Source: Mizuhopecten yessoensis
Taxonomy: Eukaryota
Assembly (NCBI RefSeq): GCF_002113885.1
Contig: NW_018408909.1
Span: forward strand, 130,922 to 194,921
Reading direction: 5' to 3'
Length of the DNA stretch: 64,000 nucleotides
Shown: positions 1 through 64,000 of the stretch, one piece after another
Layout: every line of letters begins with the position of its first letter
Position numbering within the stretch: position 1 is the first letter of the stretch
The notes under the pieces: model-generated
What the model saw: the letters and a program-made list of their open reading frames with translations, nothing else
What the model was told of the DNA's origin: nothing
Databases searched by the model: none
Translations under genes and position numbers: made by a program

Positions 1-649
1 CATTGTAAACCCGAAATGCCCTTCCGTCTATGACAATTGCGTACACGAGACGTTCCCCAGTACCTAGCATTTGACATTCATGTAAAATCATACTGGGATT
101 GACCGTGTTCTTGATTTGAAATATACTGGATGATTAAAAAACATGTAAATATGTCCTATTTAGCCCACTGCTTTGATATGACCCGCATGTATTGTGTGTG
201 TATAGATATTTCTGGGATAATTAGCCGTGGTGGCCGCGTGTCTAGTAGGACCAGTTAATGTCTTCTCTGATGTTACGTTTTATACCAGCATGTTAATATC
301 ATTTCAGCTAATGGACCGATGAATGGAGCCCAATGTCAAAACAACAGTTACAAATAGGTTATCATAGTTCCTACAGTGTATATCAGAAAATGTGTATCAT
401 GTAAAAACAATCCGAAATCATCCGTTAACAATGTTTCATCTTAAATCATGACTTATCATGCAATTAAATAGCCTAATACAAAGTGTTATAAGCTAGTAAC
501 AATTGTATCCATGTAACAATGGGTTATAATCTCTTAGTAATCGGTTATTCAAAAACCAAAAATGAGTCATCCACAAACATAAATAATGGGTTATCAAAAT
601 TATAATACAATGATGGTATATCGTGAAAACATAAAGGGTAAACATGAAC

Positions 650-2010
650 AATATTAGGTAATCATCAAGCACATTGGATTATCCTTAAATAATGAATAAT
701 CATCAAACAACAATGGATTATCATCAAACAACAATGGGTTATCATTAGACACACTGGGTAATCATCAAACACATTGGGTTATCATCAAACACATTGGGTT
801 ATCCTTAATAATGAATAATCATCAACACATTGGGTTATTCTTAATAATGAATAATCATCAAACACATTGGGTTATCCTTAATAATGAATTATCATCAAAC
901 AACAATGGGTTATCATCAAACAGCAATGGGTTATAATCAAAGTATCGATTAACATCAAACAACAATGGATTATCAGCAAACAACAATGGGTTATAATCAA
1001 ACAATCGATTATCATCAAACAACAATGGATTTTTATCAAACAACAATGGGTTATCATCAAACACACTGGGTAATCATCAAACACATTGGGTTATCCTTAA
1101 TAATAAATAATCATCAAACAACAATGGGTTATCATCAAACAGCAATGGGTTATAATCAAACAATCGATTATCATCAAACAGCAATGGATTATCAGCAAAC
1201 AACAATGGATTATCATCAAACAACAATGGGTTATCGTCAAACAACAATTGGTTATAATCAAACAATCGATTATCATCAAACAACAATGGATTATCATCAA
1301 ACAACAATGGATTATCATAAAACAACAATGGGTTATCATCAAACACACTGGGTAATCATCAAACACATTGGGTTATCCTTAATAATAAATTATCATCAAA
1401 CAACAATGGGTTATCATCAAACACACTGGGTAATCATCAAACACATTGGGTTATCCTTAATAATAAATTATCATCAAACAACAATGGGTTATCATCAAAC
1501 AGCAGTGGGTTATAATCAAACAATCGATTATCATCAAACAACAATGGATTATCGTCAAACAACAATGGATTATCATAAAACAACAATGGGTTATAATCAA
1601 ACAATCGATTATCATCAAACAACAATGGATTATCAGCAAACAACAATGGATTATCAGCATACAACAATGGTTTATCATCAAACAATGGGTTATCATCAAA
1701 CAACAATGGTCTATCATCAATCAACAATGGCCGATCATCAAACAATGAGTTATCATCAAACAATGAGTTATCATCAAACAACATGAAAATATCAGGAAAC
1801 AACAAGGGGTTATCTTCAAACAACAATGAGTTATCATCAAACAACCATGGGTTATCATCAAACATCAATGGATTATCAAACAACAATGAGCTATCATCAA
1901 ACAACAATGGGTTATCATCAAACAAAAAGGGTTAACATCAAACAACAATGGGTTATTATCCGACCATAATGGGTAATTATAAAATATCGATGGGTTATCA
2001 TCAAACAATG
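650..2010. repeat. Minisatellite, ~21-bp unit (TTATCATCAAACAACAATGGR) with 18-bp and longer variants
   Basis: Directly visible tandem units with diffuse edges; explains the repetitive ORFs on both strands at 858-1925. Confidence 0.95.
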
Positions 2011-2224
2011 TTTAATAACAGTGCAAAATTAATGGATTTTCGTCAAACTTATATTTTGTATTGTAATGATTTAAGAAAAACTACACTTTGCTCTTGTATG
2101 ATAACCTATAGAATTGTTCAATAATAACCTGTATCACGCTACTCAATTGTTGAGCATCAACCAATAAACAAAATTAAGAATAAATCATTAAACAACTATT
2201 TTTCCAGCAATAAAACAGGTTCTC

Positions 2225-3137
2225 AACCAACGAAAACATACATCAATAGCATACAACAAAACATAAACCAACGAAAACTGGTACATCCATAGCATACAAC
2301 ATAACATAAACCAACGATACCAGGTACATCAATAACATACAACATAACATAAACCAACGACACCAGGTACATCAATAGTATACAACATTACATAAACCAA
2401 CGATAACAGGTACATCAATTACATACAACATAACATAAACCAACGATAACAGGTACATCCAAAACATACAACATAACGTAAACCACGATAACATGTCGTC
2501 AATAATACACAGCATAACATAAACCAACGATAACATGTACATCAATAACATACAACAAAACATAAATCAACGATAACAGGTACATAAATAACATACAACA
2601 TAACATAAACCAACGATACCAGGTACATCAATAACATACAACATTATATAAACCAACGATAACAGGAACACCAATAGCATACAACAAAACATAAACCAAC
2701 GATAACAGGTTCATCAATAACATACAACATAACATAAACCAACGATACCAGGTACATCAATAACATACAACATTATATAAACCAACGATAACAGGAACAC
2801 CAATAGCATACAACAAAACATAAACCAACGATAACAGGTTCATCAATAACATACAACATAACATAAACCAACGATAACAGGAACACCAATAGCATAAAAC
2901 AAAAAATAAACCAACGATAACAGGTACATCAATAATACACAGCATAACATAAACCAACGATAACATGTACATCAATAACATACAACATAACATAAACCAA
3001 CGATAACCTTTACATCTATAGCAAAACAAAACATAACATAAACCAATTATAACAGGTACATCAACATCATGCAACATAATATTAATCAACGATGATAGGT
3101 TCATCAATAACATACAACACAAAATAAACCAACGAAA
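2225..3137. repeat. Minisatellite, 43-bp unit (AACCAACGATAACAGGTACATCAATAACATACAACATAACATA), ~21 copies
   Basis: CCAACG recurs at 2311, 2354, 2397 (43-bp period). Confidence 0.95.
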
Positions 3138-3403
3138 GCAACAATGGTTTAGAACAAAAGCACCGGAATTTCAAAGCAATGGGTTATCATAATAAGTAAA
3201 TGAATTGGAAAAAAAATCGAAAACAATAATTAATCATCAAAAAGCAATGGATTTGTATCCGCAAGCAATGCGTTATCCTTCAAATCAGCGGTTTATCATT
3301 AAAAAACAACAAGGAGTTCTTACGAGAAGTCTAGTTATCCCCCAAAACAATATACACTCGAAGAAGGATAACTCTACTTCAGTATTAGTATCCCCCTGTA
3401 ATA

Positions 3404-3893
3404 CGTCCCTGTAGGTAGGGCGTAAGAATGATCGTAAGAGGCGACTAAATTTGGGATCTTATCTTTTCTCTTCTTTCTAAACAACTTTCTTCTTCCTAAT
3501 GTCTCCCTTAACAATGTCTCACGTTTGGCCTTTAGTTGAGCGTTCGCCCCTGTGAGGAAGGATTGGGGTTCTGTCCCCTGGCCGAGACATGCCAGAGTCT
3601 GTATAACGCTCAGCAATTTAGGAGTGGGACGACTGGTTTGCCCGTTGTCAGTATTATGTGACCGGGTGGGGTGTCCTGCTGGGAGTCTTCGGCAGTAAGT
3701 TTCAGTGAGGTAGCACTATAATGTCGGCATCAGTTCCGCGCTATCACAAGGAGACAAACACGAACATATCGCAGCCTCCCAAAACACACACGCATACACT
3801 ACACGCATGCATCTTGTACACAGGGGTGGCCTTCCTTAAATGACCATAGCTGTTGATAGGACGTTAAACAATACTAAACCAAACTAAACCAAA
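3404..3893 (+). mobile_element. Composite tRNA-derived SINE (Meta/Deu-domain-like mollusc SINE)
   Basis: Internal tRNA-like head with A/B-box-like motifs (TGGCCTTTAGTTGAG ~3526; GGTTCTGTCCC ~3567); motifs GTAAGAGGCGACTAAA and TTTCAGTGAGGTAGCACTATAA that I recall from mollusc SINE central domains; GACGTTAAAC plus (AAACC)n tail; candidate TSD CCCCTGTAATA 3393-3403 / CCCCAGTAATA 3894-3904. Confidence 0.75.
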
Positions 3894-5892
3894 CCCCAGT
3901 AATAGAACATGCTGTGATAATTTTCGATTATATCTTCTGGGCCTAAATAATATTAAGCGACCGTATTTCGCTTCTGATGTATCTAACAAACTCATTACTG
4001 TAGACACGGTGGTCCACGGCTGTGGGTTACTCTTCTTTCAATGGTCACGGCGGGGAATTTGTCCTTTACGTTATAGATAAAATATTTTTAACATTATACA
4101 ACTAAAACAGATTTCAACACATATACTTTACATTGCAAATGCATGTTTCAAGTAGAGATATTTTCCCACTAACTGCTCTGCTACACCATCTATACAAAAA
4201 AAGTATATAAGTAATAAAAAATGTTTATAATTTTATTTTTGAAAAGTTTTCAGCATTACAAAATATCTTACAATAGTAAATTTCACACTCACATGTTCAT
4301 TCTTGCAACTTGATATCTTGCGTCGGTCACATTGACTTTATATGCATTTCCAATTTCCCATACATAATTGTTTAAATGTCTAATTTGTTTTTTCAATTAA
4401 ATGCAATGATTTTCATATAAGTATTAAAATAGTTAAAACAGGGATAGTTCCACTACTTAAAATACGTGTATACATTGTATACCAACGTACCAATGTATAG
4501 TCAGTCACAGATAGGGAATCTTAACATGGTTATGGGAAATTAGATATTTGGCTTGTTTGTAGATTCTAGACTAAAGTTTTTAGCCAAGTTTCATGAAAAT
4601 TCACAGAAATATTTGTGACCTCAATCTTTCGAAACCATTTGAAGAATAAGGTCGTCATATTTTAAGTTCAGTGTCAAATCTATAGCATTGTAGATTGCTT
4701 TTTTTTAGATTGTTTATGCATTACCAACTAAAGTTTTCAACCAAATTTCATGAAACTTCAAAGTAATTACTGATATCTATCTCTCGGGACCGTTTGATGG
4801 CCAAGGTCATGTGTCTAAGGTTAGCAAAGGTCACAGCATCAGAATCTTTGTCATCGCCTGCACTGCTTGTTTTCCATTACTATCACACTATCACTTTGTG
4901 ACTCCACAATCATGTCAGCGGGTGTTATGTGCCGTTTGTAGAGTTAGGACCACACTCGGCTTATCTGGTTCTGCTGTACTTACCTGTACGACAATTATCA
5001 GTGATAATTGTATGGGGCCAAAACACAATGTTACATGACATGCTAGTTTTTGCTACTTATCACCATTTATCCGGATCACTATCAGGGGTGTAACGAGCCC
5101 TTGGTCGGAGTGGATTCATTAAGGAGCGGGGTCCATACAGGGCTTTGGTAGGGGACAATTAATGGCCACGCGCCTGTATCTGGTACACATACACACATAC
5201 ATACATCGCTGTCGATTTCACCTGTAGTGCAAAGGTCAAAGGACATGACAGGTCAGCGCAGAAGGAATGACGATATGTATATATAAAGGTTGCTTCGGGC
5301 TAAATACACTGTAAGGCCCTTTACATATATGTATCAGTGCAGAACAATATAGCCGACGGCGATATGTGCACAAGCCTGTGGATGCAATATAGCTGTAACT
5401 CCTCCTGTCTTGTCGATTGTTTTAACATCGCCTCTTCACTATACATTGATTGGAATGGAATTCAGAACACATATGAGTACTGACTGGTAGCCTGATCACA
5501 CGAGTGTACGTACCAACGATTGATAGATACGATTTATCGAAAATGTCAGATGCAGTCTGATCGATCGTCTGCTATCTCCAGCCAAGCGATTCACCTGCCG
5601 CGAGCGTGATAGCGCCAACCCACTATTATCGTTATCACACCCAGTCGAGGCCGGTCTGGTGTAGACGACACTAAATTGTGTACTATCGGCCCACTAGACC
5701 GTGTTCACCATAGTAACGTGTGTTAGACTGTTCCACTTTTTAATCAGCTTGTGAACATATGTGGGGCTAAATATAGAAATCGATACAACACGCTGCACTG
5801 GCCTGGCAGACATTTTGTTTGTGATCGCGATAAATCGCACATGAACAACAGAGCTATGCACTAGGCATTAGTGAGGCAGATACAAGTTTACT

Positions 5893-7956
5893 ATGGACGC
5901 CAACACAACAACGATTGACACGGAAAGGTTCGAATATATGCAGGAGTATACACAGATATACGATTTTCCCGGGAAATCTAAAAGCACAGTATGGAAAGAC
6001 TTCGGGTTTTATAAATCACCCGATACTGGGTGTTTAGACAAAACCAGTGCTGTGTGTAAGATTTGCTGCGCTCTCGTGAAATACTGTGGCAATACAACAA
6101 ACCTTCACACACATCTCGCCAAACATCGACCTAAGCAGTATAGCAACGCCAGGGCTATCAAATACGATGAAGTGGTAATGTCTATCGACGAAGCAAGTTT
6201 TAATCGTGAAGGGAGTGCTGGGTCTTCTCGAAGTCCACCGAGCTCGGAGACCGTGACGGCGACTATCACGTGCGGATCCCCTCCGGCGACAACGTTCCCC
6301 ACAGTACAAACCATTTTGATGAACAGCAACCACGTCCAGTCACTCAACAATTCACTGGCACAGTACTTAATAGCAAATCTACTTCCGCCCAGCGTGGTGG
6401 ACAACACCGCCTTCCGGAACTTGATGAGAGTAGCGGACCAGGGCTATAACATGCCTCCTAGTCAATATTTCTCGGAATCGCTTATTCCGCAGTGCTACAA
6501 CGAAACAAAACAAAATATTCAGGGACTTCTTTCAAATACTGAGAATGTAACGATCTCTACTGATGTTTGGACATCGAACCACACAGAAACCGAATTCGTG
6601 ACGCTTGTGGTTCACATGATTGACTGTAACTGGGAACCCCACTCCTTCACATTGTTTACACTGGAAATGGATGATGACTCTGACCGGATGTCAACAACTT
6701 TACAAAGTAAGCTGCAGCACTGGAGAGTTCCAGCGGCGCCAGTTATGGTGTCCAACAGTGATGCCAGGATAAAATCAGCAACCGACATTCTTGGCGTTCG
6801 GAATATCTCCTGTCTTGGCAATGCCATAAGTATGGCAGCAAATGACGTTTTAACGTCGTCGGGAGTACCAAATACCATTGAACATTGTCGAAGCTTTGTT
6901 AAAGCATTAAATCGAAATGGACGAGACAAAACAAGATTCAGAAAAATGCAACCGGAAACAGATGACATTGAACTCGACAGTACCGGAAAATGGACAACCA
7001 CTTTTGACATGTTGCTGAAAATATGCAAGAAAAACGAAACAATACAGTCGATCAAACAGAGTGACGCGTTCACCACGGACACAAAATCACATGTCCCCAA
7101 TTCGGAGCAGATCGATAAAGTGAAAACGATCAAAAACGTTTTAAGACCGCTAAGAACGGCTGCCAAACTTCTTTCCGACCAAGGACCGTCGACCGCGTCC
7201 ATGATACTTCCGGTCCTACGCAAGCTTGAGTTGACTTTAGCTGTCAAGGATGAAGATCAAGATTATAGCACTCAATTGAAAAGGAGAGTACTAGATGTTC
7301 TCACGAGCTTATATCAAGATTCTAACGTTCGAGAATGCCTGTTGGTTAGTTCTATCCTTGATCCTAGATACAAGGATTTGAATTTCGTTGATTCAGCCGA
7401 ACGAAAACAAGGCAGAGCTGAGCTTGCTGACGAAGCCACAGTGTTGTTCAGGAAAAGCAAGGGTGAACACCACGTTGATCTAACAGTGTGTCACATTAAA
7501 CAGGAACCAGGGTCAGAAAACAGCTGTGTTGCTGCTTCAAATGGTTCCAGCGTTTCCATAGCGGCAAAGGATACTTCGTCTGCAAAACGTCCGCGCATCG
7601 AACAGGATGTTGGTGACGATGACGACTGGCTTGCAGATGTCGTTAGTGTCAAAACCGAGCCAAAAAAGAGTAAAACGACACTCGAGGAAACAGTACTGGC
7701 CGAAATCGACCGGTATGTGTCAACAGAACAGACGACAACCCTGCCATTGCAATGGTGGAAGAATCGCGAGGCAATGTACCCGATACTGTCCCGACTGGTG
7801 AAGAAATATATGTGTATAACGGCCACCAACGAACAGTATGACATGACAGTTAGTTCGGACCTTCAACAGAAAGCATGGTTCAATATGCGCGCCATGTTGC
7901 CACGCGACTCTGTGGACAAGATGGTATTCCTAAACAAAAACTTCTTTAAGTTCTAG
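5893..7956 (+). CDS. Zinc finger BED domain / hAT transposase-derived protein (ZBED1-like), 687 aa, intronless
   Basis: BED finger (VWKDF...CKIC...GNTTNLHTHLAKH), ISTDVWTS, LDPRYK and the C-terminal hATC dimerisation domain (PLQWWKNREAMYPILSRLVKKYMCITAT); uninterrupted ORF. Confidence 0.93.
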   Translation: MDANTTTIDTERFEYMQEYTQIYDFPGKSKSTVWKDFGFYKSPDTGCLDKTSAVCKICCALVKYCGNTTNLHTHLAKHRPKQYSNARAIKYDEVVMSIDEASFNREGSAGSSRSPPSSETVTATITCGSPPATTFPTVQTILMNSNHVQSLNNSLAQYLIANLLPPSVVDNTAFRNLMRVADQGYNMPPSQYFSESLIPQCYNETKQNIQGLLSNTENVTISTDVWTSNHTETEFVTLVVHMIDCNWEPHSFTLFTLEMDDDSDRMSTTLQSKLQHWRVPAAPVMVSNSDARIKSATDILGVRNISCLGNAISMAANDVLTSSGVPNTIEHCRSFVKALNRNGRDKTRFRKMQPETDDIELDSTGKWTTTFDMLLKICKKNETIQSIKQSDAFTTDTKSHVPNSEQIDKVKTIKNVLRPLRTAAKLLSDQGPSTASMILPVLRKLELTLAVKDEDQDYSTQLKRRVLDVLTSLYQDSNVRECLLVSSILDPRYKDLNFVDSAERKQGRAELADEATVLFRKSKGEHHVDLTVCHIKQEPGSENSCVAASNGSSVSIAAKDTSSAKRPRIEQDVGDDDDWLADVVSVKTEPKKSKTTLEETVLAEIDRYVSTEQTTTLPLQWWKNREAMYPILSRLVKKYMCITATNEQYDMTVSSDLQQKAWFNMRAMLPRDSVDKMVFLNKNFFKF

Positions 7957-8243
7957 AACAATTATCTGGAGCGGACGCGGTTTTCAACCACACTGGGAAG
8001 TTGTATCTTTACTGTGCGGCTTTTGAATTATTTGTCTTTTGGTAAATGTAAACACGATTTGTCAAAGTGTGAAAGGAAAAATAGCCACTCACTCCAGTAG
8101 ATATAGAGTGAAAGAGGAAAAACACGAGAGCCTCGTTTTGATGGTTACATGTCCTCGGAATGTACTGTAAGTTAGCAGTTGCAGTCGGATTGATTAAAAC
8201 AAATTATTAACTTTCTGTCAAAACCGAAGTGTTCAATAATCAT

Positions 8244-8249
8244 AATAAA
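8244..8249 (+). terminator. Candidate polyadenylation signal AATAAA for the ZBED-like gene
   Basis: First AATAAA I found after the stop, ~290 nt downstream; AT-rich background makes this weak. Confidence 0.3.
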
Positions 8250-8750
8250 TATGCAATGTTCTGTCACTTAAATAACCGTTTTAAGTCCAGCTGTGTTTGA
8301 TATGGTGACCCGTATAATTTATCATTGTTATCATTTATACCATTTTGCCAGTTTCTTACATGGTATATCGTTCTCGAGAAAATGATAAAGTAACTCGATT
8401 TTTTTTATTTTCATTTTTTCGAACTGAACCACATACGCAGCGACAAGATCCTATTTTATCGTCTTAAACCTAGATGTTATGTCAAATATTATCATAATTT
8501 GCTCAGTATTATGTAATTGATTTTATTTTACTTATGATGTAATTTCTCCTATCTGTCTTACTATACTCTAAATTATCTTACTGACTCTGATCTATGCCAA
8601 AAGAACTTGATATAATACTTGTTGTTTTATGCCTTACTAGCATGATTTCTCAACTACATGAACAGAACTAAGGCTCTAAACAATTAAATATATTATGTTG
8701 ATGGTGTCGTTCTCTAACACAATTAAAACTAGGTATGTTATGAAGCGACA

Positions 8751-8838
8751 TAGTCTCGTTCAACCAGACGCTTGATCACATTTAATTATCTGTTTGGCTT
8801 GGATGCGAAGACAACAAGAGTTTGGTTGAACGAGACTA
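8751..8838. mobile_element. 88-bp MITE with 24-bp TIRs and 9-bp TSD (AcademH-like)
   Basis: TIRs TAGTCTCGTTCAACCAGACGCTTG / CAAGAGTTTGGTTGAACGAGACTA; perfect TSD GAAGCGACA at 8742-8750 and 8839-8847. Confidence 0.88.
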
Positions 8839-9656
8839 GAAGCGACATGGCTATTTCTACCGTTATTCATGTTGCTCTTAGCTCTGCTTATATTCAGTGA
8901 CAATGTGCTATATATTTACTCCTGTATAGTTTTTAATACTTACATGTATAGGTTTTGGGGTACACATATTGGTTGTATAAGTCAGGCACTTTTATGTCTT
9001 ACCTTTATGCATTATATCAAACTTGGTTTTCATTTTTAAACCGTGTGTTCTTGCATTACTTTGGTTTAATTCAATGCATCATGTGTTCGCAAAAGTCAGA
9101 CATTTTGTTTGTTTCACGTTATATATTTGTTAGTATGTTTGAGAAGGAGCTGTTATCTTACTCTGTCCATTTTTGGCCAGGGAGTATGATCGAATTAGAT
9201 TGTCATGTTGTGGGACAACTACAATTTTACTTAGAGCGAATTGACTACTGCTGTTAACGATTTTTGTTATCTAAAATAAAAAGTTCAAGACGTGGATATC
9301 GTTGTGTTGTAAATCATTATACTTTAAATTCCGGGACCACGTCTGTTTATCGCGTTCAAAAATGGTTGGACCAGTACAGAGGTAATTGCCTGTGAAAAAT
9401 ATGGACAGACCTGGTGATCTGATGTAGGTTGTTGTCAAACACTTCCAATGCTTGCAGTAACAGTTAAAGGTTTGTGAGGGTTTATCTCTAAAGATAACAT
9501 ATAATAATAGATGAACTGGTTTGTCCGTAAAACAGGTCTCTTCCTGTTTCTCTATAAAACGGTTACATTGCATCGTAAACCAATACATTGAATCGAAATC
9601 TAATAAACTGTTTCATAATCCAATACATTGTATCAAAATCATATGTACAACATATG

Positions 9657-11070
9657 TAGGTTAGTGACGAGTCTGGTAATACTATAGATATAGGTTAGTG
9701 CCGAGTCTGGCAATACTGTAGATATATGTTAGTGTCGAGTCTAGTAATACTATAGATGTAGGTTAGTGCCGAGTCTGGTAATACTATAGAAATAGGTTAG
9801 TGTCGAGTCTGGTAATACTATAGATAAAGGTTAGTGTCGAGTCTGGTAATGCTATAGATATATATATTAGTGTCGAGTCTGGTAATACTATAGATAAAGG
9901 TTAGTGTCGAGTCTGTTAATGCTATAGATATAGATAAGTGTCGAGTCTGGTAATACTGTAGATAAAGGTTAGTGTCGAGTCTGGTAATACTGTAGATATA
10001 GGTAAGTGCCGAGTCTGGTAATACTATCGATATAGGTTATTGCCGGGTCTGGTAATACTATAGATATAGGTAAGCGTCGAGTCTGGTAATACTATAGATA
10101 TAGGTTAGTGCTGAGTCTGGTAATACTGTAGATATATGTTAGTGCCGAGTCTAGTAATACTATAGATATAGGTTAGTGCCGAGTCTGGTAATACTATAGA
10201 AATAGGTAAGTGTCAAGTCTGGTAATACTGTAGATAAAGATAAGTGTCGAGTCTGGTAATACTGTAGATATAGGCATGTGTCGAGCCTAGTAATGCTATA
10301 GATATAGATAAGTGTCGAGTCTGGTAATACTATAGATATAGGTTAGTGCCAGGTCTGGTAATACTGTAGATAAAAGTTAGTGTTGAGTCTGATAACACTG
10401 TAGATATAGGTTATTGCCGAGTCTGGTAATACTGTAGATATAGGTTAGTGCCAGGTCTGGTAATACTATAGATAAAGGTTAGTGCCGAGTCTGGTAATAC
10501 TGTAGATATAGGTTAGTGCCAGGTCTGGTAATACTGTAGATAAAAGATAGTGTTGAGTCTGATAACACTGTAGATATAGGTTATTGCCGAGTCTGGTAAT
10601 ACTGTAGATATAGGTTAGTGTCGAGTCTGGTAATACTATATATATAGGTTAGTGTCGAGTCTGGTAATACTGTAGATATGGGTTAGTGCCGAGTCTGGTA
10701 ATACTATAGATATAGGTTAGTGTCGATCCTGGTAATACTATAGATAAAGGTTTTTGCCGGGTCTGGTAATACTATAGATGTAGGTAAGTGTCGAGTCTGG
10801 TAATACTGTAGATAAAGATAAGTGTCGAGTCTGGTAATACTGTAGATATAGTTATGTGTCGAGCCTAGTAATGCTATATATATAGATTAGTGTCGAGTCT
10901 GGTAATACTATAGATATAGGTTAGTGCCAGGTCTGGTAATACTGTAGATAAAGGTTAGTGTTGAGTCTGATAACACTGTAGATATAGGTTAGTGCCGAGT
11001 CTGGTAATACTGTAGATATAGGTTAGTGCCAGGTCTGGTAATACTTTAGATAAAGGTTAGTGCCGAGTCT
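9657..11070. repeat. Minisatellite, 34-bp unit (TAGGTTAGTGCCGAGTCTGGTAATACTATAGATA), ~41 copies
   Basis: Directly visible; variant blocks recur at 170- and 578-bp offsets. Confidence 0.97.
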
Positions 11071-11784
11071 TGTTGTGCTGTAATAACCAAATCAAAGTGC
11101 TGAAATATGGTTCATATTCACTCTTTGTCAAAATAAAACACAGATTTGTAAATCATCAAATGGCAAATAAGATATTTAGGGAAACGTTGGAAATGGGTTT
11201 CAATTTGGGTACACTGACGTTATTCTCGGACCTTTAAATAAATCTTATTTCGTGGTATAATCATTTGCAATTAATATATAACACATCATTAGATTCACTT
11301 TTGACACGTGTTGTAACCCATCATTGCCTGATCTACAAAATTTAATATTATTATTGTCATCTAATGACCCACAGCTTTTGCAGGAAATAAGCCTCTTTAT
11401 TAAAAAGTCATTTCAACTGAGGAAGGCAGGCTTGCAGAATGCATAAGTATGTAGTTTTTGCTGTCCATTATACAGTATCAATGATTGTTTGATGTTTGCA
11501 GCTCGATCCTTGTAAATTGGATGTAAAATGCACTAAAGTTGATTGATTGATTGTATTAAAAGGGTAAAAATAAAACCCAAATCCCAATATGATTATATTA
11601 TGTATTGATTATTGTATTGTACGAGTTATCTCCCATTACCAGCGGCTATTTCCTTCGTTCAGTAGGACCGTTTCAGATACAAAAATTGTGGATATTTACT
11701 GAAATTAAACATACAAAAATAACTATTCTTTATCAAAGATATAATCTATTAAGTCAGGAAAATTTAAACAATATCATTATAAAT

Positions 11785-11954
11785 CCGGAAATTGCCGGAA
11801 TATACCGAAGGTATGAATGGAAAACAATATGGCGGGATGTTTTAGCAAAGCAAAGAGTGGAAAATGATTGTGCAAACCCAGACGACATTAGTTTACTAGA
11901 AATGTCGTGACAGTGATTTTACCAACAGTGCAAACGTGCCAAACCATTACCAAG
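11785..11954 (+). promoter_or_regulatory. Putative USP34 promoter/5' UTR: two ETS cores, YY1-like motif, hDRE-like site
   Basis: CCGGAA at 11785 and 11795; AATATGGCGG at 11826-11835; TGTCGTGACA at 11903-11912; directly upstream of the ATG at 11955; TSS not known. Confidence 0.5.
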
Positions 11955-11997
11955 ATGTGTGATATCTGTTCAGAATTGCTCTTTATGCTGGAAAGCT
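11955..11997 (+). CDS. USP34: USP34 exon 1
   Basis: MCDICSELLFMLES, then GTAAGT; resembles the USP34 start MCENCADL. Confidence 0.85.
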
Positions 11998-14900
11998 GTA
12001 AGTATTCTCCACGACTTGAAAGATTTCAGACGAATCCGTGGTCCTTTTTACTTTCATGAAAATGCATCCCATCGATAAATCTATCTTACAAAACAAATCA
12101 CCATGCATTTTTTACATGCTTTCAACGAACCTATGAATAAAGATGTGCATAAATATTTTGCAGCGTGCCTGATAGTCTGGTACACTCATTTTGATATTTT
12201 TTAAAAACAATATGTTTTACCGGTACTGAATAAAAGTAAAAGATACAGTTACAATCCTTTTGTTTATTAACTATAGAAAATTGTACGTTTGCATATACTG
12301 CCCGATAGTGATATGTAAATTATAAGCTACTGTATCAAATAAGTATCGAAACACAATTCAAGTCGGTATTGAAACACAATTTTTAAAAATATTTTGAAAT
12401 TTGCATCAATCAAATACATAGATCACATTCTGTGATAGTTTTGTAAGAAGGACGAGGAAAAGCGATAAAGATAGTGCCGTCGCTGGGGCTCGGACCCGCA
12501 GTCCTTGGCTCTCCAGCCGGATGCTTGAGCTAAAGGGAAATTCCCTACAGCTGATGCTTGTAAGGCAACCTAATCTCTGCACCCCTTCTTTTACACTATT
12601 CCCCCCTTTTTCAATCACCAACCCAGGTTCTTTGACTCCCCACTAAGGGTTCTTCTACCTTGAATGGGGAGGGTCAACGCCACGGACCAGTTTTTAGTAG
12701 GACAAGGAATAGTGATTAAGATAGTGCTGTCGCTGGGGCTCAAACCTGAGACCATTGGCTCTCCAGCCTGATGCTCAACAGCTGAGCTAAAGGGAAATTC
12801 ACTACAACCAATGCTTGTAAGGCAACCAAATCAATGCACATCTGTTACAGTTAAAGAGTTTTCAACAGGCCATTTTATACAAATTTGACATGCCATCCAA
12901 GTTAAAAGGCAATGATGAAGTGTTGTAAATTACAAGTGATCTTGGAACAGTGATAAATCTACATGCGAGTCCCGAGTCCTATATACTCACAGAATGTTTA
13001 TGGGACTCACAGAATTTCTGGAAATACTTCAATTTAATATTGTGGGACTCATTGTTTTTAGCAATACAGTTGAAAATTACTCGTAAAAATGAATTGTAGA
13101 TTAATCACTGTTGGAACAATTAGAACATCTTTGGTGTATACAAGCATAAGGTATCAAGAATATAACAAGGCATTAATGATTTAATATAAGTTATACAATG
13201 TAACAAAGCATACATTGTGCGCTTTGGAAGGCACAGGATCGATTTAATACCCGGCCGAGGTAGAGGAGGCCAGGTATTAATATTACTACCACACAGGTAC
13301 AGGTGTGGTATGCAAATTCCACTTGTGCTAATTCACCTTTCACTTCGATATCCCATCATGTTTGGCTGGTTTGCAGATGGTTATTGTGCCCTAATAATAT
13401 TATTTATAGGGTCAGTTTCAACAGGATTGGAACATGCCCTCATTTACGAACCACATGAGTTAGCTATAGGAATATTGTGATGTCAAAACTAATCTCTTCT
13501 GATTTGTCTTTTCAAGTTTCAAAACTCAAAGTAGCTTCTAAGCTAGTGATATGTATCTATTCAAGGCCAAAACAATTTTTGTTGTGTTTCTGCCTTCATA
13601 CGATACCGCATAAAATAGGGAAGGTACTGTAGGTTTCGGAAAATACTTATTTCAGTTTTTACTCAGGTAGATAAAAATATAAGGAAATCCAACTTTTACT
13701 GGCCCTAACATGAAAAAGCCAATAAAACTTAAGCTTGCATGGTTGGTACAAAGTTTTTGGGGTACAGTCGTTTCGGTACACGGTAGGTTCGGTACTTCAA
13801 AAATAAGAGGTTTCGGTACTTTTTGTAAGTAGTTTAGGTACTTTTTGTAAGTTGTTTCGGTACTTCAACAATTTTTTCGGAACTTCGTTTTTTAGTTAAT
13901 AAATATTTCTCATTTGTCATTCGTTTATTAGTTAATAAATATTATTTATTGATGGTTGTTTATTTAACGTTTGCTTTTTTAACTGAGCAGCTGAGTAGAT
14001 CGGAGTAGATCGGAGTAGCTCTTTAGGAGAGAAACTCAAGACAACGTTGAGGGAATTCACCAACTTGTCATAAAAATGACGGTTCCGCTATCAAATTTAT
14101 CAAAAAACTCATCATGTCTTCGGATGATACGTGTATTCAGTGTGATGGCGTTGTTCTGATCTGATACAAACAAGTGTATTATAGCACAAGTTTGACTTTG
14201 AGTTACTTCCCTTGAAGGTATACAGCACGCAAAAAGTGGTGACGTTGACTAAAACTTGGTACCAAAGTGTGTTTTCCATAAGTACCTAATCGATTTTCAG
14301 AAGTACCGAAACAACTTTCAAAAGTACCGAAACGACTTTCAGAAATACCGAAACGACTTTCAGAAGTACCGAAACGACCGGGTACCTAAACGACCTAAAT
14401 TCAAAGTTTTTGACCCTAACTTTCAAGGTCCTAGGTTTGAATCTCAGTTTGGCTATTTTCATTTATGTCTCCTGTCCCGTTAGTATTGTGTATGTATACA
14501 CAGGGATAATGAACTGGTAATCTCTCTTAAGAGGAAAAGATACAAACATTTGCTTCTTTTTGCTTACAGATTGTGCAATTTGTCTAAAGTTATTTCAATG
14601 TCAAATTGCAGTGTTAACATTTTATTTCCATTGTTTGGCTTTGACTTTCTGTTATTGTAGACGAAGAAAGATGTCAGGTTGGTGGCTTCCAGATGAGCAA
14701 GAAGGACATTATGTCCTTTGTGAATTTTGTTTGTGTTTGGCCACAAAGGTTTGTAGAGTTTATATATATATTTATATTTTACTTTAATATTGCAGAACAA
14801 TGAAAAGATATCAGAAAGTTTTTTTTTTATTTCACAAAAGTAGACCGTTTTCTCCAGTTTATAGTGAGATATTGATGGTTTTCAAATAAAGACAATGTGG

Positions 14901-17900
14901 GAAGTGAAATCTGATTTAAAAAAACATGTTAAACTTATAATGTCAACAAGATTTATACATAATGGGATATATACACTTCTGTCTCTGGTTTCAGTAACCT
15001 GTGTTTCTTTATAGATCTAGATCTACATTGTATTCACTCGTTCTTTAGACAATACACTAGTGTTAGAGAAAGTATAAAGTGATGTGGATTATAAAGAATT
15101 TGTGTAGCTGATGACCAAGTGCTGATTTTCAGTGAACATTACAAAATGAAATATTTTCCTCGCTTTTATTCCATTGTAGACAATGTATGTGTTGCTTCAA
15201 AAATTCGAAAAATTTCGAAAAACTGAACAACATGGTGCAGTTGATATTGAGTGTAGCTATCCGAGTGATTCAGACATTACCTGAAGATTTCCAGCAAGAA
15301 CAGCAGCGACAGAAAGACAAAGAAGCTGCTCAGACTGAGGAGAAAAGTTTAGACTCAAAAGAGAAAGAGGAGAAAGATTCAGAGAAGAAAGAAGGAAAAC
15401 AGGAGAAAGAAGAGAAAAGTATGGATACTGATGAAGATGATGAATCAGAAGATCCAGAGAAATGGAGCATGGAGGAAAAAGAGAAATTACTTCATTCTGT
15501 AACGAAAATCTTTCTGATGAACTTCCCATCCTACATAGCTTACAAACATGTTGTTCATCCATCTCGTGAGGCAAGTTCCTTTTGTTATAAGATTGTATTC
15601 TACAGTCTTCAGGTATGGTAAGAGTGGGTGACTTTGTGGTAAGAGTGGGCGACTTTGTGGTAGATTGGAACACCTTTACTGACATCAAAAACAATCTCAT
15701 ATAAAAAAAAATCTTTGTATCAGTTCATATACTGTAATAATTGCACAGGTTAGACTAAAAACTAATTTTCAAGTTTTTTCTTTAAAAAAAAAATTAAATG
15801 ATGAATGGTGCAATGAAAAGAGGCTTTTTTGTCAATATTATTGGGCATGCTTTTAGTTTCTGTTGCTTATCCTTTTCAGGACCATTCACAGCAAGAAATT
15901 AGTGCTTTGAATAGTTACTGTGAAATATCAGTAAGTAAATTACATTACATGTTATTGCTGTTTTTTGTAGCATGCTTCAATATGATACTTAGTACCCTGA
16001 CTCTGTCACTATATACATATATATTTTCAGAATTTTGGGCTTAGATATGAATCGTTTGGAATAGATTCGTAAATGGTTAAATCTAGGCAATGCGATTTAG
16101 TTTCATTCAAAGCTGGATTTATTTTGATGTTTGAAATATGATCGCTTTTGCATGTGTATTGCTCTTGAAAAAAATCCTAATTTTTGTTGAATTAATTCTG
16201 TTTGAATTTTATTCTAGACCAAGGGCCACTGTTTTTATCAGTGCCATATTTATTTTGGTCTATAGAAAAGAGGAAAACACTTACAGACAAATAAGAACAA
16301 GTCTATGTAGTTAGTGTTAGATTTTTGTAACAAATATCAGTTGTATATCAATACTTGCAATGGATTTAATCCTACCTGTATATACATCACTACAATTTTT
16401 GTGTCGCCTGCGAAGCAAAATGAGGGACCATTCTGTCAATGTTGTCATTTGAACTCAGGTTTCCACACGATAATTATGGAAAGAATGCTTTGCTTTCCAT
16501 GAAACTTCCTACAAATAGTTAAATTGTATCAATTTTCTTTTCAAGTTAGAGTTTGAATCTGATCTGATATTTGATATAGATGTGGCCATCTTGGAATTTT
16601 TCATTGGAAGTGTCTGCACAAGTTTTCATGCTATAGTTCTTGAAAGAATGCTATGATTTTCATGCAGATTTATACAAATAATTGATTAATAGTATTACTT
16701 ATCATTTCGGCTTTGAGCAGGATCTGAACATTTATATAACATCATATTTGTACATATCTAAAGAGATTTGTGCTATGGTCTAATTTGCTGAAAGTTTCCA
16801 AATGATATCTTTTGATAGAACAGTTAGATTTAGATGAAACTTGCCTGATATACATTCTACTTAAATTTTTAATGTTTATTTAGCCAAATTCTAGAATATC
16901 AAATGAGGCTCCTGCATTCTGACTAGCCAATGGATTCTGGTTGATAACTTTTGAAGGAGTTATTGGATTTTAATGAAACTTCCATACATTTAGTACATTT
17001 TCTATCCAAATTGCAAAATGTCTGGTTAAATTCACAAATATTCAATGAGGCTTCTGTGATTGATAAATAATAAAGCAAATATATTGCATTTCATTTGAAT
17101 TTTCTTCATCCTTTGTTAATTGCAATAATTCCTCCCAAGCTGGTCCAGGCGACACATTTACTCTGGTAAAATTCTTGCTATGTGTTAAAGTGTATTTTCT
17201 CTCCCCATATTACCATTCTATCACCTATACTGATCTATATATAATTATATATGTGTGACAAAGTGTCTAGTTTTAGTCAAAGGAAATGGGAGATTACATA
17301 TATATGTGATGGTAGAGGGATTTTTTCTTACTGAGATATTTGGGGCCAAAACTTGGCCCCATTCTCAATTATGTTTAGATATTTTGATATCAAGCAAAAA
17401 AACCACAAATCTTAATTTACTTAAAAATTGTTATATTTTCATTTAAAATTTCCCTTACAGATCTGTTGTAACACATTTTTTTTTTTTTAAAGGATAGAGG
17501 AGAAGGGGAATACTTGGATTTTGATGCTTCTATACTATATGCCATAGTGTTTTCCCAATCTGATGAAATTCAGAGGAGAAACCCTGTGATATATTGTTTA
17601 TGTATGATAATCATAATAGACTGTGATCGCTTTATATCAATCATTGTGGTTCTTTGTTTTTGATTGTTTCAGTCATTTAATGTTTAATTTAAAAAAAAAA
17701 CATCTCTTTTTAGAAAAGGGGGAGAGGAGATAGAAGCTTAGATGATAAAAAGTACTGTCTTTACTTTGCTATGTTCCGCACAAGAAAATAGATTATGATA
17801 TTGTTAAACTTGGGGAATGAAATCTTGGTTAGCTGAAGTGCGATTCAGTGACATAAAGAGATTAAATTTCTCTAAAGCCTTGTTATCTCAAAATCAATGC

Positions 17901-20900
17901 ATTTTCTAGGATAAAAAAACCCGTTTATAATCCCTAATTGTTAAGATTGTGACTTGGTAAAATTTATGTGAAAATTCATAAACAAATCGGTAGAACAGAT
18001 AAAGCAAATTATTTTTATTGTAAACATATGGTATTTGTATTTTACTGTGTTGTTGATATGCTTGTAGTTGGATTTACTTAAATGCCAGTAGGCAAACATT
18101 TCAAAGATCATACTTCTTAGACATGCTAGATGGCTTCAATCATATTCCAAAAAGAAGTGCATCTGAATAGTTTGTTAGAATTTTGACATGCTTGTTCTAA
18201 AATTTATGTTTTGTTCTTTTGGTATTTATAGACTATTTAAAAGTTTGAGATAACAAGTTTAAGCTATTTACGAATACATTGTACTTGTATTTTTTTCTGG
18301 GTATACTTCTCTCAGAAAAGTCTGAAAAGATGATAGATAACAGCAATGACTGGCATAAATCCAGGGGGAAAATGTTCTGAATTATTGCTGTCTAACACTC
18401 GGTTGACTTGGCAGTTATGTGTGCCATGTATACAAAATTAAAAATTAATATTGCTTAATTTGACGGAGGAATTAAAACTGAAAACATGAAAACTACATGA
18501 CTTTAATAAATATCTATTTATATTTAAAATGCATATAAAGATCATTAATAGTTGCATTTTTTTTTTCAAAAAATGAAATGTGTCAAATTGGGTTATCATG
18601 TTATGTCCCTGGAGCAATTTTTCTGCAAGAACATTAAATTCAATGAAAAAATTATATAGATTTAGGGCATTAACACTAAAATATTTCTGTTATTTATATA
18701 TTCATAATTGGTTTTTATTTTATTTTATCATTCAGTGTATTTAACATCTATTACAACTACATATAACACCAGAAATCTACCCAACAATCAATAGTGTTAT
18801 ATATATTTAGTTTGTAGTTCAAGCATGGAGGAAATATTTGTATTACTAACCCAAACTTAAATATCAGCAGTGTTATTAGTACTGATGTTTAAGTTTTTAT
18901 TCATCAAAATGATTTTGTCTTTATTTATTTCATAATATATTATAGCATTTTTAGCTCACTGGTCCAAAGGACCGAAGAGAGCTTACACCATACAATTTCT
19001 TCAGACAACTTCTTCTCAAAAAATGATGGAATTTAACAAAAATTTGACTAGAATAATCGCTATGTGGTGGGTATTCAAAATTGTGCAAGTGGTGGGACTG
19101 ACCCACAGTGCACAGAATTCGAAGGGCATGGCCAAAAAGGGGTTAATTTGGCAATGTTACTTTAAACGACCTTATCTGAATTGCTGATTTGAATTTAACC
19201 AAATTTCACTGAAACTCGAAAGAATACTTACCCGTATGTGATAAAGATAAATAAAAAATTGTACAAATAGTGGGGCTGACCTCCCAAGGGTCTGAGGGAT
19301 GAGTATTAAATGAGGTGAATACATGAATATTGACCATGTTGGTTGGCAATATCCTCAAGTTGTACCAACAGAAAAGCTGACCCATCGAGGCTGAAGGGTT
19401 GGGCCAAACAAGATTTAGATAAATTGGAAATGGTTGAGATCCCCATCGCTATAATGGTAACCATATATATGAGGACCCACCCTTGAAAACGAAGTCCCTG
19501 GGTCATAATATAACTTTGAGATGATTGAGATCATCCCCCCAAAGAGATGAACAAAATCAAGAATTGGCCCATCCCTAGGGACTAGGTTCCTGGGTCACAA
19601 CTTGGAAACAGATGGGTTCCCCACATATAACCATATATACAATTGCTGAGTATAAAGAGATTACTACACATACCTATGCTTAGTGTTACCAGGATGGGCC
19701 CTTGGTTTTGTCTAAGCCTTGGAGACTTAGTCCCTGGGTCATTACTTTGATCCCCAACACATAACCACCATATATGCAATAGCTATGCTACCAGAAATGG
19801 CATTAGGGTCTGCTCCAACCCTGGTTACTTAGTATCTGTGTCATGGCTTTGAAATGGTTGAGATTTTGATCGTGAGCCCTTCTTCAGATATACAATTGCT
19901 GGGCATCAAGAGATGTACAGTCATACTACAAGATTTGGCCTTGGAGTGGTCTGTCCTCTTTCTTAGGGACTTACTTCTTAGGTCATATCATAAAAAAACT
20001 TTTGTGATCCCCACTATATAACAATATATACTATTGCTGGTCATGAAGATTTGAATATATACAATAACATGCTACCAGGATAAGCACTGGGGACTGGCCC
20101 TATCCCTAGATCTGATTGTAATACTGATTTTAAATGAGAATAGTTTGACATGATAGCTTAGATATCCAGACGGCTCTTGTTCTTTAAAAGAAAATATTGA
20201 TGTGATAAAGTTTTGATTTTGAAATTGTTATGTTGGTATGGACTTGATAAATAATCTAGACCGATCATACTAAGATATCCCAAGTAGCTGATGCTTTTAG
20301 ATCTGTAAGGTATAGGTTGGTTTATTTGAGGTTTTATGGAAGGATATATGTTTTTCATTGCAGGATCCTGAGGTTCCGCTGTTCCTGCTTCAGAATGTGT
20401 GCTATTTCTGTGATAGTAATGGCATTGGTGCTCTGCGTCAGTGTTTTGAAAAAGGAACTCCGGACACACTGCCTTTTACATTTGCTCATATACTCATCAC
20501 CCTTATCGCAAATGTAAGTTCAGTAGGCCCTGGTGGTTACACACTGGAACATAATGCCAAAAAATATGTAATATTCTATAAAGAAAAACAAGATAACAAT
20601 TACAAGTTAATGTGTGTAATTCACTAGTAGATAAAGGACATTTAAATAATTTTTATTTCCAACCATAGTTTTAAGATATTATTGTAGTAGATTACAAACA
20701 AACAAATCAGTTTGATGTTACTTTCATTTTACGTTTTTCAATGTTTTTCATTGCAGTTACGCTTATGGATGAATATTCCGACTGTGATGCAATACATAAT
20801 ACCCCTGAGGACGGCTGTAATAAGGTAATCATTTCCCCCCTGCCTGTGGTGTATCATACAAATATTCCACATGTGACGGCTGTCGTATAGAAGTGTGGAA

Positions 20901-23900
20901 CAAGATAATATAGTTTGAGCTCATTTTCTTTGTTTCTCGGCTGATGTTCTGAAACATGTCATCTCAATGACTCATGGTTTCTTTAAATTGACATTATGGT
21001 CAGCAGACAGTCATGAACAGACATCACCTCATGGAAATAAACAATTATTAACAAAGCTTGCTGTGAAGATGCTACAGAGTGCTTTAATTTTTGAGTGTAT
21101 GTTCCACTGTACATGTTATACTATAATTTCTTCTGCTCTTCATATGACCTTATTTGATATTGAGGAAGTGAATTCTTAAACAAGTTATTTAAATATGTTC
21201 TTGGTTATTTTATGTTATCTAGAAAATATTCCACCCTTTATTGATGTATTCACACTGTCAGCATCTTATTTTTTTTACCAAGATTCTAGGTAGATAAGAG
21301 GTGGAAATAATATGGTCAATCATTATGTAGGTAAAACATGTATGGGAATTTGACTCGCTGGTGAAGAATTTCCATATCTAACACCAGAACCAGTATCTGA
21401 TAGATTTCCTTAGTCATGGGAGTGGTTATGCATTTGGTATTATGTTTTCCCAAAAGCATCCGGGGGGGGGGGGACAAAGTACCTCTGCCATAAAATATAT
21501 CTACATATTTGGTGAAAAACTCGAGAGTACTATGGTATACATGTTATGATTTATAGTTTGATTCATGTTGTTGAAATTTCATGCAAATAATAACATTTAT
21601 GTGTATGCTTTATGTCAAATTTTATGACTGCTATGGCCTCTGATTGGCTGACACAAAGTTATAACTCAAGTTCTAGTGGGTTGGTTAAGTTCATGATTTG
21701 TGGGGGTTCATTTGGTCAGATTTGATCACCAAAATTGTAACATATCATTTCGAAATGAAAAGGTAATTCAGGAAACATCTGTCACACTCCTAGTAAGAAT
21801 TTGTTCTGGTACAAATCTGGATGGAAATGTAGTGTAGAATGGAATATTCTAGAATGAAAATACTGTATATTTGTAGATATATGTGTAAGCTATCTGACAA
21901 GGACTTGCGGATGGCAGGAAATCGTAATATGACAGACCTGATGTGGGCGGCAGTCAAGGAGCCCCTGGAGGCCCACTTCACCTTTGACAAGGAGGGACTT
22001 GACCTGGCCTTTAAGTACTTCACCTGCTCCACCCTTACCATTAGGCTGGCTGGGATAGCCCAGATAAATGTAAGTCGGTCCCACCTCTGCTGGTCAGTTC
22101 ACTGTTGTCTGTCCCGGTCAGTTCAGTTTTGACCGAATGTCCAAACTGTACACAACCTTAAACATTTGAATATTATGGAGTGTCCAAGTCTCTCGAATCG
22201 AAATCCAGGTCACCACTTTAAAATACATATTTCTGCTTGTTTAGGACATTCTGCAACCAGTGTAGATTATTATTTATCTTTAAATGCTTCTTAAACTATA
22301 TCATGGGTCGATTAGTACTTGGAATTATTTTTGAACTTGTTTTTTTCGTAAATTCAAACTCATCATTAATTGAACGTCCTGATGGCTGGCTCCCGTCACC
22401 TTCCAAACACTACTTTTAAAAAAAAAAATGCATTTCTGGAGGGAAATATCAGCATTTTATATAGCTCTGATGTATTATCGTGTTTAAGTGCATCCGCTGA
22501 TTGTTGAAATGTTTTCAAGTAGATAAAAACTAACATGTTCGGAGAACTCCCCTTCTACTTGCTCCAACAGCCGCCATCTTTGAAATAGTCCCAACATTTT
22601 TCAATGCACAGGCTACACTACAGTAAATAGAGCAACTTTAAAATTTTGAAAACTTTTCAAAATTCATTCTTGTATGTTGAATGTAGGTTTTCTTTGTCAG
22701 AAACATTCTCTCTTTATATCTTGTAAATGATACATGACTGATGTACATTACACATTCTTAGTGTTTGTATAAATACTTGCTTTTAATATGCTACTGTTTC
22801 TTTTCTTTTAGAATCAAATTAACTTGTACAATGAGAGTTGTAATAATGAGACACTACTTGATGCTGACAGGTAAGTATTGTACTTATTATATATAATCAA
22901 CACAATAATATTAAAGCTTTCTCCAAACTGTTTAGTATATATTAAGATAATCTGTTTGAATGAATATCTGGAAAGGACTTTGATATTACATGCTTAGTGT
23001 GTGTCATAATGGAAATCCCTTGTTCACACAAAATAGTCGAAAACTGATATGAACTTAAACATGAAATGTATCATATATTTTGAGTGTCTGTAAAAGTACA
23101 ATGCTACATGTTTGATTTGATATATGAAGAGTCCAGTTTTAGTACACAGGAAATTTTGATAATGTCCTGTCTCGGTAGATGATAAAATATTCCTCTCTTT
23201 TCTTTTACAGAGTTGGCCATCATTTGTCTCAGTGGTTGTTAGATAACAAGATTATAGAACATATATTTGGACCAAATCTACATGTAGAGGTAAGACTCAA
23301 TATCATTCTGTTCATCCTGTATGTGAAAGTATAACCTAGAAATAAAAGAAAGTACTATTAGGCCAAATAATTTGACTTTGTATGAGCTGTCCTGTTTTTG
23401 AAACTGGTTTTGATAACAATTTGTCATTCTGCTACTTGATACCGCTATATATGAACAGATTGACATTATGATTTTCTATTTTACCTGAAAGTGTAGTATA
23501 ATCTATCAATCTATTTCAGAGGTTTTATTCATTGAAATTTGCCCTGAGAATTTTATCTTAGATTTCTGTTCAAAAGTTTAAAAATGATGATGCTTATATC
23601 ATTCCAATGTAAAAATGCTTTGGCTAAATGATTTGTGATCTTTTTAATAGTATTTGACAAAAAAATGATCTTTTGTTGTTACGAGTACAGTAATGCGGAT
23701 GCACACAGTGCATTTTCAGAATTAAAAGCCCCACAGCCATGATTCTAAAATAGAGAGAAAAAATTATGAATGTATTTATGAATACAAATTTTCACTGATG
23801 ATGTTGCATTTATAATTATGATTTGTGATAATTATATATATAAATGCATGGTTCTGTAAATCTTTTTTCAGCTCATAAAACAGAGCCAGTTGATCTTGAA

Positions 23901-26900
23901 TTTATTAGCAATGGAAGGCAAGATCACCAGTGAGCACATTGACTGTGTTTGGGCTTCTAGTCAGGTAGGTTATCTAGACTTATGTGTTATGATGTATGCT
24001 TGTTACGATACTCACCATTACAATCAGCTCCTCAGGAGAGATGTTTTCAGGCAGGATGTGAAGGGTAGAAACACCTGTGCTGAGAGCTCAGCCTTGTAGA
24101 TCAATGACAGTGACGCAGTTTTTACAGTGTCAGAAATTATAAGTTAGAGCCACTGTAAATATGAAAACAAATCAAAATGTTTGTATTTGTGAATATCATA
24201 TTTCTACAATTGAATAAAAATAAAACTTGAGTGAATGTAAGAATAGCATTTTATATAATCTTGTGTGCTTTGATCTCTGAAATGCAAGATCCATTATTAT
24301 AAGCTGATTATCAGTTGAAGCACTAGTAAACAACTGTTTGTTGTGATGATGTTGCATTGATTTGATTTGGTTGTTTCATTTGAAGCATTTGGTTTTATTG
24401 TTTCAGTTGAAGCATTGTAGTAAACAAGTGTATGACATCCTGATCCCACTGATCAAGAATCTTGATGTCCATCCGGTGCAGCATCTACTCAGACTTGTGT
24501 CCGCACTGGAACCCACCTCACACACAGAATCTGTAAGACCACTTTCCTTTACTGATTAGGATAGTTTCCTGGGTCTAGTGACTGAAGATAGTATTTTGGC
24601 AACTTTGTTAAGTTAATATTTGAGCAACTTGGTTAGGTTATAGAGTGTAAAAATCCACTAGTCAAAAGCCGAACTCCGGTAAATTTTATAACAGTTTGTG
24701 GAAATTTACAGTGTTTACTATGAAAATATAGCCCAGACAAGTAGATCTATTCTAAATCTGCCTGTGGGATTAATCATATAATTTGTTTACAGACGTTGTA
24801 CCTTGCCTCTGCCCTGATCAAGTGTATTTGGAACACGTGTGTAGCGTCCCAGACCTCTGTGTCACAGCACCACGCCCACGCACAGGCCCAGTACACTGCT
24901 CTACAGCAGGATGAGGACATGCACGAAGGTAGGAAGCACTTAACTTGTAATGTTTTAGAAACCTCTTCAATTTTATACCTTAACTTGATGTCAAAAATAT
25001 TGGATAACCTCTTTATTTGTAGGTAAGGATCAGCAGTTGTTTTGTTGTATGTTGAAATTGTATACCAAATACATAATGCAAAATTGCACATGCAATTAGA
25101 TTGATTTAAATAGTAAAGCACGCAAGGAAAGGTAGAGTTTGTCTATTTTGTTACCAATAACAAACTTTTATTAAATTTGGAAATTGGGGTATTTATTTTG
25201 AGGGACATAATGCTTTAATAAATAGAATTGACCGTTACAGTTTATGTGTTGTCAGGTGAAGGGAAAGCTGGCAAGCACGAGATGAGTAGTAGTGAGAGTA
25301 TCCAGATGTCTGAGGATGGAGAGAGTGAAAAGTGCTGTAACAAGGTAAGACATACATGTAAATAATACACAGACGAGTATGTCTACCAGCTAACTCCTGA
25401 TGTTGATACAATACTGAACATTGATTTAGTTGATTTTGATCAGAAAAAGAGATGAAATAACTATAACTGATGTATATATTTTTCTGCATTCTGTACAATT
25501 TCAGCCTAAATTACAATCCCAGAAAAGAGGAAGTCCCGCTAAAAAGACGCCAAGGAGTAAAGACCAAATCCAGAAGGTCAAAGACAGTCAGCATGAAAAA
25601 CACATGGACGATGTGGACTCTGAGGGTCTACATGGTCACAGTGGTGACAGCGAACTTGATCACAGTGGTGAGTCAGATGACCACAGGCATGTTCATCGTC
25701 ATCCAATTCGCCATCCCCGGCGTGATAGTGAGGCGAGTGACAGTGAGATTGATGGCAGCGAGTCTAGTGAGGATGAGGAACTAGAGGAAGGAGAGGTGGC
25801 TGATAGCAGGCACCGCCAACAATTGCTCCAGGCCCACCGCCGGGCCGTAGCCAAGTACCACTGCAACCACCACCACGCACACCACCATGACACGTCAGAG
25901 GAAGAAGAGGAAGAGGAGGAGGAAGATGACTCAGAATACCTAGAGGACTCTGAAGATGAGGAACTTCTAAAGGAAGCCAAACTGGTTCACATGAAGCATA
26001 CTTGTCAGGACAGTGAGGGAAGTTCCGATTTTGAGGATGAGGCTCGGATGGTCCATGAGGGGAAAATGTCATACCAAATGGCCCAGAGGATTCTCAGGAA
26101 ACACCACCAACAGCAGCAGAGAATACTACACCAGGCACACCAGCTGGCCCTCCAGAGTCAACAGAAGGTCAGGAGGCGAGGTGAACGACCCAAGGATCAA
26201 GGGCAGAGGAAGGTGAAGTCAGGTGAAGATCAACCAGAGGCCAGTGAGGAAGATAAGGGGGAGGACAAAGATGCTAGTCAGGAGCTTGTCAAACAGGAGG
26301 ACCTTGCTAACACCTCCCTGGTAAGTGGTCATTTATAGTTGCATAAAAGAAACTGGGAAATGCCTCAATTAATGCAACTGATATTTAATTTTAAATAACT
26401 TTAAGGATTTAGGAAGTCTGTGAATATTTGAGATTGCCATTAATGATGATTTAAATCATGCTATCATAAGTGAAGCCTACCTCAACTTTAAAAAGAAGAG
26501 AGAAAATGAAAATGATACCAGCTATTGATCTATGGTGGAAATGAAAAGTCCAATGCAAGAAATGAGATCGATTGTATCTATTTGACAGGAGTCCATTGAG
26601 TCCGATGTGGCCATGCACGGTGGGAGTCAGGACAGTGGACTGGAGCAGGCTGAGGGAGGCCACTCCCCTGGAGGTCTCACCCCAGGACAAGAGACTGAGA
26701 TATTTGACTGTTCCTCATTCATACAGCAAGTGGGAGTACAGCGCCAGAGGCAGAGACACATACAGGGGTAACTGTTGTGCTATCACTTTATCTCTCAAAA
26801 TAGATATGTTGACTTGGAGATTAAGAAGGATAGGGAATAGAAAGGTTTAGTTTCTTGAGAAAAGTTAGTTTTGCTGAGGCAAAGATAAGCTCCAATTTCC

Positions 26901-29900
26901 TGATCTGAGAAAAATCACGAAAATTATCCTAATGTGTTTGGAACAACCAGTATTCGGGTGAACAATTTCAAATTCTGGACCTTTGCCTGAAGAGTAATCT
27001 CTCCATCTTTGTGGTTTGTTGATGTGTGCTGATCTGACATCAATGAAACTATTAACTGACAAACACAAATATGTTCTGGCTTATATAAAGCTGTGAACTG
27101 GGACATATTGTACTATGTACCAGCTCATACTGAATCCTGTAGGTTTCTAGCGGGATGAATATATTTAATAACTGCTTCAGTAGAGACTAAGATGATGAAA
27201 ACAATTTCCAAAGAACCAATTTCTTGTCAATGTCCTGTGATGATACCATCCTTGCGCACACAGTATTACTGTCTGGTGGTCTGACCTCCAGTCCGTAATG
27301 TGACGATTATTAGGGACACTCGGCCATAGTCAAGTGGACTAGGGTTGGGTCACTGAGGACACAGTATAATCATTTCACATTTTGATAAATTTGATAGTTA
27401 TTTTACAAGTGATTGAGATTGAAGTTTATTCACTGGTCATATAACTTCTTTTTTTTAAACCCAACTAGATTTGGTATTATTAGGGCTTCATTTGCAAATA
27501 TGAATATATAGAAGACAAATTTTAGTAATATATGTGTGTTAGAGTCTAAAATAATATCAATGAGAAGAGGAGAACAAATACTGTTAGTGATGGGGATCAC
27601 AAAATGTGCCCCACTGCTTCCTTCAATATTAAAATCTGAAATATAAACCAGTAGATAATTAACTCTGTATAATATGTGATGTAATGCAGCACAACAATGC
27701 ACACCTGACATTTAAAGACTCGCCAATCCTTACCGGCTAACAAATTTTGTATATCAATGTGATAACCATCTTACATGTAAGAATGTTGACTTACAGCCGA
27801 GAGTACATCGAGAACATCATGAGTCCTGACGATGGTGAGGGCAGCTGTCATAGTTCACACATCAGCACCAAATCAGAGAAGAACATGGCTGACTTTGAGG
27901 GCGAGGACTTCATCAGTGACGAAGAACTGGCTCAGATCGATGCCAGCCGCTCCTTCAATCCTCACCAGATGCAGCAACACCTGTCCAGTCTGGCCTCCAT
28001 GTACCACACACACATGCCACACGGTCAGTGGCAACAACTGTCTCTGGAAATGAATTTTTAGATGATTTATTTTTACTTTATGCAGTGTGTTAAAATAAAC
28101 ACAAAAATTATAGTGAAATTTCAAACTTTGAAAGTGTTCTGTACATAAGTCAAATGATTTGTTCTCGTTGGTTTTGACAAAAATAATAAGTGGTCTCTCT
28201 TTTGGAGATTAATATTTGAGACTTAGATAATAAAGTTGGTTATAGTTTGTTGTGTGTTACAGTGATCCACCACCGCCCCCAGCAAAAAGAGATGTTCCCT
28301 TGCCACCCTTCCGACTTCCCATTTGATGATGTGTGTGGTAAAGGAAACACATTGCTGTGGGATCTGGTCCAGGAGGAAACAGCAGTGAGTTCAATTTCTA
28401 AGTAGTAAATCCATTTAATACTCATTAAATTGAGAAATGTCATTGATACAGATATCATTATACTGTGAAACCATTTTTAAAGAAGCTCATAGGTTTTTTT
28501 AAGTTTGAAAATCCAGTAGGACACATAAGCATTAAGTTTGCATCTAAAAAAAGTTAGGGCATATAGGTAGGCCTTTTGGTCTATGATGAGTTTATCATGC
28601 ATTGTTATTTACAACAGAGTTAAAAGTGCTTGATTGATTTGAATTTTCAGCATATGTTACCGGAGGGTCTAGCCATGGAGGCAGAGAAAGCACTGTGTAC
28701 CCTGGTATGCTATTCTACAGACAGGAAAATCAAGATGAAGTTTATTGAAGCCTCCATAGAAAATCTCTCCCAAAACAAATCTGTTGTGGTATCTCTTCGG
28801 CTCCTGCAAAAAATATTCAGTTCCTTTCAACCATACAGGAGTGGTGCAGATACACACCATGTCACCATGTAAGTCTAATAAAGATGTCATTGTTATCTAA
28901 CACGACTGAAATAATTGAACTTAAAGGCATTGTGGTGATTTTAATAACACTAGCAAACAGTTTTTAGCTCACCTGGCCCGAAGGGCCAAGTGAGCTTATG
29001 CGATGGTGCAGCGTCTGTCGTCCATCCGTCCGCCGTCCGGTGTCAATATTTTACTTTAAACAACTTCTTCTTAATAACCAAAAGGCCTAGGGTGATGATA
29101 TTTGGCCAGAAGCAAACCAGGATGAAGGGCTACCAAGTTTGTTCAAATAAATTACCTTCACCTATTTTCAAGGTCACAAGGGTCAAATATGTTAAAAACT
29201 TTAAACAACTTCTTCTGAATAACCAAAATGCCCAGAGTGATGATTTTTGGCTAGTAGCATGCTGGGATAAAGGGCTACCAAGTTTGTTCAAATGAATGAC
29301 CTTCGTCCATTTTCAAGGTCACAGGGGTCAATTGTCTTAAAAAATCTTTATACGACTTGTTCTGAATTACTAAGAGGCCTAGGATGATGATATTTGGCCA
29401 GTAGCATGCTGAGATGAAGGTGTACCAAGTTTGTTCAAATGAGTGACCTTGACTTATATTCAAGGTCACAGGGGTCAAATATGTTAAAAACCCTTAAACA
29501 ACTTCTTCTGCATAACTAAGAGGCCTAGGGTTAAGGTATTTGACCAGTAGCATGCTGGGATGAAGGGCTACCTAGTTTGTTCAAATGAATGATCTTGACT
29601 TATATTCAAGGTCACAGGGGTCAAATATGTTAAAAACCTTTGAACAACTTCTTCTGAATAACTAAGAGGCATAGGGTTACAATATTTGGCCAGTAGCATG
29701 CTGTGATTAAACGCTACCAAGTTTGTTCAAATGAATGACCTTCGTCCATTTTCAAGGTCACAGGGGTCAATTGTCTTAACAAATCTTTAAACAACTTCTT
29801 CTGAATAATTTAGAAGCCTAGGATAATGATATTTGGCCAGTAACATGCCAGGATGAAGGGCTATCAAGTTTGTTCAAATGAATGACCTTTACATATATTC

Positions 29901-32900
29901 AAGGTCACAGGGGTCAAATATGTTTAAAACCTTTAAACGACTTCTTCTCAATAACCAAAAGGCCTAGGATGATGCTATTTGGCCAGCAGCATGCTGGGAC
30001 AAAGGGCAACCAAGTTTATTCAAATGAATGATCTTAAATTATATTCAACGTCACTGGGGTCAAATATGTTTAAAACTTTTATACAACTTCTTCTGAATAA
30101 CCAAGAGGCCTAGGATAATGATATTTGGCCAGTAGCATGCTGGGATAAAGGGCTATCAAGTTTGTTCAAATGAATGACCTTTACATATATTCAAGGTCAC
30201 AGGGGTCAAATATGTTTAAAACCTTTAAACGACTTCTTCTAAATTAGCCAAAGGCCAAGGGTGATGATATTTGGTCATTAACAGGCTGGGATGAAGGGCT
30301 ACCAATTTTGTCAAAATGAATGACCTTTGCCCATATTCAAGGTCACAGTGGTCAATATATGTTTAAATCTTTAAATGACTTGTTCTGTATAACCAANTTT
30401 AAACGACTTCTTCTAAATTAGCCAAAGGCCAAGGGTGATGATATTTGGTCATTAACAGGCTGGGATGAAGGGCTACCAATTTTGTCAAAATGAATGACCT
30501 TCGCCCATACTCAAGGTCACAGTGGTTAATATATGTTTAAATCTTTAAATGACTTGGTCTGTATAACCAATAGGTCCAGGGTTATGATATTTTGCCAAAA
30601 GCATGCTGGGTTGGAAGACTTTAAACTCTGTTCAACCTAATGTCCTTGTTCGACATTCAAGGTCACAGGCGTCATATGTTAAAATCTTTTAATAGGTTCT
30701 TATGAATCAAACACTGATATTCTGCCTGTAGCTGTATTTTATTCCACTTTTAAGATTACAAGTGTCAGATTAATACCCGGTGAGCGATTCAGGCCCATTG
30801 GGCCTCTTGTTTCTTCAAATTTTTGTGGTCGGTAATTGAGAAAAACTTTTTTAAAAAAATCTTCTACATGAACAAATAATTTAATAAATCTGTTTAATTT
30901 GATAATAAATTAATTTGTGAAAAAAATACATGTTTTAATCTAATGACTTTAAATGCAGGTGGGCTGAAAAGGAGCTGCATATGATGAGTCACTTCTTCAT
31001 CAACCTAGTGTACTACACAGAGGCGATACAGGCAGGCAACACCGCCATCACAGCAATGTAAGTTGGCTTAGAACCTCTTAAATCTGCTGAATAGTGTCAT
31101 TCTTCTATAATTGCGGATTATCTCAATTATCACTCATGATGAGATCCAGTGAGTTAATCGGCAATCTCCAAGTCTGGTTGTCTCAGCCTGTTGATGACTT
31201 ATTGGTTATTTTATAATAAAGTTTTACTCTGATTGTCAAACAAACCTCTTGTCATGTTGATACATCACAGTAACATCGTCATGTATATCTAATATAAGCT
31301 GCATCATTAATATCATTTGACATATCGTTTTTTGTGTTTAATATTTATTAACTCCACCTATCATGTATTAAGGAAATACTATTCTTTTTTCCCTCTTTTT
31401 ACCTAGGTACTGCCACAAAGAACAGGTGCAAGTGAGACTTGATTTCTTGACGTGTGTATTTTCGGCTATGGGATCTCCAGATGGATTTAGTAAGTTTCTT
31501 GAAAAGAAGTTTATAAGGTAACCTTTGTCTTTAAAAAAGATAGTTTTAAAACAAAGATTGCTGTTTATTCTTTTATCCACTGTATAGCATGAAATTTTCG
31601 TATTTAACATAGCTGCAGTTGAATTATGCATTTGTATATCAATATGTGTACAACATAGCTGATTCAATTCAGACAGCTAAACAAGAAAGCTTGTATCATC
31701 AAATTGTTTTGTAAACATGGAAACATATATAAAACATGAAAGCATGTATTCCCAAATGTTTCTAGGGTATAAATGTGATAAATCTGTAAACACCATTTTT
31801 GTCTGTCCTGTGATGAAACCATCCTTGCGCACACAGTATTATGGTCTGGTGGTCTGACCTCCAGTCTGTAATGTGACGATTATTAGGGACGCTCGGCCAT
31901 TGTCAAGTGGACCATGGTTGGGTCACTGAGGACAATACCTGTAGAAATGAAGAGAACATAAAATGTATCTTCAAATTATCTTATATTCATCACACGATTC
32001 AAACTTCTGATGAAACACATGACATACTATACATATGTCTGATACTTTTGTGAGCAAATTAATTTGCATGTTTTACGTCCTTTATTTCCTGTAAATAAGA
32101 ATTGTATGCTTCAAATAATTTGTCACCAAGATATGAAATATGTGATCAGAATGTTCTAGTCATAAGATGGAACATGTGACAAATATTTCACTGTTCACTG
32201 TAATCTATGAGAAAGATCTTTGAGAAATTTGTACCTTTCTTTTAACTGTGATTTCCTGTCCATGTCCTGTGATGAAACCATCCTTGCGCACACAGTATTA
32301 TGGTCTGGTGGTCTGACCTTCTGACCTCCAGTCCGTAATGTGACGATTATTAGGGTCGCTCGGCCTGGGTCAAGTGGACCAGAATCGGGTCACTGAGGAC
32401 AATACCTGTAGAAATGAAAAGAACATAAAATTTATCTTCAAATTATCTTATATTCATCACACGATTCAAACTTCTGATGAAACACATGACATACTATACA
32501 TATGTCTGATACTTTTGTGAGCAAATTAATTTGCATGTTTTACATCCTTTATTTCCTGTAAATAAGAATTGTATGCTTCAAATAGTTTGTCACCAAGATA
32601 TGAAATATGTGATCAGAATGTTCTAGTCATAAGATGGAACATGTGACAAATATTTCACTGTTCACTGTAATCTATGAGAAATTTGTACCTTTCTTTTAAA
32701 TGTGATTTCTTGTCCATGTCCTGTGATGAAACCATCCTTGCGCACACAGTATTACTGTCTGGTGGTTTGACCTTCAGTCCGTAATGTGACGATTATTAGG
32801 GACGCTCTGTCATGGTCAAGTGGACTAGGACTGGGTCACTGAGGACAATTTTTGGATAATTTCATGTTGATTATCAACCAAAGAATAATTAACAGCACAA

Positions 32901-35900
32901 TGCCGTTGGAATATAAATCCCAGAAGAATGCTAAATATACCATTAAAAATTATGCTGTCTTTATTTCTGAGGGTGTGTTTGAGAATAGTGTAGGGAAAAT
33001 ATCACTATTTTATCTCTGGATGTAAAACAAAATTGTCACTAAGCAATATCAAAACATGAATTAATCTTTCAGGAAATAATAGCTGAGATTGAACTAATTT
33101 TTCATTGTGTAGGGTTGAACTTGGAGCAAGTAGACACGCTGTGGCGCTGTATAGCTTTGGACATAGAGTGCTCTGATGAGTGTCTCAAGTGGTTCCTCAA
33201 CCAGGCAAAGAGTAAAGACCACCACGCTATGGGCCTGGAAACATTTAAACACATCTTCTTGGAAAAGGTAGGAATTGTTCATGCTTAACACATCTTCTTG
33301 GAAAAGGCAGTGATTGATTTAAAGTTTATTTGACATATAAAAACTAAGAAAGGAAACAGAAGGAATTTCAAGCAATATAGCAATGTATTAATCTTTAATG
33401 GATGAACTTGTTCATGTTGTTTTCATTGGGTATTGTTAAGTATGGTATATGCAAGGTTCACTGTATTGGTAAAATAAAGAGTTATCTTTCTTTATCAGTC
33501 TTTATTGAAACAAAGCTAATGAATAGGGATATTAATAGTATATTAACGCTAGCTACATATATCCATGGTACTTAACCCTAACTGTGAGTATACAATTTCT
33601 ACAGATGCCTCAACTGAAGCCGGAATCCATGAGTATGATTGGGCTCAACCTGTTCCAACAGTTATCACACCTGACTAGGATTGCCAATGCATCCCTCGAT
33701 AAATCCCTTACAGAAGATCAGGTAAAAGTTCATTAAATACTAATAAAGATTAAAAGTTGTTCTGATTTTGAATTTCACTATTTAATGACGTAATATATTC
33801 ACATTTAGATGGATCTTTTTTTTAGTTTTTAGGTCATTAATTTTCTGGTATTAGAAATAAATCGTAATACATATTGAACCCGTTCTGCTTGAAAGTTAAA
33901 AAATACTCCAAACAGTAGGTTGACTCCAAACAGGTGATGCTATGTGTATGGAAGTTTGTTTTATCACTCAATACAACGTTTCCTCCTGTGTTTGTCGCAG
34001 GTCTGTGGTATGGACCAGCTGTGGAATATGGCCCTTAAGGCCACCAACACGGATGTCAGTATTACAGCCATACAGATCCTCAACAGTTACTACATCAACT
34101 ACGGCAACAGTCAGCTGGAGAAAGAGGAGGAGTTTGTACAGCGCTGTATGGACAGCCTTGTCCAGGCTCTGTCAGATCTCAACCAGGTAATGCCTGTTCA
34201 CTAATATTTTGAAGGCCATTGCATAAGAATTCTTGAGGATTTTCAAATTTATTCTGCTATAAGTTTAGCTGAACGCTTCTTAAAAGAAGATGGATTATTT
34301 ATTTAAAGCAAAACTTTTTAATTCAATCTAAACATGCCGAAACGACATGCTTATGTAATGCTACATATTTCAATATTTTTTGTAAATAAATTTCCTCACC
34401 CTCAAATATTTCAATTTGATATTCCTTCTTAGAATCCAGATACCAATTTACTAGTCATTCAAAGAGGTTTGGTGCTATTGAAAAACCACCTGGAAGCGTT
34501 CAGGAAACGGTATGCCTACCATTTACGTAACTGGCAGATAGATGGGAAGGGAATCCGCAGTCATCAGCGTTCCATCCACGACAAACAATCATCTATGATG
34601 AGAGTTATTCTACAGCCTGCAGGCATGACTGACAAGGTTTGTTTACAACATATTTAAGTGTTAATGTTTTTGTCTTTTCTATGCCACACATATATTTGTT
34701 AATGAGAGCACTAAATGTAATGCATAAGATTAATAATGTATAACAAAGATTTTTTATTTTTTTTATACCTCTAGATATGTTTCATTTTGATTTAATACTA
34801 AGATTTGATTAGGAATTCAGATATCTTGTGAGCATTTATTCATTAACAAAGACAGGGGATGCATCTAAATGCTCAATCATTTAAAAAATTGAAATATTTG
34901 TATATAGGTCGTTCAAAGGGCAGTCCCACGATATAAGTATTTATGTATTGAATATTTACTCTTTTGATTGAGTGATACTAAGTAAATTATTTTTAACATT
35001 AAGAATATAAACTATGTAAGTTATCAGTTATGAAAATAATTTTCCAAGAAAAATTTGTTACAGACCCAGTTAGAGATGTCATCAACAGACCTGGTGGCAG
35101 AGCTACGTGCAGAGGTGACACGGTGGTGGGAGGGGCTACACAAACAACAGCTGGCCCGACACCAGGCAGAGGGTGCCCACAGCAGCACCATGCTCTCGCC
35201 GATACTTGGTGCCATGCTGGGTGATGGCCCTATTCGTATGATCACCCTTGGACAAGATCTTACAGTAGACATGGACGAGAAATCACTTGGAGATATGCAG
35301 TTCAAAGACATGCAGGTACTTATTGTTTGGTATGAAATGTATGACTGAAGAACTAATTTTGATACACTTTTTTTTCTGGGGACTTGTTGGGGCTGATAAT
35401 GGGCCCCATGCCCAATTGAAACTATTTCATATTTGTACCACATTCCCCAAATTTGCAGATTAGTCCCACTGGTATATTTCCTTCCAAGGATGAGACAAAA
35501 AGGCCCGATTCCCAAATTAACCAAACAAAACTGATATATTCTACTTACACAATAAAATGTTTAATCTTAAATGCTTAAAATGTTAAGCTTCACTGTCCTC
35601 CGATTTCTATGAAATGGCGAGAACTTCTGTGATTTGGTAGATGATAGACTTATATGGTAATATAATGTTTCGCAGTAAATATGATACGTGGAAGCTCATC
35701 AAACATTTTATGTACACAATTCATTAATTCAGAGTTAATAGGGCTTTAAAATTATCAGTTTGTTTTGTTTTAGCGACACTCTGTATGACACAAGTTTTCT
35801 ACATTACAGCTGGTGTTTGTATCAGTGGGTGCCAGTAGACCTCAGCGTAAGATGGACGGCAGTATCCCCTCCTCCTGTCTGCCAGCACCCTCCCACAGCA

Positions 35901-38900
35901 AGCTTCCAGTGATGCTGATGATACAGGAGCCCCACTTTAGCAAGCTCTTTACACTACTCGAGAGACTTGGCAAGTTGGACTTCACATCAACAGAGATGGT
36001 AAGTACCTTTCATATTCATAAAGAACACAAAATGAAACAAATTTTATAAGTGAAGATAGAGCAAATAAAGACACAGCTTTAGGAACATCTCAATAAGGGT
36101 TCACAAGTCATGTTTTTACATGAATTTCAAAAATTTGAATACATACATATTGTTAAAATGCCTTAGTTTCCTAAGGTCAGACTTTAAAACATCGGAAAGT
36201 TGCAACTTGTATATAGATCATTTTTTTAGTTATTTTGTATTTTTGGGGGGAGTTTTATGTAATTGAATTCAATTTTGCAAATAGTGACAATCTTTCTCCA
36301 CGTATCCCGGTTGAAACGGTAAGTGTGGCGCAGAAATTTTCCAAGATAAACGAACACACTTGGACCGTTCTATAAGCAGAGCTAAAAATCCACAGTTTCG
36401 GAGAATAAAAAACAATGTATCAAGAATATTATGCCCTTCTCTCATGCGTCCACTAAATTACATAACGTATCTTAAAAATTACAATTGACTTGACATTGTT
36501 TAAGAAAGAAATAATGCAAATTGGCAATAGTCAGCATTTTAGTTTCGTCTGGACCCCTCAATCTACACGTACCAAATTTTCCTGAGGTCAGCCTCGGTCC
36601 AAATCTGTACCTGTCGTTTTCTTAACAGGTTCAACCGGTTCAACCGTTTCAACCGGATACGCGAATGTAGCCTATGTGTTTTATGCAAGACTTGCGTGGT
36701 TGAGTTGTTATGGTATGTTACAGGAGAGTCAGGAGAGATGGGGCCTACAGACCAAGGCCCGTGTCTTGTCTAGGAAGGTGTGGGAACTCCTCATGCTACT
36801 TCCAACCAACCAGAGTATGCTGGAGGGCTTCAATAGTATTGTCTCTGAGGAGGTGAGTCTACAATAACAATCACAGGCTGATTATATCTTCAGAATATTG
36901 TTGGAGGGTTTCTGGTCTCCAAAGAGGTCTGACTTATATTCATCAGAAAATTAAGACCTTGGTTTATCAAAATTAAATGCAGCTAATCAAATGTGGTGTT
37001 GAATACTTCACAGTATTACAACTTAGGCTAGCATTTGTCATATTAGATATGCTTGTGAATAAAAAAAATGATCTAAAAAATAATATTTAGAGTTTAATAA
37101 CTTTGCATTGAACTCCTGAAATTTTGTTTTTGTATTAAAAATGCTTCTGATAAGTATTTTGACTGGCTTGCAGTATAATTTATGATATGTTGTGTTTTCA
37201 ACAGAGTACTGAGAAGGCAGACCACTGGGACACACTGCTAGCCCCCAACGCTCCACACAAACTCATGTACTCTCTCCAGATCGTGGAAGCCCTCTCCCGT
37301 ACACCCCGACATCGCAGAAAGTTCTCTGTAAGTCCAACATTATAAAATGTTATCTTGATATGTAAAATAAACCATTCCAGCAAGGATAAACTTCAAAATG
37401 ATTTGTTTCTTATTCGTAGATTTTTGACAGTTTCATAAATAATGTTTAATTTCTTCATATGAACTTGTGAAAGTTGGGTTATTGCATTAGAAAAATTGAC
37501 ATAGAAATTACCAGAAAACTTTTTCAGCAATTGTGAGTAGAAACTTTAAAATTAACATCTGATTTTGTTTGGTTTGACTAGATGAGAACAGGTGCTGGAG
37601 ACTCGAGAGCCATGAGTGTAGATTCTGAGATGGACACCGACAGCAGTGAGGAGATCTGGAGCCAGAAGGTAAACTTTACATAATAAGTATTAAAAACATT
37701 AATCATTCTGCTTCATACTGTTTCTTTGCCCAACTCATTTTCACTACACATATTTGATATTTAACATTTGTACTATCACTCACTTTAAGTTGCAGTTAAC
37801 GATGACATTATGAATTGGAGGTATAGGGAAACAAAATTAAATTTTCCTTTGCTTTTTATTATCAAATTGTTTTCCTAAATGTATTGAAACTTAGATAATT
37901 TTGCGACCCATGAATTAAAAGTTCTCTGCTCCATATGATATTTATGAAACTGAAAATTGAATGTTTTGTTTTCTCTAAAACTAGATTTATAATTCATAAA
38001 ATAGGTTCAATCACAACAGGCGAAGGAGCAATAAGTTAACTACAAGAATAACTTATTGCTCCTTCGCCTGTTGTGATTGAACCTATTTTATGATGTTGTC
38101 ACTTTTACTCAGTCGCCTGCATACTTTCGGGTATCCAGACGAGGAGCAAAGGACTAAATTATTCCACCATTAAGAAAACCACGGCATTGGCTCTACCCTT
38201 GTCTTGATTTATAATTGATTTAATGCAGATACACCTGACAATAATTGCTCCACTTTTAATTTCCTTTATAGTTTATAACAAAGGGAGGTTTGAAGCATTT
38301 ACTGAGCATTTTTAAGTCTGGAGTTCTACAAGCTAAAGAGGATGAAGCATGGAGTCAGGTATGTAACAAACAACTTTCCTTTGGCATGTAGCACAAGACA
38401 GGATTTATTTTGGCTTAGCCTTGTCTTCCTCTGGTGATGGCATTGAATTTAAAATGACAAAAGTTCCATAAGTGAGTTAAAAGGTCTTCTTCTGTAGTGT
38501 TATGTACCCTATATATTAGTGTTCTGTAGTATGTTTTAATAGCCTCAAAAAGTAAAAGGCCAAACTGCACATTTTTGTACCTGGTAGAAATTCATATGTA
38601 GTTGTGTGTTGTATAATATTATTATATGAAATGACTTGTTGTGTTGCAGTGGAACCAGGAGTGTCTAGCCTACCTGCTCAGACTGATCAGCCAGTTCTCT
38701 GTGGAATTGTCAGATGCAGAAGCTGGTCACGATGATGTGTTTGAGTCGTATGAAAGTCCCAGGAAAAAGATGAAGCGCCACAAAGGCAGTAGTGAGAAGA
38801 TCATTATACCTAGGCTTAACCAGGTAAAATCAGGAAATAGAACTGTTCAAACAAGTTGCTTTGTGTTTCTTCAGTTTCTTTTGTTATAGTTTTTCAAATT

Positions 38901-41900
38901 TAATAGTTAATTTGCTACTAAATTGTAAATAATCACGGACATTGTTATGAAAAAAATGTAAAATAGAGCTTATTGATAAACATTGTTTTGACTCACCAGA
39001 TTTGAATTATAAGCTTGTTTCCCAAATCTTTGAATATTTTGATTTGCTGAATGGAGTTTCATTATGAGATATACAATAAAATAATGTATATTTCATGTGA
39101 ATGTTTTACTTTTTGTTACAGTCAACATTGTCCATGCTGAACATTGAGTCTATCCTGAAGATCCTCATGCAGATTCTATATGATGCAGCCTTCCCCAGCG
39201 ACACCAACCCCGTCAACACAGGGACATGGGGCAGGGCAGAAGGTGTGTAGTATTGAAGTACTCTATCATTCTCAGAATCACTTGATATTGGCATTTGTTT
39301 GCATCAAAATATTTACATGATGTAAGATTTTTGCTTAAGTGTGTACAAATTACTACAGCACAAATGGTTCCGGTTTGTTTACCTGTATGACACATTTACA
39401 ATGATTTCTTATATGTGATGTTTCGCCCTGTATATATTTCAGTGGTACACTACTCCTGGTTGTTCCTTGTGTCCTGGGCCTACTCCAGTGAAGAAGTCAA
39501 ACATGCCCTGTGTTCAGCTCAGAACTTTGTTTCATGGCTTCGCAGGCTTACACTAGATGCACCAGAGGTAAACATAAATTATAAAACTCCTCCAGAATAC
39601 AGTTCATATTGTAAACGTCTTGTTAGATAAATTTAGTTTCTGTTGATATTGATTTGGCATTGGATTAGATGTACTGTGAGATTTATGTGATGACTTGTTT
39701 TTTTGCAGCCGTTTGTGAGACGTGAGGCATGCATGGGTCTGTACCGCCTGTGTCTGGGTCGTACTGCAGACAGTAAGACTGGCTACACTCTCCTCATGCC
39801 CATGTTAACTAGTCTCCTCAGCTTCCTCAATGAGGCCCTTACCATCAAACCTCAGCGCAACTTTGATGTAAGTATGACAAGCAATAGCGGTTATCATTGG
39901 TATAAACTGCCTTATGTATTAACACTTCCTTTTTATGCCAAATACAAATTACACACATAATACAAATATAAAGTTAATTATACTCTCTTGTACAGTTTCA
40001 ATTACAAAAAGTATGTAAATTTTACTTACCCCACAGTTGGATGGGCTGAAGGAGAAGGAACCCCAGGGACCGGGCTGTCGGGATTACTTCTGGCTGGTGT
40101 GTCGATTTGTTGACAGCATCTCTAAGGAGGATGCAAAGTCTGACAAGGTACTAGCACAATTAAATATTTTTCCACATTAACACAAAAACCCGAAATCAGA
40201 TCTATGTAAAATACCATGGATTTCTAACATGCAGTAAACCTGCTTTATACTGCTACCATTTGTCCATGAAAAAAGGATTGACAATGTGTAGAGTGAAACT
40301 GAAAGTCGAGAAAAATGGGACCTTGAAATACGTTGGAGATTAAGTTGGAAAATGAATTGAGGGATATTATATATGAGGTTTGACTGTACACTGTACACTT
40401 AATTATACAGACACCTAACAGATTTGCTAGATATGTTTTGCAAATAGATATTGTTAGATTAAACGAATACATGTAAATGGTACATGTTCTTAATTCCATA
40501 CTTATTGTATTACTGTTCAGGATGAGATTGTAAACATCAACAACCTTGCGAAGGACGTGTCAAACCACATCATTGAGCGACAATACCTAGAGACCAGACA
40601 GGGGTTTGAGGAGGACGATGGAGTCATAGGACTGCTCAACTTAATGACTGCCATCATCAAACACAACCCCACATACAAACCTTCACCAGAGGGACAGGTA
40701 ACCAGTCTTAATCATGAAACCTATTTTTCTCTCAGTCCCCGGTCAATATTGAATTTCTTCCCCTCATTTTATGCTGATGTTGAATTGTTTGTTACTACAG
40801 AGTTTCCTGGAGGAGGTGTTCTGGTTGCTGTTTGCACTTCCTTCTCCCAGTAAGAGATATCTTCCCAAGTGTAAGAGCCAGACAAGTCGCTCCTCAGCCT
40901 ACGATCTCCTGGTGGAGTTTGTCAAAGGCAGTGTTGACAACTTTGGAATACTTCACAAACTTATGATGAAGCAACACACTAAAGGTACATAAGCCATTTG
41001 TTATTGTTAAAATTACTAAAGGAACAATCATTGGATCTCATCGTCTGAAATATTCAATAGAGTTTAAGAAGAAGAAATGAATGGATGCGTTGTTAAAGAT
41101 TTGGAACATTCTGTTTCTTTACTTGTGAGTTTCTTGTCAAGGGGTGTTTTGTTTTGAAAATATAGTCCTCAAAAACTTGGACCAACCTATTACAAGTTGA
41201 ACTAATAAACTTTGGTTGGTTTCATTAATCAACTTTATGGGTAATATATAAGGGTATCATAGCATTAATAAAGACCCTACAAAAAGCTTTTTACTTGTGA
41301 ATAATATTTCAAGAATTCACCTGACTTGATATGAAATATCACTGATATTTATACAAAGAAAGACTTCTCAGTTTCAATTTTACATGTAAATATCAATTTG
41401 TAAATGGTTATCCCTGTTTTCCCAGATGCCCATACACCCTACCCCTGGGACTACTGGCCACACGAAGATGGGCGGTCTAAGTGTGGATATGTAGGGCTGA
41501 CCAACCTGGGGGCCACATGTTACATGGCCACCTGTATGCAGCACCTGTACATGTTACCACAGGCACGCCAGTCCGTATTACAGGCCAATGTAAGTTAACA
41601 GAAGTCTGTCATCTTCCTTGACAAAACTTGATTAGGTAAAAATATCAGATCATACACCTGTGATATGGAAGGTATCTTCAGTTTGTTTCCCAAAAGTCAC
41701 AGCTAAACTGTGTGGCTTTTTTTGTCAGAACACTTCAGGTTTCTGATTGCTAGCTGTCCATAAAATGTAACATTTGCTGTGAGGATTGTTTTAAGTAAAA
41801 AGGAATTCCATAACATTGCTACCTTGATCCAGATTTTTAGGTCACCTGAGCTTTGCTCAAGTGACCTATTCCAATCGCTTTTCGTCCGTCGTCGCCCGTC

Positions 41901-44900
41901 GTCCGTCGTCCGTCGTCCGTCTTGCGTCGTGCGTAAACTTTTACATTTTCAACTTCTTCTCAAGAACCAGTGGATGGATTTTTTTCAAACTTGGTCAGAA
42001 TCATTCTTGGTAGATGAGGCTTCAAAATTGTAAAATTGGGATTCCTACCCCAACCCCTGGGGCCAGGGCGTGGCCCCAAAGGGAAAATTATCCAATATTT
42101 CAAAAATCTTCTTCTCCAGACTCAGAGGTACTACACTCATTTTCTCTACGTGGAAAGAAAGATCATCAGGGACTATACTTAAATTGTAAATTTCAGGACN
42201 NNNNNNNNNNNNNNNNNNNNNNNNNNNNNNNNNNNNNNNNNNNNNNNNNNNNNNNNNNNNNNNNNNNNNNNNNNNNNNNNNNCGGGGCCCCAAAGGGAAC
42301 ATTTACCAATATTTTCAAATTCTTATCCATTGATGACATGACAAGTATTGTATTTCACTTAGTTTACATGCTGATTTCCACATCACATCTAAACAATAAA
42401 ATAAAGCTACCAGTATCTATGATATAACTCAGGTGACCGCTAAGGCCCTTGGGCCTCTTGTTTAAAAAAGCAATTGAAGAAAAATATTGCAGTAGAATAC
42501 ACATATTAAAAGAACACTTTTTAATTGCATATGGTAAATATCATAGTTTCTTGGAATCTGCAATCACGTGAAATGCTTTTAATTTTAAGGTAAATTCATC
42601 CTTATAACTATTTACAATGATTTCCATTTTATTTCAGTGTTCAAAACATAACAAGTATGAAGGTACCATGTCGGAGCTGAAGAAGATGTTTGCATATCTA
42701 CAGGTATAAACAATTGACTTACATTGATTTAGTGAACACGAACTATTTCTTCTCATGATATAAACTTGTATTATCAAGCAGTAATGCTTGTTTATGAACT
42801 TTTACTTTGCCTTCCTTTAATGTCAAATATGCAATGCTGTTTGAATGCTGTTTATGAACTTTTATTTTGCCTTCCTTTAATGTCAAATATGCAATGCTCT
42901 TTGAATGCTTGTTTATGAACTTTGATCTATTTTCTCAGTTTTAATTGATTTTCAAACGAAAATTATTGAGTAAAGGAATTCAGTGGCTGGATTACTTTCA
43001 TTTGTAGTAGTTTGCTGTAAACATGTCAATATTTTACTTTCCAATAGGAGAGTGAAAGAAAAGCATACAACCCTCGGAGCTTCTGTAAGACCTACACCAT
43101 GGACAAACAGCCTCTTAACACAGGGGAACAGAAAGACATGACCGAGTTCTTCACCGACCTCATCAGTAAATTGGAGGATATGTCGCCAGAAATGGTAAAG
43201 CTGTTTGATAATGGAAAACTGGGATATATTAGTATTAGGGCTCACCAAATTTTCCAAAATTCTTTGTTGACAATAAGGATAGCAAACATTATACAATAAG
43301 CATACTTTTACATGTTAAGAGCAGAAAACTTTTTGGAAAGGTACTTTTAGGGAAGAACATAACTTATCGCCATTTATCTGTGATTTTGTTCCCAAAACTG
43401 GAAAATAAGTGTTACAGTTAAAAACTTATCACTAGGAGGACATCAAAAGAAATTGTAGATGTAATTTCATTATTTGAAAAATAAAATAGACAGTTAAATG
43501 AAATAGATATATTTTTCTGTTTTCAGCACAAGCTAGTGAAGAGCCTGTTTGGGGGTATTCTGACAAACAACGTGGTGTCTCTGGTAAGTTCACTCCTAAG
43601 TCAAGGCTAATCTATCTATATGTTATACTCCACAGAGACCAAAACGGATTTAATACAGATCTAATGATCTTGACAAAATTTGCATCATGCAACGTTTGAA
43701 TTTGTAAAGTGTTTAAATCTGTACAGATAATTTCAAAAATAATACTGGGGTTCACTGGAAAAAGAATATTTTATTAAAAAAATTGAAAAGTTTATTTTCA
43801 GGGTTAGATCTCTTATAACTATGTTATATGTTGAAGAATTAAATTAAATTTAAATCCTGATTAAAAGACGTTTTGATTCCTATCCTTAAATTACTATAGA
43901 TTAACGTAAGTTTTGTTGATGTTTAGGATTGTCCCCATGTGAGTCGGACCCTGGAAGAATTCTACACAGTCAGATGTCAGGTCACAGACATGAAAAACCT
44001 CTACGTAAGTGTGATAGAGATATGGACAACAAGAGTCTTGAAAGTATCTTTGGTATGAAAGATAATTTATCACATAACATTACATCTAGTTTCTTCAATT
44101 TTCTGATATTTTCTGTAAAACATTTTAAATTTCTGATATTTTCTGTAAAACATTTAACCAAAGAAAGTCAGAACTTTCGTTATTGTGTTTCAGTTTGTTT
44201 TGTACATGATCTTATGTGAGATTATATCTGTGTTGACAGGAATCGCTGGATGAGGTGACGGTAAAGGATATGCTAGAAGGAGACAATATGTATACCTGCT
44301 CAAAGTGCCAGAAGAAAGTGCGTGCTGAGAAACGGTAGGTAGTATTTTCATCTAATCCATTAATGTCAGGCCATATTAACAGTAACAAGATTTTCATGTG
44401 AATGAGGTATCTGTATATAAAAGAGTAACAACTTGAATTAAATTAAATTTAAACAAATTTTAAAAAGTTGATAACAAATTTTGAATTGAATTCTCCAATA
44501 TATTTTCCTATCAGGGCATGTTTCAAGAGGTTACCGAGGATCCTGTGCTTCAACACCATGCGGTATACGTTTAATATGGTAACCATGATGAAGGAGAAAG
44601 TGAACACCCACTTCTCATTCCCCTTGTGTTTGGACATGTCTCAGTACATGGAGAAAACTCTCATGGGACCAGACAAACTCAAAGGTATGTCTAATAAGAT
44701 TCTTTCAACAAAGAGTACCATAATGGTCTACTTTTGGGTAGTGTTTGATTTGAAAACATATTGAAGTTGGTCACTTTTCTAGGAAGTATGACTCGCACCT
44801 GAGTGTCATGATTTGTGCTTGTGATACTGTCATGCACCACCTGGAAACTAGAAAGTAGTGAGTTTTACTTCTATGGTGTTTAGGAAGTTGTTCTATCAAG

Positions 44901-47900
44901 ACCTATATGTGTTCTGAAGCATTCTTCTCTGTATTCATGTGAAATAACTGGTAGCAAATGGATTTTAAAGAGCATAAAAATGGACAACTTTGAAAATATC
45001 GTCTGAAATATCTTTTGAAGTGTTTTACGTATCATTAATACTGCATTGCCATTCTTCCAACAGTGGATGATGATGAGGATGAGCGACTACAGATGCTGGA
45101 GATGGAGGATGATGAAGATGAAGGCTATGATTACGAGCTGACAGGTGTGACTGTTCACACAGGGACAGCTGATGGGGGCCATTATTACAGCTTCATACGT
45201 GACCGAATGCACACAACTGACAACGGCCAGGATAAATGGTGAGTGAATGTAACAGTAGAATCTTGTGGATCAACAAATTCAACAGATGTAAATCCTAATT
45301 GTTAATATTTTAGTGTTCACGTTGAGGTTTGAAGCATTTGCATCATAACAAATATTGGAAAAACTTTTATGTGTCTGATGTTTAATTTAATTTTTTAGAA
45401 AAAACTTGATCTTGAAATGGTTGAACTTTGATTTATGTTTTTTGTGCAGAAAGGTTGTCACTATTTAAAATGTAGAAACTATTTTCTCATGTAGGTACCT
45501 GTTCAATGATGCAGAGGTGAAGCCATTTGATCCAAGTCAGATTGCTACAGAGTGCTTTGGGGGAGAGATGACGGTAGGCTTGGAATGCAATACATTTTAT
45601 TTAAAACTTGACAATTTAAATATCAAGGAGTGATCTGTCAATTTAAATATCAAGGAGTGGTCTTAAAGAAGTCCAAAATAATTGTGGCTTAAATGTAACA
45701 CAGTATTTGTAAAAGTATTCAAGTAAATTAATTTTGTAATTCAAATTTGATTCTTTCATACATTTGTTCTGTGTTGAAATTTTTAATGATAGAAATTGTC
45801 TTAGCTTTTTTCCCAATTTTCAATATTTGCTTTTCTCTCTGCAGAGTAAAACTTATGATTCAGTGACCGACAAGTTCATGGATTTTTCATTTGAAAAGGT
45901 AAATAATAATAATGGCTTTATTGAGTAATACATCTGCTCCTGTTCAGTCCCTTAGCATGGAATGGATCTGTGGAAATCATAGACCAGACAAAGACTTGGA
46001 GTTAATCTAATAGTGATTGAAGTAACATGTTTGCAGCAAATTTGTTAAAGAGAAGATAAAAAATGCTTTCCATGTTAAAGGATTTACTTTTAAGCCCAAA
46101 GGAATTCCAGTGTAAATACACTTGATACTCTGACCCCAGCTTGTACAATATAAATTCCAATAGAAAGAAATATCAAATACGAAAATAATTCAAATGACAC
46201 CACAGGGGTTTTATGAATTTAAAATTTGATTGATTTCTTCCAGACAAATAGTGCTTACATGCTGTTCTATGAGAGATGTCCAGCAAAGAAAGACACTGAG
46301 GAGCCGAATAAGTTGTTAGAGGTTGAACCCGTCCAAAAGTTCAATTTTGAACTGTCAAAAGAATTGGCTGAGGTAGGTGTTCTGTGCAAAATTGTTGTTT
46401 TACTAAGTACAAACTATGAATCAGTGTGTATTAATGCAGCTTTGAACAGATTTTTGTCTCCACATAGAATTATCTGTCTCTTGTTAACAAAGTTTATGAT
46501 GTTGTCAACCTGTGTTGTTTTCTTTCTTTGAAGTGGATTTGGCAGGACAACATGCATTTTCTCCAAGACAAGAACATATTTGAACACACCTACTTTGGGT
46601 AAGTTAAGTTGTCAACTAGCATTTAGAGGACCTAAATCATGTAACAGTTTTCACTACAAATATATACAGATCTTTTATAAGTAAATGAAAAATAAAATCC
46701 GTCCAAATGGACACTGCATGATAGTTTATTAAGGAAAATTTTACTGAAATGAAGTTAAAAAAAAATATTAACAGATTTCTTGGCAATTGCATAATGTTTA
46801 TTTTCATTCTCAAATTGCAATACTGTAGATACAGACTCCAAATAAGATGTATGTGACTGAAATTGTCTGTATGAAATGACAGAGCGATATATTGAATATG
46901 TTCTGTTAAATAGGTTTATCTGGCAGATCTGTGGATACATCCCTACAACTCTGTCTAAAGATCCCCAGCTACAGGTGTCCCTCAGAGCCTCACAGCTTAG
47001 CACTTCCTTTGTCCTCGAGACCCTTATACATGCCAAGGAAAAGGTAAAATGCCTTCCTAATATATAATATGCATTTTCTATGATGTTAACTGTCCAAAAA
47101 GTAAAAGATACGTCTTTACCAATTAATGTTGTTAATTCTTTAGTTCAATAAAATTTTCAGTGAGCCAGCCAAACTTCAGTTTAATATTTAATGTAACTTG
47201 TAACCCTGCAAAACTCATTCAACTTTAAGTTAAGATAATTCTTCAGTAGAACATGGTCCACTAAAATGATTTTCTTAAATTTGTAGCTCTTGTTTAACAG
47301 GTTTATGCCTTGATAATCTGTAGTAAAGCAGGTCTTTAAAAAAAAAAATGCAATTTCACTCCCTTGTCATAGAAAAGTTATGGCTGACCAACAATGTAAG
47401 TGAAGTGAAACCCTGTTCATGTAGGTTTGTTAAACAAAGCACTTTTGTTGCCAGCCGACCATGCTGCAGTGGATAGAGCTACTGACCAAACAGTTTAACA
47501 CATGTCCTTCAGCGTGTGAGTGGTTCCTCGACCACATGGCCGAGAGTGACTGGTGGCCGATACAGATCCTCATCAAGTGTCCAAACCAGATGGTCAGACA
47601 GGTCAGTGCTTGTCTCTTTGAACTCACACTCAAACATACATCTAACCAGATCGGAATTACAGAAAGTGTCACCTTTATAACCTTATACATTTACAATTCC
47701 CTTCCCCTTTTCAATCCTTGATAATTGTTGCTTCTTAATATTTGTTTAAAGACATTGTTGGCATTGGACAAACTTAACTTTAACTAACACTGATTTTTGT
47801 GTTGTCTAGATGTTCCAGCGACTGTTGATACATGTGATCTCCCAGTTACGGTCAGCTCACATGGACTTGTACCTACAGCCGTTCATTGAGGGGTGAGTAT

Positions 47901-50900
47901 TGGTCTCTTAATTGTGTTAGATTAAAGACTTTATCTCATTAACAGTATATGATTAAATGAAGTCTAAGTAGTAATACCTGAAATCAGTCTATATGTAACA
48001 ATAATTGGAGCTAATGAACATTTGAGTGCTTAATTTTACAGGCATAGCTGAATGTTTCCTCTCTAGTGGAAATTTGATTGTATTCATGACTGTTTGCTCT
48101 GGTAATATAATACTGTGTGGTTGTTGCCTCCAGTGACGACGGTGAGATAGATGTATCAGAGTTGGGCACCAAGTCCTGTGTGACCAGGTTCATCAAGAAG
48201 ATGCTGACAATTGTGAGTATAAGATTGTAGGTAATGTCCCTTTGGTCTGACATGCTAAATGACATACAATGGAATCCTTCTGATGGCACAGCTGGGACCG
48301 AGTATATAAAAAATGTTCGGTTACACTGTTGCTCTTGTTGAACAGAAGTCCTATTTCTGCCAGACTTCTTGCCTCATAATCTGGTAAATCATAATCGTAT
48401 TTGATAATCAAGAAGTTGTCTGAAAAGAAACTTCTCAATATATGTTTTTGGAATCGGGGAACGTATTTGATATCACCCATGGCAGATTTTTATGCCATGG
48501 CTATATAGTGGGGTCATTAAGTGTTTGACTTTTCTGTCGGGCCATATGTTTGTCCTTCCATTCAGCTTTATTAGACGTCCTATTTAGCATCAAACTTCTT
48601 GTGGGATACATCCTGAGTACTGCACCGATATATCATTTGTAGGTCACTGTGACCTACATTTTTTTATTCACCAACATGGTTAGACATTGCATTTAGTGCC
48701 ATTTCATTGGTTAGATTTTGTGTTAAGCTCCATTTCCATCAAATAATGAGGCATATACATGTTTTACAATCATTTTCATGTTTTGTTTTATTAATTTTAA
48801 GTACAGACATGTTTTGACTTGAATTGTAATATACATTATATAAGATAATTAAAGTTACATGCCCTTTTTAAATGACCTTAGATATATTATGAAGCACAAC
48901 TAATGACCAAATATAACTTTCCCTTTACCTGTACTTTGCATTAATACAGATTGAGCATGGTGTGCGTCCCCACAGTAAGTACCTGACTGAGTACTTTGCC
49001 TTCCTGTTGGAGTTTGCAAAGATGGGAGATGAGGAGTGTTTCTTCCTTATTAACAGTAATGCCATCTCCACTATGATTGGTTTCTACATGGGACAGAAGG
49101 CTCAGGAAAACTATGTGAGTTCTTCTACCTGCATTTACCTTGTATACAACATTTAATTTACTGATACTTTAACTTCATAATAGAAACAAAGAATATGTGG
49201 TGTAAAAATCTCTTCTTAAGCAGTACATTTGATATCAAAGATGTTTTCAAAGTGTTGTTTTTGTAGTTAACGTTCATAATATATATGCTCTCGGATTGTT
49301 ATCTACATTGTATCTCCTCAAACTGTACCTTTGTGTGCATTTCACATTATCTGTTATATAGGTGGAGATCCCATCAGATGATGAGGAGGATGAGGTGATT
49401 ACAATCACTGATGATAACTATAAGCCAATGTCACTGGAAAAGATGATCACACTGATAGCTCTACTGGTGGAGAAGTCTCGTAGCGAGGACAACCAGCTTC
49501 ACATTTCTGATAAAGACTATAACTCTGTTATTGGAGGAAAGGTAAATAATAGCTCATTCTCAGTAATCTCTAGGGAGGCTTACTTTGAGGATAAAAAAGT
49601 AAAGAGGAATGTCAACAAGATAAAGGTTTGATGATAGTGTTTCACTGTGTTGTGAAGGAATGGATTGAAAAACTAAACATCAATCGAAGAAAGTTAAAAG
49701 TCCAAGTTTAGATTATTCAGGTACCCATTTATCTGCATGTAAGTGATGTCTATGAAAACAAAATTTTAATGACGACTGAATCTGTAGTAGGAATTTGAAT
49801 TAACAGTGCACAGCTGACTTTGCAAAATAGACTATATTCTTTAACCAGTATTACTAATAACAGAATAGCTAGTAGTATGGAAATTAATAATACACACATT
49901 GGCAGAATATCCTATCTGTTAAAGGAATAATAAATATTGGTAATACACAATGAAGAATAGCTAATCTAGTGTATAAATCAATAGCACACATTGCAGGTTT
50001 TATAGCTGATATCAATGCTGTATGGTGACAGAAAGGTTGATCATGTGAACCCACACTGCACATTGCCTTGTTATTATTGTGATTTTAGTAAAAGATAAAA
50101 AATTGAAATCTGGTGAAGTTACTGTATTACTGTTGAACTTATTTTGATTTTGCAGGGATTCCCATTCATGTCCAACCAGATCAGAGACAATATCAATGTA
50201 CGGCAGACCTGTAACCTCATCTTCAGCCTGTGTCGTTGGAACGAGCAGCTAGCTGTAGCGGTATGTATCTTTTAAACCTAGGACAGTGTACCAAGTAATG
50301 GTTTACTGATATTTGGTTACTCCTCGAGAAAATATTAATACAAACCCAGCAATTAAAAAAGCATAAATACAACACTGCAGGAAACTTTTTTTTTTTCTAA
50401 GTTAAACATATAAAAAAACATGCACAATTTAAATGATTCAATAGATAATTGAGTTCTTGTGCTTCGGATGGAAACCAGAAGAGTTAATTATGTAATCTGG
50501 AAATTATTTCAAAAAATGTGTTGTTGTTTGCAGATTGTTACTATGGTTTTCAGTGCTATAAAGAAGCTGAGTATTGAGGTAAGTTTACTATTTGGAACTT
50601 TCACCGTTTGCTTTTTGTATTGTCACCTAATGAATATTAATCTTGGAAATATGAAAATCCCACTTAGCATATTTAAATTAGAAAATGAAGTAGGAAATCT
50701 AATTTTATTAGAAAAGGAAGTAGGAAATCTACAGTTTTATTGAATGTGACATTATTAGAACCTATCCAAAATGTTACATATTTTGAGAACTGTGTTAAAC
50801 TGAATGCTAAGATTGTGGAAAAAAAGTAAATAATTGCATTGAACTCTGCATACATCTTTTACAGCATTCACAACCCTTCTTCAAATTGATGTCAATGCTT

Positions 50901-53900
50901 GTGGAGTTTGGGGGAGGACCTCCAGGGCTGCCCCCCTTCACTCAGTATGTCCTACAGAGATTCTGGGAGGTAAGTACATACAGGTCATCACAGTTCATTG
51001 TAGCATTATTGTTGTGAATAAGATGGGAAATATTGCCTTTTAAGGATCCCTGTACTACTGCCAAAAACTGTAACTACACTTTAGAAGAAACAAGAATTTC
51101 CGGCATGACAATGGTTTTGATCTATCATTTCTGAAAAGAAAATCATACCTTCTGGAAAAATCAACAACTGTTCTACAGTTTTATCCAAAATGGAATTAAG
51201 GGAAGGTTACTAAGTTTACAAAAAAGCATAATGCAATGGGTCCGGGATCCTTAACAGATATATTTTCAATTCAAAAACTGAATATTTAAAAGAACCAGAA
51301 ACATTTAGACAATCCTTGATCATTGTGTTGGTATTATCCATTGCTATGTGTCAGAAATGGTTCAATAACTCATCTTCTGGTCATCCTTCCAGCTGACCAA
51401 GAGCTGTCCACAGCCATGTCTGGAGTGGATGTCTACTCAAGTGACCAGGAACAAACTAGCCAGCCATTGGCTGCTGAACCAGATGGAGAGTTGGGTAGAG
51501 CCCTATCTAATAGCCAACAACAATGTTAGAGTCAGAAATGGTGAGATTCATTGGAAATACAATTTAATTTATATGAACAGCTTGTCAGAAATGGGGAGTG
51601 TAGTTGGAATATGAAATTGAAGCCTAATGCCTTGGTAGAGTGACCAGTGGCTGTTTTTCTGCAGGTGGTAAAGAAATTGTGATAAATGTTGTTTGTTTAT
51701 GGAAATGTAAGTTTTGTACATTTCTTTGCTAGAGTAATTATATACGAATTTTGAACATCTGTTAATAATTTGACAATGTACTGTCCTACTACTTTATAAC
51801 ACAACAGCATTATAATCAATATCACTGGTACCTGATAATTAAGAAATTATATAGAACTTAAAGTGTGTTAAATTAATATTTCTTGTTTGTCATATTTCAT
51901 GGATGATGCTTGTTGTTCCTTGTCTAAAGGGTAATTTTACAACAACAGAATAAAAAAATAACTTCAGTATCCAAACTGTTGAAAGTAAAATGTCTTTAGC
52001 ATCAACAGAAATTCTCTATACTCAAGTGATTTTGTCAATAAAAGCCTAAGTCATGGCAGTTAAAATCACATTAGAAGGAAACAGTTATTAGTTTGATGTG
52101 TTTGTTTTCCCTTGCAGCCACCGCATGTCTTCTTGTATCCCTTGTGCCAAGCAACCACTTCCGCCAAACATTTGTAGCCACACGTCGCATCCTTAGTCCC
52201 CAGAAAGAAATCTCAGTAAGTTTGGCTCATCTGTTTTTAGGCAACACACGACTTTGAAATGTTGGTGTTGTTTGTTTTAGATTATTTTAAATGAATGCTT
52301 CCAACCATTTACAGTAATAACAGACAAGAATTCAGATTCACATAGGTAATTTATGCTTTAATTAGTTTGAAAAATGTCTATGTCATTCATCGTTCCTTTC
52401 TTTCTGTTTTTTAGATATCAACAGAAGGTATCGTTGTATTACATCAGGTAAGATTGATTTCTTTTTAATGCTAATGAGAGAAGTTATTTATGATGCAGAA
52501 ATTTTTAAATAGCCATTGAAATTTCTGATAATGTTCATTGTATTGCAGATTGAGCAGATAAAGGTCAATTTTGTTTCATAACTACCAAGTTGTGTTGATT
52601 TACTATTCTTTCCTTTAACAATCAAAAGTAAAGAAATTTTTCATTTCTTTTCATTTCAAAGTTAAATATTTCATAGTTGATGACTTAAAGTTTCCATAGT
52701 TTCTTCGGGATGAAATTACAAAATGGTTATTTCCATCCTCACCTTATATGTTGTTGATTTGTTGTAGATCTTTAACCATTTGTTAAATCTCCTACAACGT
52801 GCCAAAGTGTATGCGGACTCCCAGAGTCACGGCACAACTAAACTGCTGAGCTATTTCACTGTACTGACCTACTGTCTCATCACTAGGGAGGAAAAACTCA
52901 TGGTAAATAGTTGGCAACATCCTTGGAAATTCTGTTTACTTTCTAGACATGTATTGAAATATGACTGATATTTTGTCAGGTTGAATGTAAGAATTTTTCG
53001 ACCTAGAATATTTCAAACTGTTAATGACTAATATAGATTACCAAATAAAAAATATGTAAACAGGAAGAAATGTTGAAAAGGATTACGAAAATTAAAATGT
53101 CCACCACTGCTAACAACATAGTGGACCTACCATTTATGTCAACAGCACATGGTAGTCCAATCGTTTTGGGCTTGCAACAGGCAAATAGCAAGTCATTTAA
53201 GAAATATGTTCATGTGAATAGCCATTTTAAAAGTATGCTGTTATATATATATAATGATGATAAAATACCTGTTATTGTAGTTCTCCAGTTACTTCGGTGA
53301 CCTATGGCAGCTGTTCCAACCCCGGCTCTGTGAGCCTCAGATCTCCATGCACCACAACAAGCAGGTGAGTACTGTCATCAGGCCACAGAATCACCAAGTT
53401 TCTAAACTTTGAGAATGATCTCAATTCTCAAAATTATATGGATTTTAAGGGCAATATTTCCTCAAACATCAGTTGAAATAGTAAAATATTTATGATATTA
53501 AGAAATCATCTCTTGCCTTGAAACAGGTAATGATTGTGGAAATTCTAATTATTTAATAGGGAGGAAATGTGAAATTTCAGAATATTTAGATTACTAAGTT
53601 AAAATGGTTGAAACCAGGGTCATTTTTTTTACATGAAATGAGTATGCACTGATTGATGTGTTAAGTGATTTGTATAAAAAGAGTCATGTTGTATTGAAAT
53701 CTTGGGTGTCTACATCAATGCTCTCCTGAACATAATGAATTTGTAAACAAGTGGTAAACAATAAAAAATAGTTTTGTGCACTTAACACAATCTTGTTTGT
53801 ACAAGTGTATAAACTTCTTCTCCTGCAGGCATTGCTGTACTTCTGGTATCAGGTGTGTCAGGACTGCCCTGAGAACATCAAACTCATCGTCACCAATCCC

Positions 53901-56900
53901 CACGTCTGTAAACAGATAGCGTACAACTACATTCTGTAAGTAGTGGTTCATCCCCACGTCTGTAAACAGATCGCATACAACTACATTCTGTAAGTAGTGG
54001 TTCATCCCCACGTCTGTAAACGGATAGCGTACAACTAAATCCTGTAAGTCGTGGTTCATCCCCAAGTCTGTAAACAGATAGCATACCACTACATCCTGTA
54101 AGTAGTGGTTCATCCCCAAGTCTATAAACAGATAGCGTACAACTACATCCTGTAATTAGTGGTTCAACCCCACGTCTGTAAACAGATAGCGTACAACTAC
54201 ATTCTGTAAGTAGTGGTTCATTCCCACGTCTGTAAACAGATAGCATACAACTACTTCCTGTAAGTAGTGGTTCATCCCCAGGTCTGTAAACAGATAGCAT
54301 ACAACTACATCCTGTAAATAGTGGTTCATCCCCACGTCTGTAAACAGATCGCATACAACTACATTCTGTAAGTAGTGGTTCATCACCACTTCTGTAAACA
54401 GATAGCGTACAACTACATCCTGAAAGTAGTGGTTCATCCCCACGTCTGTAAACAGAATGCATAAAACTACATCTTGTAAGTAGTGGTTCATCCCCAAGTC
54501 TGTAAACAGATAGCATACAACTACATCCTGTAAGTAGTGGTTCATACCCACGTCTGTAAACAGATAGCATACAACTACATCCTGTAAGTAGTGGTTCATA
54601 CCCACGTCTGTAAACAGATAGCATACAACTACTTCCTGTAAGTAGTGGTTCACCCCCAGGTCTGTAAACAGATAGCATACAACTACATCCTGTAAGTAGT
54701 GGTTCATACCCACGTCTGTAAACAGATAGCATACAACTACATCCTGTAAATAGTGGTTCATCCCCACGTCTGTAAACAGATAGCGTACAACTACATTCTG
54801 TAAGTAGTGGTTCATTCCCACGTCTGTAAACAGATAGCATACAACTACATCCTGTAAATAGTGGTTCATCCCCACGTCTGTAAACAGATAGCGTACAACT
54901 ACATTCTGTAAGTAGTGGTTCATTCCCACGTCTGTAAACAGATAGCATACAACTACTTCCTGTAAGTAGTGGTTCATCCCCACGTCTGTAAACAGATAGC
55001 ATACAACTACATCCTGTAAATAGTGGTTCATCCCCACGTCTGTAAACAGATCGCATACAACTACATTCTGTAAGTAGTGGTTCATCACCACTTCTGTAAA
55101 CAGATAGCGTACAACTACATCCTGTAATTAGTGGTTCAACCCCACGTCTGTAAACAGATAGCGTACAACTACATCTTGTAAGTAGTGGTTCATCCCCAAG
55201 TCTGTAAACAGATAGCATACAACTACATCCTGTAAGTAGTGGTTCATGTGGGCTAGATGTCAAGTGTTGTATTTGATTCGTGTAATTTAAAGTTAAAAAT
55301 ATTTATGAAATGACATTCTTTATTTTAAATTTTTAGGCAACTATATCTTGATATATATTTTTTTTCCATTCTGTTGTAAATGATATGACAGAATGTACAA
55401 ACAGATGAAGGCTTCGTCTGATATTTATTAGGAAAGTTTACATGTGGACTAAAATGAATGCTGTATATCGGGGAAATTTTTGCCACAGTTTAACCTTCCC
55501 CATTTTTGCCTTCTGCAATCGGGGCATATCTATCATTACAGCGACCATTAGTTAACAGCTGTGAAGGGCAAAATTAACACTATGCAAATATGGATTTTAC
55601 AGGCTTAGGGGAAAAGTTTTACTGGGTTAAGTTTTCCAGTATACAGTCTGTTTTGGTATGGAAGGAATTGTTGATGATTGTGTGTTCTTTGACCAACAGA
55701 GCGGACCATGAAGACCAGGAGGTCGTCATGTTCAACAGGATCATGCTACCGTCGTACTACGGTCTGCTGCGGATGTGTTGTCAGCAGTCTCGCTCCTTCA
55801 CTCGAACTCTAGCCCAACACCAGAACATCCAGTGGGCCTTCAAGAACATATCACCCTACCCAGCTCAGTACACTCAGGTCAGTTATCAGGCATGGGAGAG
55901 GTGGTGTCTCTGGCTTAAAAGACAATTGTCTTTAATTACAGAATATATATCATTGATTTCAATACTGAGAATCATATCAAGAGAAACTTGTTCTTACCGG
56001 TTAGAATTTTCTCAGCACAGTTAAGAAATGTGAACTTGCAATATGAAAGCTCACTGCCATTTCATTGGTAAATATCATATTGCTATGACCACACACTCAA
56101 TCTTATTTGTTAGCAGACAGTGAAATCACAAACAAACAAAAAAACTTAACCTCTTACTTAGTTTTTGTTTAACTTAGAATGTTTAATTTTGTTACAGGCT
56201 GTTGAAGAGTTGTTCAAGATCATGAAGATGATGGCCACAAAGTACCAAGACAGTACTGAGGAAGAAATCCGCTCAGTCAATCTCTTCAAGCGCAACATGA
56301 TGCAGATGTTCCTCAACTTTCTGGATGCACGCTCCATGTGGCAGACACTCATTAGGTGGGTGATAGGCTATAACGATGACAAGTTCAGTACACTTTCAAA
56401 TTACACTACCACCCTTTGTCAAGACAGAATTTTGGCACGATAAAGAAGTATAAAGAAAGAAACATGTAAATGAAATTTTAAGAAATAGGTAAAAAAAATG
56501 GACCTTGAATTATGTTGGTGTAAAGTGAAGTGAGGGATATAACATAACAATATAGAGAGTACAGGGGTACTTTACTATCCCAAAGCATCAGCTACCAAGC
56601 TACATGTTTACACGAAGGAACACTTTTTCCTCTCTCAACACTGAGTTAATGTTAATGAGTAGTTCAGTGAAGAATTAATCTCAATGATGAAGTCAAAGAG
56701 GATTTATATTTCTTTATTGATTTTGGTTTATAGTGCATTGAAGGTTCTGATAGACACCACAGATGACAGACTGTTGCTGATATATCAACAGGGCCTCCAG
56801 ATGATCACAGAGGTAAGCAAGTTCTCCTGCTTGTTAGAGGATGTACTAGGATTCCAATTGAAATATTTAATGCATTACATAATTAAATTCAAACAGCTAA

Positions 56901-59900
56901 CATATGTATATATACATTTGTACATGATTTTTGTCTGCAGAACATGTTGGTTATATCAGAATGTTAGTATAATATATGCATTAGACCATCTAATTTAAAC
57001 TATAAAAAAAATTGTATTCATGATTTGAATATTTTGTAAAATGTGAAAAAATGAAATTTGCATTTCCGCTTCTGTGGTATTGATATTTATGAAATACATG
57101 GCATTCAGGCTGAGTTCAAAGGATGCATTCATTAAATTGTCATACAAAAACTACAGTTGTTCATTGCTAACTACTGTTTTGTTATATGGGATATGTATGT
57201 TTTACAGGCGTTCAACACACTACATGTGATGTACCACGAGGCCACAGCATGTCATGTGACTGGAGATATTGTTGACCTACTGTCCATACTTCTGCCAGTC
57301 CTCAAGGTTGCCAGACATTTCCATGAAAAGAAAGGTAATAACTCTGCTCCTGCGTCTCCTCTTTGGTATTTAATGGGTAATCATACAACATTACATCTGT
57401 AGCATACTTTATCAGTTAACCTGCAGTATATCATTGGAATAATGGGTAATTGTTTACTGATAGTTTCATCTTGTTGATCATGTGATGCTTCCGACTTGTA
57501 ATTAGGATGAAGTATTACACAGAAATCATGGTTTCAATTTACATAAAGGAGATCTTAATAGAACTGAAGAAAGATAAATCCCAAATTGCATTGAAAATGA
57601 ACCATTGTCCTCTATTAAATATGGCTATCATCATACATTTAAGGTTCCACGGCAGCTGATGTGAATACAGTGCTACAGAGTTGGAAAGACAGGATGGAGT
57701 TTGTGAAGAAGTTATTAACACTTCTAAACTCTTATACACCTCCAGAGATTCGCCACATTTCCATAGGTAGGAGCGGCTGTGGATTTACACTCCGAATCAT
57801 TGGAATGGACTTGGAATATGATAAAAAAAAAAACTGGATTATTATTGAGTTTTGTGTATGAGCCCAAAGCTGTTTCATTGATCTACATTGATCTATCAAA
57901 GAATCTATAAAGTGATCAACATACGCATATGCATCTAATACTTTTGTAGTTTCATCTCAGATTTTTCTATTTTGAACGATTTATTGTTGACAGCACATTG
58001 GCTATACCAATATTTAATCTCACGCCTAACTTTCTGTGGTACATGTAGTATTGAGTTGCTGACTCCTGACACTGGTAATACTAATGATGACGTTTGTGTT
58101 GACAGAGGTGTTGCGAGAGATGATCCTGACATTCCAGAGCGAGTGTGTCCATACTGTGGTCCCCATACTTACCCAGGCACATGTGGCCTTCCAGGAGAGT
58201 AACCTCCCAAGTATGTAGTGTTATAAATGTAGCGAGTCAAACAAAAAATAAAGTTAGAAGTGAAAAGTTCATGTTCAATCTTTGTTTTGCCTTGTTAAGT
58301 TCTCCTTATGAATGTGGGAGGAAATATTGTCAAATTTATGCTATAAATCAATGCCGAGTAGTTGCAATGTTTTCCAAAGTGTAGACTTTTAATTGATTTC
58401 GATTGTAACAATTCTTGATGTTTTTATATGTGAGGTTAACAATATTGAGACATGTTTGTATTTACAGTGACAATGGGTCCATATTTTCCTCGGAGGGGGC
58501 AGAAACCGATAGGTCCAAAGTCTAACATTCGACCACCACGACCCCAGTTCAACATGATGTTACACTCCAGCCAGATAGAAGCCACAAAGGTGAAACAGGA
58601 GTAACGTAATATCTGATACCATATAACTGGACCATTTTCGTTTATCGTGGTCCAAACGGCTAAACCGGTTGAACCAGACTTGTTTGTTTATGAAATAAGG
58701 TCGGACCTAGAAATCTGTTGCTGCTTTCAGGCAAGCCTTGACAAAGCCTTACAAGGCCTCGATAAACATTTGCATGTCCCCCAGGATTTATACCCGAAAT
58801 GTAACATTTAAAAACAGACAAACTGTTTGTTCCACATGTACGAACAGGCCCCTGTAACAGAGAAATGACCTGGGCCTGTATTCGTAAAACCATTGTCACG
58901 ACTCAAAGAATCGAGATCTATGCACAAACTGTCTTATTCGTAATTCACTAATTTCTTGTGAAAGGATCTAAAAGTAAATACTATTAAATACTTACGAAAC
59001 ATGAAATAAGTCATTTTAAAAGATACTCTCTAGCTTGAATAAAGAAGGGAGCTTCAACACTGAATCGGAGTTTGAGAATGAAAACAGTTTAAGAATTTAG
59101 GCCCTGGTGCAAAATACATCTGGGGGTAACTGTTGTTATGGAATTACTATGGGGAGAAAATATAGATATTGAGAAAGAACAGTTGAACGGTTTCTGTCAA
59201 AATGGTAATCTCCTTGGTATTCTAGGAGATTGTACACCAAAAGTGTATAGACAGATCTAGTATGTACAAATGTTTATTTAATTTACAGGCAGTCAAAAAC
59301 TAATGACATCATAAATCAAAAGTCATTGAAACAAAATGTCTATTGCAGGGGGTAGATGATATGTATGACAACGCCTTGTTGGACTTCTTTTCACCTTATC
59401 ATGCCCTGGTTGATCTTCTGTGTCGTGTTGCTGTCAATCATCAGAGCCTCAATGAGGCAATCATCAATCTTAGTAAGTATTAGTTCTGTGGCAATAATCT
59501 GTCAGGAGCCTGACTAAGTTAGTTCCAAAAGTCAACTTAAAATTGTAAGAAAGAGCATATTCAGAATAATCATATATTACAACAACTACTTTGATACTAA
59601 ATTAATTTTTGATACATTTAATTGACAAGAAATATAAATAAATGTATATACAAATTAAAGGGATTGGACATAAGCTAAGCTTTTTTTTTAAGTCCTTGAA
59701 TACATTGAATTTAATCCAGTGTAGATTCGAAACGTTCAGAAATGTACAGGTCATGTCATTGAAGTTATGCATATAAGCATACAAAAGTCTAGTTTCTCTC
59801 ACTGTTAAGGCTCTCGGTTTATAATGAAGTGTGAAGCTGCTCCTGTTGTTTCTATTTGATGGATGTCTGCTCTGTAAATTTCAGGTGCCATGGTTGCTAT

Positions 59901-62833
59901 TGAGGGAGTACCTTTACACTCCCCATACTTTGCCAAGCTGTGGTACGAGATATACCACTCGGAGGTTTGTAGTCATCTTCTCGTTACCCACCATAGTTGG
60001 ATGTATTGAATTCAAAAAGTTCAAAAGTCTACAAGTTTGCAAAATCTTCATTATTCTGTTTGAGGGTCAGAACACTGCTGTTAAAAGCAATAAAAAGATA
60101 AATAGTAATGCCATCAAAGCTTCCTCCTCTTCCGAGTATTGAAATAGCAGAAGAGCTTTCATGTATATATATGCAGTGTTTAAAACAGAAAAATTGTATT
60201 AAAATGAAATAGTTTTGGTGTACAGGATCCAGAGAAGAAAGGAAATTCTAAATAGTACTACAGTAAATATACATTATTTTGTTAACAGGTGGACAGAAAT
60301 TGTATCAATATCCTGTGCAATAGTAACATATTTATAGAGTATGTGGATTCGGTGCTACTGGATGAGCGGCTCTCGCTCAGCAATCACAATATCTACCAGT
60401 TCCTGTGCAATTTCTTCCCAAAGGTGGGTATCTTTTTGAGGCGCTATTTCTGATACTAACTTGGAACACTACAACCTCTGTTCGATCTTGACCTAAAGTA
60501 CTGAAATATAAGTTCACGAGCATAGCTTAGTTGCTGTTTCATTTGTAGACTTTCATCTTGAGATTGTACTGTGTCGCACACCAAAATGTGAACATCACAA
60601 CCATACTGAAATACTTATTTCTAGGCCACATTATCTTGATGCCAGATACATGTAGGGTATCTACACTTGAGAAAGCTCATGGGTGAAAGTATTTTCTTCA
60701 AATACAGTGCTCTTGAATATCTTGGACAAGTCAGCTATAAATCAAAAACATTCACAGATAAAAATGACTATTGTCTGTTATATGCTTGTTAATAATGCAT
60801 CACAACATTGGAGAGAGAAAAATGGGAGGAAACAAACTTATTCATGGATTACCTTTTTTTCATCATATTCATGTGCTAAACCTGTTAGAAACCAAGTCAT
60901 GCATTTTCTTTAATACCAAATTTATGGTGAATTTGTAATCAGGAAGAGGGTGGTTAATGTGAGCCTTGCTCACTTCCTCTAGTTCTTTAGTATTAAAGAT
61001 TAATGATAATAAGGTGTATAGGTTTGGCCTAGTAATGACAGAAAAGTCAATAGTGATGTGGAAATATTCCTGCTTTGTTTCAGGTATTCCAACAGGTGCT
61101 AAACGATCAAGGGAGATCACTCTTGGACAGTCTGGTGGCATCTGTGACAGCAGAAAAAGCTGCCGCTGAAAATATTAGATCAGAAAGAGATTTCCTAAAC
61201 ATCTGCTATAGAATTAATGGGGTAAGCAAAGTGAATGTAGTATTCTACTTCAGAGACATTTTTAATTAAGTACATGTAGAATAACTAACCAATGTCATCT
61301 ACCTTTGTTATATTCCAAACTGTTGTATCGGAGTAGGATTAGACTTAGTGGTTCAGTATTGTTTTTGTAATGTTGAGTTAATCATTCATTTAAATTGTCT
61401 TCCCCTGTTATTTTCACAGAACTTCCTTTTGCTTCCAATGAGCTATGAAACCGTTGCAGCATTTTTCTGTGACAAAGTATATGTTGTTAGAAATAGACAA
61501 ATAGACAAATGATCTAATGAAAAGGACCCCTTTCAACAGTTAAAAGTTCATTGAAATACATGTAAGGTAAAGAACATGCTGTTTTGTTCCCAGGATCTGC
61601 GTACTATGCTCCTGATATTCTCAGTACAGCCTCCTAAGCAGCTGAACTCTCTCCTGGTGGATAGTTTACAGTATATCCTCCAGGTGTGTCGCCAGCATCA
61701 GCACCAGCGTGCAGCTGACACATCACAGCGATCTGTAACCCGCAAGCGTTCAGGCTCACAGGGTGACAGTGGGGAAGAGGAGGAGGCCACAGAGGAAATA
61801 TCTGGTAAGAAAATTGGTGACACATTAAAATAAAGACATTGATTCATGGAATTGAAGACGAGTGTAATTGTTGCAATGTTTTTGAAGTGTCGTGATCATG
61901 AAATTCTCCAGGACTAAAATACAGATACCATAATTATCCTCTTGGTGACTATGACAAGATATAGTGTTGTAAAATAATACTATCAATTTTTCAGGTGAAA
62001 CATCTGCGAAGAAACAAAAATTATCTTGTGAAACATCTGAAGAATTGGTCAAGAATTCTACTGAATCTGAGAAATCCACATCATTTACGTCTAATGAGGA
62101 TCAGAGCTCTGGCAAGGTAGACAATGAATCAACCCATGAAAATGCCATCTCTGAGGGTGCTAACCAGTCAAAATCTGATTCTAGTCAGTCAGAGTCTGCC
62201 GAGAAGTCAGAGTCTGCCGAGATGTCGGAGTCCGAGTCTGCCGAGAAGTCGGAGTCCGAGTCTGCCGAGAAGGAGAAGTCAGAGTCTGCCGAGAAGGAGA
62301 AGTCCGAGTCTGCAGAGAAGAAGTCAGAGTCTGCAGAGCAGGAGAAGTCTGAGCCCTGTGCGGACAGCACAAATAAGGAGGACAGTGACCAGGATTCTGA
62401 TGTGGTGATTGTGATCCCGTCGGAGGAGGACAAACCTATTGTGGACAACAAGTCTGATGTTGAAAGTAAATCTGATACAGACAATAAGTCTAGCATAGAA
62501 AGCAAACTTGATGTTGAAAGTAAATCTGATACAGACGATAAGTCTAGCATAGAAAGCAAACTTGAAACAGAGGATGTCATGGTTAAGGAACAAAAGACCG
62601 AGGAAATCGAGATACAATCCAAGGATCAGGATGAGGCAATGAAAGATTGTGAGGAACCAGAGCCAGGTCCTTCTGGTCACTGTCGTAATGACAGTCAAGA
62701 ACCCTCAAGTGGCGAGTCACGACAGAGTTCCAGTGATGAAATGCCACGATCACGAGAGCGCCCAACCATTGTGGACTATGTAGCCAAGCATATAGAGCAT
62801 ATCATTTGCTCTTACGGAAAAGTGGTGAAGTGA
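11955..62833 (+). CDS. USP34: Ubiquitin carboxyl-terminal hydrolase 34, whole gene span: 77 coding exons, ~3743 aa
   Basis: Hand-spliced exons are phase-consistent throughout and match recalled USP34 motifs (MCxxC start, RQCxCCFK, KSEKNMADF, WAEKEL, NYILADH, MYHEATACHV). USP Cys box GLTNLGATCYM (Cys codon 41518-41520), His box VHTGTADGGHYYSF (His 45180-45182), FND (Asp 45508-45510). Confidence 0.97.
12431..12849 (-). mobile_element. TRIM-like non-autonomous LTR element with tRNA-like LTRs
   Basis: Two ~166-bp direct repeats (12431-12595, 12683-12849). Minus strand shows PBS-like TGGCGTTGACC from 12682 and PPT GAAAAAGGGGGGAATAG abutting the other repeat; outer ends TG...CA; A/B-box-like motifs inside the repeats. 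Confidence 0.82.
13760..14401. mobile_element. Foldback/Mutator-like MITE with subterminal 21-bp repeats
   Basis: GTTTCGGTACTT repeats on the left, inverted AAGTACCGAAAC repeats on the right; 11-bp direct repeat CAAAGTTTTTG at 13749-13759 and 14402-14412. Confidence 0.82.
14661..14748 (+). CDS. USP34: USP34 exon 2
   Basis: (Y)EERCQ...VWPQ(R); AG/GT; phase 1 to 2 fits both neighbours. Confidence 0.85.
15180..15570 (+). CDS. USP34: USP34 exon 3 (GC donor)
   Basis: QCMCCFK...YKHVVHPSRE then GCAAGT. Confidence 0.88.
15880..15930 (+). CDS. USP34: USP34 exon 4
   Basis: DHSQQEISALNSYCEIS. Confidence 0.9.
16396..17178 (+). mobile_element. Degenerate Helentron-associated (HINE/pearl-like) element
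   Basis: T-run plus subTIR TGTGTCGCCTG 16400-16410, inverted copy CAGGCGACACA 17146-17156, then short hairpin TTTAC-tctg-GTAAA and TTCTTG end. Confidence 0.65.
18948..20181 (+). mobile_element. Degenerate HINE-like element
   Basis: Start TTTTTAGCTCACTGGTCCAAAGGACC..GAGCTT resembles the element at 28961; diverged internal repeats; 3' end (CTCTTGTT) uncertain. Confidence 0.55.
20364..20513 (+). CDS. USP34: USP34 exon 5
   Basis: DPEVPLFLL...GTPDTLPF...LIAN. Confidence 0.95.
20757..20824 (+). CDS. USP34: USP34 exon 6
   Basis: LRLWMNIPTVMQYIIPLRTAVI. Confidence 0.95.
21877..22069 (+). CDS. USP34: USP34 exon 7
   Basis: YMCKLSDKDLR...LDLAFKYF...AQIN. Confidence 0.95.
22812..22870 (+). CDS. USP34: USP34 exon 8
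   Basis: NQINLYNESCNNETLLDAD. Confidence 0.92.
23211..23289 (+). CDS. USP34: USP34 exon 9
   Basis: WLLDNKIIEHIFGPNLHVE. Confidence 0.95.
23872..23964 (+). CDS. USP34: USP34 exon 10
   Basis: LIKQSQLILN...HIDCVWASSQ. Confidence 0.95.
24407..24532 (+). CDS. USP34: USP34 exon 11
   Basis: LKHCSKQVY...SALEPTSHTES. Confidence 0.95.
24793..24928 (+). CDS. USP34: USP34 exon 12
   Basis: TLYLASALIKCIWN. Confidence 0.92.
25256..25344 (+). CDS. USP34: USP34 exon 13
   Basis: EGKAGKHEMSSSE...CCNK; supplies the phase 1 to 0 change needed between exons 12 and 14. Confidence 0.78.
25505..26320 (+). CDS. USP34: USP34 exon 14 (acidic/His/Gln-rich)
   Basis: 816-nt GC-richer open frame with AG and GTAAGT boundaries. 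Confidence 0.88.
26589..26767 (+). CDS. USP34: USP34 exon 15
   Basis: ESIESD...EIFDCSSFI. Confidence 0.85.
27231..27361 (+). ncRNA. Intronic box C/D sno/scaRNA, U6-antisense, copy 1
   Basis: Terminal stem TGTCC/GGACA; box C GTGATGA 27237-27243; box D CTGA 27353-27356; C'-like GTGACGA; CATCCTTGCGCA (27247-27258) complementary to U6 snRNA. Confidence 0.88.
27797..28023 (+). CDS. USP34: USP34 exon 16
   Basis: KSEKNMADFEGE...QQHLSSLASMYH. Confidence 0.95.
28263..28384 (+). CDS. USP34: USP34 exon 17
   Basis: DDVCGKGNTLLWDLVQEE. Confidence 0.93.
28651..28868 (+). CDS. USP34: USP34 exon 18
   Basis: LPEGLAMEAEK...SVVVSLRLL...THHVT. Confidence 0.95.
28961..30812 (+). mobile_element. HINE (non-autonomous Helentron, pearl/DINE-1-like) carrying ~11 tandem 146-bp repeats
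   Basis: T-run, subTIR GCTCACCTG, hairpin GGCCCGAAGGGCC, GTCC microsatellite, TCAAGGTCAC every 145-147 bp, 3' GGTGAGC, palindrome AGGCCC-att-GGGCCT and CTTGTTT end. Confidence 0.9.
30959..31057 (+). CDS. USP34: USP34 exon 19
   Basis: WAEKELHMMSHFFINLVYY. Confidence 0.95.
31407..31489 (+). CDS. USP34: USP34 exon 20
   Basis: YCHKEQVQVRLDFLTCVFSAMGSPD. Confidence 0.95.
31804..31934 (+). ncRNA. Intronic box C/D sno/scaRNA, U6-antisense, copy 2
   Basis: Same stem, boxes and guide as copy 1. Confidence 0.88.
32263..32401 (+). ncRNA. Intronic box C/D sno/scaRNA, U6-antisense, copy 3
   Basis: Same stem, boxes and guide; 8-nt duplication (TCTGACCT) in the first hairpin. Confidence 0.82.
32717..32847 (+). 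ncRNA. Intronic box C/D sno/scaRNA, U6-antisense, copy 4
   Basis: Same stem, boxes and guide; compensatory changes in the 3' hairpin. Confidence 0.88.
33113..33267 (+). CDS. USP34: USP34 exon 21
   Basis: LNLEQVDTLW...WFLNQ...FLEK. Confidence 0.95.
33605..33721 (+). CDS. USP34: USP34 exon 22
   Basis: MPQLKPESMSMIGLNLFQ. Confidence 0.95.
34001..34186 (+). CDS. USP34: USP34 exon 23
   Basis: VCGMDQLW...NSYYIN...LEKEEEF. Confidence 0.95.
34433..34636 (+). CDS. USP34: USP34 exon 24
   Basis: HLEAFRKRYAYHLR...QPAGMTDK. Confidence 0.95.
35064..35315 (+). CDS. USP34: USP34 exon 25
   Basis: VAELRAEVTRW...FKDMQ. Confidence 0.95.
35810..35998 (+). CDS. USP34: USP34 exon 26
   Basis: LVFVSVGA...SCLPAP...QEPHF. 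Confidence 0.95.
36299..36663. mobile_element. MITE-like element with ~20-bp TIRs
   Basis: CACGTATCCCGGTTGAAACGGT ... ACCGTTTCAACCGGATACGCG with extra TTCAACCG subrepeats on the right; no TSD seen. Confidence 0.7.
36724..36852 (+). CDS. USP34: USP34 exon 27
   Basis: LSRKVWELLMLLPT. Confidence 0.93.
37205..37327 (+). CDS. USP34: USP34 exon 28
   Basis: WDTLLAPNAPHKLMYSLQIVEAL. Confidence 0.92.
37582..37668 (+). CDS. USP34: USP34 exon 29
   Basis: MRTGAGDS...EIWSQK. Confidence 0.82.
37994..38093. repeat. Perfect 45-bp inverted repeat with 10-nt loop
   Basis: Arms 37994-38038 and 38049-38093 are exact reverse complements. Confidence 0.97.
38272..38358 (+). CDS. USP34: USP34 exon 30
   Basis: FITKGGLKHLLSIFKSGVL. 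Confidence 0.93.
38650..38823 (+). CDS. USP34: USP34 exon 31
   Basis: WNQECLAYLLRLISQF...IPRLNQ. Confidence 0.93.
39122..39242 (+). CDS. USP34: USP34 exon 32
   Basis: STLSMLNIE...TGTWGRAE. Confidence 0.92.
39443..39567 (+). CDS. USP34: USP34 exon 33
   Basis: VHYSWLFLVSWA...WLRRLTLDAPE. Confidence 0.93.
39709..39867 (+). CDS. USP34: USP34 exon 34
   Basis: PFVRREACMGLYRLCLG. Confidence 0.93.
40037..40147 (+). CDS. USP34: USP34 exon 35
   Basis: GPGCRDYFWLVCRFVD. Confidence 0.92.
40521..40697 (+). CDS. USP34: USP34 exon 36
   Basis: EEDDGVIGLLNL...SPEGQ. Confidence 0.93.
40801..40984 (+). CDS. USP34: USP34 exon 37
   Basis: LFALPS...PKCKS...AYDLLVE. Confidence 0.95.
41426..41589 (+). CDS. USP34: USP34 exon 38 (USP Cys box)
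   Basis: WDYWPHED...GYVGLTNLGATCYMA. Confidence 0.97.
41834..42463 (+). mobile_element. HINE element spanning an assembly gap (N 42200-42281)
   Basis: TTTTTAGGTCACCTGAG start, (CGTC) microsatellite, 3' CTCAGGTGACC, palindrome AGGCCC-tt-GGGCCT and CTTGTTT end. Confidence 0.88.
42638..42703 (+). CDS. USP34: USP34 exon 39
   Basis: ELKKMFAYLQ. Confidence 0.93.
42783..42923. repeat. Short tandem duplication, ~60-bp unit, ~2.3 copies
   Basis: TGTTTATGAACTTT occurs three times; TTTGCCTTCCTTTAATGTCAAATATGCAATGCT twice. Confidence 0.85.
43048..43194 (+). CDS. USP34: USP34 exon 40
   Basis: ESERKAYNPRSFCK...EQKDMTEFF. Confidence 0.97.
43527..43583 (+). CDS. USP34: USP34 exon 41
   Basis: VKSLFGGILTNNVVSL. 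Confidence 0.95.
43927..44004 (+). CDS. USP34: USP34 exon 42
   Basis: DCPHVSRTLEEFYTVRCQV. Confidence 0.95.
44240..44334 (+). CDS. USP34: USP34 exon 43
   Basis: ESLDEVT...LEGDNMYTCSKC. Confidence 0.95.
44515..44684 (+). CDS. USP34: USP34 exon 44
   Basis: ACFKRLPRIL...KVNTHFSFP. Confidence 0.96.
45064..45238 (+). CDS. USP34: USP34 exon 45 (USP His box)
   Basis: YELTGVTVHTGTADGGHYYSFIRD. Confidence 0.96.
45495..45573 (+). CDS. USP34: USP34 exon 46
   Basis: YLFNDAEVKPFD...ECFGGEMT. Confidence 0.96.
45845..45898 (+). CDS. USP34: USP34 exon 47
   Basis: SKTYDSVTDKFMDFSFEK. Confidence 0.96.
46244..46372 (+). CDS. USP34: USP34 exon 48
   Basis: TNSAYMLFYER. Confidence 0.95.
46534..46598 (+). CDS. 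USP34: USP34 exon 49
   Basis: WIWQDNMHFLQDKNIFEHTYF. Confidence 0.95.
46914..47043 (+). CDS. USP34: USP34 exon 50
   Basis: FIWQICGYIP...STSFVLETLIHAKEK. Confidence 0.95.
47455..47601 (+). CDS. USP34: USP34 exon 51
   Basis: PTMLQWIELLTKQFN...ILIKCPNQMVRQ. Confidence 0.96.
47810..47892 (+). CDS. USP34: USP34 exon 52
   Basis: MFQRLLIHVI...LYLQP. Confidence 0.94.
48134..48212 (+). CDS. USP34: USP34 exon 53
   Basis: ELGTKSCVTRFIKKMLTI. Confidence 0.92.
48487..48783 (+). mobile_element. Short degenerate HINE-like remnant
   Basis: TTTTTATGCC start, inverted GGCATA near the end, internal GTAGGTCACTGTGACCTAC palindrome. Confidence 0.5.
48950..49114 (+). CDS. USP34: USP34 exon 54
   Basis: EHGVRPHSKYLTEYFAFLLEFAKMG. 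Confidence 0.95.
49362..49541 (+). CDS. USP34: USP34 exon 55
   Basis: LEKMITLIALLVEKSRSE...GGK. Confidence 0.95.
50156..50260 (+). CDS. USP34: USP34 exon 56
   Basis: GFPFM...INVRQTCNLIFSLCR. Confidence 0.95.
50534..50578 (+). CDS. USP34: USP34 exon 57
   Basis: IVTMVFSAIKKLSIE. Confidence 0.9.
50865..50969 (+). CDS. USP34: USP34 exon 58
   Basis: PFFKLMSMLVEFGGGPPGLPPF. Confidence 0.95.
51044..51250. mobile_element. Kolobok-like MITE (TTAA TSD, GG termini)
   Basis: TTAA|GGATCCC ... GGGATCC|TTAA with imperfect ~17-bp TIR extension. Confidence 0.65.
51393..51540 (+). CDS. USP34: USP34 exon 59
   Basis: CLEWM...RNKLASHWLL...NNVRVRN. Confidence 0.95.
52118..52215 (+). CDS. USP34: USP34 exon 60
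   Basis: LLVSLVPSNHFRQ. Confidence 0.93.
52415..52447 (+). CDS. USP34: USP34 exon 61 (33-nt mini-exon)
   Basis: ISTEGIVVLHQ; strong polypyrimidine tract and GTAAGA donor. Confidence 0.85.
52768..52902 (+). CDS. USP34: USP34 exon 62
   Basis: RAKVYAD...HGTTKL...EKLM. Confidence 0.95.
53281..53364 (+). CDS. USP34: USP34 exon 63
   Basis: YFGDLWQLFQPRL...HNKQ. Confidence 0.95.
53829..53935 (+). CDS. USP34: USP34 exon 64
   Basis: ALLYFWYQVCQDCPENI...IAYNYI(L). Confidence 0.95.
53896..55247 (+). repeat. 54-bp minisatellite, 25 units, made from the exon 64 3' end plus its 5' splice site
   Basis: Unit ATCCCCACGTCTGTAAACAGATAGCGTACAACTACATTCT|GTAAGTAGTGGTTC; the first unit overlaps the exon; span 1350 bp = 25 x 54. 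Confidence 0.98.
55461..55646. mobile_element. Degenerate Tc1/mariner-type MITE remnant
   Basis: CTGTATATCGGGGAAA ... TTTTCCAGTATACAG imperfect inverted ends; TA TSD not intact. Confidence 0.4.
55700..55877 (+). CDS. USP34: USP34 exon 65
   Basis: ADHEDQEVVMFNR...HQNIQWAFKNI. Confidence 0.96.
56198..56355 (+). CDS. USP34: USP34 exon 66
   Basis: AVEELFKIM...WQTLI. Confidence 0.94.
56734..56812 (+). CDS. USP34: USP34 exon 67
   Basis: ALKVLIDTTDDRLL...MITE. Confidence 0.92.
57208..57334 (+). CDS. USP34: USP34 exon 68
   Basis: FNTLHVMYHEATACHVTGD. Confidence 0.95.
57644..57766 (+). CDS. USP34: USP34 exon 69
   Basis: WKDRMEFVKKLLTLLNSYTPPE. Confidence 0.92.
58106..58210 (+). CDS. USP34: USP34 exon 70
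   Basis: VLREMIL...HTVVPIL...SNLP. Confidence 0.92.
58468..58589 (+). CDS. USP34: USP34 exon 71
   Basis: MGPYFP...KSNIRPPRP. Confidence 0.94.
58873..59103. mobile_element. PIF/Harbinger-like MITE (GGCC termini, CTG TSD)
   Basis: CTG|GGCCTGTATTCGTAAA ... TTTAAGAATTTAGGCC|CTG. Confidence 0.6.
59349..59472 (+). CDS. USP34: USP34 exon 72
   Basis: GVDDMYD...PYH...LLCRVAVN. Confidence 0.94.
59885..59964 (+). CDS. USP34: USP34 exon 73
   Basis: AMVAIEGVPLH...KLW. Confidence 0.93.
60289..60423 (+). CDS. USP34: USP34 exon 74
   Basis: CINILC...FIEYV...LLDER...FFPK. Confidence 0.93.
61084..61221 (+). CDS. USP34: USP34 exon 75
   Basis: VFQQVLND...RING. Confidence 0.88.
61594..61804 (+). CDS. USP34: USP34 exon 76
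   Basis: DLRTMLLIFSVQPPK. Confidence 0.9.
61995..62833 (+). CDS. USP34: USP34 exon 77 (terminal; Ser/Glu/Lys-rich, internally repeated)
   Basis: Phase-1 acceptor TCAG|GT, open frame to TGA at 62831-62833. Confidence 0.88.
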
Positions 62834-64000
62834 ATATAGGGTCAGTTGTTTAAGTCTTTCTTATATTCCTCATAGCATTACAGTATGCTACTTTAAAATA
62901 GGGCTATGATTTATATTTTCCATTTTGGGAAGATGCATTGTCAAGCCAGTTTTTTCCTCTTGTGTATGAGCATTACTGTGTCTGTTCCTAGTGAATCAGT
63001 AGAATGTTTAATTATGAGCTTAGCATTATTTGCTGCCAGCATCTGTTATTCGAGATATGAATGTGTTTGTTGGCGAGATCAAATGAGTAGTTGTATCAGA
63101 TGTGATACTGCTGTAAGTGTGAATGTTTTAGTTGGTGTGAAATGGCTGTCCTCAAAAGTCACTTGACTTGTAAAGCATTGTTCCACTGCTAAGCTTGTCA
63201 GCTGTCTTTGTGATTCAAGGTTGTGAGTTTACTGCGAGCTGTTAGTATTTGTCACCAAGCTATTTGCTGAATAATGTATGGTGTAAAAAAAAAATATGCA
63301 TTTATTTTGTGTCTGTTTGTCTGATGTTATCAGATGTGAATTCATTCTCAGTGTACCACATGCTACAACATTTTCTACTTTCATTCGGCTTGAGATTAGT
63401 CCTACCGTCAGTATTATAAAGTGCACGATTGAATTTGCTTTCATTTATCATGTTCCATACATTTTGACCTATGAATTAGATATGTATATTCGTGAAAAGT
63501 GGACAGGCCTACTGGTAAGCCTTGGAAAAGTCTTCCAAGGCATAAATTAAGTTTTACATTTAAAGAAGAAAAGAGTACTTGTACTTGTTTGAATTAAGTA
63601 TACACTCATAAATGTGTATATTACGTAAACTGTATTAAATATTAGACAAGTTCTGTAAGTCTGTTCCATAGATCCAGCAGATCAGCTAACAGCACTATAG
63701 TGTCCCCAACTTTTTAGGGAAAGGGTTCTTAGAAGAAAGTCAAAATTAATAAGGATGACTACTGATTTGGTCAAATGTGTTTTAGTTCAGACCATTTGTA
63801 TGGTTGTTTCATCAAAACCAAAAGTCCATGTGCCTGAAATTTTCATCCCGGTCTGGAGCTTACCAAGTGCTCCATTAGTCCGACTAGATTTATGGAATAC
63901 ATACTGGAGCTTGTTTTTTGGATTGGCTAGTAAACTTCACCAGATGATAAACATGTGATGTTGTTGATGCTTCTGCCGCAGACACTGTTATGATACCTTG

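What the first reader, a model, noticed from the sequence alone, without database searches (positions are those of the whole stretch)
27231..32847. Four-copy family of intronic box C/D RNAs antisense to the U6 snRNA internal stem-loop, hosted in USP34
Seen: four ~131-nt paralogues (27231-27361, 31804-31934, 32263-32401, 32717-32847), all sense to the host gene. Each reads TGTCC-T-GTGATGA(C) ... CTGA(D)-GGACA, an exact kink-turn geometry. The internal order is C box, CATCCTTGCGCA, CACAG, hairpin, GTGACGA (C'), TTATTAGGG, hairpin, D box. The boxes and the 12-mer are invariant across copies while the hairpins vary, including a compensatory change (GCC/GGT in copy 1, GTC/GAC in copy 4). Established knowledge (recalled): metazoan U6 nt 64-75 is UGCGCAAGGAUG, the exact reverse complement of the 12-mer, and U6 is 2'-O-methylated at several sites including A70. 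Inference: these are U6 methylation guides. The D' box is degenerate (CACA, two possible registers), so the D+5 rule predicts A70 or C68. I do not recognise this as a named snoRNA or recall USP34 hosting a C/D RNA.
Basis: partly seen in the sequence, partly recalled or inferred. Interest (0 to 1): 0.9.

Follow-up and report, generated by a model that had tools for sequence, protein, structure and literature searches.

The report
Ancient U6-targeting box C/D snoRNA family
Four intronic copies of a small nucleolar guide RNA in the USP34 gene of a probable mollusc carry a perfect 12-base match to the catalytic stem-loop of U6 spliceosomal RNA. They are distant relatives of vertebrate SNORD23, which was only recently proposed as the guide for U6 A70 methylation.

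Summary
Four + strand elements (131, 131, 139 and 131 nt) have a 5-bp terminal stem, C box GUGAUGA, D box CUGA, an internal UGACGA box and an invariant 12-mer. That 12-mer is the exact complement of nt 64-75 of this genome's best-scoring U6 gene (-22.9 kcal/mol; 0 of 2000 shuffles reach it).

They are not a dispersed repeat: the genome holds only these four copies plus one allelic fragment. All four lie in sense orientation in two introns of a confirmed USP34/puf gene. Copies 2-4 form a 467-bp tandem array within one intron.

The family is not unnamed. All copies give sub-threshold Rfam matches to SNORD23 (21.5-26 bits; gathering score 64). A metagenomic homologue, L081, matches SNORD23 over its full length (40.8 bits). 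Mouse Snord23 was proposed in 2025 as the U6-Am70 guide.

Four homologues with the same anatomy but different, complementary terminal stems occur on eukaryote-like metagenome contigs. One of these contigs looks sponge-like. Their host genes differ, and related USP34 loci lack the element.

The methylated nucleotide is unresolved: A70 or C68, depending on the D' register.

Verdict: a real, probably functional U6 guide, and a new invertebrate member of a known kind. Interest is moderate.

The parts
27231..27361 (+). Copy 1, a box C/D snoRNA of 131 nt. Terminal stem 27231-27235 with 27357-27361; C box 27237-27243; U6 antisense 27247-27258; D' region 27257-27263; C' box 27300-27306; TTATTAGGG motif 27307-27315; D box 27353-27356. 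It lies in USP34 intron 26321-27796, 435 nt upstream of the 3' splice site.
   Evidence: (168 bits with R1)
31804..31934 (+). Copy 2, 131 nt. C box 31810-31816; U6 antisense 31820-31831; C' box 31873-31879; D box 31926-31929. It is the first unit of the tandem array in intron 31490-33072.
32263..32401 (+). Copy 3, 139 nt, with an 8-nt duplication in the loop of hairpin 1. C box 32269-32275; U6 antisense 32279-32290; C' box 32340-32346; D box 32393-32396.
32717..32847 (+). Copy 4, 131 nt. C box 32723-32729; U6 antisense 32733-32744; C' box 32786-32792; D box 32839-32842. Its 3' end is 225 nt upstream of the 3' splice site at 33072.
31804..32849 (+). Tandem array of period about 467 bp and 2.3 units (snoRNA plus AT-rich spacer). 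It generated copies 2-4 within one intron.
   Evidence: spacers are 98.1% identical, snoRNA bodies 91-93%
26321..27796 (+). USP34 intron that hosts copy 1 (GTAAGT donor at 26321, CAG acceptor ending at 27796).
31490..33072 (+). USP34 intron that hosts copies 2-4. It lies between exon 31407-31489 and the exon starting at 33073.
44468..44761 (+). Host-gene exon encoding part of the UCH (ubiquitin hydrolase) catalytic domain.
   Evidence: PF00443, E = 2.5e-8
55590..56021 (+). Host-gene exon used to identify the host. It matches 3091-3897-aa proteins, the named ones called USP34 or puf.

Best explanation
These are four paralogous genes for an intron-encoded box C/D snoRNA. They are released from USP34 pre-mRNA introns and assembled on the terminal C/D kink-turn.

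The single functional antisense element lies between the C box and a degenerate D' box. It pairs with nt 64-75 of U6 snRNA, which form the loop and 3' strand of the internal stem-loop, and directs fibrillarin-type 2'-O-methylation there.

The family is the invertebrate counterpart and a distant homologue of vertebrate SNORD23. By that homology, and because A70 is the only 2'-O-methylated residue known in vertebrates inside the paired stretch, the most likely target is A70. That requires D' = CACA overlapping the last two paired bases. The alternative register (D' = C-N-N-A directly after the 12-mer) predicts C68.

Shown here: the anatomy, the exact complement to the species' own U6, the copy number, the intronic sense position, and the homologues in other lineages. 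Inferred: expression, RNP assembly, methylation and the exact target nucleotide.
For: **Box C/D anatomy**
- All four copies have canonical spacing, and a generic scan of the window finds only them.

**Pairing with U6**
- The 12-mer matches own U6 nt 64-75 exactly. Duplex energy is -22.9 kcal/mol against -9.6 +/- 2.2 for shuffled guides, and 0 of 2000 shuffles reach it.
- The genome's U6atac fits poorly: there is an A:C mismatch and the best duplex is an interrupted one at -12.4 kcal/mol.

**Copy number**
- The genome holds only four copies plus one 99% identical allelic fragment.
- Other genomic occurrences of the 12-mer are U6 genes or an unrelated repeat without a C box.

**Link to SNORD23**
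- All four copies hit RF00603 on the stem, the C box and ACCAUCCUUGC, and they are the best RF00603 hits in the genome.
- The metagenomic homologue L081 matches RF00603 end to end at 40.8 bits, E = 4e-6, including the 3' hairpin.

**Homologues elsewhere**
- L081, L073, L096 and L151 score 59, 53, 38 and 28 bits with model R1.
- The other 116 contigs that carry the same forced 17-nt pattern score at most 20.7 bits.
- The homologues share C-N-N-A-G after the 12-mer, a UGNNGA C' box, two hairpins and a D box.
- Five different terminal stems are all fully complementary.

**Selection among the paralogues**
- The spacers of the tandem units are 98.1% identical, while the snoRNA bodies are 91-93% identical.
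- All changes fall in the hairpins. The guide and boxes, including their CpGs, are invariant.

**Literature**
- Am70 had no assigned guide in a 2021 review (PMC7960923).
- Snord23:U6 chimeras together with high RiboMeth-seq signal at A70 were reported in mouse (PMC11863803).
Against: - No expression or methylation data exist for this organism.
- The Rfam SNORD23 scores are far below the gathering score (64 bits), and part of the similarity is dictated by the shared C box and target.
- The D' box is degenerate. The register best conserved across lineages (C13, A16) predicts C68, which is not a known 2'-O-methyl site in vertebrates.
- The mouse Snord23-U6 interaction itself fell below that study's significance cut-off and has no loss-of-function support.
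- The metagenomic homologues were retrieved with a pattern that forces the C box and guide, and were first picked by a stem filter. Conservation of those parts is therefore partly by construction.
- Three orthologous USP34 loci lack the element.
Confidence: 0.72

Rival explanations
1. This is a U6 guide of independent origin. It would be a lineage-specific box C/D RNA that converged on the same U6 segment as SNORD23 and is not homologous to it. The function would be the same; only the classification would differ.
For: The window copies reach only 21.5-26 bits against RF00603, and the aligned part is the stem, the C box and the antisense, all of which are functionally constrained. The host genes differ everywhere. 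snoRNA guides are known to evolve and move quickly (general knowledge).
Against: L081 is 59 bits from the window family with R1. It aligns to SNORD23 over all 110 model positions, with about 15-19 bits more than the forced 5' part gives, including the 3' hairpin and its loop. The ACC before AUCCUUGC, which U6 pairing does not require, is shared with the vertebrate consensus.
Confidence: 0.2
2. The RNA binds the U6 internal stem-loop without methylating it. It would act as a chaperone that opens the stem-loop, for example to allow other modifications such as m2G72 or U4/U6 annealing. Alternatively it methylates a residue other than A70 (C68, A69 or G67).
For: The D' box is degenerate and its register ambiguous. 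The conserved C-N-N-A directly after the 12-mer points to C68. The chimeric eCLIP paper notes low methylation at many novel D'-guided sites and raises methylation-independent roles. In 4 of 5 lineages a conserved AGGGA motif after C' can pair with the guide's own UCCUU, which suggests regulated access.
Against: A C' box of the form UGNNGA is conserved. So is a closing hairpin between D' and C', as in active C'/D' modules. A70 is methylated in vertebrates and lies at the fifth position for the CACA register.
Confidence: 0.2
3. The elements are non-functional repeats: a MITE/SINE, retroposed snoRNA pseudogenes, or a U6-derived antisense fragment amplified by tandem duplication.
For: Copies 2-4 arose by a recent tandem duplication with spacers 98% identical. 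The snoRNA bodies differ more than the spacers.
Against: There are only five loci in a 988-Mb genome, all in one gene or its allele. There are no terminal inverted repeats beyond the 5-bp stem. The identity with antisense U6 ends exactly at the 12-mer. All substitutions avoid the boxes and the guide and largely preserve hairpin pairing. Homologues occur in unrelated lineages.
Confidence: 0.04
4. The true target is another RNA (rRNA, U6atac or an mRNA), and the U6 match is incidental.
For: rRNA of this genome was not scanned directly.
Against: A 12-nt perfect match sits exactly in the guide slot and is conserved in five lineages, extending to 13 nt in three of them. U6atac of this genome has an internal mismatch. 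The genome-wide occurrences of the target 12-mer are U6 genes or one repeat family. The stretch upstream of the D box is not conserved and is part of a hairpin.
Confidence: 0.03

Closest known systems
SNORD23 / HBII-115 (Rfam RF00603), a vertebrate box C/D snoRNA. It was long an orphan and was proposed in 2025 as the guide for U6 Am70.
   Same: Shared features: a terminal stem UGYCC/GGRCA, the C box, the spacer ACC, the antisense CAUCCUUGC to the U6 internal stem-loop placed directly after the C box, a degenerate D' box, a 3' hairpin before the D box (seen through the bridging homologue L081), a single functional guide, and a length of 110-140 nt.
   Different: - The window copies score 21.5-26 bits, against a gathering score of 64.
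- The invertebrate antisense is 12-13 nt (U6 64-75/76); the vertebrate consensus has 9 nt.
- The middle part (hairpin 1, the C' box, the AGGGA motif) does not align.
- The host gene differs, and there are four copies, three of them in one intron.
Vertebrate U6-specific methylation guides: mgU6-47, mgU6-53 and mgU6-77 (SNORD7, 8, 9, 10), SNORD67 and SNORD94.
   Same: They are intron-encoded box C/D snoRNAs whose antisense element pairs with U6 and selects a 2'-O-methylation site by the box D/D' plus 5 rule. They are nucleolar guides rather than Cajal-body guides (established knowledge; table in PMC7960923).
   Different: They address other U6 residues (A47, A53, C60, C62, C77). No sequence relationship was detected: SNORD10 scored only 10.7 bits.
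Clustered intronic snoRNAs of Drosophila and plants.
   Same: Several snoRNA copies lie in one intron, generated by tandem duplication (general knowledge).
   Different: Here all copies carry the same guide. How three units are processed from one intron in this organism is unknown.

Membership tests
Box C/D snoRNA | C box RUGAUGA near the 5' end and D box CUGA near the 3' end | tested here: met
   GUGAUGA and CUGA are invariant in all four copies and in four homologues.
Box C/D snoRNA | A terminal stem of 4-6 bp that brings C and D together with kink-turn spacing | tested here: met
   UGUCC/GGACA lies one base before R-UGAUGA and directly after CUGA. Across five lineages 100% of cells pair, and 4 of 6 pairs show changes on both sides. 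Caveat: the homologues were pre-filtered for a 4-nt stem.
Box C/D snoRNA | Internal C' and D' boxes | tested here: inconclusive
   C' is UGACGA, and UGNNGA is conserved in all lineages. D' is degenerate (CACA; C-N-N-A across lineages) with two possible registers.
Box C/D snoRNA | An antisense element of at least 10 nt ending at or next to a D or D' box | tested here: met
   The complement to own U6 nt 64-75 is 12 nt and perfect, at -22.9 kcal/mol; 0 of 2000 shuffles reach it.
Box C/D snoRNA | Expression as a discrete RNA bound by fibrillarin, NOP56, NOP58 and SNU13 | not testable with these tools
   No expression or binding data are available.
SNORD23 (RF00603) | Score at or above the Rfam gathering threshold of 64 bits | tested here: not met
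   The window copies score 21.5-26 bits. The best homologue, L081, scores 40.8 bits.
SNORD23 (RF00603) | A 5' module of stem, C box and ACCAUCCUUGC antisense to the U6 internal stem-loop | tested here: met
   The cmscan alignments match the consensus over model positions 1-26 in all four copies, except for one compensated stem pair and the variable spacer base after the C box.
SNORD23 (RF00603) | Similarity in the 3' half of the RNA (the hairpin before the D box) | tested here: inconclusive
   It is not aligned for the window copies. It is aligned for L081, whose hairpin loop GUCAUGUGGAC is 10 of 11 identical to the window's GUCAAGUGGAC.
U6 2'-O-methylation guide | The fifth nucleotide upstream of D/D' pairs with a residue that is methylated in U6 | tested here: inconclusive
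   The register CACA at guide positions 11-14 gives A70, which is methylated in vertebrates. The register at positions 13-16 gives C68. The methylation map of this species' U6 is unknown.
MITE / dispersed repeat | Many dispersed copies in random orientation with terminal inverted repeats and target-site duplications | tested here: not met
   BLAST and the covariance model find five loci genome-wide. All are in one gene or its allele, and all are in sense orientation.

The most novel reading that the evidence does not exclude
The U6 stem-loop guide is a pan-metazoan, possibly older, snoRNA whose ancestral form has a 12-13-nt antisense plus a second conserved element, AGGGA(A/C), just after the C' box. 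That element would pair either with the guide's own UCCUU, acting as a self-masking pseudo-target, or with U6 next to the target. The RNA would then be a regulated or bipartite clamp on the catalytic stem-loop rather than a plain methylation guide. In invertebrates it might also methylate C68, a site unknown in vertebrates.
Probability: 0.12. Interest if true: 0.65.

Novelty: new member of a known kind. Interest (0 to 1): 0.42.

Why it matters
U6 Am70 lies in the catalytic internal stem-loop. Together with Cm62 and Cm63 it was part of the 2'-O-methylated substrates that promoted m2G72 installation, although that paper singles out Cm62 and Cm63 as required (PMC13109388). A 2021 review still listed no guide for Am70. 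The 2025 assignment to Snord23 rests on sub-threshold chimeric reads without a knockout.

A family with the same module but a longer, perfect antisense to U6 is kept in a probable mollusc, a probable sponge and other eukaryote-like contigs. This is independent comparative support that the SNORD23 lineage exists to address this U6 segment, and that it is ancient. It also supplies sequences for a broader covariance model; the current Rfam model misses invertebrate members. The result refines a recent finding rather than revealing a new mechanism.

Tried and rejected
**Rfam hits**
- The search at gathering thresholds found nothing in the window.
- The weak Afu_198 hit at 30967-31103 is a USP34 exon, colinear with orthologous loci and with AG/GT borders.
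- The weak snoR16 hit at 27595-27686 has no boxes or stem.
- The RF00603 hit L014 elsewhere in the genome has no C box.

**Alternative targets and origins**
- U6atac is rejected because of an internal A:C mismatch.
- A MITE or repeat origin is rejected on copy number.
- An antisense U6 pseudogene is rejected because the identity stops at the 12-mer.

**Orthologous USP34 loci**
- L159-L161 come from other assemblies and are 72-80% identical in several exons. They have no CATCCTTGC and no R1 hit within 10 kb either side.
- L165 is too short to tell.
- P0148 could not be located.

**Other negative or uninformative results**
- Covariation within the four paralogues alone is not significant.
- Single-sequence folding z-scores are unremarkable, -0.8 to -2.1, as is usual for C/D RNAs.
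- Literature searches for the guide sequence returned only U6 qPCR primers or probes.
- The scan's earlier notes held nothing for this place or topic.

**Steps not taken**
- The taxa of L073, L081 and L096 were not determined, because the exon-sized queries would be unlikely to reach named full-length proteins.
Exons were searched one by one by reference and the joined step was left out.


Full report
**1. What is in the sequence**

The alignment (A1/A2) shows these invariant parts:
- a 5-bp terminal stem, UGUCC/GGACA
- one unpaired U followed by GUGAUGA (the C box)
- a 3-nt spacer
- the 12-mer CATCCTTGCGCA
- CACAG
- GUGACGA (the C' box)
- UUAUUAGGG
- GGGUCA followed by CUGA (the D box)

The two hairpins between these blocks hold every variable column except one spacer base. 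Copy 3 is 139 nt because 8 nt are duplicated in the loop of hairpin 1.

With the snoRNA-like structure, 95.7% of pair cells are standard pairs, against 24-48% when the partners are slid by 1-3 columns. Four close paralogues give no statistical power, however (125 of 500 shuffles reach it).

A generic scan of both strands of the 64-kb window finds only these four elements. The scan asked for R-UGAUGA, then CUGA 50-190 nt downstream, plus a flanking stem of at least 4 bp.

**2. The target**

Rfam U6 (RF00026) finds seven loci in the genome. The best (L001, 118 bits) is a canonical 107-nt U6. The others carry substitutions and look like variants or pseudogenes.

In L001 the sequence TGCGCAAGGATG occupies nt 64-75, so the 12-mer is its exact complement. 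The predicted duplex is -22.9 kcal/mol. Shuffled guides give -9.6 +/- 2.2, and 0 of 2000 reach the observed value.

The genome's two U6atac genes read UAAGGACGG at the equivalent place. This puts an A:C mismatch in the middle of the pairing, and the best duplex is an interrupted one at -12.4 kcal/mol.

The stretch upstream of the D box belongs to hairpin 2. It is not conserved among copies or lineages, so there is only one guide.

**3. Not a repeat**

A DNA search of the 988-Mb assembly with copy 1 and a covariance-model search with R1 return the same set. That set is the four copies plus a 99% identical fragment at the end of a 1.8-kb contig (C79092). Its upstream flank matches that of copy 1, so it is an allelic haplotig.

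The 12-mer occurs 21 times genome-wide. Apart from the snoRNA copies, these are U6 loci, a dispersed repeat family and a few unrelated single sites, none with a C box.

**4. Host gene and position**

The + strand carries a long multi-exon gene.
- One exon contains part of a UCH domain (PF00443, E = 2.5e-8).
- Exon 55590-56021 matches proteins of 3091-3897 aa. The named ones are called USP34 (ants, a crinoid) or puf (Drosophila); the Nucella lapillus protein is unnamed. A Lottia gigantea DUF3517 fragment is the best named match at 79%.

The host is therefore USP34. The organism is probably a mollusc, although this was not established.

Splice borders read from the sequence and from colinearity with related loci place the copies as follows:
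- Copy 1 lies in intron 26321-27796.
- Copies 2-4 lie together in intron 31490-33072.

Copies 2-4 form a tandem array with a period of about 467 bp. Three units in one intron departs from the vertebrate habit of one snoRNA per intron (general knowledge).

**5. Selection among the paralogues**

The spacers of the tandem units are 98.1% identical (6 mismatches in 315 nt). The snoRNA bodies of the same units are only 91-93% identical (9-12 mismatches in 131 nt).

The excess lies entirely in the hairpins and partly at CpG sites. The CpGs inside the guide and the C' box are untouched in all copies and in the allele.

The flanks of copy 1 are unalignable with those of the array beyond about 15 nt, yet the body is 91-94% identical. 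This pattern fits constraint on the boxes, the guide and the UUAUUAGGG block, with pair-preserving drift in the hairpins. Why the hairpins outpace the spacers is not fully explained.

**6. Relation to known families**

No Rfam family reaches its gathering score. In E-value mode all four copies hit SNORD23 (RF00603) at 21.5-26 bits. The alignment covers the stem, the C box and ACCAUCCUUGC. These are also the best RF00603 hits in the whole genome.

The literature on SNORD23 and U6:
- SNORD23 (HBII-115) was an orphan.
- SNORD23:U6 chimeric reads were reported in 2017, with a predicted site (U64) that is not methylated (PMC5389715).
- A 2021 review lists no guide for U6 Am70 (PMC7960923).
- A 2025 chimeric eCLIP study places the Snord23 D' guide at U6-Am70, where RiboMeth-seq signal is high. 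The interaction fell below their cut-off and was not tested by loss of function (PMC11863803).
- Am70, Cm62 and Cm63 were the 2'-O-methylations in the stem-loop substrates that promoted m2G72 installation in vitro; that paper singles out Cm62 and Cm63 as required (PMC13109388).

**7. Homologues elsewhere**

One scan of metagenome contigs for TGATGA-NNN-CATCCTTGCGC gave 120 contigs before it was truncated. Most are GC-rich bacterial coincidences.

Four contigs are AT-rich or carry eukaryote-like exons and have the whole architecture: L073, L081, L096 and L151. That architecture is:
- a terminal stem that differs in each and is complementary in each (UUCCC/GGGAA, CAGGCC/GGCCUG, UUCUC/GAGAA, CACUCC/GGAGUG)
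- the 12-mer, extended to 13 nt in three of them
- C-N-N-A-G directly after the 12-mer (CACAG, CAGAG, CUCAG, CAUAG)
- a hairpin
- a UGNNGA box
- in three of the four, an A-rich stretch with AGGGA(A/C)
- in three of the four (not L151), a second hairpin
- CUGA

Model R1, built only from the window copies, scores these four at 59.4, 53.2, 37.6 and 28.3 bits. The other 116 contigs share the forced pattern yet stay at or below 20.7 bits. That is an internal control for ascertainment.

L081 also matches SNORD23 over all 110 positions (40.8 bits, E = 4e-6), including the 3' hairpin. Its hairpin loop is 10 of 11 identical to the window's. It therefore bridges the window family and vertebrate SNORD23.

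The neighbourhoods of the homologues differ:
- L151 lies beside a kelch-like gene whose closest named relatives are sponge proteins, from Halichondria (50%) and an EukProt entry Em0004g47a that I take to be Ephydatia (51%). The element sits just upstream of an ARF-like exon.
- L073 carries SMC6-like exons.
- L096 carries a DEAD-box exon.

The family is therefore old and mobile between hosts.

Three USP34 loci from two other assemblies (L159-L161) are colinear with the window exon by exon. They have no such element in the corresponding introns or within 10 kb.

**8. How it probably works, and what is open**

Established box C/D biology suggests the following sequence (inferred, not shown):
1. 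The RNA is trimmed out of the spliced or debranched intron.
2. It is protected by the proteins bound at the C/D kink-turn.
3. It pairs with the U6 loop and 3' strand of the internal stem-loop.
4. It positions the methyltransferase on the nucleotide opposite the fifth guide base upstream of D'.

Two registers for D' are possible.
- CACA at guide positions 11-14 gives A70. This agrees with the mouse data and with the only vertebrate 2'-O-methyl site in the duplex. It is CACU in L096 and CCCC in the vertebrate consensus.
- C-N-N-A at positions 13-16 gives C68. C13 and A16 are invariant in all five invertebrate-type lineages, and they would face the conserved G and A of UGNNGA.

I put roughly 50% on A70, 25% on C68 and 25% on another residue or no methylation.

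The conserved AGGGA block can form 5-6 pairs with the guide's own UCCUU(G). It also loosely resembles U6's own AAGGA. Whether this masks the guide, helps pairing or binds a protein is unknown.

**9. Verdict**

The claim of an unrecognised family is not supported: this is an invertebrate, multi-copy member of the SNORD23 lineage.

Its value lies in three things. It gives comparative support for a very recent and still tentative assignment. It shows that the ancestral antisense is longer than the vertebrate one. And it shows that current models miss the invertebrate members.

The human U6 numbering and modification list were taken from the cited papers and from memory of the standard sequence. 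The numbering was verified on this genome's own U6.

Noticed in passing
window 5893-7956 (+): An intact 687-aa ORF with a BED zinc finger and a hAT C-terminal dimerisation domain. It looks like a hAT-family transposase upstream of, or in the first part of, the USP34 locus.
   Followed up: partly
window 29054-30571: A tandem repeat array with a 146-bp unit, also seen as 439-bp and 174-bp periods, 83-97% matches. It fills much of the USP34 intron between exons at about 28.87 kb and 30.96 kb.
   Followed up: no
window about 42.2 kb: A run of N (read as X in ORFs 42014-42427 and 42045-42302). It is an assembly gap or a masked stretch and was left untouched.
   Followed up: no
window 31136-31240 (+): AUGAUGA, an internal UGAUGA and a CUGA at box C/D-like spacing, in the intron between exons 30957-31060 and 31407-31489. 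There is no terminal stem, no Rfam hit and no obvious antisense. It may be a degenerate or external-stem-dependent snoRNA, or chance.
   Followed up: partly
window 965-1925 and 53715-55263: Long ORFs on both strands made of short periodic peptide repeats (HQTTMGY-type and CSCMLSVYRRGDEPLLT-type). These are minisatellite-like arrays, not obvious genes.
   Followed up: no
L020, L021, L022, L025, L026, L028, L030, L036 (own genome): A dispersed repeat family that happens to contain the same 12-mer CATCCTTGCGCA in a conserved context (...GGTCTGGAG-12mer-AAAGGGACTCAATTT...). It has no C box and is unrelated to the snoRNA.
   Followed up: partly
L002-L007 (own genome): Only one canonical U6 gene (L001) was scored. 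Six further RF00026 hits carry substitutions, some inside the stem-loop target (TGCAACAGGATG, TTCGCAAGGATG), and look like variants or pseudogenes.
   Followed up: partly
L160 10196-11119: In one related assembly the segment homologous to window exon 30957-31060 is repeated four times at a 286-bp period, directly after the preceding exon.
   Followed up: no
window 31934-32716 versus 31804-32401: The tandem-unit spacers are 98.1% identical, but the embedded snoRNA bodies are only 91-93% identical. The hairpins diverge faster than the presumably neutral spacer. CpG decay explains only part of this.
   Followed up: partly

What the first reader, a model, noticed from the sequence alone, without database searches (positions are those of the whole stretch)
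31804..32847. Three snoRNAs in one intron: potential sno-lncRNAs or polycistronic processing
Seen: copies 2-4 all lie in intron 20 (31490-33112), separated by two near-identical ~320-bp spacers in which I see no exon. Established: animal intronic snoRNAs are usually one per intron, and two in one intron can give sno-lncRNAs capped by a snoRNP at each end because exonucleases trim only from outside. Inference: the intron would yield a stable ~1.04-kb RNA with three U6-antisense modules unless it is cleaved internally. The spacers differ by only a few substitutions and one 13-bp indel, whereas the RNA copies differ at many 3'-hairpin positions. This hints at gene conversion or hairpin diversification.
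Basis: partly seen in the sequence, partly recalled or inferred. Interest (0 to 1): 0.72.

Follow-up and report, generated by a model that had tools for sequence, protein, structure and literature searches.

The report
Three U6-guide snoRNA genes, one intron
One intron of a scallop-like animal's gene holds three tandem copies of a small guide RNA gene aimed at the spliceosome's U6 RNA, and public RNA data hint that the stretches between the copies survive as a longer RNA. The layout is already known from flies and rice and is reported from other introns of this genome.

Summary
Three box C/D RNA genes (31804-31934, 32263-32401, 32717-32847) lie in one GT..AG intron (31490-33112). Spliced RNA reads and transcript contigs join 31489 to 33113, and no joint falls inside the intron. 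The two spacers differ at 6 of 315 sites plus a 13-bp indel. The RNAs differ at 9-13 of 131 sites, nearly all in a 31-nt 3' hairpin whose pairing is mostly kept.

Each RNA carries a perfect 12-nt complement to nucleotides 64-75 of this genome's own U6. This is the interaction published for mammalian SNORD23 (U6-Am70), but the Rfam score is far below that family's cut-off.

The sno-lncRNA idea is partly supported.
- In one RNA run, spacer contigs reach exon-like depth (22-120), against 0-5.6 for the flanking intron.
- In a second run they reach about 5% of exon depth.
- In a third run, reads also cover the intron outside the outer copies.

RNA ends, size and stability remain unknown.

Earlier notes of this scan, on other DNA of this genome and not checked here, report tandem snoRNA arrays in single introns of other genes. 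If they hold, internal cutting probably exists. I rate this a new member of a known kind, of moderate interest.

The parts
   Evidence: Joints 31057->31407 and 31489->33113, both GT..AG, in RNA reads and contigs
31490..33112 (+). the single intron that holds all three copies (1623 nt)
   Evidence: Joint 31489->33113 skipping 1623 nt in X23, X1 and X2. No internal joints were listed
31804..31934 (+). box C/D RNA copy A (131 nt). It has C box GUGAUGA, D box CUGA and a 5-bp terminal stem UGUCC/GGACA. It starts 314 nt after the 5' splice site
   Evidence: 165 bits to model R1
31820..31831 (+). 12-nt antisense to U6 nt 64-75 in copy A. The same element lies at 32279-32290 in B and 32733-32744 in C
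   Evidence: Pattern search. U6 genes of this genome were found with RF00026 and read
31935..32262 (+). spacer S1 (328 nt). AT-rich, no unusual fold, unique to this locus
32208..32220 (+). 13 bp present in S1 and absent from the reference S2. They lie between 7-nt direct repeats TGAGAAA. Run X1 has them in its S2
   Evidence: table 4: put in behind 32674
32263..32401 (+). box C/D RNA copy B (139 nt). An 8-nt tandem duplication (32312-32319) sits in the loop of the internal hairpin. The reference allele has three mismatches in the 3' hairpin
   Evidence: X1/X2 alleles at 32367, 32383 and 32384 restore a perfect 10-bp stem
32402..32716 (+). spacer S2 (315 nt)
   Evidence: RNA contigs of depth 22-111 in X2
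32717..32847 (+). box C/D RNA copy C (131 nt), ending 265 nt before the 3' splice site
33113..33267 (+). downstream coding exon
   Evidence: Joint at 33113, and loose ends at 33267 that carry the next exon (tables 5 and 7)
27231..27361 (+). copy 1 of the same RNA family, alone in an upstream part of the gene. It lies outside the finding and was used for comparison
   Evidence: A haplotig of it lies on contig C79092

Best explanation
This is a young tandem cluster of three box C/D snoRNA genes in one host-gene intron. The genes are functional analogues of SNORD23, predicted to guide 2'-O-methylation of U6 at A70.

Origin (inferred): the array has three RNAs and two spacers, with unrelated flanks. 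That shape points to unequal crossing-over between two older copies. Continuing exchange then keeps the spacers and the 5' halves of the RNAs nearly identical.

RNA products (partly shown, partly inferred): after splicing, exonucleases trim the intron from both ends and stall at snoRNPs. Spacer-containing RNAs bounded by snoRNPs therefore persist above the level of the rest of the intron. Candidate species are A-S1-B-S2-C (1044 nt), A-S1-B (598 nt) and B-S2-C (585 nt). They may be sno-lncRNA-like end products or long-lived intermediates on the way to mature 131-139-nt snoRNAs.

Shown here: the anatomy, the single intron, RNA contigs joining snoRNA to spacer, and excess spacer depth in one run.

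Inferred: snoRNP capping, the RNA ends, stability and the methylation target.
For: Anatomy:
- Array and unit structure.
- C and D boxes and the terminal stem are identical in all three copies. There are no differences at RNA positions 1-38, 70-85 or 117-131.

Target:
- A 12-nt perfect complement to nt 64-75 of this genome's best U6 gene.
- Published chimeric reads link SNORD23 to U6, with D' positioning at Am70 (PMC11863803; PMC5389715).
- The best sub-threshold Rfam hit is SNORD23, over the same element.

Intron: single intron, no internal exon (table 5).

Spacer RNA:
- X2 spacer and B contigs have depth 22-120. Exons have 38-67 and flanking intron 0-5.6.
- X1 has 3-5.8 over the region between the copies, and 0 for the flanking intron.
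- X23's only intron reads lie on S1 to B.
- Contigs bridge A/S1, B/S2 and S2/C.

Other:
- The spacer occurs nowhere else in the assembly.
- Fourteen probable RNA runs (their type is a guess) from seven studies hold 23-41% of the words of 31400-33270. The exons make up only about 13% of that stretch.
- Flanks outside the array are unrelated to the spacer.
Against: - Contig word depth is a poor measure of expression. Words shared by S1 and S2 double the apparent depth.
- In X2, nothing was laid on the 3' hairpin of A or the first 70 nt of S1, and the 3' half of C has depth only 4.65. A full-length 1044-nt species is therefore not demonstrated there.
- X2's contig starts at 31804, but that point is also a de Bruijn branch point, so it is not an RNA end.
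- In X1 the spacers are at only about 5% of exon depth.
- X24 raw reads extend about 150 nt upstream of A and about 250 nt downstream of C. That fits a whole excised intron better than a snoRNP-trimmed RNA.
- Library types of X1 and X2 are not on record.
- Earlier notes of this scan report 8-14-copy arrays elsewhere in this genome (not checked here). If they hold, efficient internal cutting exists.
Confidence: 0.55

Rival explanations
1. This is an ordinary polycistronic intronic snoRNA cluster. The spliced intron or the pre-mRNA is cut inside the spacers by an endonuclease and trimmed to three separate mature snoRNAs. The spacer RNA seen is only pre-mRNA, lariat or short-lived intermediate, and no stable long species exists.
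For: - Earlier notes of this scan report tandem arrays of 8-14 snoRNAs in single introns of RPS6, TCP1, DDX39 and RPL10 in this genome (not re-tested). Such arrays would be useless without internal cutting.
- Intronic clusters that yield individual snoRNAs are described in Drosophila (cited in PMC5932544) and in plants and yeast (PMC10557570).
- X1 spacer depth is only about 5% of exon depth.
- In human cells only a minority of snoRNA pairs in one intron give detectable sno-lncRNAs (PMC4234469).
Against: - In X2 the spacer contigs are 4-20 times deeper than the flanking intron contigs of the same run.
- The spacer shows no exceptional structure that would mark a cleavage signal (z -0.76).
Confidence: 0.33
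2. The whole excised intron, linear or lariat, is unusually stable, like a stable intronic sequence RNA. The stability does not depend on snoRNP caps.
For: All 19 laid X24 raw reads fall at about 31650-33100, including 150 nt upstream of A and 250 nt downstream of C. None falls on the exons or the neighbouring introns.
Against: - X1 and X2 show zero or low depth on the intron outside the array.
- X24 has few reads, and 18 of 19 are only 95-99% alike.
- The tool drops human-like reads, so missing exon reads are not a finding.
Confidence: 0.08
3. The triplication is an assembly artefact or a private structural variant of the reference animal.
For: - The assembly is fragmented (82,659 contigs).
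- Alleles differ between animals, and reference B carries three private changes.
Against: - Contigs from two unrelated studies carry B-specific sequence (the 8-nt insertion) joined to S2, A joined to S1, and a spacer joined to C (table 8).
- DNA-type runs hold 60-65% of the words.
Confidence: 0.03

Closest known systems
Mammalian sno-lncRNAs (SNORD116 region of the Prader-Willi locus; RPL13A, GAS5 and SNHG29 examples)
   Same: - Two or more box C/D snoRNAs lie in one spliced intron.
- The internal sequence is expected to be shielded by terminal snoRNPs.
- Here the spacer RNA exceeds the flanking intron in one run (PMC4234469, PMC11028025).
- One UGCAUG (Fox-type) motif per spacer, which is within chance.
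   Different: - Three modules rather than two, with one internal.
- The animal is an invertebrate and the host gene is protein-coding.
- The guides target U6 and are not orphans.
- RNA ends, lack of poly(A), snoRNP dependence and any protein sponge role are all untested here.
Intronic snoRNA gene clusters of Drosophila and rice, and the tandem arrays noted in other introns of this same genome
   Same: - Several same-strand copies of one snoRNA in a single intron, made by tandem duplication.
- They are presumably released from one precursor.
   Different: - Only three copies.
- The RNA targets a spliceosomal snRNA, not rRNA.
- The RNA copies are more diverged than the spacers. This is the reverse of the 'invariant cores, diverging spacers' pattern noted for the DDX39 array.
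SNORD23 (Rfam RF00603)
   Same: - 5' stem, C box and the element ACCAUCCUUGC directly after the C box.
- Complementarity to the U6 region that includes A70, read from a degenerate D' box.
   Different: - It scores 22 bits against a gathering score of 64.
- The middle and 3' parts do not align.
- From memory, the human gene sits in NOP53, not USP34.
- Here the complementarity is longer (12 nt, U64-G75).

Membership tests
box C/D snoRNA | C box RUGAUGA near the 5' end and D box CUGA near the 3' end, brought together by a short terminal stem | tested here: met
   All copies have GUGAUGA at RNA positions 7-13, CUGA at 123-126, and the stem UGUCC/GGACA with 5 of 5 pairs
box C/D snoRNA | An antisense element of at least 10 nt ending next to a D or D' box, so that the target is paired to the 5th nucleotide upstream | tested here: inconclusive
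   There is a 12-nt perfect match to U6 nt 64-75. A70 is placed correctly only if the degenerate CACA (positions 27-30) serves as D'. The perfect CUGA at 51-54 lies in a hairpin loop 22 nt further on
box C/D snoRNA | Accumulates as a discrete ~130-nt RNA bound by fibrillarin, NOP56, NOP58 and SNU13 | not testable with these tools
   Standard RNA-seq contigs cover the units, but they give no size and no protein partners
SNORD23 (RF00603) | Reaches the Rfam gathering score | tested here: not met
   21.5-22.3 bits against 64. Nothing in the window reaches any family's gathering score
SNORD23 (RF00603) | 5' antisense element pairing with U6 around A70 | tested here: met
   The published interaction is in PMC11863803 and PMC5389715
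sno-lncRNA | Two or more snoRNA genes within one spliced intron | tested here: met
   Joint 31489->33113. Three copies lie inside
sno-lncRNA | The sequence between the snoRNAs accumulates above the flanking intron in RNA-seq | tested here: inconclusive
   X2 says yes: 22-120 against 0-5.6. X1 is weak: 3-5.8 against 0, with exons at 60-73. In X24 the reads also cover the flanks
sno-lncRNA | Ends coincide with the snoRNA ends, there is no cap or poly(A), and formation depends on the snoRNP | not testable with these tools
   Contigs cannot show ends. No pile-up of read starts or ends was reported (table 6)
intronic snoRNA gene cluster (polycistronic) | Several same-strand snoRNA genes in one intron | tested here: met
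intronic snoRNA gene cluster (polycistronic) | Individual mature snoRNAs are released by cuts in the spacers | not testable with these tools
   No small-RNA or size-resolved data were available. The spacer fold is unremarkable

The most novel reading that the evidence does not exclude
The intron yields a stable snoRNP-ended long RNA (0.6-1.04 kb) carrying two or three U6-antisense modules. That would be the first sno-lncRNA documented outside mammals. It could act as a multivalent tether or sponge for U6 or its chaperones, rather than only as a snoRNA precursor. The fast-changing but structure-preserving 3' hairpin would give each module a distinct partner.
Probability: 0.2. Interest if true: 0.6.

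Novelty: new member of a known kind. Interest (0 to 1): 0.4.

Why it matters
sno-lncRNAs have been documented only in primates and mouse, and they are species-specific. An invertebrate case in a genome that appears rich in intronic snoRNA arrays would allow a direct test. The question is whether snoRNP-capped intron fragments are a general by-product of having several snoRNAs per intron, or a regulated class of RNA.

The locus also gives an invertebrate counterpart of the recently proposed SNORD23-U6 Am70 guide. That supports an old origin for the interaction.

Finally, the RNA hairpin diverges faster than the adjacent non-coding spacer, and the array is small enough for this pattern to be dissected.

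If only mature snoRNAs are made, this is one more ordinary tandem snoRNA cluster.

Tried and rejected
- **Rfam at gathering thresholds over the whole window:** no match. With E-values, only sub-threshold SNORD23. Hits to mir-345, SNORD121A, scaDm46E3 and ZNRD1-AS1 have E of 0.9-9 and were treated as chance.
- **Metagenome scan for the C box plus antisense pattern:** two hits, both in GC-rich sequence with no snoRNA features around them. They are chance matches.
- **Further family members in this genome:** BLAST and covariance model R1 find only the four copies and a haplotig of copy 1.
- **X2 contig starting at 31804:** I first took it as evidence for a defined 5' end. I rejected that, because A's flank diverges from the flanks of B and C exactly there, and an assembly graph would break at that point regardless.
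- **Spacer as a decayed snoRNA copy, or array flanks as old spacer copies:** no alignment beats shuffles.
- **Cleavage hairpin in the spacer:** the fold is no better than shuffles.
- **B as a simple A/C recombinant:** rejected. Even with the commoner allele, B keeps 6 differences from A, 5 of them in the hairpin.
- **CpG decay as the cause of hairpin divergence:** by eye, few of the changes are CpG transitions.
- **Whole-molecule duplex prediction with U6:** it gave implausible global pairings and was ignored, apart from the 12-nt match.
- **Not done:**
  - The host gene name (USP34) was not verified. I ran no protein search and no search of joined exons.
  - A second read-laying run was not available.

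Full report
**1. Observation**

The window holds a short tandem array at 31804-32849 (Tandem Repeats Finder: period about 467, 2.3 copies, 90% matches). Its units each begin with a ~131-nt conserved block. A fourth copy of that block lies 4.5 kb upstream (repeat finder family D3). The 21-nt string made of the C box plus the following antisense element occurs four times on the + strand, against 0.00 expected from shuffles.

I call the copies:
- A: 31804-31934
- B: 32263-32401
- C: 32717-32847
- copy 1: 27231-27361

The spacers are S1 (31935-32262, 328 nt) and S2 (32402-32716, 315 nt). They differ by six substitutions and one 13-bp indel. The RNA blocks differ at 9 sites (A-B), 12 (A-C) and 12-13 (B-C) of 131, and B has an 8-nt tandem duplication.

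**2. What the unit is**

Every copy has these features:
- GUGAUGA at RNA positions 7-13
- CUGA at positions 123-126
- a 5-bp terminal stem, UGUCC/GGACA
- an internal C'-like GUGACGA
- two internal hairpins

With the structure I named, 92% of cells pair, against 28-45% when the partners are slid. Three pairs in the 3' hairpin change on both sides. With only four sequences the shuffle control is weak (38-102 of 500 shuffles reach the observed values).

Rfam finds nothing at gathering scores. The best sub-threshold match is SNORD23, at 22 bits against a gathering score of 64. That match rests on the 5' stem, the C box and ACCAUCCUUGC.

I located this genome's own U6 genes with RF00026; the best scores 118 bits. 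RNA positions 17-28 are a perfect 12-nt complement of U6 nucleotides 64-75.

Two papers report chimeric reads between SNORD23 and U6. The later one places the degenerate D' box so that U6-Am70 is the target (PMC5389715; PMC11863803). The same register works here if CACA (positions 27-30) serves as D'. The perfect CUGA at 51-54 sits in the loop of the internal hairpin, so the D' assignment stays open.

I therefore read the RNA as a box C/D snoRNA that works like SNORD23. It does not pass that family's membership score.

BLAST and a covariance model built from the four copies find no other member in the 988-Mb assembly, apart from a haplotig of copy 1.

**3. One intron, three real copies**

I laid two raw RNA runs and two probable transcriptome assemblies on 31000-33500. 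The result was a GT..AG joint 31489->33113 skipping 1623 nt. It appears in a raw read of X23, in a 10.8-kb spliced contig of X1 (depth 72.8), and in X2. A second joint, 31057->31407, was also found. No joint inside the intron was listed, so no cryptic exon is visible in these data.

Contigs from unrelated studies carry A joined to S1 (31818-31995). They also carry B with its 8-nt insertion joined to S2 (32290-32462), and a spacer joined to C (32507-32800). The triplication is therefore not an assembly artefact. The spacer occurs only at these two places in the assembly, so spacer RNA must come from this intron.

**4. Is the spacer kept in RNA?**

Depths per run:

| Run | Spacers and B | Exons | Flanking intron |
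|---|---|---|---|
| X2 | 22-120 | 38-67 | 0-5.6 |
| X1 | 3-5.8 | 60-73 | 0 |

- X2: an unspliced contig that runs from C into the next exon has depth 5.58.
- X23: its only intron reads lie on the end of S1 and the start of B.
- Fourteen probable RNA runs (their type is a guess) from seven studies hold 23-41% of the words of 31400-33270, although the exons make up only about 13% of that stretch.

This is the pattern expected if snoRNPs stop exonucleases and the intervening RNA persists.

The caveats are serious:
- Word depth of contigs is a poor measure of expression, and words shared by S1 and S2 count twice.
- X2 shows nothing on the 3' hairpin of A or the first 70 nt of S1, and only 4.65 on the 3' half of C. 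The abundant species there could be B-S2-C or a 3'-extended B rather than the full 1044 nt. Allelic divergence could also hide parts of it.
- The X2 contig that starts at 31804 proves nothing about an RNA end, because an assembly graph must branch at that point.
- The 19 reads of X24 all lie in the intron but extend beyond A and C. That looks like a whole excised intron. The missing exon reads cannot be interpreted, because the tool drops human-like reads.
- The library types of X1 and X2 are not on record.

**5. How the array evolves**

Among A, B and C there is no difference at RNA positions 1-38 (stem, C box, antisense), at 70-85 (the C' region) or at 117-131 (the D box end). Of the nine A-B differences, eight lie in positions 86-116. 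That gives P about 2e-6 for a uniform spread over unit 1 against unit 2. For that 31-nt region (8 of 31 sites) against the spacers (6 of 315), Fisher's P is 3e-6.

That region is a 10-bp stem with an invariant AAGUG loop. The stem is kept through changes such as C-G to U-A, A-U to U-G, and A-U to G-U to G-C.

Reference copy B breaks three pairs. The allele seen in both X1 and X2 (32367 T, 32383 G, 32384 G) gives a perfect stem and lowers the A-B count to six.

Other animals exchange letters between repeats:
- In X1, the spacer next to C carries the S1 forms of the 13-bp indel and of sites 32700 and 32710.
- In X24, copy C carries A-type letters at 32774 and 32780.

The array has three RNAs and two spacers, and its outer flanks show no similarity to the spacer. 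I infer unequal crossing-over between two older copies, followed by continuing conversion. This homogenises the spacers and the invariant RNA parts.

Why the hairpin stays a divergence island is not explained. Candidate causes, all from general knowledge and untested, are:
- selection for distinct hairpins;
- conversion tracts that stop at the diverged core;
- template-switch mutation in a quasi-palindrome.

**6. Comparison with what is known**

sno-lncRNAs need two snoRNAs in one intron. So far they are described in human, rhesus and mouse. Only a minority of eligible snoRNA pairs give detectable products: seven sno-lncRNAs from 48 paired snoRNAs in H9 cells (PMC4234469; review PMC11028025).

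Several snoRNAs per intron is not exceptional outside vertebrates. Multiple intronic clusters are described in Drosophila (Huang et al. 2004 and 2005, cited in PMC5932544). Polycistronic units cut by RNase III are standard in yeast and plants (PMC10557570).

Earlier notes of this scan report tandem arrays in single introns of other genes of this same genome (RPS6, TCP1, DDX39, RPL10), with six or more copies each and up to 14 in RPS6. I did not re-test these notes. If they hold, this animal must have a way to cut such precursors, which favours the ordinary-cluster reading.

What is particular here:
- the U6 target;
- the small, recently homogenised array, in which the RNA is more diverged than the spacer;
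- the first RNA hint that the spacer outlasts the rest of the intron.

**7. Verdict**

The cluster and its single intron are certain. Spacer-containing RNA is present and, in one run, enriched. A discrete snoRNA-ended long RNA is not demonstrated.

I put 0.55 on snoRNP-bounded spacer RNAs persisting, as products or as long-lived intermediates. I put 0.33 on a fully processed ordinary cluster. Small weights go to a stable whole intron and to an artefact.

The organism is a scallop according to earlier notes of the scan. From memory, the assembly size and contig count fit the Yesso scallop; this is not verified.

Noticed in passing
window 29054-30677: A satellite of about 146-bp units (9-11 copies, 83-97% matches, with a higher-order period of about 439) lies between copy 1 and the three-copy intron. 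The unit contains a GGTGATGA string.
   Followed up: no
L005 (G000:C79092:198-1789) against window 25571-27322: A small contig is a 97-99% identical haplotig of the copy 1 region. It lacks 155 bp (window 26955-27109) and ends inside copy 1. The reference therefore carries both haplotypes of this stretch.
   Followed up: partly
window 32007-32042 and 32474-32509: Each spacer holds a miniature C/D-like pair, CUGAUGA followed 25 nt later by CUGA. Rfam SNORD121A touches it at E = 5.2. It is too short for a snoRNA and has no significant similarity to the RNA copies.
   Followed up: partly
window 32065-32070 and 32532-32537: There is one UGCAUG (Fox-family binding motif) per spacer. One per 328 nt is within chance, but this is the motif that mammalian Prader-Willi sno-lncRNAs carry in numbers.
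   Followed up: no
window 32312-32327: Copy B duplicates the 8-nt TCTGACCT, so it carries two CUGA motifs in the loop of the internal hairpin. The duplication is present in transcript contigs of other animals, so it is tolerated or fixed.
   Followed up: partly
window 31650-33100, run X24: In one 2026 RNA run, all 19 laid reads fall inside this intron and 18 of them are only 95-99% identical to the reference. This points to a divergent haplotype or population, with an intron RNA that outlasts the mRNA in that sample.
   Followed up: no
L009, L010 and other U6 loci of G000: Of the seven U6-like loci, the second-best (L009) has the snoRNA target changed (UGCAACAGGAUG). It is probably a U6 pseudogene or variant that this guide would not recognise.
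   Followed up: no
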